From an uncultured bacterium (GTDB taxonomy: Bacteria > Abyssobacteria > SURF-5), in assembly GCA_964607485.1 (NCBI GenBank), contig CAZSKP010000027.1:1-48039 (forward strand): DNA of 48,039 bases. The letters run 5' to 3'. The notes below the pieces were generated by a model. That model saw only the letters and a program-made list of their open reading frames with translations. It made no database searches and was not told the DNA's origin. Within the stretch, counting starts at the first letter, position 1. Each line of letters begins with the position of its first letter. A program made the translations under genes and the position numbers. Shown here in pieces: positions 1 through 48,039 of the stretch.

Positions 1-83
1 TTCATTTTATTAGTAAAACGAGTCAGTAATGTCTCGTTCCTTGAGCATTCGTCGGCAGTGTCGTGCCGGTCGCTTGAACATTC

Positions 84-437
84 TCAAGAAAGACTGCCGA
101 CAACCTCCCGCAACGCATCAGGATTGATTGGCGAGTCGAGGTAAATTCCCCCCAGTTTGACTATTTCGGCCTTGTTCTCTTGCTCCGTTGAGCCGAGAAA
201 CAGCACGCGTATATTCGATTGGACATCCTGAGCGTTCAACAACAGCTCCAGGCAATCCATCTCATACGCGTCCTGCTCGACGATGAGCAATGCGTGCGGA
301 TACATCTTCAGCCTGTAGATGCACTCGGTCGCGCCTCCCACGACATCCACTTCGAAGTCTTCCCGTTGCAGGCACGCTCGTATCATCCGCTCAAATCTGA
401 ATCCCGACTTGAGCAACAAAAGGATCTTCTTTCTCAT
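84..437 (-). CDS. Single-domain response-regulator receiver-like protein (atypical, degenerate acidic pocket)
   Basis: 117 aa with CheY-like pattern (KKILLL...FEVDVV...ALLIVEQD...VLFLGS...YLDSP); Glu at the usual phospho-Asp position. Confidence 0.6.
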   Translation of the reverse strand: MRKKILLLLKSGFRFERMIRACLQREDFEVDVVGGATECIYRLKMYPHALLIVEQDAYEMDCLELLLNAQDVQSNIRVLFLGSTEQENKAEIVKLGGIYLDSPINPDALREVVGSLS

Positions 438-513
438 TTCTCACGCGAAGGTTGATGACAATCGTAGCCGGATCTCTCCGGCAGCCCTAAGCGAGGTAGG
501 ATACGGATAAAGA

Positions 514-529
514 TGCACATATGGTGCCA
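514..529 (-). promoter_or_regulatory. sigma54 (-24/-12) promoter for the receiver-like gene
   Basis: Minus strand TGGCACCATATGTGCA: GG-N10-GC spacing, TGGCAC consensus, ~77 nt upstream of ATG 437. Confidence 0.7.
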
Positions 530-700
530 GCTCACGCGCACCGGAGGGATGAGGAATCGCAAGCCATTTATTGCGAAAGACTTCTCCACACTTGTCGGTC
601 GGGCGACATGGCCTTCGAGCAGAGGCCGGGGAGTGGGAGCGGCGGGTCAGACGGAGGAAGTGAGTAACAATTACACAGGACCGCGGTTTCGACCCGTTCT

Positions 701-717
701 GTGTATAGATTGTACAC
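701..717. promoter_or_regulatory. Palindromic candidate enhancer (UAS) for a sigma54 activator
   Basis: GTGTA-N7-TACAC inverted repeat ~170 nt upstream of the -24/-12 site; related sequences near 661-677 and 807-820. Confidence 0.4.
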
Positions 718-829
718 GTTTCGCCCCGATTTCTTCACCGGAGGTTCATCGGGCCACTGGGGATACTCCGTGTGATGACGGGGCGGGAGGGAGATGGGGG
801 GTGCCTGTGTAAAATGTACCCGCCCCTCG

Positions 830-2203
830 TCAAATATTGTATCGCTTGATCTTGTTATAGAGGGATTTTCGGCTTATTCCCAGGACTCTTGCGGTTTCCT
901 TCTTGTTGCCCCGGAGACATGTCAAGGTCGCGACGATATACTCCCGCTCCGCATGCGCAAGCGTTTTGCCGACATTCACAGTCATCTTGCCGCCGATTGC
1001 AGACCGGGTCTTGAGGCGGTCGGGCAACACATCCGGGGTTATCTTGTTGCCCGAACACAGAAGCACGGCGCGCTGGATGGTGTTTTTCAATTCTCTTACG
1101 TTGCCCGGCCAGTCATATGCCCGCAGGAGGTTTAATGCATCGTTCGTGATTCCATCGACGGCCCTGTCAAATTTCTGCGCGGAATGACTGATAAAGAAAT
1201 CCGCCAGCATCTTAATGTCGGATTTTCGCTCACGAAGCGAAGGAGCGTTGATGGTAAAGACATTCAGTCGATGATACAGGTCCTCGCGGAATCTGCCATG
1301 CTTGACCTCATCTTCAATGTTACTGTTCGTGGCGGCAATGATCCTAACGTCAACCTTGATCGCTTTTGAGCCTCCGACTTTCGTTATGATGCGGTCGTCC
1401 AGGACGCGGAGAAGACTGATCTGGATCTGCTCATCCATCGTGCTCAACTCATCAAGGAAAAGAGTCCCCCGGTGCGCGACTTCGAACATGCCTTTCCTCG
1501 TGCTTCTGGCTCCGGTGAAGGCGCCCTTCACGTGACCGAAGAGTTCACTCGATATGAGATTGGGCTCAACGGCCCCGGTGTTGACTGCAATGAACCGCTC
1601 CTGGCTCCGCGCACTGTGCTCGTGTATCGAACGCGCGATAAGTTCCTTGCCGGTCCCACTCTCCCCCATGAGCAGCACGTGAATGTCGGTGGCGGATGAG
1701 AGCCGTATTTGCTTATATATCTTTTTCATCGCTCGACTCTTGCCAATGAGCCGATCCATCATGGCTGCGGGGGGGACCTTTTCGATGAGAAAGAGGTTCT
1801 CACTTGGGGCCGGCTGGGCATCGAGGGCGGTTTCGACCAGGAATTCCAATTGTTCGGGCTGAAAGGGCTTCCTGAGATAATTGAAAGCTCCCGCCGTCAT
1901 ACAACGGCTGACCTTCCGAAAGTCTCCGGATGAAGTCAGGGGAACGACCTGCGTGGACGGGCTTTTCTCGGCAATCAGCTTCACTAATTCATATCCGTCT
2001 TTGTCAGGAAGGTCCGTTTCGACCAGCACCACATCGTACGTTCTCTTTGAGAGCATCCCAAGGGCGGCCTTGACACTGAGAGCTTTGTGGCACGCAATCT
2101 TTCCGCCGGATAATATCCTTCTTATCTTGTCCTGGTAGGCGGCGCTGCTGTCAACGATGAGAACGTGTTTTCTCACAGAGATATGTCTGTCGTCATTACT
2201 CAT
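830..2203 (-). CDS. sigma54-dependent transcriptional activator, NtrC family (REC-AAA+-Fis HTH)
   Basis: GESGTGKE Walker A, GAFTGA loop, LFLDE Walker B, WPGNVREL, C-terminal ARVLGISRKSLYNK helix-turn-helix; start placed at MSNDDR (2203), ORF extends to 2299. Confidence 0.93.
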   Translation of the reverse strand: MSNDDRHISVRKHVLIVDSSAAYQDKIRRILSGGKIACHKALSVKAALGMLSKRTYDVVLVETDLPDKDGYELVKLIAEKSPSTQVVPLTSSGDFRKVSRCMTAGAFNYLRKPFQPEQLEFLVETALDAQPAPSENLFLIEKVPPAAMMDRLIGKSRAMKKIYKQIRLSSATDIHVLLMGESGTGKELIARSIHEHSARSQERFIAVNTGAVEPNLISSELFGHVKGAFTGARSTRKGMFEVAHRGTLFLDELSTMDEQIQISLLRVLDDRIITKVGGSKAIKVDVRIIAATNSNIEDEVKHGRFREDLYHRLNVFTINAPSLRERKSDIKMLADFFISHSAQKFDRAVDGITNDALNLLRAYDWPGNVRELKNTIQRAVLLCSGNKITPDVLPDRLKTRSAIGGKMTVNVGKTLAHAEREYIVATLTCLRGNKKETARVLGISRKSLYNKIKRYNI

Positions 2204-2473
2204 TGGTCGAAAAACGGTATGGCCGAAACGGGAGGACTCGGCAGTGCCCCTCAGAGTACTATCGTATAAAAAGTACCGAGAACTGCCTCGATGCGACACA
2301 GGTCAGAAACACCATCAAAAGCGCCCAAACAACAGGTCCATTCTAATGGCACAAATCGGGGCTGTCAAGCTTTTCCGGAAATGCGGTTTCCCATTTTCTC
2401 TGCTTACACGTTTCATCCTGAAGAGGAGTCATGCCGACCTTCGCCAGCGCCCGCCTTCAGGCCTGAATAGAAG

Positions 2474-3532
2474 TCAGACTATCGAATCCGGCGCCACCGA
2501 GGCGCCCTCTTCTGCGGACTTATACACTGCTCTTCCCAACTGCACCACCGCTAACCCCTCTTCGCCGCTGAGCGAGGGTTGCCTGTCCTCGAGGATGCAG
2601 TCGATGAAGTGCTGCCCGCACCGGATGAATCCGTCTTCCCATTCCGCGGGAATATCATTGTAATGGTGCGTCTCGCCGTCGCGGCACACGATGAGCGGCG
2701 CTACCTTCATCAGGCCTCCGGTCAGTCGCGTCACCCAGATGATGCCCTTTGAGCCAGTGATCTCGATTCGCTCCTCGACCGGGTAGTACTTGGTGTCGAT
2801 GATCAAATCGGGCGCATACACCGCGTCGAGAATTCCGTAGCACGAAGCCGCCTTGTGTTTCCACATGACTGTCGCCGGGGTGTCAAGGAACATTCCCGGA
2901 TTCTCGATAAACGCGGAGACCTTGTCGACGGGTCCTCCAAAGAATATTCCCAATGCGTATTTGTGGTGCATGTCGTCGAACATCGTGCCGCCGCCGACGC
3001 GCTCCTGATTGAACTTCCACTCCCACGAACTGGACTTAAGCTCCCAGCCGCACTCGAGCGAGCCGCTTGTCGTGCGCAGCCGAATCATCGAGACGGTTCC
3101 TATCTCGCCGGCATCGATCAATTCCTTCGCCTTTGCGACCGGCGGATAGAAGAGATAGCATTCGAACACCTGGAACTTGCCCTTTGCGCGCTTTGCAGCT
3201 TCGATCATTTCTTTGCATTCGGCGGCGTTGCGCGCCATGGGCTTCTGCACCGAGACGTGCTTGCCCGCGTCGAGCGCGTCGATGACCATCTGCTTGTGCA
3301 GGTCGTGCGGGGTGATGATGACCGCGACATCCACCGCCTTGTCGTCCAATAGCTGCCGGTAATCGCTGTAAACTTTTTCCGCCTTCCACTCGGCAGCTTG
3401 CTCTTGCGCCCGCTCGGTGTTGGGGTCGGCAACCGCATAGATATCGCACCGTTCGTCCACGCGATAGCCCCATGTCGTGAGCCCCGATATCTCGCCGCAA
3501 CCGACCACTCCCACTCTCAGTTTGTCCGCCAT
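2474..3532 (-). CDS. Gfo/Idh/MocA family oxidoreductase (inositol/sugar dehydrogenase-like)
   Basis: VGVVGCG Rossmann motif, TPHDLH, AGKHVSVQKP, GGG-x3-D-x2-H. Confidence 0.9.
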   Translation of the reverse strand: MADKLRVGVVGCGEISGLTTWGYRVDERCDIYAVADPNTERAQEQAAEWKAEKVYSDYRQLLDDKAVDVAVIITPHDLHKQMVIDALDAGKHVSVQKPMARNAAECKEMIEAAKRAKGKFQVFECYLFYPPVAKAKELIDAGEIGTVSMIRLRTTSGSLECGWELKSSSWEWKFNQERVGGGTMFDDMHHKYALGIFFGGPVDKVSAFIENPGMFLDTPATVMWKHKAASCYGILDAVYAPDLIIDTKYYPVEERIEITGSKGIIWVTRLTGGLMKVAPLIVCRDGETHHYNDIPAEWEDGFIRCGQHFIDCILEDRQPSLSGEEGLAVVQLGRAVYKSAEEGASVAPDSIV

Positions 3533-3611
3533 TGCAGTCCTCCTCCTTGATGAATTGAAGAATTACCATCCGTCTCGCTCAAATCGTTGAAAGCCGCGAT
3601 TCGTCTTCCGA

Positions 3612-4580
3612 TCACGCCCACCACATGCCGCCGGGGGGTTCTTCCTCGAAAATAACACTGCGCAGGAATGCAACCGCCTTCCTGAGCCCTTCCTCCACGG
3701 AGGCGAGAATATCTTCATGTTCGATGCTCATCACGTAGTCATAGCCGACGATTCTCAGGGCGCTTACGATTGACTTCCACGTGCCGGGGCCGTGCCCGTA
3801 GCCGACCGTGCGGAAATTCCAGGAGCGAGTTGCGACTTGCCCGAAATGTTTCGTGTCGAGCACGCCGTTTTGGGGACAAATAAGCGGATCGATATAAATG
3901 TCCTTTGCGTGGAAATGATAGATGACACCCGCCAGTTTCCTGATGGCAATCACAGGGTCGATCCCCTGCCAGAACAGATGGCTCGGGTCGAAGTTCGCCC
4001 CTATGTTGTCTCCGGCGGCTTCCCTGAGCTTGAGCAGGGTTTCAGGATTGTACACCACCATCCCGGGATGCAGCTCGAAGGCGATCTTCTTTATCCCGTG
4101 CGAATCCGCAAACTTGGACTCTTCTTTCCAGTATGGGATGACTTTCTCGTTCCACTGCCATTCGAGGATTTCCAGGTAATCGGGAGGCCATGCGCAGGTG
4201 ACCCAGTTCGGATATTTCGACCCCTCCGAATCACCGGGACACCCGGAGAGACAATTGACAACCGCAACCCCCAGCTTTTCCGCGAGCTGAACGGTCTTTC
4301 GCCATGTGACATGATGGGCGTTCGCCAGTTCGGCGTCCGGATGCAACGGGTTCCCATGGCAGCTCAGCCCGCTGATTTCGATGCCCTTCGCGGCAAATCG
4401 CTGATGATATTCCCTGAGCTTCTTCTCATCAGCCAGCAATTCATCGATTTCGCAATGGGGACCGCCCGGATAGTTGCCCGTGCCGAGCTCGACCATTCCT
4501 ACTCCGAGGTCGACCAGCTTGTCGAGCATTTCGTCAACTGACAGGTGAAACAGAATTGGTGTGAACAGTCCAATCTTCAT
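3612..4580 (-). CDS. Sugar phosphate isomerase/epimerase (xylose-isomerase-like TIM barrel)
   Basis: Metal ligand motifs AFELHP, NFDPSH, HFHAKD, SIEHED. Confidence 0.88.
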   Translation of the reverse strand: MKIGLFTPILFHLSVDEMLDKLVDLGVGMVELGTGNYPGGPHCEIDELLADEKKLREYHQRFAAKGIEISGLSCHGNPLHPDAELANAHHVTWRKTVQLAEKLGVAVVNCLSGCPGDSEGSKYPNWVTCAWPPDYLEILEWQWNEKVIPYWKEESKFADSHGIKKIAFELHPGMVVYNPETLLKLREAAGDNIGANFDPSHLFWQGIDPVIAIRKLAGVIYHFHAKDIYIDPLICPQNGVLDTKHFGQVATRSWNFRTVGYGHGPGTWKSIVSALRIVGYDYVMSIEHEDILASVEEGLRKAVAFLRSVIFEEEPPGGMWWA

Positions 4581-4679
4581 GGTGCCTCCTCAGACTTGTC
4601 AATCAGTCTCTTGGCCGAGTACCCATTCACGCTTGTGTTCACGCCGTCTTCACTTCATACAGGGGTCGCTCGCCGCTCA

Positions 4680-5369
4680 TCACCCGGACGGCCTCTCCTG
4701 CGCCGGGGGGAGGGGCGGTATCGGCACGTCACGATGGTCGTCGGTCAGCAAGTGTTCGACACATCGCTTGATATCTTCATATATCCAACCCTGGAAATGA
4801 ATGGCGCCGACGTGCGTTAACCAGGTCAGATGTCCGTGCAGGCAAAAGATCAACGTCGCGAGCACTTGCGGCGCATGACGTGAGCTGATCTTCCCGCTTT
4901 CCATTGAGCGCCGCAGGTCGTCGGTGAGCTGTTTCAGCAATTCGTCTTCCGTATTCCGCAGCTCCACTCGCAAATCCGGATCGTTGACGTGGAATGCCAT
5001 CGACCATATGGTCGCGACGTCCCGGTTGGCTTGGGTCGTGTAATACATGAACATGTCCGTGTACGCCTGGTACCGTTTGATTGGGTCATCGTGCGCGCTC
5101 AACACCTCGGCGTTCCACTTGACCATCTGCTTGCGGTTTATTCTGATGACCTCGAGAAACAAATCCCTCTTGCTCTTGAAATGCTGATAGATGACCGGTT
5201 CCGTTATTCCGGCGGCCTCGGCTATTTTTGCGGTCGTCGCGCCATGGTAGTTTTCCCGGGCGAACACGTGAAGGGCTGCATCGAGGATGCGCCGCCTTCT
5301 GTTTTCCGCCTTCATTCGGGAGGCCTCTTTCGCTTTCGTCGCCTTGCGCGCAGGCCTGATCATATTCAA
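4680..5369 (-). CDS. TetR/AcrR family transcriptional regulator
   Basis: RILDAALHVF...ATTAKIAEAAGITEPVIYQHFKSKRDL N-terminal HTH. Confidence 0.92.
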   Translation of the reverse strand: MNMIRPARKATKAKEASRMKAENRRRRILDAALHVFARENYHGATTAKIAEAAGITEPVIYQHFKSKRDLFLEVIRINRKQMVKWNAEVLSAHDDPIKRYQAYTDMFMYYTTQANRDVATIWSMAFHVNDPDLRVELRNTEDELLKQLTDDLRRSMESGKISSRHAPQVLATLIFCLHGHLTWLTHVGAIHFQGWIYEDIKRCVEHLLTDDHRDVPIPPLPPAQERPSG

Positions 5370-5436
5370 TCATCCTGTTCGGTTATGTGCTAGCGTTAGC
5401 TAATAAAAAGTCGATTCCATGAGCGTTAACTATGAC

Positions 5437-5526
5437 ATTCTACCATCCTTTTGGCCTGATTGTCAAGGAAAAACACATATTTTCTTAAAATTCCTTGACA
5501 AACATTGAATAGTATGATAGTATTCA
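5437..5526. promoter_or_regulatory. Divergent sigma70 promoters with a palindromic operator
   Basis: Plus strand: TTGACA(5495)-17-TAGTAT overlapped by TGAATA-N9-TATTCA (5506-5526). Minus strand: TTGACA(5466-5461)-18-TAGAAT toward tetR. Confidence 0.65.
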
Positions 5527-5640
5527 CTAATAAAAATGCCGCCCGCCACTATCAGCCGCGGTGCGCGTGCATATGCCGAAATCCAGCGCAATCGGCGCCA
5601 AAAATCCAGCGGCCGAGGCTGTGAATAAGAGGAGGGTATC

Positions 5641-6804
5641 ATGAAAAAGAAGCGGGTTAAGGCCGCCGTAATGCTCGCTCCGGGTATAATGGAGCTGCAG
5701 GAGTTCCCGTATCCCGAGCCCAGGCGCGGCGCGATGGTTCTCGAGATGCAGATGAGCGGGATATGTGGAACGGACAAGCATTCGTTCAAGGGCGAGATGG
5801 TTCTCTATGCGGGCACCGAAGCCGAGCAGAGGGGCGTGTTCCCGTGCGTCAAGGGCCACGAAAACGTCGGCCGCATCGTGGAGATCAACGGCACGTATCT
5901 CGATTACGATGGCCGCCCGCTGAAGGTTGGCGACCGCGTGACGATGTGTCCGAACATCATCTGTGGAAAGTGCTATTATTGCCGCCACGTCTTCGGATGG
6001 CCGTACTGCGCTCACAACAAGACGTATGGCGTCTATTTTCCCTCCAACAAGTGGCCGCACGTCACCGGCGGATGGGCGGAATATATGTATGTCTTTCCGG
6101 GCTCGTTTGTTTACAAGGTTCCGGAGGACATGCCCTCCGACATTGCGGTCAACATCGAGCTGATGGTTGTGACAAACAACGTGGACAGGGCCAAGGGCTA
6201 CATGGAGTTTGCCTCACGCGGATTCGGGCTGATGGATACGGTGCTCATTCAGGGAGTGGGCGCGATGGGGATCGCGCACCTTATCAAATGCCGAGTCCTC
6301 GGGGCGGGAGAGATCATCGCGCTCGACACGTCGGATTATCGGCTCAAGCTCTCGAAAGAGTTCGGCGCCGACCATCTCGTGAACGTCGCAAAAACAACCT
6401 TCAAGGAACGCCTCGAAATAGTGCGCGGACTCACCGACGGCAGGGGCGCCGACATGGTCATCGAGACCACGGGCCTCGCCACGGTCGTGCCGGAAGGCCT
6501 CGACCTGCTCCGCCGGGGAGGGACGTACCTGGAGGCCGGAAATTTTGTGGACTCGGGCGAGACCACCATCAACGTTCACCGTCATCTCGCGGCCAAGAAC
6601 GTGCTGCTCATCGGAAACACGAATCATCCCAACTCGGAATACTATCGGACGATGAAGATGATGCAACGGTACAAGAAGCAGTTTCCCTGGAAAAAATTCA
6701 CCTCGCACAAATTTCCACTCGACAGGGCGCAGGAGGCGCTTGAATTCTCGCTGGGTGAAAAAGCCCTCAAAGTGGTGTTTGACATGACAAAGGGGAAGAA
6801 ATGA
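5641..6804 (+). CDS. Zinc-binding alcohol/polyol dehydrogenase (MDR family)
   Basis: GICGTD, GHE, CGKCYYC structural Zn motif, GVGAMG; RBS GAGGAGG. Confidence 0.9.
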   Translation: MKKKRVKAAVMLAPGIMELQEFPYPEPRRGAMVLEMQMSGICGTDKHSFKGEMVLYAGTEAEQRGVFPCVKGHENVGRIVEINGTYLDYDGRPLKVGDRVTMCPNIICGKCYYCRHVFGWPYCAHNKTYGVYFPSNKWPHVTGGWAEYMYVFPGSFVYKVPEDMPSDIAVNIELMVVTNNVDRAKGYMEFASRGFGLMDTVLIQGVGAMGIAHLIKCRVLGAGEIIALDTSDYRLKLSKEFGADHLVNVAKTTFKERLEIVRGLTDGRGADMVIETTGLATVVPEGLDLLRRGGTYLEAGNFVDSGETTINVHRHLAAKNVLLIGNTNHPNSEYYRTMKMMQRYKKQFPWKKFTSHKFPLDRAQEALEFSLGEKALKVVFDMTKGKK

Positions 6805-7652
6805 GAATCGGCTGCAACACCGTCGCGTTCCGCAAATACGACCTTGATTTTGCGCTTGAGAGAATCTCCCGCGCCGGATACAAGTACGTCGAGGTAGAGG
6901 CCAACCTCTCGTGGTGCGACCACGTCCGGACTGACAAGGACGATCCGGCCAAGTTTCGGGCAAAAGCGCTGGACGCCGGATTCACGGGCATTTCCTGCAT
7001 CGGTTCCCACCGCGAATTGATCTCTGAGAAGACGGCCGAGCAGGACTTGCGCCATTCGCTCGAGTTTGCGGCCGCTGCCGGCGTGCCGGTTGTGGCTACC
7101 GGTGAGGGACGTATGCCCGCGGGCATGCGTCAAACCGAGGCGCTCGAAATCCTCAAGCCCAAGCTGGAACGGCTGGCCGAGGTGGCGCAAAAATGCGAGG
7201 TCTGCCTTGCAATGGAGCCGCACGGCTCGCTTTCACTCTCGCCGGGGGGTCTCGGAAGAATTCTCGCTCTCGCGCCTTCGCCGTGGCTTGTGGTCAATTT
7301 CGACACCGCAAATCCTCGTCGCGGCGACTATGTGGGCACAACCCACCAGGGCTTCGAGTGGAAACTGGATGAAGCCGCCAGGGGAGACGAATTGGCCGTG
7401 CTCCGGCCGGTGGCGGAGAAAGTAAGACACGTGCACTGGAAGGACGTTGTCGGGCGAGAGGCCGTGACGCTCGGCAAGGGAGAGGTGAGGCTAAAAGAGC
7501 AACTCGTGATTCTGCGCGACGCCGGCTATGACGGGGTGCTCTCGTATGAAACCGAGGGATGGCAGGAAGCCGACGAGTCGCAGAGGATGATCGAAGAAAG
7601 CTTAAGTAACACCAGGACCATCCTGCAAGAAATCGGAATCGCGTTTGATTGA
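6801..7652 (+). CDS. Sugar phosphate isomerase/epimerase (TIM barrel)
   Basis: AMEPH, NFDTAN, HVHWKD, SYETE metal ligands; ATGA overlap with upstream gene. Confidence 0.85.
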   Translation: MRIGCNTVAFRKYDLDFALERISRAGYKYVEVEANLSWCDHVRTDKDDPAKFRAKALDAGFTGISCIGSHRELISEKTAEQDLRHSLEFAAAAGVPVVATGEGRMPAGMRQTEALEILKPKLERLAEVAQKCEVCLAMEPHGSLSLSPGGLGRILALAPSPWLVVNFDTANPRRGDYVGTTHQGFEWKLDEAARGDELAVLRPVAEKVRHVHWKDVVGREAVTLGKGEVRLKEQLVILRDAGYDGVLSYETEGWQEADESQRMIEESLSNTRTILQEIGIAFD

Positions 7653-7667
7653 CCGGGAAAATCGAGG

Positions 7668-8777
7668 ATGCGAGGGATGACTATTCCCAAGAAAATGCAG
7701 GCCGCCGTGCTATTCGGCTACGGTGACCTGCGGGTAATCGAAACACGCGTTCCCGACCCGGGCGCGCAGGAGGTGTTGATCCGGGTCGAAGCCTGCGCCA
7801 TTTGCGGCACCGACCCGAAGATCGTCGCTCATGGCTGGCCCGGCAATCCGCCGTTTGGGCAGTATATCCCCGGTCACGAGTTCGCGGGCGTCGTGGCCGC
7901 GCTGGGCGAGGGTGTGACCGATTACGCCGTTGGCGACCGAATCGCCGTCGAGCCGCACAAGGGGTGCGGCATTTGCGAGAACTGCATTCGCGGTCTTTAC
8001 ACGACCTGCCTGAATTATGGCAACATCGCGGCCGGCCACCGCCACTACGGCTTTACCGTCAACGGGGGTTTTGCCGAATACGCGGTCTGCCACGTGAACA
8101 CGATCCACCGTATTCCCGCCGCCCTTTCGTTTGATGAAGCTACGCTGATCACGACCGCCGGGACCGCGCTGTACGGCATCACCAGAATCGGCGGAGTCCG
8201 GCCAGGCGAAACCGTTGTGGTCTCCGGTCCCGGACCGATCGGCCTCATGGCGTGCCAGCTTGCCAAATCGCTTGGCGCGGGGATGGTCGTCCTCACCGGC
8301 ACTCGCTCCGAAAGGCTGAAACTTGGGAGAGAAGCCTGTGCCGCCGACGTGACCGTCAATGTCCGCGAGAGTGACGTCGTAAAAGAGATTTTCAAGCTGA
8401 CCGGCGATATCGGCGCCGACCTGACCATCGAGTGCGCGGGAACTGCGGAGGCGGCACGGAGCGCCGTGGAGTACACGAGGAAGAACGGGCGCGTCGCGCT
8501 CGTCGGAATCTATGAAGGAGACATTCCCGTCAACCTGAATAAGGTCGTGCAGTGGAATATGACTCTTGCGGGGGGAAAAGCCGAAGGCGACTGGAGCCTG
8601 AGGCGGGTGCTGCCGCTCATGGCGGATGGCAGAGTGAAGGCGAAACCTCTGATCACACACCGATTCCCTCTCGCCGACATCAATGAAGCAATAGCCGCAT
8701 TCGTGGAACGCAAGGGAGGAGCGATAAAGGTAGTGATTCATCCGCAGAAGGCTCAAGGCGCAGCGGAAGCACGATAG
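7668..8777 (+). CDS. Zinc-binding alcohol/polyol dehydrogenase (MDR family)
   Basis: ICGTD, PGHE, CGICENC, GPGPIG motifs. Confidence 0.9.
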   Translation: MRGMTIPKKMQAAVLFGYGDLRVIETRVPDPGAQEVLIRVEACAICGTDPKIVAHGWPGNPPFGQYIPGHEFAGVVAALGEGVTDYAVGDRIAVEPHKGCGICENCIRGLYTTCLNYGNIAAGHRHYGFTVNGGFAEYAVCHVNTIHRIPAALSFDEATLITTAGTALYGITRIGGVRPGETVVVSGPGPIGLMACQLAKSLGAGMVVLTGTRSERLKLGREACAADVTVNVRESDVVKEIFKLTGDIGADLTIECAGTAEAARSAVEYTRKNGRVALVGIYEGDIPVNLNKVVQWNMTLAGGKAEGDWSLRRVLPLMADGRVKAKPLITHRFPLADINEAIAAFVERKGGAIKVVIHPQKAQGAAEAR

Positions 8778-8826
8778 CGCTCCGGTTCGCGCGCCGGAGT
8801 GAAGTGCAGACGAAAGGAGAATCATC

Positions 8827-9804
8827 ATGTCGAAGAAATGGGAGCTTCCCGCCAGGGGCGGCCATCTGGACCTCGCCGATGGAGTCTATTTCCAGAATAT
8901 GACCATGAACGACGTGCAGAAGAGGCTCAAGAAGAATGATGTGATCATCATTCCCATAGGCTCGACCGAAGCCCACGGCCCCCATGCATGTTACGGTGAG
9001 GACACATTTCTGGTGACACGTATGGCGGAGGCCGTGGCGAAAAAGACCGGCTGCACCGTAGCTCAGCCCATATGGTACGGCTCGCATCCGTTTCACCACA
9101 TCGGCATGCCGGGCACGATCCCGGTGGATGAGGAGACGTTCACCGCGACGGTTTCTCAGGTCATGGCCGGCTTCTGGAATGCGGGTTTCCGCAAGCAGAT
9201 TCTGCTGAACGGTCACGGCCAGGAGTATGTGATCCCAACCGCGATCCATCGATTCACGAAACGATTCCAGGTTCCCGGCGTCTTTATCAACCTGAACTGG
9301 TATTACGCTATCCCGACATGGATAAAGGATAAGGAGCACGGAGGGCCGTTTGAGACTCCGTTCATCCATGCCGACGAAGTCGAGACCAGCTACAGTCTGG
9401 CGCTCTTTCCCGAGATGATCAAGATGGAAGACGCCGTCAATACCAAACCGAAGGGATATCTGCCGGCGGGGCATCTGGACAAAGCCGGCAACGCGTATCA
9501 GCTTCCGATTCCGTGGTATGCGCACGCCGGATTGGGACCCATCGAGGTCATCGGCACGCCGGAGGGATGCGTCGGCAAGGCAAAGCTGGCCGACGGGAAA
9601 AAGGCCATTCCCGGCGTCGAGGCGCTTCTCGACTACATGGAGAAACTGATCCGCGACATAATGAAGAAATGGCCCGTCGGAAAGCTTCCTCCCGTGGAAC
9701 AGGTGACGCAGCGCTTCACCGATGCGGAACTGAAGGCCTATCTCAAGGGTCCGATGAAAAAGGGAGGGAAGCACATCTACTGTATCGCCTGGCCGGCGTA
9801 TTAG
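8827..9804 (+). CDS. iolN: Creatininase-family hydrolase, IolN-like (3-dehydro-scyllo-inosose hydrolase)
   Basis: GSTEAHG, GEDTFLVTRMAE, HHIGMPGT, GFRKQILLNGHGQE, ETPFIHADEVETS closely recall Thermotoga IolN (recognised from memory); RBS AAAGGAG. Confidence 0.8.
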   Translation: MSKKWELPARGGHLDLADGVYFQNMTMNDVQKRLKKNDVIIIPIGSTEAHGPHACYGEDTFLVTRMAEAVAKKTGCTVAQPIWYGSHPFHHIGMPGTIPVDEETFTATVSQVMAGFWNAGFRKQILLNGHGQEYVIPTAIHRFTKRFQVPGVFINLNWYYAIPTWIKDKEHGGPFETPFIHADEVETSYSLALFPEMIKMEDAVNTKPKGYLPAGHLDKAGNAYQLPIPWYAHAGLGPIEVIGTPEGCVGKAKLADGKKAIPGVEALLDYMEKLIRDIMKKWPVGKLPPVEQVTQRFTDAELKAYLKGPMKKGGKHIYCIAWPAY

Positions 9805-9817
9805 GGGGCTGTCGAAC

Positions 9818-10228
9818 ATGATGAAAACCACCTTCTTCCCCGAACATTTTGTCTGCGTCGTGCATGCGGAAGACGTGAAGGTAACCGCTCGAGATGTCAC
9901 AGAAGGCGAGGCGATTTTTGTGAGCGGTTTCCTGATGGACCCTGAGTTTGTCCGCAACATCACGGGCAGGTATATCCCTTTCACCGCCGCAGTAGCAAAG
10001 GATTTCACGCGGAACGAACGCGTCTCCGGAGGGGAAAGGATACTTATCCTCGAGCCCAAGGCCGGCTCATCTGTGCTTGGGACGCTGCTCCTGAAGCTGG
10101 AGGAGAAAGATATACGCGCCCTGAACTCATTCGAAAAGGTAGATGAAGGATTGCGTCGGAAGGCGTCAATTCGCGTAATTGCCGGAACCTGCGAGCGCGC
10201 GGCCTCTACCTTTTTAACAAACGCCTGA
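9818..10228 (+). CDS. Hypothetical protein, gamma-glutamylcyclotransferase-like
   Basis: AIFVSGFLMDP..VRNITGR and GTLL...DIRALNSFE resemble the GGCT/AIG2 fold. Confidence 0.45.
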   Translation: MMKTTFFPEHFVCVVHAEDVKVTARDVTEGEAIFVSGFLMDPEFVRNITGRYIPFTAAVAKDFTRNERVSGGERILILEPKAGSSVLGTLLLKLEEKDIRALNSFEKVDEGLRRKASIRVIAGTCERAASTFLTNA

Positions 10229-10356
10229 ATAGATTCCGCCCGCTCCCAAGTACTCCGAGGCAGAGGGAGCAAGGCCTGCCCTCCGGCGAATCCGTTCCCG
10301 ATATCACTGCCCTCATTTCACATTAATACGGGGAGCACGAAATACTTCACATTTTT

Positions 10357-10478
10357 GTCATCCTGAACGAAGGGCCACAGGCCCGAGTGAAGGATCTCAT
10401 GTTTGGCCCGAAGTTACTGTATTCTTCGAGATTCTTCGCGGAGTTTATCCTGAGCAAAGTTGAAGGGCTCAGAATGAC
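10357..10478. repeat. REP/MITE-like palindromic element (GTCATCCTGA...TCAGAATGAC)
   Basis: Imperfect terminal inverted repeats with internal GAAGGATCTC/GAGATTCTTC complementarity. Confidence 0.6.
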
Positions 10479-10564
10479 GACTATTAACTGCTCCTAATAG
10501 TAACTCAGTATGCTGTCCCAGAAGTACCTTTATAAATCCACCCGACGTGCCGTTGCCTGTTTAG

Positions 10565-10634
10565 GTCATTCCCACGAAAGTGGGAATCCAGTTCGAAGGG
10601 AATAATCGTGGATTCCCGTTTTCACGGGAATGAC
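10565..10634. repeat. REP-like double hairpin element, copy 1
   Basis: GTCATTCCCACGAAAGTGGGAATCCA...TGGATTCCCGTTTTCACGGGAATGAC; two ATTCCC-N-GGGAAT hairpins in inverted arrangement. Confidence 0.8.
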
Positions 10635-10698
10635 AATAAGCGCAAGGAACACGAAACATTATTCAAGCTTTTCCCGGGACAGGACACCAGTCTGAAGG

Positions 10699-10727
10699 TT
10701 GCCAAAATGCACACAATGTGATATCAT
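10699..10727 (+). promoter_or_regulatory. sigma70 promoter of the TA operon, probably leaderless mRNA
   Basis: TTGCCA-17-TATCAT ending 6 nt before GTG 10734; CACA-caa-TGTG palindrome in the spacer. Confidence 0.55.
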
Positions 10728-10733
10728 ATAAGG

Positions 10734-11012
10734 GTGAAAAGTATAAACTGGAATACGGAGAAAAGCCTTGCTCTCAAGGAATCGAGGGGAATCTGTTTCG
10801 AGGACGTGGTTTTTCACATTGAAAGAGGCGACATATTGGATGATTACGAGCATCCCGACCAGCGGAAATACGCCGGCCAGCGCATCATGGTCGTCGGCAT
10901 CAATAACTATGCGTATATCGTCCCCTATGTCGAGAACGAGGAAGAGGTGTTCCTGAAAACGATTATTCCGAGCAGGAAGATGACGGCGAAATATTTTGGA
11001 GAAAAAACATGA
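10734..11012 (+). CDS. BrnT-like toxin (type II TA)
   Basis: WNTEKSLALKESRGICFEDV...FLKTIIPSRK pattern, 92 aa, overlaps downstream gene. Confidence 0.75.
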   Translation: MKSINWNTEKSLALKESRGICFEDVVFHIERGDILDDYEHPDQRKYAGQRIMVVGINNYAYIVPYVENEEEVFLKTIIPSRKMTAKYFGEKT

Positions 11013-11287
11013 AGACGAAACTGACGAAAGAGGAGAAGAAAATCGTCGAGAGTCTGGAGAAGGGCGAGTGGGTTCCCGTGGAGAACCTCGCGCGAAGGAA
11101 GAAAGACCTGATGCGATACGCGCGCAACACCCTGCGAAAGGACAGGCGGCTCAACATACGGATTTCCGAAAGAGACCTTCTCGAATTGCAGAGGATGGCT
11201 GTCAAGGAAGGCCTGCCGTATCAGACGTTTGTCTCCAGCATACTCCACAAGTATGTCAACGGGACATTAGTCGAGGAGAAGGAATAA
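11009..11287 (+). CDS. Antitoxin with C-terminal CopG/RHH-like DNA-binding domain
   Basis: RLNIRISERDL...GLPYQTFVSSILHKYV; ATGA coupling to the toxin. Confidence 0.75.
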   Translation: MKTKLTKEEKKIVESLEKGEWVPVENLARRKKDLMRYARNTLRKDRRLNIRISERDLLELQRMAVKEGLPYQTFVSSILHKYVNGTLVEEKE

Positions 11288-11365
11288 CGGCTAAGATATT
11301 ACTGAGAACGACGTAACGAATGTCCCATATTCGGTTGCAGAGGCCCTCAGCGGCAAATCAACGGT

Positions 11366-11436
11366 GTCATTCCCGCGTACGCGGGAATCTATTGCCCTTC
11401 GCGGTTACTCTGGATTCCCGTTTTCACGGGAATGAC
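11366..11436. repeat. REP-like double hairpin element, copy 2
   Basis: GTCATTCCCGCGTACGCGGGAATCT...TGGATTCCCGTTTTCACGGGAATGAC; right half identical to copy 1. Confidence 0.8.
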
Positions 11437-11804
11437 AGGAATGGGTGGGGCATTACTAATGCCATTCTCAATAGCTCCATCGGATCCCCAACAAATGCAG
11501 CTACAAAGGCGGCCTGACGATGAAGAGCGGGCAGGTCAGCGTGCTGGACGCCTATCCCAAGCGCAATAGGAAATCTTGTTGACAGATGGGAAATTGGAAT
11601 ATAGCATATGAACATGTCCAATTGAGCAGCGCGGAAGATGTTCGCAAGAATTTTGCCGACAGTGATTTAAGAAAATTTTCAAGAGGGAAAAATTGGCTCC
11701 GCCCTTGACTTTCGGGAATACCCTTCGAAAATAATTGCCATTCTGATATAATACAGCATCGGTCTCGGCAAACGCTCAACCGCACGTTTTTTTGGGGAAG
11801 TATC

Positions 11805-13430
11805 ATGCCCGATAACCTTCTCTACTACGGCGACAATCTCGATATCCTCCGACGCTATGTCAAGGATGAGACGGTTGACCTTGTTTACCTTGACCCGCCC
11901 TTTAAAAGCGACCAAGACTATAACGTCCTCTTCGCAGAGCGGAACGGCTCGCAATCGGCTGCGCAAATCAAGGCCTTTGAGGATACATGGCACTGGGACC
12001 AAGCGGCGGCAAAAGCTTATGCCGAAGTGGTAGAGGCTGGAGGGCGGCTGTCTCAAGCAATGCAGGCATTTTGGACATTCATGGGCAAGAACGACATGCT
12101 TGCATATCTCTCTATGATGGCACCGCGCCTTGTCGAACTCCGCCGTGTCCTGAAAGCCACCGGCAGCATTTATCTCCACTGCGACCCGACGGCAAGCCAT
12201 TACCTGAAGCTGCTATGCGATGCAGTTTTCGGCCTCAAGAATTACCGCAACGAAATCGTTTGGCAGAGGACTACTGCGGGAAAACCAATTTATCGCAATC
12301 TTCCTAAGAACAGCGACATTATCTTGTGGTATTCCAAATCCGACCAGTACTTCTTCAAGCCCATATTACAGCCCCTTTCGGAGGATGATAAGGCGACATT
12401 TAATCTCGATGATGGAGACGGGCGCGGGCCATACAACACGCAGCCAATTATCAATCCGGGAGACCGCCCAAACCTAAAGTACATTTACACGGACCGGAAG
12501 GGTAGGCGATGGTATCCTCCCAAGACAGGGTGGCGCTTCAATGAAACGAGAATGAGACAGCTGGAAGCAGAGAATCGTCTTGCATTCGGAAAAACAACCA
12601 TCAGAGAAAAATATTATTTGAAAGAACGGGAGAAAAAAGGTAAACAACTCCCCAATATCTGGACTGATATTGCCATAGTTAGCGGAGAGGAAAGACTCGG
12701 ATATCCCACCCAAAAGCCAGAAGCTCTCCTGGAGAGGATTATAAGCTCAAGCTCTAATGAAAACGATATAGTTCTTGACCCGTTCTGTGGTTGCGGAACT
12801 GCCATTGCTGTCGCTCAACGCCTTAACCGTCGTTGGATAGGGATAGATATCACTCATTTGGCCATCACCCTAATGAAGCACCGTCTCCAGAGTGCCTTTG
12901 GCGAGCAAGTCAGTTATGACGTTGTTGGCGAGCCCGTATCGCTTCCGGACGCTGAAACATTGGCAGAGCAAGACCCTTATCAATTCCAATGGTGGGGGCT
13001 CGGACTCGTGAATGCAAGACCAGTCGAGGGAAAGAAGGGAGCCGACCAGGGCGTTGATGGGCGCCTCTTTTTCCGCGATAGCCCCGAAACCACCAAATAC
13101 AAACAAATCATTTTCTCGGTTAAGGCTGGCCGAGTAACCGTCTCACATCTTCGCGACCTGCACGGTGTAGTCGAACGCGAAGGAGCCGCTATCGGCGTGC
13201 TTGTAAGCCTGCGCGAACCAACAAAGGCAATGCGAAAGGAGGCCGCAAAGACAGGATTCTACGAATCCCCCTGGGGTAAGCACCCACGGCTACAACTCCT
13301 CACTGTGGCCGAGCTCCTGCAAGGTAAGCGGATTGACTACCCTGCGTCCAGACATCTAAACGTCACCTTCAAAAAAGCGCCCAAAGTAAAACACAAGAAG
13401 ACACAAAACACAGAACTGCCTTTCGATTGA
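11805..13430 (+). CDS. Site-specific amino-DNA methyltransferase (beta-type) with C-terminal Mrr/PD-(D/E)xK-like domain
   Basis: YLDPPF catalytic motif before DPFCGCGT SAM motif, YPTQKP; C-terminal GADQGVDG...FSVKAG. Confidence 0.88.
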   Translation: MPDNLLYYGDNLDILRRYVKDETVDLVYLDPPFKSDQDYNVLFAERNGSQSAAQIKAFEDTWHWDQAAAKAYAEVVEAGGRLSQAMQAFWTFMGKNDMLAYLSMMAPRLVELRRVLKATGSIYLHCDPTASHYLKLLCDAVFGLKNYRNEIVWQRTTAGKPIYRNLPKNSDIILWYSKSDQYFFKPILQPLSEDDKATFNLDDGDGRGPYNTQPIINPGDRPNLKYIYTDRKGRRWYPPKTGWRFNETRMRQLEAENRLAFGKTTIREKYYLKEREKKGKQLPNIWTDIAIVSGEERLGYPTQKPEALLERIISSSSNENDIVLDPFCGCGTAIAVAQRLNRRWIGIDITHLAITLMKHRLQSAFGEQVSYDVVGEPVSLPDAETLAEQDPYQFQWWGLGLVNARPVEGKKGADQGVDGRLFFRDSPETTKYKQIIFSVKAGRVTVSHLRDLHGVVEREGAAIGVLVSLREPTKAMRKEAAKTGFYESPWGKHPRLQLLTVAELLQGKRIDYPASRHLNVTFKKAPKVKHKKTQNTELPFD

Positions 13431-13522
13431 AACCACTGCAAGGCATGACAGATAAAAATACTCGCGATCATCCTGCCCGACATGACCTTCCACGAGTTGT
13501 ATGAGACCACGGCGGGTGCGCC

Positions 13523-14302
13523 TCACCCTTTGATGAAATCTTCGGCAAACTCGGCGATTTTACGTATGGCGGCCTCACACAGGTCGCGACCGATTTCGGC
13601 TGTCGCCATTTGAGGGTCGCCGAGAGCGCCGTCGGCCGTCCGTTCTTCCCATTCGTACGGAAATTTCACGCCGCTCAGTCCGGGCATAACATCCTGCGTG
13701 TGCCGATATTTCAACGGCTTCACGTTTGCCTTTTGAATCTTCTCCTTTCGCACGAGGTCGGGGATAAGGAAAAGGGCCTCCGATGTTTCGAACTGGCAGG
13801 CATGACCCGCTCCTTCGACCGTAAGCCGGTCAAGCACCTCCATCCCTCCGAGTTCCGTCGGGCGCACCATTGCCGCAGTGACGCCGAGTTCGTACTTCAT
13901 CCGCTGAATCGCGATATCTATGGAAGCGATGTTGCCGCCATGCCCGTTCATGATTATCATCTTTGTGACGCCATGCGCTTTCATGCTGCTTGCGTAATCC
14001 ATGAATAGTTCGATCAGGGTTGACGCACGGAGGGTCATCGTGCCCGGGAAGTGCATCAGTTCCGGCGAAACACCGACGTTGATGGGCGGAGTGACGAAGG
14101 CTTTCGGATAGAGCTTTCTGCCGAGCATCTTTGAAAGCGCATAGGCTCGGTTGTAATCACAGGACAGGCATATGTGAGGTCCATGTTGCTCCGTGGACCC
14201 GGCGGGAACAATTGCGAGTTTCACCGTCTTCAGCGCCTTCTCGACTTCCGGCCACGTCATTTCTTCAAGCAGATAGATGTTCTCTTTGGCTTTGGCTGAC
14301 AT
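13523..14302 (-). CDS. Creatininase family amidohydrolase
   Basis: EEMTWPEV, PAGSTEQHGPH, NGHGGN, HACQFETS, GALGDP. Confidence 0.9.
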   Translation of the reverse strand: MSAKAKENIYLLEEMTWPEVEKALKTVKLAIVPAGSTEQHGPHICLSCDYNRAYALSKMLGRKLYPKAFVTPPINVGVSPELMHFPGTMTLRASTLIELFMDYASSMKAHGVTKMIIMNGHGGNIASIDIAIQRMKYELGVTAAMVRPTELGGMEVLDRLTVEGAGHACQFETSEALFLIPDLVRKEKIQKANVKPLKYRHTQDVMPGLSGVKFPYEWEERTADGALGDPQMATAEIGRDLCEAAIRKIAEFAEDFIKG

Positions 14303-14467
14303 GATTGAATCTCCGTTGCAGAATCACTTTTTGAATATTCTTATATCGACCCGACCATTACCGTTCGCCCCTATGGCGCCACCCGTAGAGAATGTCGCCT
14401 CGTTCCGAACGTCATCGCGCGAATTCTCATTATTCATCCTCCTCCCGGCTGGCTGAAACGTGAAGTC

Positions 14468-15682
14468 TCAACGATATGACTTTACCGTATCAATCATTGC
14501 CCTGATGTTCTCCAGAGGAGTCTCGAGGGCCACCTCGCACCCTGCGGAAAACATGTAGTTGGGCACATCGCGCATGCTGTCCAACAAATTCCTGGTGACG
14601 CGCGCCGCTTCTTCCGGAGTTCCAGTCAGAAGCGGGCCCACCGGGTCCAGATTGCCGATGATGGCGACATCGGGGGGAACCCTGGATGCAATCGCCGGCA
14701 GATCGACGAGCGTATCCAGACTTATTCCCTGTACGCCCGTCTCGCACATCGGCTCGATGATGTGAGAGGTTTTGCCGCAGATGTGGAGAATCGCAGGGAT
14801 ATCGAGGGCCTCCACGACCCGTTTGGTGTAAGGGGCGGAGAACCTTTCGTATTGCTTCCGCGAGAGCAGGCCGCTGGTCGGGTCTCCTATATAGACGATG
14901 TCGGCTCCGGCTGAAGCCATTGCCTGCGCCCCCATGATCGATACATTGGTGCAGAATTCCACAAGCCTCTCCACAAATTCGGGCTCCCTTATGGTCTTCT
15001 TGGCCAACGGTTCCAGGCCCGCCAGGATGGCGGCCATGGAAAAGGGACCTCCGCCGAGAAACAGCCTGAACAGAGTGAAGCGCTCCGCCATTAAACTGAA
15101 GACGTTGAAATTGTTCAGGAGGCGGTCATGCATCTGGAGGCCGGAATCTTCAAGCCGGGCAATATCATCGAGGTCCTTGACGGAATGCTCCGTCACCGTG
15201 GCGACGGAGTCCTCGTGAATCTTCACCTTGCAGCCATAGCTCTGGGCGAACGCGGAAATGTCGGGAACGCAGGAGAACGCAAACTCGGTCCGGAGCGTAT
15301 CGGCGGTGTAACTGAGCGAATCGAAGGCGATCTCCGGATCCAATATGTTCTCTTTGAGCTTCGTATTGTTCAGCCTCGCCATGACGATGCCGACAAGCAG
15401 AAATATCATCCGGCGCTCGGCCATATTCATGATATCGACCAGCCTCATCCCGCGAAATGTTTCCAGAATGGAGAGCCCCAGAGGGCGAAGACTCTTCTGG
15501 CATCCGATCCAGATGAACATGTCAATCAGCGGCTCGGCGTTTTCGCCTGCTTCCTTTTTTCTCACCCATTCCTGAAGTCTGGCCGCTTCCGGTCTGGACG
15601 CATTCTCATTTGCCCAATCCCTGACCTTACGGATAATCTCCTTCGACTTCTCCTCACAAATACCGGCGCCTTCTGTATCCAT
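14468..15682 (-). CDS. Uroporphyrinogen decarboxylase superfamily protein, MtaA/CmuA-like methyltransferase
   Basis: GGPFS, GADIVYIGDP, LHICG and SAGCEV Zn ligands, GNLDP; start at MDTEG (15682) after GGAGG. Confidence 0.8.
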   Translation of the reverse strand: MDTEGAGICEEKSKEIIRKVRDWANENASRPEAARLQEWVRKKEAGENAEPLIDMFIWIGCQKSLRPLGLSILETFRGMRLVDIMNMAERRMIFLLVGIVMARLNNTKLKENILDPEIAFDSLSYTADTLRTEFAFSCVPDISAFAQSYGCKVKIHEDSVATVTEHSVKDLDDIARLEDSGLQMHDRLLNNFNVFSLMAERFTLFRLFLGGGPFSMAAILAGLEPLAKKTIREPEFVERLVEFCTNVSIMGAQAMASAGADIVYIGDPTSGLLSRKQYERFSAPYTKRVVEALDIPAILHICGKTSHIIEPMCETGVQGISLDTLVDLPAIASRVPPDVAIIGNLDPVGPLLTGTPEEAARVTRNLLDSMRDVPNYMFSAGCEVALETPLENIRAMIDTVKSYR

Positions 15683-15803
15683 GCTCCGCCTCCAGCCACT
15701 ATTGATGTGTTGCAAGAAGGACACCCGAACGACGGATGGACGGTCTTTCCTTTTGCCGCTCTCCTGACGCGTCGGCCGGCGTGTGCCATGAGTGAAACGA
15801 CGC

Positions 15804-16475
15804 TCAGACGAGCAGCACGGCGATGATGCTGGAGAAGAATATCCCGTCGAATGTGCCTGCGCCTCCGATGGAGACGAAGGGAGACCCAAGCGAGCTGATT
15901 TTCCCCAGGTTGAGAATATCCGCGCCGAGCAGTGTCCCGACACTCCCGGCTATGTATGCTATCCGGGGAGCCTCTTTGCGCATCAAGATAAGGGCGGACA
16001 TGGCTGCCGCTATGGGCGGAATGAAGGTCGGAATCGCGATTCCAACCCCTCGTATGGGTGTGGCGAAATGGTAGGACACCGCGGTCACGATGGCTACTGC
16101 TGTGAGCGCCCTCAAGGGACGCGAAATCTTGAGCAGGAGGTACAGCGAGACGACCACTGGTATGATTGCGCCGCCAAGATTCACCGCGACAATTGTTTCC
16201 TTCGTCGTCGCCCATGCGGGGACGACGATTTGCATCCCGAAGTAATGAACCGGTTCTTCGAGGGTTATCGTTTCGCCTGGAATCCTTGCGACCGGGATGT
16301 TTATCGCGCTTCCAAAGAATGACAGGAAGAGTATGATGAACACGTAACGATGGTCTATCCCCACTTTCTCGAGCGCATAGCCGATGACCTTGATTTCGAT
16401 CATCACGAAAAGGAATACCAATAGCAGGAAGAAGAATACGCCGTATTTCGCCAGAAAGGGAAAAAAGTGATACAT
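15804..16475 (-). CDS. DUF1614-like membrane protein
   Basis: GSAINIPV, AVNLGGAIIP, GTLLGADILNL, SIGGAGTFDGIF; hydrophobic. Confidence 0.8.
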   Translation of the reverse strand: MYHFFPFLAKYGVFFFLLLVFLFVMIEIKVIGYALEKVGIDHRYVFIILFLSFFGSAINIPVARIPGETITLEEPVHYFGMQIVVPAWATTKETIVAVNLGGAIIPVVVSLYLLLKISRPLRALTAVAIVTAVSYHFATPIRGVGIAIPTFIPPIAAAMSALILMRKEAPRIAYIAGSVGTLLGADILNLGKISSLGSPFVSIGGAGTFDGIFFSSIIAVLLV

Positions 16476-16711
16476 GCCGGTGTTCCTCCCTGCACAAAGG
16501 CCGTTTCGTTCCCGGATAGCAGCTCAGGGGAATGTGGCGCTCTCCATGAGTTTCTGTTTCAGCAGAGGCTGGACAGTCGCCAGCACCACAAATATCCAGA
16601 ACAAATCCAGGATGGAAGGGGCGGCCATGTGAGTTCTCCTCATGTAGTGAGCGTATCTTGACTCACTTGAGCGAGGTCAGAGCAAGATGGGCGGTTGCTG
16701 CGCGCTCGTTC

Positions 16712-17557
16712 TCATGCTAAACCGTTCAGATTCCTTATTTTCCGATAGTTTTCACGCACATCTTCTGCACGCGTTATATGTCCGAAGTCCCTTTCAATAT
16801 AATAGGTCGCAAGGCTGCAGTCAAGCACATATGGCACGTGCTTCTCCGTGTATCGCAAGATCAGTTCCCAGTCCACCAACGCCGTCAGCTCTTCATTGAA
16901 TCCCCCGAACTCCTCAAACAGGAGGCTTCGATGCATGAACACATTCATGTCGATATAGTTTTTCATTAAGAGGCGTTTTCTGTCATATTCCTTCAATCTT
17001 ATGTAATCTCTTTTTCCGACGTTGTCTATCACCCTCACTCCGCAATACATGGTGTTCACGTTCGGGTTATCAACGAACGTATTCACCATGAGGAGAAGAT
17101 AATTATCGGCCCATACATTGTCGGAGTCGAGATAGGCTATGAGTGAGCCGGTCGAGTGTTCGAGCCCGACATTCCTCGCGTGGCTCACGCCCGTGTGTCT
17201 GCTTTTTATGTACCGGACTCTTCCATCTTGTTCATAGTTTGACTTCACTAGATCTTCTGTGCTATCAGTGCTTCCGTCGTCGGACACGATAAGCTCAAGA
17301 TTTCCGTAAAGCTGTCCCAGGGCCGAATCGATCGCTCTCCCGATAACGAAAGCCCTGTTCCAGGTCGGCATTATCACCGAGACTTTCGTGTCCTGCGGCC
17401 TTTTTTCATACCTCTGGGTGAGTCTCAGCTCGTTTATCTTGAGCCTGAAGGCGTCGCCGGCGATGAGAGATTCAAGCTCATCGGCCCGCCCAGGCGCTTT
17501 GGCTTGGGCGGATTCAGCTGTCCGTTGAGGCGCAGTGTGGTCGTGCATGATTCTCAT
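16712..17557 (-). CDS. Glycosyltransferase family 2
   Basis: VSVIMPTWNR, VSDDGSTD, ARNVGL, AYLDSD. Confidence 0.92.
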   Translation of the reverse strand: MRIMHDHTAPQRTAESAQAKAPGRADELESLIAGDAFRLKINELRLTQRYEKRPQDTKVSVIMPTWNRAFVIGRAIDSALGQLYGNLELIVSDDGSTDSTEDLVKSNYEQDGRVRYIKSRHTGVSHARNVGLEHSTGSLIAYLDSDNVWADNYLLLMVNTFVDNPNVNTMYCGVRVIDNVGKRDYIRLKEYDRKRLLMKNYIDMNVFMHRSLLFEEFGGFNEELTALVDWELILRYTEKHVPYVLDCSLATYYIERDFGHITRAEDVRENYRKIRNLNGLA

Positions 17558-18543
17558 TTTCTCCCCACGACGAGTTGGGAGCCGTCGATGGGGATTCGGT
17601 GAACATCTCTGAAGCCCGACTGTTCCAGCAGGCTTTTCACTTCCGCATATGAATAGGAACGGCCGCTCGGAGTCCCCACGAGCATGTTCACTCCAAAGAT
17701 GGCCGCAGAAGCGGGCTTCGTCCTCGATTCATCGAGTATCGAATCCCGGATGACCACCCGGCCGCCATCCGTGAGAGACTTGTGCACTTTCCGGAGCAAA
17801 AGAGAATTCTGCTCTTCTCCACAGATGCAGATGATAGAAGAAAGGAACACCAAGTCGTACTCGCCGCCCAGTTCGTCCGCGAGAAAGTCTCCCTTCCTCA
17901 GGGTGACGCGGCCATCCAGGTTCTCTTTCTCGATTTCTTCTCCCGCTATCTTCAGGGCGCGGTCGTCCTTGTCGAATATGACCGCCTCCATGCCGGGATA
18001 GCGCCGGACAAACGCCAGCGCGTACGAGCCGGGACCGCCGCCAAGGTCCAGCATGCGACGAACACCCGCGCAGTTCAGAACTCTTGCCACTTTGTCGGCG
18101 CCGAATCGCGCCCGCTGTTTCATAGCGAGGGCCAGATTCTCGCTCTTTTGACCCGTCCACTCTCCTCCGCGGGGCAGGCCTGTTCTCACCGTTTCCGTTA
18201 GATGAGACCAGCGGTCCCAGAGGTGGACATTGTGGCTTAATCCGCCGCCCTCGTAGTCCGGCGTGCCCGGCATCAGAAAGCCTGCAAGCTCCTTGACGTT
18301 TGCAAACAGTTCGCCCTTCTTTTTCAGAAGCTCCATCCCGACGAGCGCATTGAGCAATATCTCGGTGGCTCTCTCGTCAGTCTGCATTTTCTTCGCAAGG
18401 TGCGACGCGCTCAGCTCGTCGTTGCCCAGTTGACCGAAGACATCGAGCTCGAGAGCCGTCAGGAAAATGCGAGAAGGCATATAGCCCCTGGCCAGGGCGA
18501 TCAGGCGCGGCAGGTGTCCATGGTGAGAAGCAGATTCACTCAT
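17554..18543 (-). CDS. SAM-dependent O-methyltransferase with N-terminal dimerisation domain
   Basis: LDLGGGPG, KGDFL, YDLVFLS; winged-helix N-terminus; start at MSESAS (18543). Confidence 0.9.
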   Translation of the reverse strand: MSESASHHGHLPRLIALARGYMPSRIFLTALELDVFGQLGNDELSASHLAKKMQTDERATEILLNALVGMELLKKKGELFANVKELAGFLMPGTPDYEGGGLSHNVHLWDRWSHLTETVRTGLPRGGEWTGQKSENLALAMKQRARFGADKVARVLNCAGVRRMLDLGGGPGSYALAFVRRYPGMEAVIFDKDDRALKIAGEEIEKENLDGRVTLRKGDFLADELGGEYDLVFLSSIICICGEEQNSLLLRKVHKSLTDGGRVVIRDSILDESRTKPASAAIFGVNMLVGTPSGRSYSYAEVKSLLEQSGFRDVHRIPIDGSQLVVGRK

Positions 18544-18581
18544 CCGGTCGGGCCTTCTTCTCAGGCGCGTGCGAGAGAGGG

Positions 18582-19397
18582 TCAGTACTGAATCAAAGAC
18601 CCATCCATCTTCGCCTTCTTCACCGCAAACTTGAACATCGAGAGACTTATCGGCAGCATCACGATTGAGAAGACTAATAGAGGAATTATGCTCGGCATCA
18701 GGCCGGCCATCGTGTAGCCCTTGAGCAGAGCCAACCTCATGCCTTCGAGAGCATATGTAATCGGCAACAGATACGAGATTTTTTGCAGCCACCCCGGCAG
18801 GACCGCGACCGGATAGAATACCCCACCCAACAGCCAGGACACATTGCTGAACACCCAGGTCAGAGGGTCGCCTTTCTTCAGAACCATGATGAAGCTGGCA
18901 GAGACGATGCCCAGGCTGCTGAACGATATGATGGTAAGGAGCAGGATGACCAGAGCGCCGATATAATTGGCATCGGTTATTCTCAGGCCGAAAAACAGCG
19001 CGCCCAACAGCAGAAACACGATGACTCTCACGGAAGTTATGAGAAAGCTGTACAGGGACGATGAGATGATGATGGTAGGAATCCGCGTCTGGGTGACGAG
19101 CAGGGCCTCAAGCGTGCCCAACACCTGCGCTTCCGAGATACACCTTGAAAAGCTGCCCAATGAAACCCGAAGGTAGCTGGCGAAGGCGATGCCTATCAAA
19201 ACGAAAGAGAAATAATCTCCGCCGTAGGGTTTGAGGTACGGCGTGACGGCGCTTCCGAAAAGCTTCGACAGAAAGAAGAACGTCAACGAGGCGAAGAATA
19301 TTCCGAACCATTGCGCCAGGAATGCGAATTTATAGTTGGCGGAGTGGATGAAGTCCTTGTAGATAAACGCGAAAGGTTTCTTGAGCGCTAGAATCAT
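18582..19397 (-). CDS. ABC-2 type exporter permease
   Basis: Multiple hydrophobic segments, GTLEALLVT, GGVFYPVAVLP..LQ, LPITYALEGMR. Confidence 0.88.
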   Translation of the reverse strand: MILALKKPFAFIYKDFIHSANYKFAFLAQWFGIFFASLTFFFLSKLFGSAVTPYLKPYGGDYFSFVLIGIAFASYLRVSLGSFSRCISEAQVLGTLEALLVTQTRIPTIIISSSLYSFLITSVRVIVFLLLGALFFGLRITDANYIGALVILLLTIISFSSLGIVSASFIMVLKKGDPLTWVFSNVSWLLGGVFYPVAVLPGWLQKISYLLPITYALEGMRLALLKGYTMAGLMPSIIPLLVFSIVMLPISLSMFKFAVKKAKMDGSLIQY

Positions 19398-19401
19398 CGG
19401 T

Positions 19402-20406
19402 TCATTCAACCACCCTTGCAAATATTTGGTCAAGGGATTCTTCCAGCGGGTAGCAGGCTTCTATCTTGATTCCGGCCAGCACGATCCTCTCGATTATCTC
19501 TGATACGTTATCCTTCGATGAACTGATTTCGACCCTGACGGCCGATCCGTTGGCATCCGAAGATTCGGACGAGATTCTGTCGATCTTATCCGTGAAGTAA
19601 GAATTGGACAGTTCGCGCTTCAGATGTTCTAAGGGGCTCTTGAGCTTCAGGACATACCTGTCTTTCCCATTCAGGATTCGCCTGATTCCGTCCAGCGAAT
19701 CGCAGATTCTTATCCTTCCTCGATGCACGATGGCGATCCTGTCGCACAATTCCTGGGCCTCCTGCATGTTGTTCGTGGCCAGGACGACCGTTCGCCCCTC
19801 CTTGCCGACTATCTGCTCTTTGATAAATTTCCTCAGGTCGCGCGTGACTAGCGGGTCCAGCATTCTGGTCGGCTCGTCGAGAAAAAGAATCTGCGGATTG
19901 GTGAGCATGCCTCTTGCGACGGCCAGCTTCTGTTTCATCCCCGAAGAGTAATCCTTGAAGACCCTGTCGATGTCATCTTCCAGCCCGGTAAGCTCGACCA
20001 CCTCTTCTATCCTCCGCGCGGCCTGTCGGGCGGAAAGGTTGTTGAGCGTCGCAAAGAATTTGAGGTTCTGTCGGCCCGTGAGCCTCCAGTAGAAGCTCCT
20101 CTCTTCGCTTATCACATAGCCGATGTCTCTCCTAATTTCTTTACCATGATCGGCGACATTGTATCCATTGACGAAGGCGCTTCCCTCGTTGGGCAGCACG
20201 AGTGTGCAGAGAATCTTTATCAGCGTCGTTTTCCCCGCTCCGTTCGGACCCAACAGCCCGAAGAGCTCACCCCGTTCGACCTGGATGTTGATATCTTCGA
20301 GAACAGTGGTTTCCTTTCTTCTGAGCGGATGCATCAGAAGTTCGCGGTATCCCTTGATCCGGGGGAATCTTTTTGTGAGATTGATTGTTTCTATCGCGAG
20401 AGCCAC
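19402..20406 (-). CDS. ABC exporter ATP-binding protein
   Basis: GPNGAGKTT, YSSGMKQK, LFLDEPT. Confidence 0.93.
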   Translation of the reverse strand: MALAIETINLTKRFPRIKGYRELLMHPLRRKETTVLEDINIQVERGELFGLLGPNGAGKTTLIKILCTLVLPNEGSAFVNGYNVADHGKEIRRDIGYVISEERSFYWRLTGRQNLKFFATLNNLSARQAARRIEEVVELTGLEDDIDRVFKDYSSGMKQKLAVARGMLTNPQILFLDEPTRMLDPLVTRDLRKFIKEQIVGKEGRTVVLATNNMQEAQELCDRIAIVHRGRIRICDSLDGIRRILNGKDRYVLKLKSPLEHLKRELSNSYFTDKIDRISSESSDANGSAVRVEISSSKDNVSEIIERIVLAGIKIEACYPLEESLDQIFARVVE

Positions 20407-20430
20407 GTTCGTTCTCTTCCTAAGATCAGG

Positions 20431-21690
20431 TTAATCGGCGAAAATGACGCCGGCCCTTTGAGTGATTCTCCTTATCATCATTCCGCCGAGGCGAAACAGA
20501 AGTTTGAAAAGACGGTGAACGGGATAATAGAGAAAGGCCATCCTCGAAGCCAACTTCTTATCACTATTCCCGGTCAACCTCGCGGGCGGCAAAGAGAGCG
20601 ACTCCAGCAGGCACACCAACTTGTAGGAAAGACGGTCTTTGCTCAGAAGCTCACTGCACAGCCTCTTAACAAACCATTTGGGAAGAATCGGCGAAGATTC
20701 GTCTCCCGAAAGAATGCTGGATTTGATTACCCGCTTGAGCAGCTGGTCCTCGAACTTGCTCAAATTCGAGCCGCGCCTGAGGCTTTCCAAGACCTCTTTG
20801 TCTATGCGCGCGCCCATGACATCCGCCGCGAGGAACAAGGGGTAGTATATGAACCTTTCGAAGTTGCGCTCCTTCGCTTCCTCGACCACCCAATCCCAAT
20901 CGAGCGAATCGCCATTGTTTCCTATGACCTGGCAGATATCGGATAAATTCCTCACCCTCCCGACGAAGTCCCCGCCATAGGAAAGGTGCAGGCACAGATG
21001 TATCACGGAGTCCTCCGGAGACAAGACTTTTGTGTCAACGCCTCCAATGCTCGCGGCCCCAGCTCTTCTCCACAGTCCATCGGCGTCGATCCGAAACACG
21101 TTGTTGGGCCTGACGATGTTTCGGTGTATCTCCATGACCGTCCCGTTAGCCGGGTTACGATAGGGCGCCAGGTGGTGATGATTTTCTTTGTACCACTCCT
21201 TGGGCCGGCAGCCCTCGGAATGGACATAGCCCAACTTGAGCAGGGCCGCGTCTGCCCTGTCCAGGTCTTCCTCGCGAACCAGAAGGTCAACGTCGGCCAT
21301 TTCCCGGAGGGCGACGTTCTCCCAAACATGCTCTCCGAGCGCCGCCCCTTTGAGCAGTATCGCCTCAATTCCCGCATCCTCGAATGAGCGCAATACATTT
21401 CTCAACTCTTCATAACGGACGGCGTTTTGAAAGCCGACCCTGCGGTAGGTCAACTCGAACTCCCGCCACACATGAGGGGGAACGGCGGAGCTCATCCCGA
21501 TTTTCTTCAGATTATGAAACACGAGCGGCGCAACACAATTCTGCTGCGCGCCTGTCAGGACATCGTCCCAGTTCAATCGTCTTCCGACGATTTCGCCGAC
21601 TCGATGCGCGGCTTCTCTGTCGAGACCAGGACGAAGCAACGTGAGCAACAGCTTTTTCTCGCGCGAGGACGGCGACATGTTCCCTTTCAC
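20431..21690 (-). CDS. Nucleotidyltransferase family protein (type found in PqqD/lasso clusters)
   Basis: ILLKGAAL, REMADVDLLV, EIH, HLCLH motifs. Confidence 0.85.
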   Translation of the reverse strand: MKGNMSPSSREKKLLLTLLRPGLDREAAHRVGEIVGRRLNWDDVLTGAQQNCVAPLVFHNLKKIGMSSAVPPHVWREFELTYRRVGFQNAVRYEELRNVLRSFEDAGIEAILLKGAALGEHVWENVALREMADVDLLVREEDLDRADAALLKLGYVHSEGCRPKEWYKENHHHLAPYRNPANGTVMEIHRNIVRPNNVFRIDADGLWRRAGAASIGGVDTKVLSPEDSVIHLCLHLSYGGDFVGRVRNLSDICQVIGNNGDSLDWDWVVEEAKERNFERFIYYPLFLAADVMGARIDKEVLESLRRGSNLSKFEDQLLKRVIKSSILSGDESSPILPKWFVKRLCSELLSKDRLSYKLVCLLESLSLPPARLTGNSDKKLASRMAFLYYPVHRLFKLLFRLGGMMIRRITQRAGVIFAD

Positions 21691-21740
21691 AATACTGTCT
21701 GATTACGCTTCGGCGCGTATTCGCGCGGTTCCCATGTCTA

Positions 21741-22019
21741 TCATTGGATTGGCACAATCAATTTGAAGGCCAGCAGAGTCTCGATGAGATTTACTGAATC
21801 TTTTCGAGCTCGTTCTCGCTCGACATCGAATTCCTCGTGCATCTTTTCCGCGATTTCATCGACGGCGCACCCCTGCTTCAAGAAGCGCCATATCCTCAAC
21901 CCAGTGCTGTTCAGGCCGTAGGACAACTTCGTATCCAGACAGATGAGAGTCGCTTCATCATCCAACACTGTCTCGATAACCTCGGGATTCGGTTGAAACC
22001 TGCGCTCTTCCGGATTCAT
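21741..22019 (-). CDS. PqqD-family RiPP recognition element (RRE)
   Basis: LDDEATL...YGLNSTGLRIWRFL...EIAEKMHEEFDV...LIETL. Confidence 0.88.
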   Translation of the reverse strand: MNPEERRFQPNPEVIETVLDDEATLICLDTKLSYGLNSTGLRIWRFLKQGCAVDEIAEKMHEEFDVERERARKDSVNLIETLLAFKLIVPIQ

Positions 22020-22046
22020 TCTGTCGTCCTGCTTCGGCTTCTCGTT

Positions 22047-23087
22047 CTATTCTCCTTGCAACAGAGCAATGTCCTGCAAGGGCCCGCCGGGTTCGGCGGC
22101 GCGCAATTCGCCCGCCCACGGGCTTTCGGGAAATTCCGCCAGCCAATCGACCTTCTTGAAGTATTTCAGGCAATACCAGCAGGGGAAATAATCCAGCGCG
22201 CCAAAGTTCCCTTCGTCAAGGCGCCGGAGCTTATCCTTCTTAAACGCGGCCACCGCGTCGATCATGCGTTGATGGGCCTCGTGAAGAGTCATATCGTTTA
22301 GGCTGCCGATGATGTCCGTATCCTCCGTTCCGCCTTTATAGCTGTTCAGGTGACAGCAGAACCCGACCTCGCTCTTGGCAGTGACAAACAGTTGCTTCGT
22401 GGTCATGGGGGGACACAACGCCAGGGGTTTCGGATCATAATAGCCGACGCTGGGCGTGATCTTCATCCTGAAGATTTTCTTCAGGCGTGAGATGTGTTCG
22501 ATGACTTCCCTGAGGTCTCCGGGAGACAGAAGCATTTCCAGGTCGGCCGTTCGAGGCGTCGGCTGAAGGGGTATGAGGACAAGTTCCTCGGCTCCGAGTT
22601 TCGCCGCCAGCAGCGTTATCTCCTCCAACCGGCGAATGTTTCTCTTTGTGACGGTCGTCCGTATTCCGAATGGGATATTCTTGTACCTGCAAATGCTGAC
22701 CGCCTGAAGGACGCGTCGGTACGAGCCCTCCGTCCTGGTGAGGTCGTGAGCGTCCTCCGTGGCCCCGTCCAGACTGAAAAACACCCTCTTTATGACATCG
22801 GGAGAAGGCTTGACGTTTTGATACCAGTCGGCAAAATCCCATCCGTTGGTGATCATGGTGAAGGCCAGGCCGTTCTCAGCCAACGTTTGAACGATTTCCG
22901 GAAATCGGGGATGGATGGTGGGTTCGCCGCCGGTGAAATCGAAATGGGAACAGTTGTGCGCCTTTGCAAACGGAATGATCCGCTCGAGAGTATCCAGGGG
23001 AAGGTCGTCTCCGGAGCCATCCAGAAAACAGTGGGTGCACCGGAAGTTGCAACGAGTGGTAAGCTGAACGCTTATCGATATGGACAT
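22047..23087 (-). CDS. Radical SAM enzyme with Cys-rich C-terminal (twitch/SPASM-like) extension
   Basis: CNFRCTHC, TGGEP, ITNG, FSLDG; C-terminal CPP...FCC...CWYC. Confidence 0.9.
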   Translation of the reverse strand: MSISISVQLTTRCNFRCTHCFLDGSGDDLPLDTLERIIPFAKAHNCSHFDFTGGEPTIHPRFPEIVQTLAENGLAFTMITNGWDFADWYQNVKPSPDVIKRVFFSLDGATEDAHDLTRTEGSYRRVLQAVSICRYKNIPFGIRTTVTKRNIRRLEEITLLAAKLGAEELVLIPLQPTPRTADLEMLLSPGDLREVIEHISRLKKIFRMKITPSVGYYDPKPLALCPPMTTKQLFVTAKSEVGFCCHLNSYKGGTEDTDIIGSLNDMTLHEAHQRMIDAVAAFKKDKLRRLDEGNFGALDYFPCWYCLKYFKKVDWLAEFPESPWAGELRAAEPGGPLQDIALLQGE

Positions 23088-23112
23088 ATGATTCCGCCCG
23101 GCCTGACGCCCC

Positions 23113-23391
23113 TCAGGCGTCTACGAAGCTGAGTATCCCCAAATCTACAAAGGATTGGATGATGCCTTCCAAATCCTCCCGCACCTTGGCTCCGTCGGGG
23201 ACCGTGTAGGTGTCTTTCACACACTCCTCTATATCGTCGAGGCTGTGCGTGCCGTCGCACATGTTCCAGACGAATTCAGCCAAGTAATTGACGATATGCA
23301 CGGAGTCCTTCTCCGAATCATAGAGTACGGATTCGTCGCCCAACTGACGAGAGAGGACCCCATCCTTGCGAAGTGGCATTCTTGTTCCCAT
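23113..23391 (-). CDS. PqqD-family RiPP recognition element (RRE)
   Basis: LGDESVLYD...VHIVNYLAEFVWNMCDGTHSLDDI...Y. Confidence 0.9.
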   Translation of the reverse strand: MGTRMPLRKDGVLSRQLGDESVLYDSEKDSVHIVNYLAEFVWNMCDGTHSLDDIEECVKDTYTVPDGAKVREDLEGIIQSFVDLGILSFVDA

Positions 23392-23394
23392 CGC

Positions 23395-23979
23395 TTACTC
23401 CACTGTTCCTCTTTTCAACCCATACGCCCGTTTATCGAAGCATATCCTATGAACCCAGCAAATCTGCTTCCACAGGAGGTGGCCGATGCCGTATCCCCGG
23501 GGCAATACCCTGGACCTCAAGACAGAGACGGCGTTGAGCCCTTTCCAGAGAACGGAATCGGCGGAACGTTTTCGGGCGTTCACATATGAGCGAATCGACA
23601 GAATGTAGTTCACAGTTCGCCAGAAGACGGAATCCAGCCGAAACCGCCCCTCGGCTCCCCGAACCTCAATCACTTTTCCCAGTATCTCCCCGCGCGAGAC
23701 GGGCCGGTGAAGACGAGATTTGCGGTCTGCCTTCAGGAGGAACAGTTCTACTCCGTCTCTGCGTTCGATTCCGACCACGCGGTGGACACGGAATTTGCCG
23801 GGAGCCCCAAACACAACCACGTCGCCCATGCGGATGTCGCGGCTCCCATGCCTTATGACGAGGGTATCTCCTTCCCTTATCATTGGGGACATACAGTTTC
23901 CCGTTATCGTACAGGCGCTCTGTTCCTGCCTCTCGTTCCAGATGTCGAGAACGGTTTGAAAATGAACCTCAGAAATCAT
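23395..23979 (-). CDS. S24/S26-like peptidase (candidate leader peptidase), Cys at nucleophile position
   Basis: ITGNCMSPMIREGD, GDVVVF, VHRVV, KAD, ILGKV signal-peptidase boxes. Confidence 0.8.
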   Translation of the reverse strand: MISEVHFQTVLDIWNERQEQSACTITGNCMSPMIREGDTLVIRHGSRDIRMGDVVVFGAPGKFRVHRVVGIERRDGVELFLLKADRKSRLHRPVSRGEILGKVIEVRGAEGRFRLDSVFWRTVNYILSIRSYVNARKRSADSVLWKGLNAVSVLRSRVLPRGYGIGHLLWKQICWVHRICFDKRAYGLKRGTVE

Positions 23980-24008
23980 TTCGTATGTCCGTTCGTTCTT
24001 CCGGCCCC

Positions 24009-24959
24009 TCAGTCCACCAATTGAAGGATGAGGTCGGCTGTTTCCTCCGGGTCTCCCAGCACGAGGTTAAAGCATTGGGCTTCGTTGAACGTGGGGGTAA
24101 ATTCAAACAGCAGCGCAGCCGTATTCTCTATCGGACCGATGTAGGAGTTGAGCAGCTCGAACATGGCGTTGGAGCCCGAGACTCGTTCCAGCCTGGGCTT
24201 TTCTCCGAAGCCTCTCAAGAAAATTATGAAACGGGGCCTGCAACTGTGGGAAAGGGCTCCAGGAACGATGTCTTCGATGTCCACCATCCGCTCCGACACG
24301 GAAGTTTCCCCCGAAGCCTCTCCCGTATTCGCTCCCAGGCGCAAGCCCAGCAGTTCCTGCGACTCAGAGCGGATGTTCACCTTTCGAGGGAACGGCTCCA
24401 ATATGCCCCGCGCGAGGTCAAAGCATGCAACCTCATCGGAAAGGAACTTGCAGCCGCGCTCCACGAGCTTGAGCACCGACGTGGTTTTTCCCATGCCCGA
24501 GGTGGCCGAGAAAACGATACCCTTTTTCCGCCACGCCACAACGCCCGCGTGGACAAGGTGATAGTTCTTCGCCGCAAGTCCGATTGTCGTGAGCAACGAC
24601 GATTGAATCAGGATGAGCGGGTCGCAGAATCCGGACAGGCGTTCGGTAGAGGTGTGAAGGTCCTGACACGTAAAGCAACTGTAGCCGTCGACCTTTGATA
24701 ACTGGTAGAAATAGCGTTTATCATCGATGAGCAGCTCGTTCGACCCGGCGAGGTCGTCCATTATCTGCATTCCCGGCCAGGCGATGTTCTCCCATTTCAT
24801 CTGTCGGTGTGACGGCTCATCGTCGGAACCCAGATAAAAGCGGCGGTACATCGACCTGAGGTGGGCCAATATCTCTTCCGAGTTCGACCTGATTCCGATT
24901 TCCTCGTCCAGGAAACGATAGAAATCGACAGGCAGAAAATCTGTTCTCACACTGGTCAC
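24009..24959 (-). CDS. HPr-kinase-related P-loop kinase
   Basis: VHAGVV, SATSGMGKTT Walker A, FLSDE, PFPR. Confidence 0.85.
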   Translation of the reverse strand: MTSVRTDFLPVDFYRFLDEEIGIRSNSEEILAHLRSMYRRFYLGSDDEPSHRQMKWENIAWPGMQIMDDLAGSNELLIDDKRYFYQLSKVDGYSCFTCQDLHTSTERLSGFCDPLILIQSSLLTTIGLAAKNYHLVHAGVVAWRKKGIVFSATSGMGKTTSVLKLVERGCKFLSDEVACFDLARGILEPFPRKVNIRSESQELLGLRLGANTGEASGETSVSERMVDIEDIVPGALSHSCRPRFIIFLRGFGEKPRLERVSGSNAMFELLNSYIGPIENTAALLFEFTPTFNEAQCFNLVLGDPEETADLILQLVD

Positions 24960-25034
24960 CGTTTCCTCCGCTTCCTATTCAAAGCGGTGCCGGGAATGAC
25001 CGAGGCCGCTTCGAGGTCATCTCTTGGTGTGTGC

Positions 25035-26147
25035 TCAGGGATTCGCGATAGATGTCTCCTCAATACCTGCCTTCTCTTCTTCCTTCAGCGCGCGCCAACA
25101 GCCGGGGTCGGCCTTGAACGGGTCGCCCGTCAGCGCATAGGAGAGGCACTTGAGCCCTCCGCGGCACTGCCCGAAGAATGAGCACCGCTCGCAGCCCTCG
25201 CTGATGCGGTCTTTGTCTCGGAGGTCCCGAAACAGCCGGCTGTCGTTGTACAGTTCCACCAGGGGAGTTTCCATAACGTTTCCCACACGTATGGGCATGC
25301 GGCGGCATGGATAGAGGTCCCCGTTCGGTTGAACGGTCACGAGGGTGTTACCGGCGCCGCAATGGTAGGGTCTGCCTCCGCCCACGAGAAACTGGAGGGC
25401 GCGGCCCATGTGTATCTGAGTTCGGCAGAAGGAACGCGCCGCCTCGCCGTGCGCCTCATGCATGACCTCGAAGAACTCTCGCGTCTGTTCGGGCGAGAGC
25501 ATCCCGTCATTCAATTCGGAGCCGCTGCCCCACGGGATGAGTCGATCGGACCACACGCGGCTGACGCCCAACTCCCGGCCCAATCGGGCGACATCGGCGA
25601 ATTCGCGGAAGTTGGCTCTCTGCGCGGTGAAGGATATGGAGGTTCGGACGTTCGCGCTCACCAGGTGCTTCAGGGCGGAAACCGTCTGCTCGAAGGCGCC
25701 CGCGCCCCGGATCTCATCGTTCCGGGTCTTCGTGCCCTCGACGCTCACCTGCACAGAGGCAGCGCCAAGGCTGCGGAGCCGGCGAGCCATCTTCGCGTCG
25801 ATGAAGCTCCCGTTCGTGAGAATTCCGAAGCCAAACGATTCTCTCTTGGAGTGAAAGGCTTCGAGCAGGTCGAGAAAATCCGCTCGAATGAAGGGCTCAC
25901 CACCCGAAACGTTTATGTAGCCCGAAACCGGAAGCGGTGCCCGCGCGCGCCGCTGGTGCTCGAGTAATTCCTCGAACTGGTCCAGGACCGCGAGCAGATC
26001 CTCATAAGGGAGCTCTTCCCCCGAGTAGCTCTCCTGATAGCAATGAGTGCACCGGCGGTTGCATCGTTCGGTGATATGCCATTGGAGCACAAGCCGCGAG
26101 GGATGGTTCGGCTCAGCTCGAGCTCTCTCGGACGTGGTTGAGCGCAT
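25035..26147 (-). CDS. Radical SAM/SPASM domain peptide maturase
   Basis: CNRRCTHC, SGGEP; SPASM CGAG...GDLYPC...CERC-x5-CRGG-x2-C...DPGC. Confidence 0.93.
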   Translation of the reverse strand: MRSTTSERARAEPNHPSRLVLQWHITERCNRRCTHCYQESYSGEELPYEDLLAVLDQFEELLEHQRRARAPLPVSGYINVSGGEPFIRADFLDLLEAFHSKRESFGFGILTNGSFIDAKMARRLRSLGAASVQVSVEGTKTRNDEIRGAGAFEQTVSALKHLVSANVRTSISFTAQRANFREFADVARLGRELGVSRVWSDRLIPWGSGSELNDGMLSPEQTREFFEVMHEAHGEAARSFCRTQIHMGRALQFLVGGGRPYHCGAGNTLVTVQPNGDLYPCRRMPIRVGNVMETPLVELYNDSRLFRDLRDKDRISEGCERCSFFGQCRGGLKCLSYALTGDPFKADPGCWRALKEEEKAGIEETSIANP

Positions 26148-26165
26148 GCAAGCTATGCTATGGCG

Positions 26166-26309
26166 CTACGCCCCGCAGCCACAGCCGCCGTATGAGGCGT
26201 CGGCGCCGTGAGGCCTGATGGCGTCCTCAAGTTCTTCCTTGGAATACGTGGCCAGAACCGTGGGTTCCACGTAAAGTTGCTTTTCCCCATCTCTTCTTTC
26301 TTCTGCCAT
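26166..26309 (-). CDS. RiPP precursor peptide P1 (47 aa)
   Basis: MAEERRDGEKQLYVEPTVLATYSKEELEDAIRPHG-ADASYGGCGCGA; RBS GAGGAGGAG. Confidence 0.85.
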   Translation of the reverse strand: MAEERRDGEKQLYVEPTVLATYSKEELEDAIRPHGADASYGGCGCGA

Positions 26310-26421
26310 GAGTCTCCTCCTCTTTGCCGCCGCGCTGATGAAAACATCACCTCCCGGCGACAAGCCACCCGAACATCACTCGCGGTGAGCGGTGAACCCT
26401 CCAGGTGTTAGGTGACTAAGC

Positions 26422-26592
26422 CTAAGCCACCGGTGGGGGTATCCCGCAGCCGGGCCCGCAACCGCCGGTGTCATATGAGCTATCGGGACCGTGAGGCCTG
26501 ATGGTCTCCTCGAGTTTCTCCTTGGAATATGTGGCCAGAACAGCGGGTTCTACATAGGGCTGTTCTTCCCCACTCCTTCTTTCTTCTGCCAT
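26422..26592 (-). CDS. RiPP precursor peptide P2 (56 aa)
   Basis: MAEERRSGEEQPYVEPAVLATYSKEKLEETIRPHG-PDSSYDTGGCGPGCGIPPPVA. Confidence 0.85.
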   Translation of the reverse strand: MAEERRSGEEQPYVEPAVLATYSKEKLEETIRPHGPDSSYDTGGCGPGCGIPPPVA

Positions 26593-26718
26593 AGGTCCCC
26601 CCTTCTCTCTTGCTGCCTTGATGACGGTGACATCACACGGCGACAAGTCACGGTGCCATCGCTCGGGATGAGTAATAGGCCCCGTCGGTTTCAGCCGGTT
26701 ATGGCTGAGCGCTCGCTC

Positions 26719-26868
26719 CTACAGAATTGACCCGCAGCCACAGCCGCCGTATGAGGCGTCGGGACCGTGAGGCCTGATGGCGTCCTCAAGTTCTTCCTTG
26801 GAATATGTGGCCAGAACCGTGGGTTCCACGTAAAGTTGCTTTTCCCCATCTCTTCTTTCTTCTGTCAT
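26719..26868 (-). CDS. RiPP precursor peptide P3 (49 aa; not in ORF track)
   Basis: Translated by hand: MTEERRDGEKQLYVEPTVLATYSKEELEDAIRPHG-PDASYGGCGCGSIL; RBS AGGAGGAG. Confidence 0.85.
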   Translation of the reverse strand: MTEERRDGEKQLYVEPTVLATYSKEELEDAIRPHGPDASYGGCGCGSIL

Positions 26869-26994
26869 GACTCTCCTCCTGGGTCCTGCCGCGCTGATGA
26901 CAGTGTTACCCTGCGGCGACAGGCCGCCGTGCCATCACTCGAGGTGAGCGATTGACCCCATCGGTTTCAGCCGGTTATGGCTGAGAGCTTGCTC

Positions 26995-27177
26995 CTACAG
27001 AATTGGCCCGCAGCCGCCGTCGTTGCCGTCGGGCGTGCCGCAGAGCCCGCCGGTGCAGTACGTGTCCGCGGAACCATGAGGCCTGATGGTTTCCTCGAGC
27101 TCCTCCTTGGAATACGTGGCCAGAACTCTGGGTTCGACGTAGAGCTGCTTCCTCTCATGCCGTGCTTCCTCTCTCAT
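26995..27177 (-). CDS. RiPP precursor peptide P4 (60 aa)
   Basis: MREEARHERKQLYVEPRVLATYSKEELEETIRPHG-SADTYCTGGLCGTPDGNDGGCGPIL; RBS AAGGAGGAG. Confidence 0.85.
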   Translation of the reverse strand: MREEARHERKQLYVEPRVLATYSKEELEETIRPHGSADTYCTGGLCGTPDGNDGGCGPIL

Positions 27178-28111
27178 CAGCACTCCTCCTTTTTAGGAAA
27201 TGGTTGCCCTTGGGATCCCATTTGCTCCCATCCTTCAGTAGTTGGCGCTTCCAGATTCCTTTGAGGGCATGCAAATTCCCCTCTTTTGCGTTTCTGTGTA
27301 TTTCCGTCATCCTTTGCCTGGTGGCCGGGTCGTACAGGGGATACAGGCAGTCTATGTGCGACCCGCAGAATATATGGTCGTAGTGGTCCAGATGTTCGGG
27401 GGTAAAATGGGAAACTCTGTCCGAAAACGCGGCGTACAGGCTCGCACCCGTGTTGTACCTGTACCAAACGCCCCCCATCGCGCATGAGTATGGAAGGAAC
27501 GGCTGAAAATCAAAGTACCTGACCTTGAGTTTCCATATCTCATCCCGCAGTTTTCGAACATCCGGAATCCACATGAAGGATGTGTGCAATCGCGGCATCG
27601 TGTGGGTGTGCGTGATATTGTCGTTGAACCCGCCTATCAACTTGCCGGCGATCAATCCGTCGAATTCAAACTCCTCGCAACTGTCCCAAAGGCAGATGTC
27701 CGGGTCGAGAAACACGACGGGGCCTGCTGCAGTCGCGTCGGCGGCCATGCTGAAGATCGTGTTCTGGATAAACTCATGGTGCTTGACTCCGGGCTCCGGA
27801 ATCTGTTCAAAATGGCAATCGTTCCCTTTCGCCAATACCTCTACCTGGGCCCTGGCATCCGGAATGCTCGAGTTATCCACAACCACGATGTTCGCATTGG
27901 GAAAACCAACCCTCAGCGTTTTAAAGATCAGCTCGGTTCCGTAGAACAGTTCGAGGTTTTTGCAATATGTTAAGATAAAAACGGTCGCGACCTGTTTCGC
28001 CGCGTCACTTTTCCTTGAACAAACGAGGCGTTCCTTCAAGCCGTCTAGTCTTTTCGCGGCATCTCGGGTATTTTCGTTCTTCAACTTGAGCTCTTTGACG
28101 AAACTTCCCAC
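27155..28111 (-). CDS. Divergent GT-A fold (glycosyltransferase-like) protein, copy 1
   Basis: VFILTYC, IVVVDNSS, VFLDPD (DxD) motifs; GTG start after AGGAG; 3' end overlaps P4. Confidence 0.65.
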   Translation of the reverse strand: MGSFVKELKLKNENTRDAAKRLDGLKERLVCSRKSDAAKQVATVFILTYCKNLELFYGTELIFKTLRVGFPNANIVVVDNSSIPDARAQVEVLAKGNDCHFEQIPEPGVKHHEFIQNTIFSMAADATAAGPVVFLDPDICLWDSCEEFEFDGLIAGKLIGGFNDNITHTHTMPRLHTSFMWIPDVRKLRDEIWKLKVRYFDFQPFLPYSCAMGGVWYRYNTGASLYAAFSDRVSHFTPEHLDHYDHIFCGSHIDCLYPLYDPATRQRMTEIHRNAKEGNLHALKGIWKRQLLKDGSKWDPKGNHFLKRRSADERGSTA

Positions 28112-28176
28112 CCAGGCTCCTGTCTCAGACGATTGTCATCGCATTATCAGAAAAAACAATGAACCACCCGCAATGA

Positions 28177-28192
28177 TGCATTATCAATACCA
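28177..28192 (-). promoter_or_regulatory. Probable sigma54 promoter for GT-like copy 1 and the precursor/maturase operon
   Basis: Minus strand TGGTATTGATAATGCA (GG-N10-GC); IHF-like AT tract TAACTAATTGACA at ~28232-28244. Confidence 0.5.
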
Positions 28193-28479
28193 CACCGACG
28201 CGATTCTGCTATGGGAAGCGGTTGAAGTCTGTAACTAATTGACATTAAAATAGATAGGCTAGGAAAAAGATGCGGCTGGAGAGACAGGTGACTTATGATG
28301 GGGGGATCGGCAATGTTTTCTTTTCACATCATAGAGCGAAATATGTTGAGGAATTCCTTCATCAAAGGGCAGGTTGGGACTCCTCCAGAAGCAAACCCCC
28401 GAGGGAACAGTTGACGATTGAAAAGGAGGGAAGACGCCTTGTTATCGCGCGTCACGTCGAAGATGTTATGCTCTCCTAA

Positions 28480-28597
28480 GGAAAATCTGTCCCTATTCTG
28501 ATAAGCTCCTGCCCGTCATGCTTCTTCAGGCAGTTGCGCCTGGAACCACAAGAGACGGGCATAAGGAGAAAGAGTCATGGGGGTCTTCACGGGCAAA
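28480..28597 (+). repeat. Direct repeat copy A: SDR upstream region plus first 7 codons
   Basis: 118 bp, 7 mismatches versus 31381-31498 by manual alignment. Confidence 0.92.
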
Positions 28598-28728
28598 CCG
28601 GCCACCGCAGAATCGACCGGTCCGTGAGGTTGTATCGTTTGCTCCAGTTCCTCCTGTGAGCGTGTTGCCGCCACTTCGGGCGCGACACAAGGCTGTTCTT
28701 TCATGTACGCGGGGAGGCTCAGAACCAC
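28516..28728 (-). pseudogene. Degenerate precursor P6, core replaced by antisense of the duplicated SDR leader
   Basis: QPCVAPEVAATRSQEELEQTIQPHGPVDS matches the family leader; the ORF runs into repeat copy A from 28597. Confidence 0.7.
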
Positions 28729-28745
28729 CTCCCCTTCATCTCAGG

Positions 28746-28913
28746 TTATCCTGGAGGACATGCGCATCCGCATCCGCATCCGCACCCCTCTTCGCAGCCG
28801 TAGGTATCGGTCGTGCCGTGAGGTTTTATCGTCTCATCGAGTTCTTCTTTTGAGTATGTTGCCAGCACTCTGGGCTCCATATAGAGCTGCCTATCCATGT
28901 GCTCTTCACTCAT
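28746..28913 (-). CDS. RiPP precursor peptide P5 (55 aa; not in ORF track; alternative start 28922)
   Basis: Translated by hand: MSEEHMDRQLYMEPRVLATYSKEELDETIKPHG-TTDTYGCEEGCGCGCGCACPPG; RBS AAGGAGG. Confidence 0.85.
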   Translation of the reverse strand: MSEEHMDRQLYMEPRVLATYSKEELDETIKPHGTTDTYGCEEGCGCGCGCACPPG

Positions 28914-29868
28914 TGTTTGCATACACCTCCTTTCTCTGGGAGTTGTTTGTATTCTCTTCTTTTCGAGCTTTCGACATCTGGTGCTTCCAGATTCCCCTCA
29001 GGGCCTGCAAGTCTCCCAGCCTTGCGTTGTCATGTATTTCTCGCATCCTCTTCTCGGTTTCCTCATCATAATAGTTGCAGAGCAGGTCGAAATGGGAGCC
29101 GCAGAATATGTGGTCGTAGCAATCGAAATGTTCCGTTGTGAACGCCGAAAAACTGCCCGCAAGCACCGCGTAAAGCGCCGCCCCCGTGTTGTACCTGTAC
29201 CACTTTCCTTTCATTACCGTTGAATAGGAGAGAAACGGCTCAAAATCGTAGTGCTTTGCCTTGATCCTCCAAATGGCGCTTTGCAGCTTGCGGGCGCTCG
29301 GAATCCACATAAACGAGGTGTGAATCCGCGGCATCAAATATGTCTGCATTATCGGGTCTTCGTAGCCGCCTATGATCCTGCCGGCAATCAAACCGTCAAA
29401 ATCAAAATCTTCGCAATTCTCCCACAAGCATATATCCGGATCGAGGAATATCAGAGGATGCTCGGCCGCCCCGTTTTCAGCCACCGAGCATATTACGTTT
29501 TGGATGAATTGATGATGCACTATGCCCGGTGCAGGGATCTGTTCGAAGAGACAATCATTCTTCTTTGCCAGAGCCTCGATTTCGGGCCGGCTCTCCGGAA
29601 GGCTGGCGTTGTCCACGACAACGATGTTCGCGTTCGGGAAACCAACACGAAGAGTCTTGAAAACAAGTTCGGTTCCATAAAAAAGATTCAGATCTCTGCA
29701 ATATGTTAGTATAAAAACGGTTGGAACAGCTTTAGCGCTACGACCTTATCGTGCCGGCGCTCTGGCAGCTTCCAACCGATCCGCCAATCTCTGGCCAAAT
29801 AGCGTGTTTGTATTCTTCGCCCTGAGCCGCTCAATTACTTCTTGCAGTGTATCTTTTGGTTTCGCCAT
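28906..29868 (-). pseudogene. GT-A-like protein copy 2, interrupted by one in-frame TAA
   Basis: ATG 29868 MAKPKDTL...ARAPAR*GRSAKAVPTVFILTYCRDLNLFYGTEL... continues in frame into ORF 28906-29616; TAA at 29746-29748; clear paralog of 27155-28111. Confidence 0.85.
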
Positions 29869-29915
29869 CTCGGCCCAATTCTTCGACAAGAAACATTTGT
29901 ACCTCTTCAGTCATG

Positions 29916-29931
29916 GCAATATATATGCCAA
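29916..29931 (-). promoter_or_regulatory. sigma54 (-24/-12) promoter upstream of GT-like copy 2
   Basis: TTGGCATATATATTGC matches TGGCAY-N5-TTGC; 48 nt before ATG 29868; AT-rich tract upstream. Confidence 0.75.
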
Positions 29932-30126
29932 TCGACCCCAATCCATCAGGGAATTATTGGCAGCTTAAGTACCTATAAATAAAGGGAATAAGAAATGGTG
30001 ACAAGAATTAGGTATCGGAAGGTTGAGTATCTGTATCAGCAAATGCTTGCCTCTAACAACAGCGCTCCACATATGTCCTGAGTTTGCATCAATGCCGAGC
30101 CTCTATCGATGTCCTACGGCCTCCTC

Positions 30127-31290
30127 TCAAAAAGGGGAGTTGCCCTTGTTCTCGGTTCGTTCCTCTTCGTCACCTTTCGCATAGCATCTCAATGAATTTC
30201 GAAATACGTTGTCAAGGCACTGATTGCACGATATGCACTGCGCCTTCGCCAAGTCACCCGACGCCCACCTCTTGACCAGAGCAGGCTCCCGGATAAAGGG
30301 TCTCGACAGCGAGACAAAATCGGCTGCCCCCTCTTCAAGGATTTCCTCCATAACGCTAAGCGTCCTCATGCCGCCTACAAGGATGACCGGCACATTGACA
30401 GCTTCCTTTATGGCAAAGCCTGAGGTTCGAAAATATGCTTCTCCGCCATATTTGCCCGAGGGCTTGAGCAGCTGGCTTTCCAAACTCCCCAGGAAATACC
30501 GGCTCTCGGGCAATCCTCCTGTCACCTCAATGCAACTAATTCCTGACCCAACGATGATCTCTGCAATCCGAACTGCCTCATCTGTGTCCAGACCGCCAGG
30601 GATGAAATCATCACAGTTCATCTTGATCATGACGGGATAATTCTCATCGAGGAGTTCCCTCACTCGCTCAACGATTTCCGTGATAAATCTTGCCCGGTTT
30701 TCAGTGCTGCCCCCGTACTGGTCCGTTCGATTGTTAAGATAGGGCGAAATAAAGCTGCTGATCAAAAATCCATGGCCCCCGTGCAGTTGAACGGCGTCAA
30801 AACCCGATTCCATCACTCGACGGCAGGCCTGTGCAAAATCCTCAACAACGTGTCCTATTTCCTCAACCGACATTGTGCGAGCAACGACATCTCCGCGCTT
30901 ATCCTTAATATCAGATGAAGAGATGGGCGTGTCACCTCTCAGAACTGGATTGTCCCGACCGCCCGGATGAGTGATCTGCATAGCGATCTTTGCGCCGCAC
31001 TCATGCACTCTCTTGGTCACGCTCTTCCACGCACCGATCTCGTTGTCATCATCCATCGCGAAGGGAGTGGGCGCTCTTCCGGCCAAGCGGAAATTCTTAT
31101 GCCTTTTGACAAAAGCTCCGCCGGTAATGACGAGCCCCACACCTCCATTCGAGAGGTCTTCGTACAGTCTGCGAAGTTCGTCGCTCGGTCCCCAGTTCGA
31201 TGTCCCCATCCCTTCGTACGTGGCCGAACGCACAAACCTATTCTTGATTTCAAGCTTGTCGATCCACGCCGGCGTGAATAATATAGACAC
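30127..31290 (-). CDS. NADH:flavin oxidoreductase (Old Yellow Enzyme family)
   Basis: KNRFVRSAT, GFDAVQLHGGHGFL, NNRTDQYGGS.ENRAR, CISCNQC; GTG start after AAGGAG. Confidence 0.92.
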   Translation of the reverse strand: MSILFTPAWIDKLEIKNRFVRSATYEGMGTSNWGPSDELRRLYEDLSNGGVGLVITGGAFVKRHKNFRLAGRAPTPFAMDDDNEIGAWKSVTKRVHECGAKIAMQITHPGGRDNPVLRGDTPISSSDIKDKRGDVVARTMSVEEIGHVVEDFAQACRRVMESGFDAVQLHGGHGFLISSFISPYLNNRTDQYGGSTENRARFITEIVERVRELLDENYPVMIKMNCDDFIPGGLDTDEAVRIAEIIVGSGISCIEVTGGLPESRYFLGSLESQLLKPSGKYGGEAYFRTSGFAIKEAVNVPVILVGGMRTLSVMEEILEEGAADFVSLSRPFIREPALVKRWASGDLAKAQCISCNQCLDNVFRNSLRCYAKGDEEERTENKGNSPF

Positions 31291-31380
31291 TGAAATCTCC
31301 TTGTATATAATCAACTTCCATTTGAACCTTCTGAACCCACTAATTATAGAGTATTAACGACAGAAAGTTAATCCTCCGGT

Positions 31381-31498
31381 GGAAATTCTGTCCCTATTCT
31401 GATATGCTCCTGCCCGTCATGCTTCTTCAGGCAGTTCTGTCTGGAACCACAAGAGACGGGCATAAGGAGAAAGAGCCATGGGAGTCTTCACGGGCAAA
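31381..31498 (+). repeat. Direct repeat copy B (native SDR leader and start)
   Basis: Matches 28480-28597; contains the stem TGCCCGTC...GACGGGCA just before the RBS TAAGGAG. Confidence 0.92.
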
Positions 31499-32296
31499 GT
31501 CGCCATCGTAACGGGCGGAGCTTCCGGCATCGGCCGGGCCGTGGGAGAAGAGCTGGCGCGCCGCGGAGCCAAGGTGGTTCTCGCAGATGTGAACGCCGGA
31601 TTGCTCGACGAAACCGCTGCGTCGATGGCGGATGCCGGTTACCGGGCGAAGACCGTATCCCTCGACGTCACCGATTTCGAAGCGGTCAAGATGATGGTGG
31701 ACGACACGGTCGCAGAATACGGGAGGCTGGACTATATCTTCAACAACGCGGGCGTCGTCACGTTCGGCGAGGCCCGGGACCTTTCGTACGACGATTGGCG
31801 CAGGGTCATCGACACGGATTTGTATGGGGTGGTCAATGGCGTGATGGCGGCCTACCCCGTCATGGTGAAGCAGGGGTTCGGGCACATCGTAAACACCGCA
31901 TCTCTTGCGGGACTGGTCCCCGCAACGGGGATAGTGCCGTATGTTACGGGCAAGTACGGCGTGGTCGGTCTCTCAAACGCGCTCCGCTCGGAGGGCGCCG
32001 ACCTCGGCGTCAAGGTCAGTGTGGTGTGTCCCGGCCTGATAGATACACCGATGAAGAACAGCAAAGTAATCAAGGTGGACCGCGAAAAGCTGCTTGCGGC
32101 GGTGCCCAAACTGCTGCCCGTCGAGAAATGCGCCGAGGTAATACTCCGGGGAGTCGAGCGCAATAAGGCGATTATCGTGGTGACGGGCGAGGCAAAACTC
32201 TACTGGGTGTTACACCGTCTCAGCCCCACACTCGTGATGTGGTTCATCAGGACGGTCCACACGAAGAAGCTTCGGAAAATTCGCGTCGAGGACTAG
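31478..32296 (+). CDS. Short-chain dehydrogenase/reductase
   Basis: TGGASGIG, NNAG, YVTGK (YxxxK), CPG. Confidence 0.93.
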   Translation: MGVFTGKVAIVTGGASGIGRAVGEELARRGAKVVLADVNAGLLDETAASMADAGYRAKTVSLDVTDFEAVKMMVDDTVAEYGRLDYIFNNAGVVTFGEARDLSYDDWRRVIDTDLYGVVNGVMAAYPVMVKQGFGHIVNTASLAGLVPATGIVPYVTGKYGVVGLSNALRSEGADLGVKVSVVCPGLIDTPMKNSKVIKVDREKLLAAVPKLLPVEKCAEVILRGVERNKAIIVVTGEAKLYWVLHRLSPTLVMWFIRTVHTKKLRKIRVED

Positions 32297-32455
32297 CATG
32301 GCCTGATGCGTGGCGGCCAAGTTTCAATTGACGACACTCGCATTTACCTGAACGTTTACCGCGAGTACCCGCTGCCGAGCGCCCGCAACCTCGTCGTTCC
32401 GGTCAAACTGTGGGTGTGGTAATCAACGGCAGGCAGGGCCCGCATCCTCATGCCC

Positions 32456-32531
32456 TGGTAGCGGTGGAGGGATTCGAACCCCCGACCCAAGGATTATGAT
32501 TCCTCTGCTCTACCAGCTGAGCTACACCGCC
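32456..32531 (-). tRNA. tRNA with CAT anticodon, most likely elongator tRNA-Met
   Basis: GGCGGTGTAGCTCAGCTGGTAGAGC...ATCATAA...GGTTCGAATCC...CCGCTACCA; 76 nt, encoded CCA, paired 1:72 so not initiator. Confidence 0.95.
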
Positions 32532-32685
32532 ATTTTCGGAAAAATTATAGCAGTCTATGACGCGCCTTGTCAATACAACTGCGGGCGCTTCAGTCCTGCC
32601 GGCATCTCCGCGAAAATGTCCTCCAATGCTCGGGAAACTCTCAGGCGTGCGGAGGATTAGAATGGGCTGAATGGCGACCGCCGCG

Positions 32686-34257
32686 TCACTGTTTGCTGAA
32701 TGAAACGGTGTCGGAACTGATTACCGCCCCGCCGGCGTCCAGCGCCTCCACCGTCACGTCGTAATTGCCCGATGCCAGAGGCCGCAAAGGGTGCCTCGTA
32801 TAGTAGGTGTCGGTGGTGACGAGGGTCATCGTTCCTCCGCCGGGAGGCGTGGCCCTGATTCGATAGCTGGAAGCGCCTTCGACCGGATTCCAAAGGAGTG
32901 CGATGAGGGCATCGAAGGTAAACTGAATTCCTTCGGGCGGCGAGATTATTTTCAGAACATCAGTCGGGGGCGGCGGCACGGCCAGCAGCTGCTCGCAATC
33001 CGCGCGGCCAAAGCCTGAGAACTCGTCCCACCCGGCCGGGGCGAGGTCGATGTTCCCCGCCTGCAGCATCCACCGGACCTGCCAGTTCTGTATGCCGGAA
33101 TACGTAGAATAGAGCAGAGCGGCGAGGCCGGCCACGTGCGGCGTGGCCATCGAGGTTCCCGACCAGCCGACGGATTCATAGAATCCTCCCAGCACCGTCG
33201 AGAGGATGTTTACGCCGGGGGCGCTGACTTCAACAAACTCGTTGTGAGTGGAAAATGTGGCGACGTTATCGCTGCTGTTTGTGGCCGCCACCGACATGGC
33301 GAACACGTATCCTGCGGGATAGACGATCGGGTTGCCGTATTGGGCCTCATTTCCCGAGGCCGCCGCGATGAAAACGTTGTGGTTCCAGGCGTATTTCAGG
33401 GCGTTGTATTCAGTCAAACTCCTGTCCGTGCCGCCGAGGCTCAGGTTTATGACGTTCGCGCCGTTGTCGGTCGCATAGACGATACCCTCGGCCAGGTCGC
33501 TCGTGTACCCGATCCCCACTCTTCCCCCAAGCACGCGCACGGCCATGAGCTTCGCTCCCGGCGCAATGCCGGTGATGCCCTCGCTATTATCCTGCTCGGC
33601 CGCGATTGTGCCCGAGACATGGCTGCCGTGGCCGACGTAGATGTCGTCGGGGATGGGGTCTTCCGCGGCCGGAAGAGGAAGCAGGCCGTCGCCGGCGAAG
33701 TCGTACCCGTTGATATCGTCCACATATCCGTTGCCGTCGTCGTCGATGCCGTTTCCGGGAATCTCACCGGGGTTCACCCAAAGCTGGTCGACGAGGTCGG
33801 GGTGGTCGAGGTCGATTCCAGTGTCAAGCACGGCGATGACCACATCCGGCTGGCCCTTCTCAAGGTCCCAGCACGCGGGCATGTTCATGAGAGCCATATC
33901 CCACTGTGAGGGAAACATCGGGTCGTTGGGCTCGTAGGCGGCGAAGCGGAGACGGTCGGGCTCGGCAAATTCGATGAGGTCATTCGCGATGAGCCTCTTG
34001 ACGACGGTGCGAGCTTTCTGTCCCTCGGGAATCCGAAAGCGAAACACGCCGATTCGAGGAATCGTCCGGTCCAGTTGCAGGTTATGGGAAATCGCGAAGT
34101 TCCTCAATCTTCTCTGCGAGGGGAATTTCTTGAATTTCACCAGGACACGGTTCGCATCATGCATATCGCCGAATTCGCCTGCTCCCAGGGCGTGCCCAGT
34201 CAGGAGCAGGAGCAAAGCGGCGCCAATGAGAACGACCCTGCAACACAGACTCTTCAT
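32686..34257 (-). CDS. Secreted subtilisin-like serine peptidase (S8)
   Basis: Signal peptide, prodomain, catalytic VLDTG / HGSHVSG / GTSMATP. Confidence 0.95.
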   Translation of the reverse strand: MKSLCCRVVLIGAALLLLLTGHALGAGEFGDMHDANRVLVKFKKFPSQRRLRNFAISHNLQLDRTIPRIGVFRFRIPEGQKARTVVKRLIANDLIEFAEPDRLRFAAYEPNDPMFPSQWDMALMNMPACWDLEKGQPDVVIAVLDTGIDLDHPDLVDQLWVNPGEIPGNGIDDDGNGYVDDINGYDFAGDGLLPLPAAEDPIPDDIYVGHGSHVSGTIAAEQDNSEGITGIAPGAKLMAVRVLGGRVGIGYTSDLAEGIVYATDNGANVINLSLGGTDRSLTEYNALKYAWNHNVFIAAASGNEAQYGNPIVYPAGYVFAMSVAATNSSDNVATFSTHNEFVEVSAPGVNILSTVLGGFYESVGWSGTSMATPHVAGLAALLYSTYSGIQNWQVRWMLQAGNIDLAPAGWDEFSGFGRADCEQLLAVPPPPTDVLKIISPPEGIQFTFDALIALLWNPVEGASSYRIRATPPGGGTMTLVTTDTYYTRHPLRPLASGNYDVTVEALDAGGAVISSDTVSFSKQ

Positions 34258-34434
34258 ATTGTCCTCCCAGCAACTCGTACAAGGTTGGAACTAGTTTACA
34301 TCAAAAGGCTTCGGTTGGCAAGTTTTCAGGACATCCCGCGCTCGTTGGGGCGTAATTGACGGTCGGGAGCGTGTCGGTTATAATAAGCTTCGTTTCTTGC
34401 CCCCTCCGCGCCGGAAGTGAATATTTGACTGCAG

Positions 34435-36210
34435 ATGTTTGAAGACCTCCGAACCCTCAAACCATATGTCCGCCGCTATGTCGGCGCCTACGTGCTGGGG
34501 TGCGCCTGCCTGCTCGTCTCCAACGGGCTGGCGCTCGTCATCCCGTGGCTGACGAAGCAGACGATAGAGCATTTACAGCACGTCAAGGGCTCTGCTGAAC
34601 TGGGGAAACCCCATCTCTACGCGCTGATGATACTGGTCGTGGCGGCGGCGCAGATGGTGATAAGAACGGGCTCGCGGTGGTTTTTGCTGGGCAACAGCCG
34701 CAAGGTGGCGCGCGACATGCGCGACGACCTGTTTGCCCACCTCCAGCGCCTGGCTCCATCGTACTATGTCCGCATGCCCACCGGCGACCTGATGTCCCGC
34801 GCGGTCAATGACATGCAATATGTCCAGAGCCTCGTCGGGCCGGTCATCCTGTACTGTACGAGCACCTTAATCTTATATGTGGGCGCGATTCCCATAATGC
34901 TCTACATGAACGTCGAGCTCACGCTTCTTGCGCTCATCCCCTACCCGATGTTCATGGTCGTGTTCAAGAAGTTCGCCGCCGTGCTGTTCCATCGGTCGCG
35001 CGTGGTGCAGGAACGGCTTGCCGATGTAAGCGCCCGCGCGCAGGAAAGCATCTCGGGAATTCAGATCATCAAGGCATACGTGCAGGAAGAGAGCGAGGCG
35101 AAGCACTTCCGCAGGCTGAGCGAGGATTACCTCTCGAGCAATGTCGGCCTGATAAAGGTGCACGGCCTGCTCATGCCGATGATAACGCTGGTCAGTTCTC
35201 TGGGAATGTTGGTCGTCATCTGGGTCGGCGGAAGGCGCGTGATAGGAGGCCAAATAACGCTGGGCGATTTCGTCGCATTCAGCGAGTACCTTGTGATCCT
35301 GGCGATGCCGACGGCATTCCTTGGGATGATTATAAGCGCCTCTCAGCGGGGACTCTCGTCGCTCCACCGCGTCAACGAGGTGTTCAAGGAGCAGCCGTCG
35401 ATTGTTGACGGCCCGACGGCTCGTCCCTTCAGCATCGAGCGGGGCGAGATCGAGATACGGAATCTTTCGTTTTCCTATCCTTCGACCGACAACAACGGGA
35501 TGAACGGGAGGTTTGCCCTCCGGAACATCAACCTCCGCATCCCCGCCGGCACAACTCTCGCCATCGTCGGGCATACGGGCTCGGGCAAGACCACGCTCAT
35601 CAACTTGATTGCAAGGTTCCTCGAGACCGAGCCCGAAGCGGTGTTCATAGACGGCAGAGACATCATCACTATACCGCTCGCAGAAGTGCGAGCGAAGACG
35701 GGACTCGTCCCTCAGGAGAGCTTTCTGTTCTCTATCACACTGGGCGAAAACATCTCATTCGGCGCGCCCGACGCCGGGGAAGCCGCCGTAGAGGCCGCCG
35801 CCCGAACGGCTGGCCTGATGCCCGACGTCGAGATGTTCCCCAAAGCGTTCGACACGCTCATCGGCGAGCGGGGCATAAACCTGTCGGGCGGCCAGCGGCA
35901 GAGAACGGCTCTCGCGCGGGCGCTCCTGTCGAATCCGAAGATACTGATTCTGGACGACGCATTCTCGAGCGTTGACACTCACACCGAGGAACAAATATTG
36001 AGAAACCTGAAGGATGTTCTCCACGGGAGGACGACCATAATGATTTCGCATCGCGTGTCAACCGTCAAGGACGCCGACAAGATCGTGGTGATGCAGGAAG
36101 GCCGAATCGTGGAGGAGGGCGACCACGATGCGCTCATCGAGAGGGACGGCATCTATGCCGACCTCTATCAGAAGCAACTATTGATGGAAGAACTGGAGAG
36201 AATGGGATAA
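34435..36210 (+). CDS. ABC transporter permease/ATP-binding subunit (MdlA-like)
   Basis: TM domain, GHTGSGKT, LSGGQRQR, degenerate LILDD Walker B. Confidence 0.93.
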   Translation: MFEDLRTLKPYVRRYVGAYVLGCACLLVSNGLALVIPWLTKQTIEHLQHVKGSAELGKPHLYALMILVVAAAQMVIRTGSRWFLLGNSRKVARDMRDDLFAHLQRLAPSYYVRMPTGDLMSRAVNDMQYVQSLVGPVILYCTSTLILYVGAIPIMLYMNVELTLLALIPYPMFMVVFKKFAAVLFHRSRVVQERLADVSARAQESISGIQIIKAYVQEESEAKHFRRLSEDYLSSNVGLIKVHGLLMPMITLVSSLGMLVVIWVGGRRVIGGQITLGDFVAFSEYLVILAMPTAFLGMIISASQRGLSSLHRVNEVFKEQPSIVDGPTARPFSIERGEIEIRNLSFSYPSTDNNGMNGRFALRNINLRIPAGTTLAIVGHTGSGKTTLINLIARFLETEPEAVFIDGRDIITIPLAEVRAKTGLVPQESFLFSITLGENISFGAPDAGEAAVEAAARTAGLMPDVEMFPKAFDTLIGERGINLSGGQRQRTALARALLSNPKILILDDAFSSVDTHTEEQILRNLKDVLHGRTTIMISHRVSTVKDADKIVVMQEGRIVEEGDHDALIERDGIYADLYQKQLLMEELERMG

Positions 36211-36278
36211 GAAAGACAGGGGGAAAAGGGAAAAAGGGGAAACCCGAAATTCGAGACCCTGAACCCTGAACCAATCAT

Positions 36279-38090
36279 ATGCACGGACTGGGAATCGGGA
36301 CATATCACGAGGAAGAGGCCCTCGGAAAGGCGTACGACGCGCGGCTCGTGAGGCGGCTGTGGGAATATATGAGGCCTTACAAGATGCGAATCCTCGCCTC
36401 GCTCGGCTTGATGATTCTCGTCTCCGCGTTCCAGTTGCTGCAGCCGTACCTTGTCAAGATCGCCATCGACTCGCACATCCTCACCGGCGAGATCAAAGGA
36501 CTGAACACCGTCGCCTTGATTTTCTTGGCGGCCATGGCGGGCGAATTCGTCTCCCGTTATTCGGAAGGGGTGATGACGGAGAAGACGGGCCAGTTCGTCA
36601 TCTTCGACCTGAGGATGGAAATCTTCGAGCACATCCTGAAGAGGCCGGCCCGTTTCTTCGACAGGACGCCCATCGGCAGGTTGATCACGAGGGTCACGAC
36701 CGACGTCGAGGCGCTCGACCAGATGTTCGCGTACGGGGTGGTTACCGTTCTGGGCGATGTGGTGAAGATAGTCGCCATCGTGGCCATCCTTTTCATCGTC
36801 GATTTTCGGCTGTCGCTGGTCACCTTCACGATCGTGCCGTTCCTGCTCGCTTCAACGATGTTCTTCCGGCTCAAGGCGCGCGACGCGTTCCGGTCGATAC
36901 GCGTCCTGCTCGCGAAACTGAACTCGCTGCTTCACGAGAACATTAACGGAATGGGAATCGTGCAGATGTTTGCCCGCGAGCGCACGAACCGGCGTCAGTT
37001 CAAATCGGTGAACACCGACCTGATGGGCGCGCAGCTCCTCTCGGTCTTCTACGAATCCGGCCTGTCGGCGCTGGTCGAATTCATGGGCTCCGTCGGGCTG
37101 GCCCTCATCCTCTGGTACGGCGGCGGGCAGATAGTGCGAGGCGCCCTCACATTCGGCTCGCTCGTCCTGTTCATCAAGCTCGTCGGCAGATTCTTCGAGC
37201 CAATATTCAGCCTGAGCCAGCAGTACACGATCATGCAGTCGGCGATGGCCGCGTCGGAACGAATCTTCAAACTGCTCGACACTCATGAGCAGATAGAGAG
37301 CCCTCCAGAGCCTGCGCCGCTGGACACCGTGCGGGGAGAGATAGAATTCCGGGACGTGTGGTTCGGTTACAAAGAGGACGAGCCGGTCATACGCGGAGTC
37401 TCTTTTAAAATAGCGCCCGGCGAGAAGCTCGCGATAGTGGGCGCAACCGGCGCGGGCAAGACCAGCCTGATAAAACTGCTCACGCGCATGTACGACGTGG
37501 ACGGAGGGAGCATCCTCATCGACGGGAAAAACATCCGCAACGTGGAAAAGCACGAGCTGAGGAGAAACGTCGCGATGGTGCTCCAGGACGTGTTCCTCTT
37601 CTCGGGCGACGTCGAATCGAACATCAGAATCGGCAACGACGCCATTTCGGCCCAGAAGGTGCAGGAGGCGGCGCGCAAGGCCAACGTCGAGGCCTTCATC
37701 GACCGGTTCCCCCACCGCTACAACGAGCCGGTCAGGGAGAGGGGCAAGAACCTTTCGAGCGGAGAGAAGCAGCTCATCTCATTCGCGCGTGCGCTGGCGT
37801 ACGAGCCGAAGATTCTCGTGCTCGACGAGGCCACCTCGAACGTGGACACCAACACCGAACGACTGATACAGCAGGCGGTCCGCCAGCTCATGGAGGGGAG
37901 AACGTCCATCGTCATCGCGCACCGGCTCTCGACCATCAAGGGGGTGAACCGGATTCTCGTCATGCACAAAGGCCAGATCGTCGAGGAAGGAACTCATGCC
38001 GAGCTGATAGCAAAGAAGGGAATCTACTACCGCCTCTACCTGCTGCAATACAAAGGCCAGGAGAGCAGGGTTGAGAAAGGGCCTACTTGA
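36279..38090 (+). CDS. ABC transporter permease/ATP-binding subunit (MdlB-like)
   Basis: GATGAGKT, LSSGEKQ, LVLDEATS, IAHRLST. Confidence 0.93.
   Translation: MHGLGIGTYHEEEALGKAYDARLVRRLWEYMRPYKMRILASLGLMILVSAFQLLQPYLVKIAIDSHILTGEIKGLNTVALIFLAAMAGEFVSRYSEGVMTEKTGQFVIFDLRMEIFEHILKRPARFFDRTPIGRLITRVTTDVEALDQMFAYGVVTVLGDVVKIVAIVAILFIVDFRLSLVTFTIVPFLLASTMFFRLKARDAFRSIRVLLAKLNSLLHENINGMGIVQMFARERTNRRQFKSVNTDLMGAQLLSVFYESGLSALVEFMGSVGLALILWYGGGQIVRGALTFGSLVLFIKLVGRFFEPIFSLSQQYTIMQSAMAASERIFKLLDTHEQIESPPEPAPLDTVRGEIEFRDVWFGYKEDEPVIRGVSFKIAPGEKLAIVGATGAGKTSLIKLLTRMYDVDGGSILIDGKNIRNVEKHELRRNVAMVLQDVFLFSGDVESNIRIGNDAISAQKVQEAARKANVEAFIDRFPHRYNEPVRERGKNLSSGEKQLISFARALAYEPKILVLDEATSNVDTNTERLIQQAVRQLMEGRTSIVIAHRLSTIKGVNRILVMHKGQIVEEGTHAELIAKKGIYYRLYLLQYKGQESRVEKGPT
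37920..38063 (+). repeat. Direct repeat copy 1: 48 codons near the 3' end of the ABC gene
   Basis: 144 bp, 11 differences versus 38823-38966, all synonymous. Confidence 0.95.
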
Positions 38091-38505
38091 CAGCTTCAAC
38101 CCAGACCACGTTTTTCCTGAAAGGACTCTTCTTCATGGCGTCATGGAGGGTGCGGTCTGCCGTTACCATCCTGCCTTTCAGAAGAGCCGCAAGCGCAACG
38201 TATAGGCAGTCATATACGCTCCGCTCTGTCTGGTTGGCAATGGCGAAGGCGGAATCGAGAAATGATATGAACGGATGATATTGTACGGGATACTGGCGGA
38301 TTGCGCTTCTCACGTCGCTTCCCTCCGCAGGGCTGACGGCATTGCGCCGTATCCACTTGCAGATTATGCTATCCATCTCCAGCAGCAAAAAGTCGGGCGC
38401 ATGGAGTTGGTTTTTTTCGTCCAACACCGAAAGCGCGGCATCGGCGTGTTCCTCCTTAATGAACCATTTCGCGGCTACGCTCGCATCTACGATGAACACG
38501 CTCAC
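38083..38505 (-). CDS. vapC: VapC/FitB-like PIN domain toxin
   Basis: IVDASVAAKW, E, SVYDCLY, VTAD acidic PIN residues. Confidence 0.9.
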   Translation of the reverse strand: MSVFIVDASVAAKWFIKEEHADAALSVLDEKNQLHAPDFLLLEMDSIICKWIRRNAVSPAEGSDVRSAIRQYPVQYHPFISFLDSAFAIANQTERSVYDCLYVALAALLKGRMVTADRTLHDAMKKSPFRKNVVWVEAVK

Positions 38506-38741
38506 CTCGCGCGCGCCTCGCGGATAGTTTTCACCGTGTCGGGAAACTTGCGTCCCTTGAATCTGCGACGAAAGTCGTCGCAGACCTTCCGGGCGGTTTT
38601 CATATTCACCTTGGGCTCACGCGCCGCCTGCTCGAGAATCGACTTCGCCTCCGACTGCAGAGAACGCCCCCCCTCCCTGGCGCGTTTTTTGAGACGTTCC
38701 ACGACTTCTTCATCTAGGTCTCGGACCAGTATCTGTGCCAT
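38502..38741 (-). CDS. FitA/VapB-like ribbon-helix-helix antitoxin
   Basis: MAQILVRDLDEEVVERLKKRAREGGRSLQSEAKSIL. Confidence 0.88.
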   Translation of the reverse strand: MAQILVRDLDEEVVERLKKRAREGGRSLQSEAKSILEQAAREPKVNMKTARKVCDDFRRRFKGRKFPDTVKTIREARAR

Positions 38742-38763
38742 GAGCAACCTCCTCTTCATACAA

Positions 38764-38802
38764 TGCTATCATAATGATAGCACATGATTCGGGTCCTGTC
38801 AA
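38764..38802 (-). promoter_or_regulatory. TA promoter with palindromic operator
   Basis: TTGACA-17-TATCAT (extended TG); -10 lies within TGCTATCAT-A-ATGATAGCA (38764-38782). Confidence 0.8.
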
Positions 38803-38822
38803 TACTGATTCGGGATTTCGTT

Positions 38823-38999
38823 CACCGGCTCTCGACCATCAAGGGGGTGAACCGAATCCTCGTCATGCACAAGGGCCAGATAGTCGAGGAGGGAACGCAT
38901 GCCGAGCTGATAGCAAAGAAGGGAATCTATTACCGCCTCTATCTGCTGCAGTACAAAGGCCAAGAAATCTCCGCCGACGGGAAACCGGTCGGGCCTTGA
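38823..38999 (+). pseudogene. Orphan 3' fragment of the ABC gene (repeat copy 2 with a different tail ISADGKPVGP)
   Basis: HRLSTIKG...QYKGQE identical in protein to the 36279-38090 C-terminal region; no ABC sequence upstream of it. Confidence 0.9.
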
Positions 39000-39053
39000 A
39001 CGGTTTACGGTCTCTAGGCTGAAAAAGTCTCTCGCTTTCTGCTTTTACCCTAG

Positions 39054-39082
39054 TTGACATGTTGCTCGTAATTCCATATAAT
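39054..39082 (+). promoter_or_regulatory. Consensus sigma70 promoter
   Basis: TTGACA-17-TATAAT exact match, ~66 nt upstream of ATG 39149. Confidence 0.8.
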
Positions 39083-39148
39083 CACTTTGCATGAAAATGG
39101 AGTCAGTCCAAGTCTTGTGGGACTTATTGGAGAATAAGAAGTGTAGCG

Positions 39149-40978
39149 ATGATTGAGGATCTGGTCAAGAAAATTGAGCCCTCTGTAGTCCAAATTTCCG
39201 CTTTTGACAGTCAAGGCCGGGAAAAGAAATGGGGTAGTGGTTTCATCGTAACCGATAAGTGTGAAATAGTAACGAATCGTCATGTGCTGCAAGACGCATG
39301 TCGTGCGGAAGTAAAGTTGTCTGACGACAAGATTTATCCCGTCAAGAATATTCTCGCGGAAGATGTGACTGCCGACCTTCTCATGCTTGATCTTCAAAAT
39401 CCCCCGTGTCCTGTCTCATATCTCCATGTCAGTGAAAGAGAGCCCGAGAAGGGGGAAAGAGTTCTTGTGATTGGAAACCCTTTGGGATTTGAAAAGTCGG
39501 TTTCCGACGGAATAGTCTCAGGAGTGCGCGAAATTCCATCCTATGGAAGGATGATTCAAATAACCGCTCCGATATCTCCAGGATCAAGCGGAAGCCCCGT
39601 TGTGAATCTGGAGGGAGATGTGATTGGTGTCGCGACAGCGCAAACATTGGAAGGACAGAATCTCAACTTTGCGATACCCGCCGAAAGAGTAATCAATTTG
39701 ATTCAATCGAAGGATTCAGATAATCTACCGCTCCATTTTCCCGAAAGCCCTGAAACTGCTGAGACTCTTTTTTCTACTGGCGAATCTTATCTTGCGGCAA
39801 AGGATTATGAGAAAGCGATACTCTATTATGAAAAGGCCATCGAGAGAAACTCTGAATTTGGGGAGGCATATGTTGGGTTAGGTGCGGCCTACCTTAACTT
39901 AGGCGAGCACCAGGCGGCGATAGAAGCTCTCACGCAAGCGGTAGAACCTCTCACACAATCGATACGTATCAAGCCAGACAATGTCACTGCTTATAGGGGC
40001 TTGGGGCTAGCGTATTTCGTCATGCGGCGCTTTAGAGAGGCTATTGATGCATATAGCAAGGCGGTTGAGCTTGCACCAGATAATTTCGACCTTCAGTACG
40101 AACTGGGTATGTCATATTCGCAGCTAGGTTCGGCCAACTACGGACAGGCGACAGCCGCTTATTTCAAAGCGGCCCGACTTAAGCCGGATGACGCTGCTGT
40201 TCAGTGCGAAATTGCCACGAAATGTGCCCAAATGAATCACCACCAAGAAGCAGTGATTTTGTTCAAAAAGGTGATCCGTATTGAGCCTAATAATGAAGCG
40301 TATACAGGTCTGATGACATCCTGTTTCTGGTTGGGCATTCAAGTGAGCCCTGGTGAGTTATATAAAACCGGCGACATCCAGTTGAACAGCTATTCCGAGA
40401 CTATTAAGGCATATAGAAGGACAATTTCTGTTGAACCACGTGATTCCATGAGACATCAGAAACTTGGGCTCGCCTGCGTCTTGACCGACGATAAACGTTC
40501 TGCGATAGAAGAATACAAAATCCTTGAAAAACTCGATAGATATATGGCCGAGCACTTATTAGATTGCATAAAATACAACTTCGGAAACGATGCTTTTGAA
40601 GATGTCCCCCAAGATTTCTTCAGTTCAACATTCAAGCAAACACAGAAACTCGAAGTCGTGAAAGATGTTCGGGTCAAATCGGTTGACGATGAAGCGGCGA
40701 CCAAACTTCTCCGGGCCGCTCATAAGGGACAACTCGATGCCGTGGAATTCTTATTGAGGGAAGGTGTGGACGTAAATGCCAAATACAAGCATGGGGGTAC
40801 AACAGCTTTGATCTTCGCGGCGGCAAAAGGTCACGCTGAAATCGTGAAGATGCTCTTAGACAAAGGTGCGGATGTAACTGCCAAGACCGACAATGGTCTA
40901 ACGGCGTTGTTGGTTGCAAGAAGAAAAGGTCATAAAGAGATTGTGCGATTGCTCAAAGCGGCAGGAGCAAGAGGGTGA
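39149..40978 (+). CDS. Trypsin-like serine protease fused to TPR repeats and C-terminal ankyrin repeats
   Basis: GSGF, TNRHV, ADL, ISPGSSGSP triad; TPRs (AYVGLG, AYRGLG); ankyrins (GGTTALIFAA, GLTALLVA); no signal peptide seen. Confidence 0.88.
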   Translation: MIEDLVKKIEPSVVQISAFDSQGREKKWGSGFIVTDKCEIVTNRHVLQDACRAEVKLSDDKIYPVKNILAEDVTADLLMLDLQNPPCPVSYLHVSEREPEKGERVLVIGNPLGFEKSVSDGIVSGVREIPSYGRMIQITAPISPGSSGSPVVNLEGDVIGVATAQTLEGQNLNFAIPAERVINLIQSKDSDNLPLHFPESPETAETLFSTGESYLAAKDYEKAILYYEKAIERNSEFGEAYVGLGAAYLNLGEHQAAIEALTQAVEPLTQSIRIKPDNVTAYRGLGLAYFVMRRFREAIDAYSKAVELAPDNFDLQYELGMSYSQLGSANYGQATAAYFKAARLKPDDAAVQCEIATKCAQMNHHQEAVILFKKVIRIEPNNEAYTGLMTSCFWLGIQVSPGELYKTGDIQLNSYSETIKAYRRTISVEPRDSMRHQKLGLACVLTDDKRSAIEEYKILEKLDRYMAEHLLDCIKYNFGNDAFEDVPQDFFSSTFKQTQKLEVVKDVRVKSVDDEAATKLLRAAHKGQLDAVEFLLREGVDVNAKYKHGGTTALIFAAAKGHAEIVKMLLDKGADVTAKTDNGLTALLVARRKGHKEIVRLLKAAGARG

Positions 40979-41227
40979 AGCAACGTTTGCAGATTTTGGG
41001 ATGCGTTACGAAAATAATATTTAGGATCTTTCCTTCAAATGGAAAGCGGAAAAGCAACGGTATCCTCTCTGAGGATGCTGACCCAAAAGGCTTTAATGAT
41101 TTAATGAACAATAATTGCTCCTTACTCTCGAGCAATCCGTATGCAGTATGCAAAATCAAATGGTAATTTGGGATGCCCGAAACGAAGTCTTCTCCACGAA
41201 TATTGCTTTGTCACGAAAGGACACGGA

Positions 41228-41986
41228 ATGCCGAAGGCTGCCGCGTTAGCCGAACGCATTGGAGAATTTCGCGAGATACTCGGAATCATTGCCGAGGAGG
41301 GTCCCGGTGCTACCCGTGCTGGAGAGTATCGCAATCGGCGAGATGAACTACTTGATGATTCGCGCGTCCGTGATCGCATACCCGACTTCGTTGTGGAATG
41401 CCGAACGCCAAGAGACTTCTGGAACTACATCCAGCGTGCGTTCAAGACGTATGCTGAACGTTCAAGGTACATCGAGGCCCAGCTTTTGCCGATCGAGCGA
41501 CAGTTTCGACCCGAGCGCCAAAGGGCGCCCGGTGTCCGACCGCCTGAAGTTCGTATTGAGTATTCTCCCGTACGACCAACCGTGAGTGGGGGCCAGACCT
41601 ACATCGCTGAAGACCGCATCACACAGCTGCGCGCACTCAGTCCGCCGAACTTCGATCTTTGCAAACTGGTCCGTCTGTGCGAAGAAATAAACGTCGCATA
41701 CTCGGAAGGGTGCTGTTTTGCCGTTGCAATGCTGGTACGAACGATTATCGATCATGTTCCGCCAATTTTTGGCATGCGAAACTTTACCGAAGTCGTGAGT
41801 AACTACGCGGGGGGACAGTCCTTCAAGAAAACGATGGATCATATGCAAAAAACGTCGCGAAATATAGCGGACAGCCACTTGCATACACAAGCACGCGCAA
41901 GCGAAACATTACCCTTTCCTCAACAGGTGAATTTCGCGCAGGCAATGGACATGTTGCTGGCTGAGATCGTGGTACTACTTCAATAA
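41228..41986 (+). CDS. Hypothetical protein with AbiJ-like N-terminal and helical (HEPN-like?) C-terminal domain
   Basis: PDFVVECRT..DFWNYI...TYAERSRYI resembles Abi-associated N-terminal domains; C-terminal RTIIDHVPPIFG...RNIADSHLH; ORF could start at 41141. Confidence 0.5.
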   Translation: MPKAAALAERIGEFREILGIIAEEGPGATRAGEYRNRRDELLDDSRVRDRIPDFVVECRTPRDFWNYIQRAFKTYAERSRYIEAQLLPIERQFRPERQRAPGVRPPEVRIEYSPVRPTVSGGQTYIAEDRITQLRALSPPNFDLCKLVRLCEEINVAYSEGCCFAVAMLVRTIIDHVPPIFGMRNFTEVVSNYAGGQSFKKTMDHMQKTSRNIADSHLHTQARASETLPFPQQVNFAQAMDMLLAEIVVLLQ

Positions 41987-42008
41987 GCTGGGGCTGAGGA
42001 ATGATGTG

Positions 42009-42113
42009 TCATTGCAAGATCTGACCCCAATTACTCCGGCGCACCTCTTGAAAACCATGACGCTCGAGTATCTGACAAGCCTCCTGTCCGGACAACTTTC
42101 GCAGCTTAGCCAA
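42009..42113 (-). pseudogene. hicA: Truncated HicA toxin
   Basis: TTG start overlapping the hicB stop; MAKLRKLSGQEACQILERHGFQEVRR then unrelated SNWGQILQ*, lacking the GSH motif. Confidence 0.75.
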
Positions 42114-42327
42114 TAGCTATCTCCACCTGAGTAACATACACTTCATGATGAAGTCTGTCCCTGATCTCTTCAGGCGATGCCGTCTCGAAGAACAGCTCTA
42201 GGGCTTCCTGCAAGTTCCTTCGGGCTTCGTCAACAGAGTTGCCCTGACTGGCCACGTCAACTTCCGGGCACAGAGCGACGAACCCGTCGCCTTCCCTTTC
42301 AATGATGGCAGTCAATTGTCTGGTCAT
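42106..42327 (-). CDS. hicB: HicB family antitoxin (short form)
   Basis: AIIEREGDGFVALCPEVDVASQGNSVDEARRNLQEALELF; RBS GAGGAG. Confidence 0.88.
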   Translation of the reverse strand: MTRQLTAIIEREGDGFVALCPEVDVASQGNSVDEARRNLQEALELFFETASPEEIRDRLHHEVYVTQVEIAIG

Positions 42328-42350
42328 ATATGTCTCCTCTTCCTTTCCTA

Positions 42351-42452
42351 AGTGCGAAGGGCAAAGAGCGAAGGACGAAATGTCTAGAAGAACATGACCC
42401 ATATGTGGTTTTGTATTTCATCCTTCCTACTTCGCACTTCAAACTTCGCCCT
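42351..42452. repeat. Inverted clusters of degenerate heptamer repeats
   Basis: AGTGCGAAG-GGCAAAG-AGCGAAG versus CTTCGCA-CTTCAAA-CTTCGCC. Confidence 0.5.
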
Positions 42453-42741
42453 TTTGTTCACCGTCAGTATACAGCAGATGTTGGCAGGAATTCAAGCGCG
42501 TTTTCCTGTTTCGGATCTGGACCTTTATTGAAGGTTCGCCCGGTCGGGCCATTCTCGAGATCGGCTCTTTTTTGCCTGCGCGGCTTGTCTTAAAGCTTCT
42601 TGATGTATCCAAACTCAAAGTGTCTTCATTGACATTGCGGAATGGATTTGTTACCTTAGCATCGGTTCTGGTGAGCACTTATGGACGTAACTGCATCTTC
42701 TTTCATTGTTCGTTGAAGTGGCCTGAGAGAGTTTGGTACTT

Positions 42742-43083
42742 ATGAAGATGATAATAGACACGGTAACACTTGATGAACTGAGACAAATGGCCGAGCTTCT
42801 CTTTGGGAATATCGTAAAGGCGGTAGTTGATGTTGAGAGGGAGCTCATTGCGGTTGACGCCGAGCTTCATTCCGATTTAGAGGCGCTCCTCCTGCAGGAT
42901 GGATCAAGGCAGAAGAACCTTTGGGGAATCAATTTCTATCCGGAAATACAAGGAGATGAGTTCATTGAATTTGATTCCCTGATTAATATCCGCCCTTCCC
43001 AGGGAAACCGAAGCCGCGGAGTGGAGGATGAAAACATCCGCACACAGATCGTCGAGATTGTGGCAAAGAGAGTCAAACGATGA
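42742..43083 (+). CDS. DUF5674-like hypothetical protein
   Basis: VKAVVDVE...AELHSDLE..LL..GS.Q.NLWGIN...IEFDSLINIRPSQGNRSRGVED. Confidence 0.7.
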   Translation: MKMIIDTVTLDELRQMAELLFGNIVKAVVDVERELIAVDAELHSDLEALLLQDGSRQKNLWGINFYPEIQGDEFIEFDSLINIRPSQGNRSRGVEDENIRTQIVEIVAKRVKR

Positions 43084-43412
43084 GCTATCAACACAAACAA
43101 CTTGCCGCAGGACGCTGGTATGAGTTGTCGTTTGTCGAGCAGATGGCTAATATCGGCGGCGAGGTCGAGCGTTCATTAAAATGGCGGGCCAAGAATAACA
43201 CCGTTTATTGTCAACAGGCATTTGAACGCGCTCTTGAATTGATAGACTTGACGTTGGAGGACACAAAAAATGTCAACCGGCTCAAAGAACTTGCCCGTCT
43301 TCGCGAGGCGATAGTTGACTTTTTCGCAGATTCGAATGAGTTTTCAACCACTGACACATCATGGAGAAAATACTTTTCGTTTTTCGCCTATGCCGCCCGC
43401 AAGCATTTGTGA
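43080..43412 (+). CDS. Conserved helical hypothetical protein coupled to the DUF5674-like gene
   Basis: ATGA overlap; RWYELSFVEQMANIGGEVERS...ERALELIDLT. Confidence 0.7.
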   Translation: MSYQHKQLAAGRWYELSFVEQMANIGGEVERSLKWRAKNNTVYCQQAFERALELIDLTLEDTKNVNRLKELARLREAIVDFFADSNEFSTTDTSWRKYFSFFAYAARKHL

Positions 43413-43469
43413 GGTGAATCGAAAGTGAAGGAGCATGTTGCTCAAATGGTTTTGGCGGGAAAAATGTGA

Positions 43470-43532
43470 TTCAAACGCTTAGTTCAGGGTATCTCCCCCC
43501 GTAACCTTATCCGCTTAGGCCTCTTGTTCGAC
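43470..43532 (-). mobile_element. Degenerate attC-like site (integron cassette end)
   Basis: Minus strand GTCGAAC...CCTGAACTAAGC-GTTTGAA, 63 bp; GTCGAAC is exactly complementary to GTTCGAC at the gene's 5' boundary (44223-44217). Confidence 0.5.
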
Positions 43533-44216
43533 GTTCCCATTCAGGCTTGGTCGGAGTATCGGTTGCTTTCCCTTGGGGCATATCGTAATACAGCGTTTGC
43601 AATATCTGAGCTCGCGACGAGGTCCTTACGGTTCATATTCGCCTATGGCCTTGCGAAATGAGCGACACTGAAGTCCCTCGAAGTTCTCATCGAATATTGC
43701 ACCGGCGGGACACTCCGAAACACACAGACCGCACCGGTCGCACAGTTGTTCTCCCGCTACTCGCGCGCTGAGTGCAAGCGGCGCCGTGGTAGCCATCACC
43801 CGCAGGTGGATCCAGGGGCCCCAATCCGGATGAAACAAGAACGCATTCGTTCCGATCTCCCCGAGCCCGGCGGCCTGCGCCACGAAACGAAATTGAAGCC
43901 CGCTCTCGCGGGGATAGTCAACAACTCCGGCTTCATGCCCTTGGCGAGTCAGCTCTGCCCTGATTGCATTGCAGATTTCGCTGCAGTGATCATCGGCGGC
44001 GCAGTGTTCGCCGCCATCGCCCGTGGCATACCACGTCCATTCCTCTTCGGTAATTATGTGATGCCCAAGCACGATTGCCGTCGTAGCCTGAGGCATGAAG
44101 GTAGAGAAGTAAGACCGTTCTCGTTCAGGGAGATCATCAATGCGAACGGAGAAGAGGGAACAGCATGGCCATGCTTCCATCAAATCGCGCATATTTTCGC
44201 CAGCGTTTATCATCAT
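43515..44216 (-). pseudogene. QueG/reductive-dehalogenase-like Fe-S protein with an internal TAA
   Basis: AQAAGLGEIG.N, WGPWIHLR, CDRCGLCVSECP; past the TAA at 43626-43628 the frame continues GPRRELRYCKRCITICP. Confidence 0.75.
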
Positions 44217-44265
44217 GTCGAACGATGATTATGCGGCCTGTACAAAACGGGAGACAAACGGTACA

Positions 44266-44796
44266 TCAAGGCGTGATGGTTGCTCCCACTCCGACCGAAG
44301 GCGTGAAGTACCAGCCGCCCACGCCGACTGAGAAGCCCGGGCGTGTCTTGCGGCCGCGTCTGACGTCGATCTTCTGTCCTTTATATTCGACCGACTCCAG
44401 CCTCAGCTCCGCCCCGGCGGTCGTCTTCGCGTCGGGCGCGACCTTGAGCTTGCCGACCACGGTGAGTGGCTCGCCGGCATCGAAGGCCTCTTCGACGAGC
44501 GCGGAAGCTTTCGCTATGGCATCGGCGGTGTAGCCGGAGCTGAACACGGCAATCTTTTCATCCGGCCCGTAACCGATGGTGAAATGCAGCGTGCGGTAGG
44601 CGTCTCCTCTGGCCGGCTCATATGTCACGACATGTCCCGTCAGTTCGACGCGCTTGTTCTTGTGGGCCTGCGGATTCTCGACCGCTTCGGCGAGGTCGAG
44701 CCTGGCCGGAGCGGTGGTCGCACAGCCGGCCGCACATGCGACGATCAGAAGAAAAGCTCCGACGAGGACACCATTTCGAAGAAACGAAGGGATCAT
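44266..44796 (-). CDS. Putative lipoprotein (OB-fold-like)
   Basis: Hydrophobic signal ending in the lipobox-like AAGC; V.LTGHV...LTVVGKL pattern. Confidence 0.6.
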   Translation of the reverse strand: MIPSFLRNGVLVGAFLLIVACAAGCATTAPARLDLAEAVENPQAHKNKRVELTGHVVTYEPARGDAYRTLHFTIGYGPDEKIAVFSSGYTADAIAKASALVEEAFDAGEPLTVVGKLKVAPDAKTTAGAELRLESVEYKGQKIDVRRGRKTRPGFSVGVGGWYFTPSVGVGATITP

Positions 44797-44810
44797 TCGG
44801 CCTCCCCGTC

Positions 44811-46406
44811 TCATTTTGCTTTCCCCCGGGCGCGCTTCTTCTTCGCCTGCTCGTCTTTCATCAGCTTGTACTCGATGCTGTCAACGAGCGCCTGCCAGCT
44901 TGCCTCGATGATGTTCTCGTCCACGCCGACGGTATTCCACGTGTCCTTCTTGTCGCTCGACTCGATGAGCACGCGCGTCTTGGCCTCGGTACCGGCCTTG
45001 GCGTCGAGGATACGGACTTTGAAGTCGGACAAATGCATCTCGCGCACCTGCTTGTAGAACGGTTCCAGCGCTTTCCTGAGCGCGTTATCGAGCGCGTTGA
45101 CGGGGCCGTTTCCTTCGGCGGCGGTGTGCTCGGCCTTTCCATCGACCACGACCTTTATCGTCGCCTCGGAGATGAGCTGGTTGTCCTCCCTCTTCTCCAC
45201 GATGACCCTGAAGCCGGCGTGCCTGAAGAAGCTCTTGTGTGTGCCACGCGCCTTGTGCATCAGGAGTTCGAGCGACGCGTCGGCTCCCTCGAACTGGTAG
45301 CCGGCCTGCTCGAGGTCCTTCAGCCGCCCGAGCAGCTCCTGCGTGCGGCGGTCCTTGCGGTCGATGTCGATTCCGACCGACCTCGCCTTGGACGCGACGC
45401 TGCCCTTGCCCGCGAGCTCCGACACCAGCACGCGCCTGCGGTTGCCCACGAGTTCGGGAGACACATGCTCGCAGGTGCGCGGGTCCTTTTCCACCGCGTC
45501 CGCGTGCCATCCGCCCTTATGCGCGAAGGCGCTGTGGCCGACGTACGGTTGATTGCTTCGGGGGACGATGTTCGCGAGCTCGTTTATGGTGTGCGACGCG
45601 TCGCGCAGCTTCCTGAGCTGCAGCCGGTTGACGACGGGAATCCCCATCTTCAGACAGAGGTTCGGAATGACGACGCACAGGTCGGCGTTGCCGCATCTCT
45701 CGCCGTATCCGTTTATCGTTCCCTGCACGTGCGCGATGCCCTTCTCCACCGCCATGAGCGTGTTTGCCGTCGCCAGTCCGGAATCGTTGTGGACGTGGAT
45801 GCCGAGCGGTGCATCGACCGCCTTTTTCGCGGCGTCGATCGCTTCCGACACGAGCCACGTCAGGCTTCCGCCGTTTGTGTCGCAGAGGACTATCCGGCTT
45901 GCGCCCGCTCTTTTGGCGGCATCGAGGACCGCCAACGCGTAATTTGGGTTGTCCCTGTATCCGTCGAAGAAATGCTCGGCGTCGAAGAAGACCTCGCGGC
46001 CGCGCGACCTGAGAAACCGGATCGTATCCTCGACGAGTGCGAGATTCCTTTTCAGCGACACGGAGAGCACCTTCCTGACGTGGAAGTCCCACGCCTTTCC
46101 AACGATCGCAACCTGCTGCGTGGCGGCGTCGAGCAGCTTCTTGAGCGCTTCGTCTTCCTCGGGACGGCGCCGAGGATGGCAGGTGCCTCCGAAGGCGACC
46201 GGTTTCGCATGTTTCAGGTTTGCCTGGCCGATCTGTTTGAAGAACTGCACGGCCTTCGGGTTCGAGGCAGGCTGGCCGCCCTCGATGTAGTCAATTCCCA
46301 GCCCGTCGAGCAACTGCGCCACGACGAGCTGGTCCTCGGCCGAGAAGGCGATGCCCTCGCCCTGTGCTCCGTCCCGAAGGGTTGTGTCATAAAGTTCGAC
46401 TTTCAT
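44811..46406 (-). CDS. cimA: Citramalate synthase
   Basis: YDTTLRDGAQGEG, FDAEHFFDG, LCDTNGG, HVHND, GERCGNAD, AFAHKGG, GNGPVNALD. Confidence 0.92.
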   Translation of the reverse strand: MKVELYDTTLRDGAQGEGIAFSAEDQLVVAQLLDGLGIDYIEGGQPASNPKAVQFFKQIGQANLKHAKPVAFGGTCHPRRRPEEDEALKKLLDAATQQVAIVGKAWDFHVRKVLSVSLKRNLALVEDTIRFLRSRGREVFFDAEHFFDGYRDNPNYALAVLDAAKRAGASRIVLCDTNGGSLTWLVSEAIDAAKKAVDAPLGIHVHNDSGLATANTLMAVEKGIAHVQGTINGYGERCGNADLCVVIPNLCLKMGIPVVNRLQLRKLRDASHTINELANIVPRSNQPYVGHSAFAHKGGWHADAVEKDPRTCEHVSPELVGNRRRVLVSELAGKGSVASKARSVGIDIDRKDRRTQELLGRLKDLEQAGYQFEGADASLELLMHKARGTHKSFFRHAGFRVIVEKREDNQLISEATIKVVVDGKAEHTAAEGNGPVNALDNALRKALEPFYKQVREMHLSDFKVRILDAKAGTEAKTRVLIESSDKKDTWNTVGVDENIIEASWQALVDSIEYKLMKDEQAKKKRARGKAK

Positions 46407-46410
46407 TGGC

Positions 46411-47646
46411 TCATTCCTCGATGGTGGCGGCCGCCTTATCGAGCTCGAAGGCCTTGTGCACGGCCCGAAGCGCGTCGCGGCCGCGGTCGGCATCGACCAC
46501 GCAGGAAATCTTGATCTCGGAGGTGCTGATCATGTCGATGTTGATTCCCTTGTCGGCAAGTGCCTTGAACATCCGCGCGGCCACGCCCGAATGGTTCCGC
46601 ATGCCCACTCCGACGGCGGACACTTTGGCGACCTTTTCGTCGGCGCGGACCTCTCTCGCGCCCAGGGTCTTCTTCATTTCTTCTCCGACCTTGAGAGCTC
46701 TCTTCATCTCCTCCTTGGGCACGGTGAACGAGATGTCGCTCGCTCCGCGTGCGCTCACGTTCTGGATAATCATGTCAACGACGATGTTTTGCGACGCAAT
46801 GATCTCGAACAGTTTCGCGGCCACTCCGGGCTTGTCGGGCACGCCGACTATCGTGATCTTGGCCTCTTTCTCGTGCAGGCTTACTCCGCTCACCACTACC
46901 TCTTCCATCGAAGCAACCTCCTTTGTCACAAGGGTGCCTGGGTCATCGTTGAAGCTGGACCTGATTCGCATGGGCACTCCGTATTTCTTCCCGAACTCGA
47001 CCGCCCGCGTCTGCATGACCTGGGCCCCGAGGCTGGCCATCTCGAGCAGTTCGTCGTAGGAGATTCTCGGCAGCTTTCGCGCTTCGGGCACGATGCGCGG
47101 GTCGGCAGTGTACACGCCGTCCACGTCGGTGTATATCTCGCACAGGTCGGCCTTGAAGGCGGCGGCCAGAGCGACGGCGCTCGTGTCGGAGCCGCCCCGG
47201 CCGAGCGTCGTGATGTCGAGGTCGCCGGAGACTCCCTGGAAGCCGCACACGATGGCTATCTTGCCGGCGTCCAGCGCCTTTTGAATACGGTCGGTCTCTA
47301 TCGATATTATCCTGGCCTTTGTGTGCCAGCCGTTGGTGCGAATGCCCACCTGGCCGCCCGTGAACGATATGGCCTCTTGTTTAAGCGAGTGCAGGGCCAT
47401 CGCGAGCAGCGCGACGGATATTTGCTCGCCCGTCGACAGAAGCATGTCGTATTCGCGCTCATTGGGAGTGTCGGTGATCTGCCTCGCCAGCTCGACGAGT
47501 TCATCGGTCATCTCTCCCATTGCCGAGACGACGACGATGAGACTGTTGCCTTCCATTTTCGTGCGCGCGACCCGCTTCGCGACGTTCTTTATCTTGTCGG
47601 CGTTCGCGACGGAGGTGCCGCCATACTTCTGGACGATCAGGCCCAT
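46411..47646 (-). CDS. lysC: Aspartate kinase
   Basis: VQKYGGTSV, VVSAMG, TLGRGGSDTSA, TDVDGVYTADP, two ACT domains. Confidence 0.97.
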   Translation of the reverse strand: MGLIVQKYGGTSVANADKIKNVAKRVARTKMEGNSLIVVVSAMGEMTDELVELARQITDTPNEREYDMLLSTGEQISVALLAMALHSLKQEAISFTGGQVGIRTNGWHTKARIISIETDRIQKALDAGKIAIVCGFQGVSGDLDITTLGRGGSDTSAVALAAAFKADLCEIYTDVDGVYTADPRIVPEARKLPRISYDELLEMASLGAQVMQTRAVEFGKKYGVPMRIRSSFNDDPGTLVTKEVASMEEVVVSGVSLHEKEAKITIVGVPDKPGVAAKLFEIIASQNIVVDMIIQNVSARGASDISFTVPKEEMKRALKVGEEMKKTLGAREVRADEKVAKVSAVGVGMRNHSGVAARMFKALADKGINIDMISTSEIKISCVVDADRGRDALRAVHKAFELDKAAATIEE

Positions 47647-47691
47647 TTCGTCATTCCACCTTTCAGAAACCAGACGATTCTTCGTGCAATC

Positions 47692-48039
47692 TCATTTCCT
47701 CAGATAAGCGGGCAAAAGCTCAAATCCTTGCTCCACCACGATTCCGGCCCTCCGGGCCTCGGCCTCGCTGAAGCCAGCGGCGCCGCCTCCCGGAACGCCC
47801 GTTCCGCAGACGAGGAAGGGAACCGGGTCGGCCGCGTGCGTGCCGAGCGTGATGGGCGTGAAATGGTCGGGGAGCACCATCACTCGATGGGGCTCCGAAT
47901 GCGATATCCCCTCGGCGATAGGGCCGACTATCAACCTGTCGAAATTCTCAATCGCCCTGATTTTTTCTTTCACATCGCCCACGTGGCCGGCCTCGTCGGG
48001 AGATTCGACGTGCACGAACAGGAAATCGCAGCGCTTGAG
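47692..48039 (-). CDS. apgM: Cofactor-independent phosphoglycerate mutase, C-terminal part (cut by window edge)
   Basis: HVESPDEAGH, PDHFTP, THAADPVP motifs; upstream of lysC-cimA. Confidence 0.85.
   Translation of the reverse strand, partial: LKRCDFLFVHVESPDEAGHVGDVKEKIRAIENFDRLIVGPIAEGISHSEPHRVMVLPDHFTPITLGTHAADPVPFLVCGTGVPGGGAAGFSEAEARRAGIVVEQGFELLPAYLRK

Follow-up and report, generated by a model that had tools for sequence, protein, structure and literature searches.

Linear polyphosphorylated peptides (LPPs) were described from the lppA-K-B-S-D-N genes of Paenibacillus alginolyticus (Popov et al., 2026; PMC13381572). They are defined by a linear product that is polyphosphorylated on a core Ser. 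The LPP core set comprises an SpI-type peptidase, a discrete RRE, an HprK kinase, and an NTP transferase; binding of the leader, phosphorylation of Ser, and cleavage that depends on the RRE have been demonstrated (PMC13381572). LPP clusters contain no radical SAM (rSAM) enzymes, and the nucleotidyltransferase LppN had no detectable activity, which its authors surmised was due to absent partner enzymes (PMC13381572). Two further systems provide precedents: phosphorylated lasso peptides, in which a hexose can be carried on phosphoserine (reviewed in PMC9266682), and SbtM, which modifies a Gly-Cys or Gly-Sec motif (PMC9204691, PMC11002830). The signature of the SbtM thiooxazole is a change of −4 Da for each Cys with absorbance near 304 nm (PMC9204691).

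We analyzed a window of 48,039 nucleotides from an uncultured bacterium, in which a preliminary description had proposed a new class of RiPP cluster with an uncharacterized combination of enzymes. All of the listed genes lie on the minus strand in the order claimed, and they are tightly packed, with intergenic gaps of −32 to 126 bp and a single exception of 404 bp (between GT-like copy B and a degenerate precursor). Pfam and NCBIfam matches agreed with the enzyme types that had been assigned (rSAM with SPASM, S24/S26 peptidase, two PqqD proteins, a second rSAM, NTP_transf_5, ABC ATPase with ABC-2 permease, Methyltransf_2, and GT2), and the HPr-kinase-like assignment was upheld weakly (PF07475, E = 0.0025; TIGR04352, 60 bits). 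The GC content of the cluster (49–62%) lies on either side of the genome's 57%, and promoter and terminator scans gave signal at chance level. We conclude that the gene cluster is real and belongs to an unnamed family from uncultured sediment bacteria. A fairly likely reading of its gene content is that it is a RiPP cluster built on an LPP-type chassis into which tailoring modules would be plugged. Because LPP core enzymes are combined with two rSAMs and a new glycosyltransferase, the products are probably heavily modified Gly-Cys-repeat peptides.

The HprK-like kinase (24009–24959) conserves its His, a GKT Walker A motif, and SDE. The adjacent S26 signal-peptidase homologue (23395–23979) is of the ER/archaeal type (SEC11/ER, as is LppS) and has Cys29, His66, and Asp85, with Cys29 occupying the position of the catalytic Ser; among 10 homologues this position is Cys in 7 and Ser in 3, and the general base His is present in 6. 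RRE1 (23113–23391) is a discrete PqqD-type protein and the predicted leader binder, and its best PDB match is the LPP RRE, LppB (9x8z), although the match is weak (E = 0.022). The NTP_transf_5 nucleotidyltransferase (20431–21690) retains LKG...DxD. Across related loci with the leader, these four formed a constant core: the order kinase-S26-RRE1 was found in all 10 loci long enough to show these genes, and the nucleotidyltransferase in 7/7 loci reaching that far. The window cluster thus contains the LPP core gene set. As the core enzyme set is that of LPPs, the combination expands a known chassis and is not unprecedented.

A second genome carries a syntenic cluster, and the leader is present at 31 metagenome loci. 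The exporter, methyltransferase, GT2, rSAM1, and rSAM2 are optional across related loci; the ABC-2/DrrAB exporter, for example, is missing from L028/39 and L032. Whole-genome searches with the precursor profile gave matches in 2/61 and 2/401 genomes (each count including the host genome), and in none of the genomes of three small phyla chosen by dsrA (0/13, 0/1, and 0/2). A scan of the genome collection using the first precursor alignment yielded 45 pattern matches, one of which was confirmed; because the scan pattern was narrow, the genome range is under-sampled. Viral contigs gave no matches. Putative LPP-like systems reach past Bacillota into uncultured lineages.

Precursor P1 (28746–28913; 55 aa) has a strong RBS, a core Tyr at +5, and a (GC)n tract. 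P2 (26995–27177; 60 aa), P3 (26719–26868; 49 aa), P4 (26422–26592; 56 aa), and P5 (26166–26309; 47 aa) are tandem duplicates with a spacing of 276–309 bp. Six related peptides had been counted, five of which proved intact. The sixth (28516–28704) is a degenerate copy that partly retains the leader but has neither its YxxP Tyr nor its leader Tyr, and no Cys is left in the core; it matches the family profile, which itself includes this copy, with E = 1e-19. The leader pattern matched five times in the window and never in 100 shuffles, and differences among the five leaders by codon position 1/2/3 were 18/10/101, which fits purifying selection.

The precursor family comprises 206 matches, in which the leader (YxxPxVLA[TS]Y..EEL...I[RK]PHG) is conserved family-wide and the cores, which are Gly-Cys repeats, vary; 360 of the 385 core Cys are preceded by Gly, and Cys-less precursors also occur. 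All five window precursors carry a Ser/Thr four residues past PHG, immediately N-terminal of Tyr. There is no invariant core Ser/Thr in the family: S/T is at +4 in 59 of 120 listed precursors, and 8 of the 120 have none in the core. In a check for the spliceotide Xaa-Tyr-Gly motif, the core Tyr was followed by Gly in 21/69. Selenocysteine read-through was rejected for the window, where the precursors contain no in-frame TGA; it was seen in one other lineage only. NCBIfam has no precursor model for the family (0/96 precursors matched any precursor model), and literature searches, confined to open-access sources, found no description of it. Of the proposed new RiPP class, a RiPP cluster with an uncharacterized precursor family remains, but its core enzyme set is the LPP set.

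Two GT-like genes had been noted. GT-like copy B (27155–28111; start codon uncertain) belongs to an unnamed GT-A-fold family with a DPD motif and 497 representatives. Neither GT-like protein matched a Pfam or NCBIfam model, and their profile matched no PDB sequence and no PHROG; the GT-A fold was assigned from a structural model (pLDDT 93, Foldseek E = 8e-8, Z = 11.6). Copy A (28906–29889; GT-A fold, 327-codon frame) is 60% identical to copy B, but its frame is interrupted by a TAA at 29746–29748, a position at which the L037 homologue has Gln. The TAA is also in contigs of run X1, possibly the source run itself, and in three other runs the site was covered only at one contig's end. Judged from its reading frame, copy A is probably a nonfunctional duplicate. 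Decay of the whole cluster, so that the product is no longer made in the host, would be in keeping with this stop, the degenerate precursor, the genes eroded in related loci (L027, L028/39, and L045), and the finding of the cluster in just one of nine other genomes of the host's family. We regard decay as highly improbable, because both broken parts duplicate intact genes, the other 12 frames, which encode enzymes, RREs, and transporter proteins, are uninterrupted (and intact in the motifs checked), and differences among the leaders are biased toward synonymous changes.

The cluster also contains a GT2 glycosyltransferase (16712–17557), a DrrA-like exporter ATPase (19402–20406), a DrrB-like ABC-2 permease (18582–19433), and a Methyltransf_2-family enzyme (17554–18543, probably starting at 18543) whose acceptor may be N, O, or S and whose best PDB matches are RedM, an unnamed methyltransferase, and DsyB. 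The "O-" label is not established, because by eye a Cys occupies what we take to be the family's catalytic His position. With three glycosyltransferase-type genes, a nucleotidyltransferase, and an ABC-2 pump, and given that LPP clusters often sit in capsule loci, the enzymes might instead build a surface glycan or phospho-sugar, leaving the peptides as unmodified Cys-rich metal binders or anchors. This seems barely credible in view of the YxxP leader, the two RREs, the co-inherited kinase-peptidase-RRE block, and the Cys-less members of the precursor family.

rSAM1 (25035–26147) is an rSAM/SPASM protein without its own RRE, and it is found with Cys-containing cores: it follows the precursors, intact or cut by a contig end, in 12/16 Cys-core loci and in 0/5 Cys-less loci. 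The Cys-less loci form a single clade (88/90), and the pattern therefore counts as one phylogenetic contrast. Four Cys-core loci (L027, L028/39, L035, and L045) have lost or eroded rSAM1, and two of these (L035 and L045) keep (GC)n cores. Directly behind the precursors, rSAM1 is conserved across loci at 57–76% identity. Its identity is ∼30% to each of SbtM, MftC, and Ahb. In a tree it is a separate subfamily, and a split with 100/97 support puts it with SbtM on one side and MftC and Ahb on the other, so that Gly-Cys thiooxazole formation is possible. Searches for SbtM (27 genomes) and for ACGX-type rSAMs (151 genomes) found no further protein and no protein, respectively, above the cut-off, and the tree therefore contains a single true SbtM and lacks any true ACGX enzyme. 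An exclusive rSAM1+SbtM clade was rejected (p-AU 0.019), as was an rSAM1+MftC clade (p-AU 0.0013). Mycofactocin was also rejected (rSAM1 scores 156.7 against a cut-off of 265 for MftC, and the precursors match no precursor model). The PlpX-type model was absent among the best 25 matches of rSAM1 and of rSAM2, and neither protein reached a cut-off among the NCBIfam matches listed. With the precursor family uncharacterized as well, the match to an already characterized family that would have refuted the preliminary description did not appear. The crosslinking role proposed for rSAM1 is one option among several, and Gly-Cys thiooxazole formation is as likely.

rSAM2 (22047–23087) has no SPASM match and has a non-SPASM set of auxiliary Cys (C225, C244/245, C303, and C306). 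Its partner is the PqqD-type RRE2 (21741–22019; PDB match TbiB1, E = 3e-8), to which it is fused in many homologues. It is found with core Tyr: rSAM2 was present at all five loci with Tyr in adjacent cores and absent from all three without. L053 has a Tyr-bearing precursor ∼1 kb upstream and no rSAM2, and counting it so gives p = 0.11; by a contig-length proxy the association was not significant (8/16 versus 1/6, p = 0.33). The Tyr-less loci lie inside one clade (100/98), and this pattern, too, is one phylogenetic contrast. At the level of gene content, add-on modules vary with core type.

By sequence and fold, rSAM2 is matched best in the PDB by two enzymes with nucleoside substrates, BlsE and viperin. 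This could indicate a plain LPP-type linear phosphopeptide, in which the backbone is not oxidized and the rSAMs and glycosyltransferases either are passengers or have a later sugar or nucleotide as their substrate; the dispensability of both rSAMs across loci and the persistence of (GC)n cores without rSAM1 point the same way. However, BlsE is a generic match (18% identity, TM 0.64, the fold search giving generic rSAM only), rSAM2 is frequently fused to an RRE, and rSAM1 is well kept right behind the precursors, and we consider such a product unlikely.

From the genes, motifs, and co-occurrence that we observed, we infer the following steps for a tailored LPP-type pathway. RRE1 would very probably bind the five precursors by their YxxPxVL leader and hand them to the enzymes, and the HprK-like kinase is likely to phosphorylate them. 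The foremost candidate phosphosite, at a little under an even chance, is the Ser/Thr four residues past PHG, before Tyr; alternatives are the invariant leader Ser/Thr and the PHG His. rSAM1 would probably oxidize the cysteines of the Gly-Cys tract, giving possibly thiooxazoles, by analogy with SbtM, or, just as tentatively, thioether crosslinks. rSAM2 with RRE2 may modify the Tyr at +5, for example by linkage to the PHG His, Tyr being a plausible but slightly disfavored substrate. The nucleotidyltransferase and glycosyltransferases could decorate the phosphate or a Cys sulfur, and the methyltransferase could cap a heteroatom. The S26 protein, which we judge marginally more apt to be active than not, would use its Cys nucleophile to cut off the leader, the probable site being PHG or its vicinity. 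The ABC-2 pump would export a small library of cores.

Taken to its fullest extent, this pathway would represent a new RiPP class, which we think rather unlikely as a whole. rSAM1 would make adjacent thiooxazoles at every Gly-Cys, forming a metal-binding poly-thiooxazole chain; the new GT-A family would glycosylate the thiooxazole sulfurs, or these would be methylated; rSAM2 would staple the PHG His to Tyr; a phospho- or nucleotidyl group would be added; and a signal-peptidase-fold enzyme with Cys for Ser would cut the leader. The family offers short, synthesizable substrates, a candidate Cys-nucleophile signal-peptidase homologue, and three enzyme families (rSAM1, rSAM2, and the GT-A protein) for which no curated model exceeds its cut-off, and natural variants that lack single modules are ready-made deletion controls.

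The SynChlorMet and HPr-rel-A cassettes (TIGR04248-51 and TIGR04352-53) are defined by TIGRFAM models and, going by the model names, comprise two rSAMs, a PqqD protein, and a kinase-like gene. Membership in one of them, with a Cys-crosslinked peptide as the product, would account for the shared broad plan, for ScmE as the best NCBIfam match of rSAM2, and for the near approach of RRE1 to TIGR04353 (29.2 against a cut-off of 35). It is very unlikely, because every model scored below its cut-off (ScmE 85 and 103/400, ScmF 65 and 80/400, ScmD 31 and 25/100, and TIGR04352 59.8/200 for the kinase; ScmC gave no match at E = 0.01), none of the 96 precursors matched a precursor model, the precursor is different, and glycosyl- and methyltransferases are additional here.

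The SbtM/SbtA thio(seleno)oxazole system (TIGR04082) has in common with rSAM1 an rSAM/SPASM protein with QWHIT before CxxxCxxC, a place on the same side of the tree, and a Gly-Cys motif, with GGUG as the SbtM substrate and GGCG here. However, rSAM1 scores 147.5 against 350 bits, is without SbtM's ∼180-residue N-terminal region, and is not its sister. The host genome's true SbtM (693 bits) is encoded on a separate contig, where it has a peptide of its own. Phosphorylated lasso peptides (paeninodin, PadeK; pseudomycoidin, PsmK/PsmN) share an HprK-like kinase, a nucleotidyltransferase, a B1-type RRE, and a YxxP leader, whereas the window cluster is without the conserved C-terminal Ser, its kinase has SDE in place of two Asp, and its 20 ORFs include no match to a macrolactam cyclase or B2 peptidase.

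LPP clusters likewise have no lasso cyclase or B2 peptidase, and they share with the window cluster the YxxPxVL leader, an adjacent HprK-like kinase, discrete RRE, and archaeal/ER-type signal peptidase, an NTP transferase, and an exporter. Beyond YxxPxVL, the LPP leader (YxxPxVLxHQxIxFETxxS) differs from all 120 listed precursors; the LPP exporter is MsbA-like and that of the window is a two-gene ABC-2/DrrAB system; and the LPP peptidase triad is Ser29/His68/Asp93, compared by eye using LppS, versus Cys29/His66 here with no Asp at the D93 spacing. The cores here are Gly-Cys repeats, and the named matches lie outside Bacillota. To the LPP gene set the window cluster adds two rSAMs, another RRE, a methyltransferase, and a new GT-A family. 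The window family thus presents the LPP chassis with partners in one operon.

The window covers the opening 48 kb of contig C27 in a 4.7 Mb genome, and ORF and domain annotation placed the cluster on its minus strand from 29889 to 16712. It opens with GT-like A, the precursor P1, a degenerate precursor, GT-like B (A and B are GT-A-fold copies), P2–P5, and the SPASM-bearing radical SAM enzyme rSAM1. An HprK-like kinase, an S24/S26 protein, the PqqD-type protein RRE1, the radical SAM enzyme rSAM2, and a second PqqD-type protein (RRE2) follow, and then an NTP_transf_5 nucleotidyltransferase, an ABC ATPase, an ABC-2 permease, a methyltransferase, and GT2. All of the genes lie on the minus strand with gaps of -32 to 126 bp and a single exception of 404 bp, which bears out the co-directional, tightly packed run noted in the preliminary description. 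The six related small peptides counted there are five intact precursors, which match the leader pattern (0 matches in 100 shuffles), and a sixth that is degenerate, having lost the YxxP Tyr and every Cys. Third codon positions account for most of the differences between the five leaders (18, 10, and 101 at positions 1, 2, and 3), and no further copies were found elsewhere in the source genome. GT-like A carries a single in-frame TAA at the site of a Gln in its homologue at the outside locus L037, and most likely represents a broken copy of GT-like B.

We treated two flanking regions as outside the cluster: the downstream creatininase-family, URO-D, and DUF1614 genes (13523-16475, minus strand), none of which was observed at the corresponding position in related loci, and an upstream flavin oxidoreductase gene (30127-31314, minus strand), common only to this cluster and the locus of a same-family genome. 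The window also holds a subtilase (S8) gene with a divergent ABC exporter gene pair (32686-38090, 3–8 kb upstream of the cluster) and an Mrr-like nuclease domain fused to a DNA methylase (11805-13430, plus strand).

A profile built from seven precursors was used to score 8000 candidates, and 206 proteins matched at E 0.01 or better, 120 of which were listed. Counting from the YxxP Tyr as position 0, all 120 precursors listed have Tyr/Phe at 0, Pro at 3, Ser/Thr at 8, and Tyr at 9; Leu at 14 occurs in 119, and P-H-G at 20–22 in 119, 113, and 117, respectively. The core after PHG is Gly-rich and variable. GCG is present in 115 of the 120, Gly precedes 360 of their 385 core Cys, and Tyr at core position +5 occurs in 69 of the 120, all of them upper limits because the profile is itself biased toward GCG cores. 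None of 96 family members scanned matched an NCBIfam precursor model, and the only matches were weak ones to unrelated families. Two loci of one lineage (L031:3232-3342 and L025:26-136, both minus strand) encode a precursor in which TGA falls exactly on one of the Cys slots in the Gly-Cys repeat (G-TGA-G-C-G), with a GUGA-loop hairpin about 30 nt downstream; the TGA is either selenocysteine or a nonsense change.

The preliminary description had proposed a leader-based search for co-occurring genes. A leader-only DNA pattern recovered 31 metagenome loci, which were annotated against the window proteins, and the order kinase-S26-RRE1 appeared in each of the 10 loci that extend far enough to reveal all three (near-identical loci counted once, two genomes included). 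The nucleotidyltransferase was present in 7/7 loci reaching its place; the other cluster genes vary between loci. Among nine other genomes of the host's family, one contains the complete cluster with its gene order preserved; this copy has a single GT-like gene and two precursors, and it finishes with a third rSAM. The precursor family is rare (2 of 401 genomes searched, counting the source genome), and records of named kinase homologues are labelled Poribacteria, Deltaproteobacteria, Desulfatiglandales, and Nitrospirota. We conclude that this is a genuine, conserved cluster whose precursor family is unnamed.

A third rSAM gene ends the cluster at L009:3299-4231 (minus strand) and L053:11589-12551 (plus strand); the two are 56% identical, and the source genome has no homologue of them. 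Separately, unrelated plasmids of Microbulbifer and Indioceanicola (L056, L057) share a conserved NTF2-family, rSAM, PqqD, rSAM, rSAM cassette, possibly a RiPP system.

We compared gene content with core residues. Among loci that reveal what comes next after the precursors, the 16 with Cys-containing cores have rSAM1 there in 12 cases (in some, truncated by the contig end), rSAM1 fragments in 2, and the kinase in 2; at loci with Cys-less cores it is the kinase in 5/5. A GT-like gene adjoins the precursors in 12 of 13 Cys-core loci with that side visible and is absent from the only Cys-less locus whose upstream flank is long. The Cys-less branch is Asn/Gly-rich (L033, L036, L042-L044, L046, L049-L051, L054), and forms arrays of as many as five genes; in the visible stretches, the kinase, S26, RRE1, and rSAM2 are kept and rSAM1 is absent. 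rSAM2 follows RRE1 in five Tyr-core loci but not in three loci whose adjacent cores lack Tyr (p 0.018, or 0.11 if the count takes in the distant precursor of L053, which has Tyr). Matching contigs by length across protein lists, a weak proxy, gave rSAM2 on 8/16 Tyr contigs versus 1/6 others (p 0.33). The kinase tree groups the Cys-less loci as one clade and places the Tyr-less loci within another single clade, so each pattern reflects a single event in which residue and enzyme were lost together. These patterns are suggestive, rather than statistical proof, that rSAM1 tracks core Cys and rSAM2 core Tyr.

rSAM1 scored below the cut-offs of MftC (157/265), ACGX (153/400), and SbtM (148/350). An 18-row tree separated it as a distinct clade (100/99), and a 100/97 split set MftC and Ahb apart from the side that holds rSAM1 and SbtM; pairing with MftC (p-AU 0.0013) and with SbtM alone (p-AU 0.019) were both rejected. 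The source genome has a true SbtM on another contig (G000:C69:7241-9210, L013; 693 bits, cut-off 350), behind a short Ser-Cys-repeat peptide with no in-frame TGA; no SbtM above cut-off was found in nine other genomes of the host's family. PMC9204691 describes SbtM as taking 4 Da off a Gly-Cys motif while the thiol stays reactive, which makes thiooxazole formation attractive for rSAM1, if still tentative; the reactive thiol would then be a handle for S-glycosylation or S-methylation. Thioether formation is an equally likely chemistry, each of the two being possible but less likely than not. Quite unlikely is rSAM chemistry of a kind that would make the cluster a new class, namely poly-thiooxazole formation or a new His-Tyr link. 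rSAM2 has a conserved Cys set of non-SPASM type, and its structural neighbours are no more than generic (BlsE, CteB, viperin; 17–19% identity). A PqqD domain is fused to it in 12 of its best 36 matches, and for this reason we take RRE2 as its partner. More distant relatives (P0405, P0431, P0454; 40–43% identity) are labelled as proteins of anammox bacteria (Kuenenia, Jettenia, Scalindua).

The kinase keeps its His, GKT Walker A, and SDE in 14/14 aligned rows, and a 511 aa kinase-S26 fusion (P0327) fits a joint action of the two. The S26 protein belongs to the SEC11/ER type. Its homologues have Cys at the catalytic Ser position in 7/10 and, at the base position, His (6), Asn (2), Lys (1), or Cys (1); Cys29, His66, and Asp85 of the window copy may form a putative cysteine triad. 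The best solved-structure matches are LppB for RRE1 (weak, E 0.022), TbiB1 for RRE2, and RedM and DsyB for the methyltransferase. The GT-like protein (modelled GT-A fold, pLDDT 93, Z 11.6, rmsd 4.0 over 206 residues) has mostly phage proteins as Atlas look-alikes and heads an unnamed GT-A family, with 497 representatives, common to phages and RiPP clusters. Its relatives P0186, P0230, and P0243 carry additional fused domains (phrog_21390 in both of those scanned).

We infer every step of the following scheme, which as a whole we consider fairly probable. RRE1 would bind the leader, and the kinase would phosphorylate the peptide, probably at the Ser/Thr preceding the core Tyr. rSAM1 would oxidise the Gly-Cys tract and rSAM2 with RRE2 would act on the core Tyr, while the nucleotidyltransferase, glycosyltransferases, and methyltransferase would decorate phosphate or sulfur. 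The S26 protein would remove the leader, and the ABC-2 pump would export the cores.

No published description of the family was found in the open-access literature. By model score the cluster falls outside SynChlorMet, HPr-rel-A, SbtM, and mycofactocin, and by domain searches of its ORFs it falls outside the lasso peptides. At its core, the cluster appears to work like the linear polyphosphorylated peptide (LPP) system, in which Ser3 is polyphosphorylated, a Ser/His/Asp enzyme performs RRE-dependent cleavage, and LppN gave no activity (Popov et al., 2026; PMC13381572); the main text of that paper is silent on radical SAM, a term that is only one of 834 domain-matrix columns. However, the leader, transporter, and catalytic-triad features of LPP do not apply here, and we therefore do not file the cluster as an LPP member. 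The earlier proposal of a new RiPP class is only partly supported: the unnamed precursors and three unassigned enzyme families stand on a chassis known since 2026.
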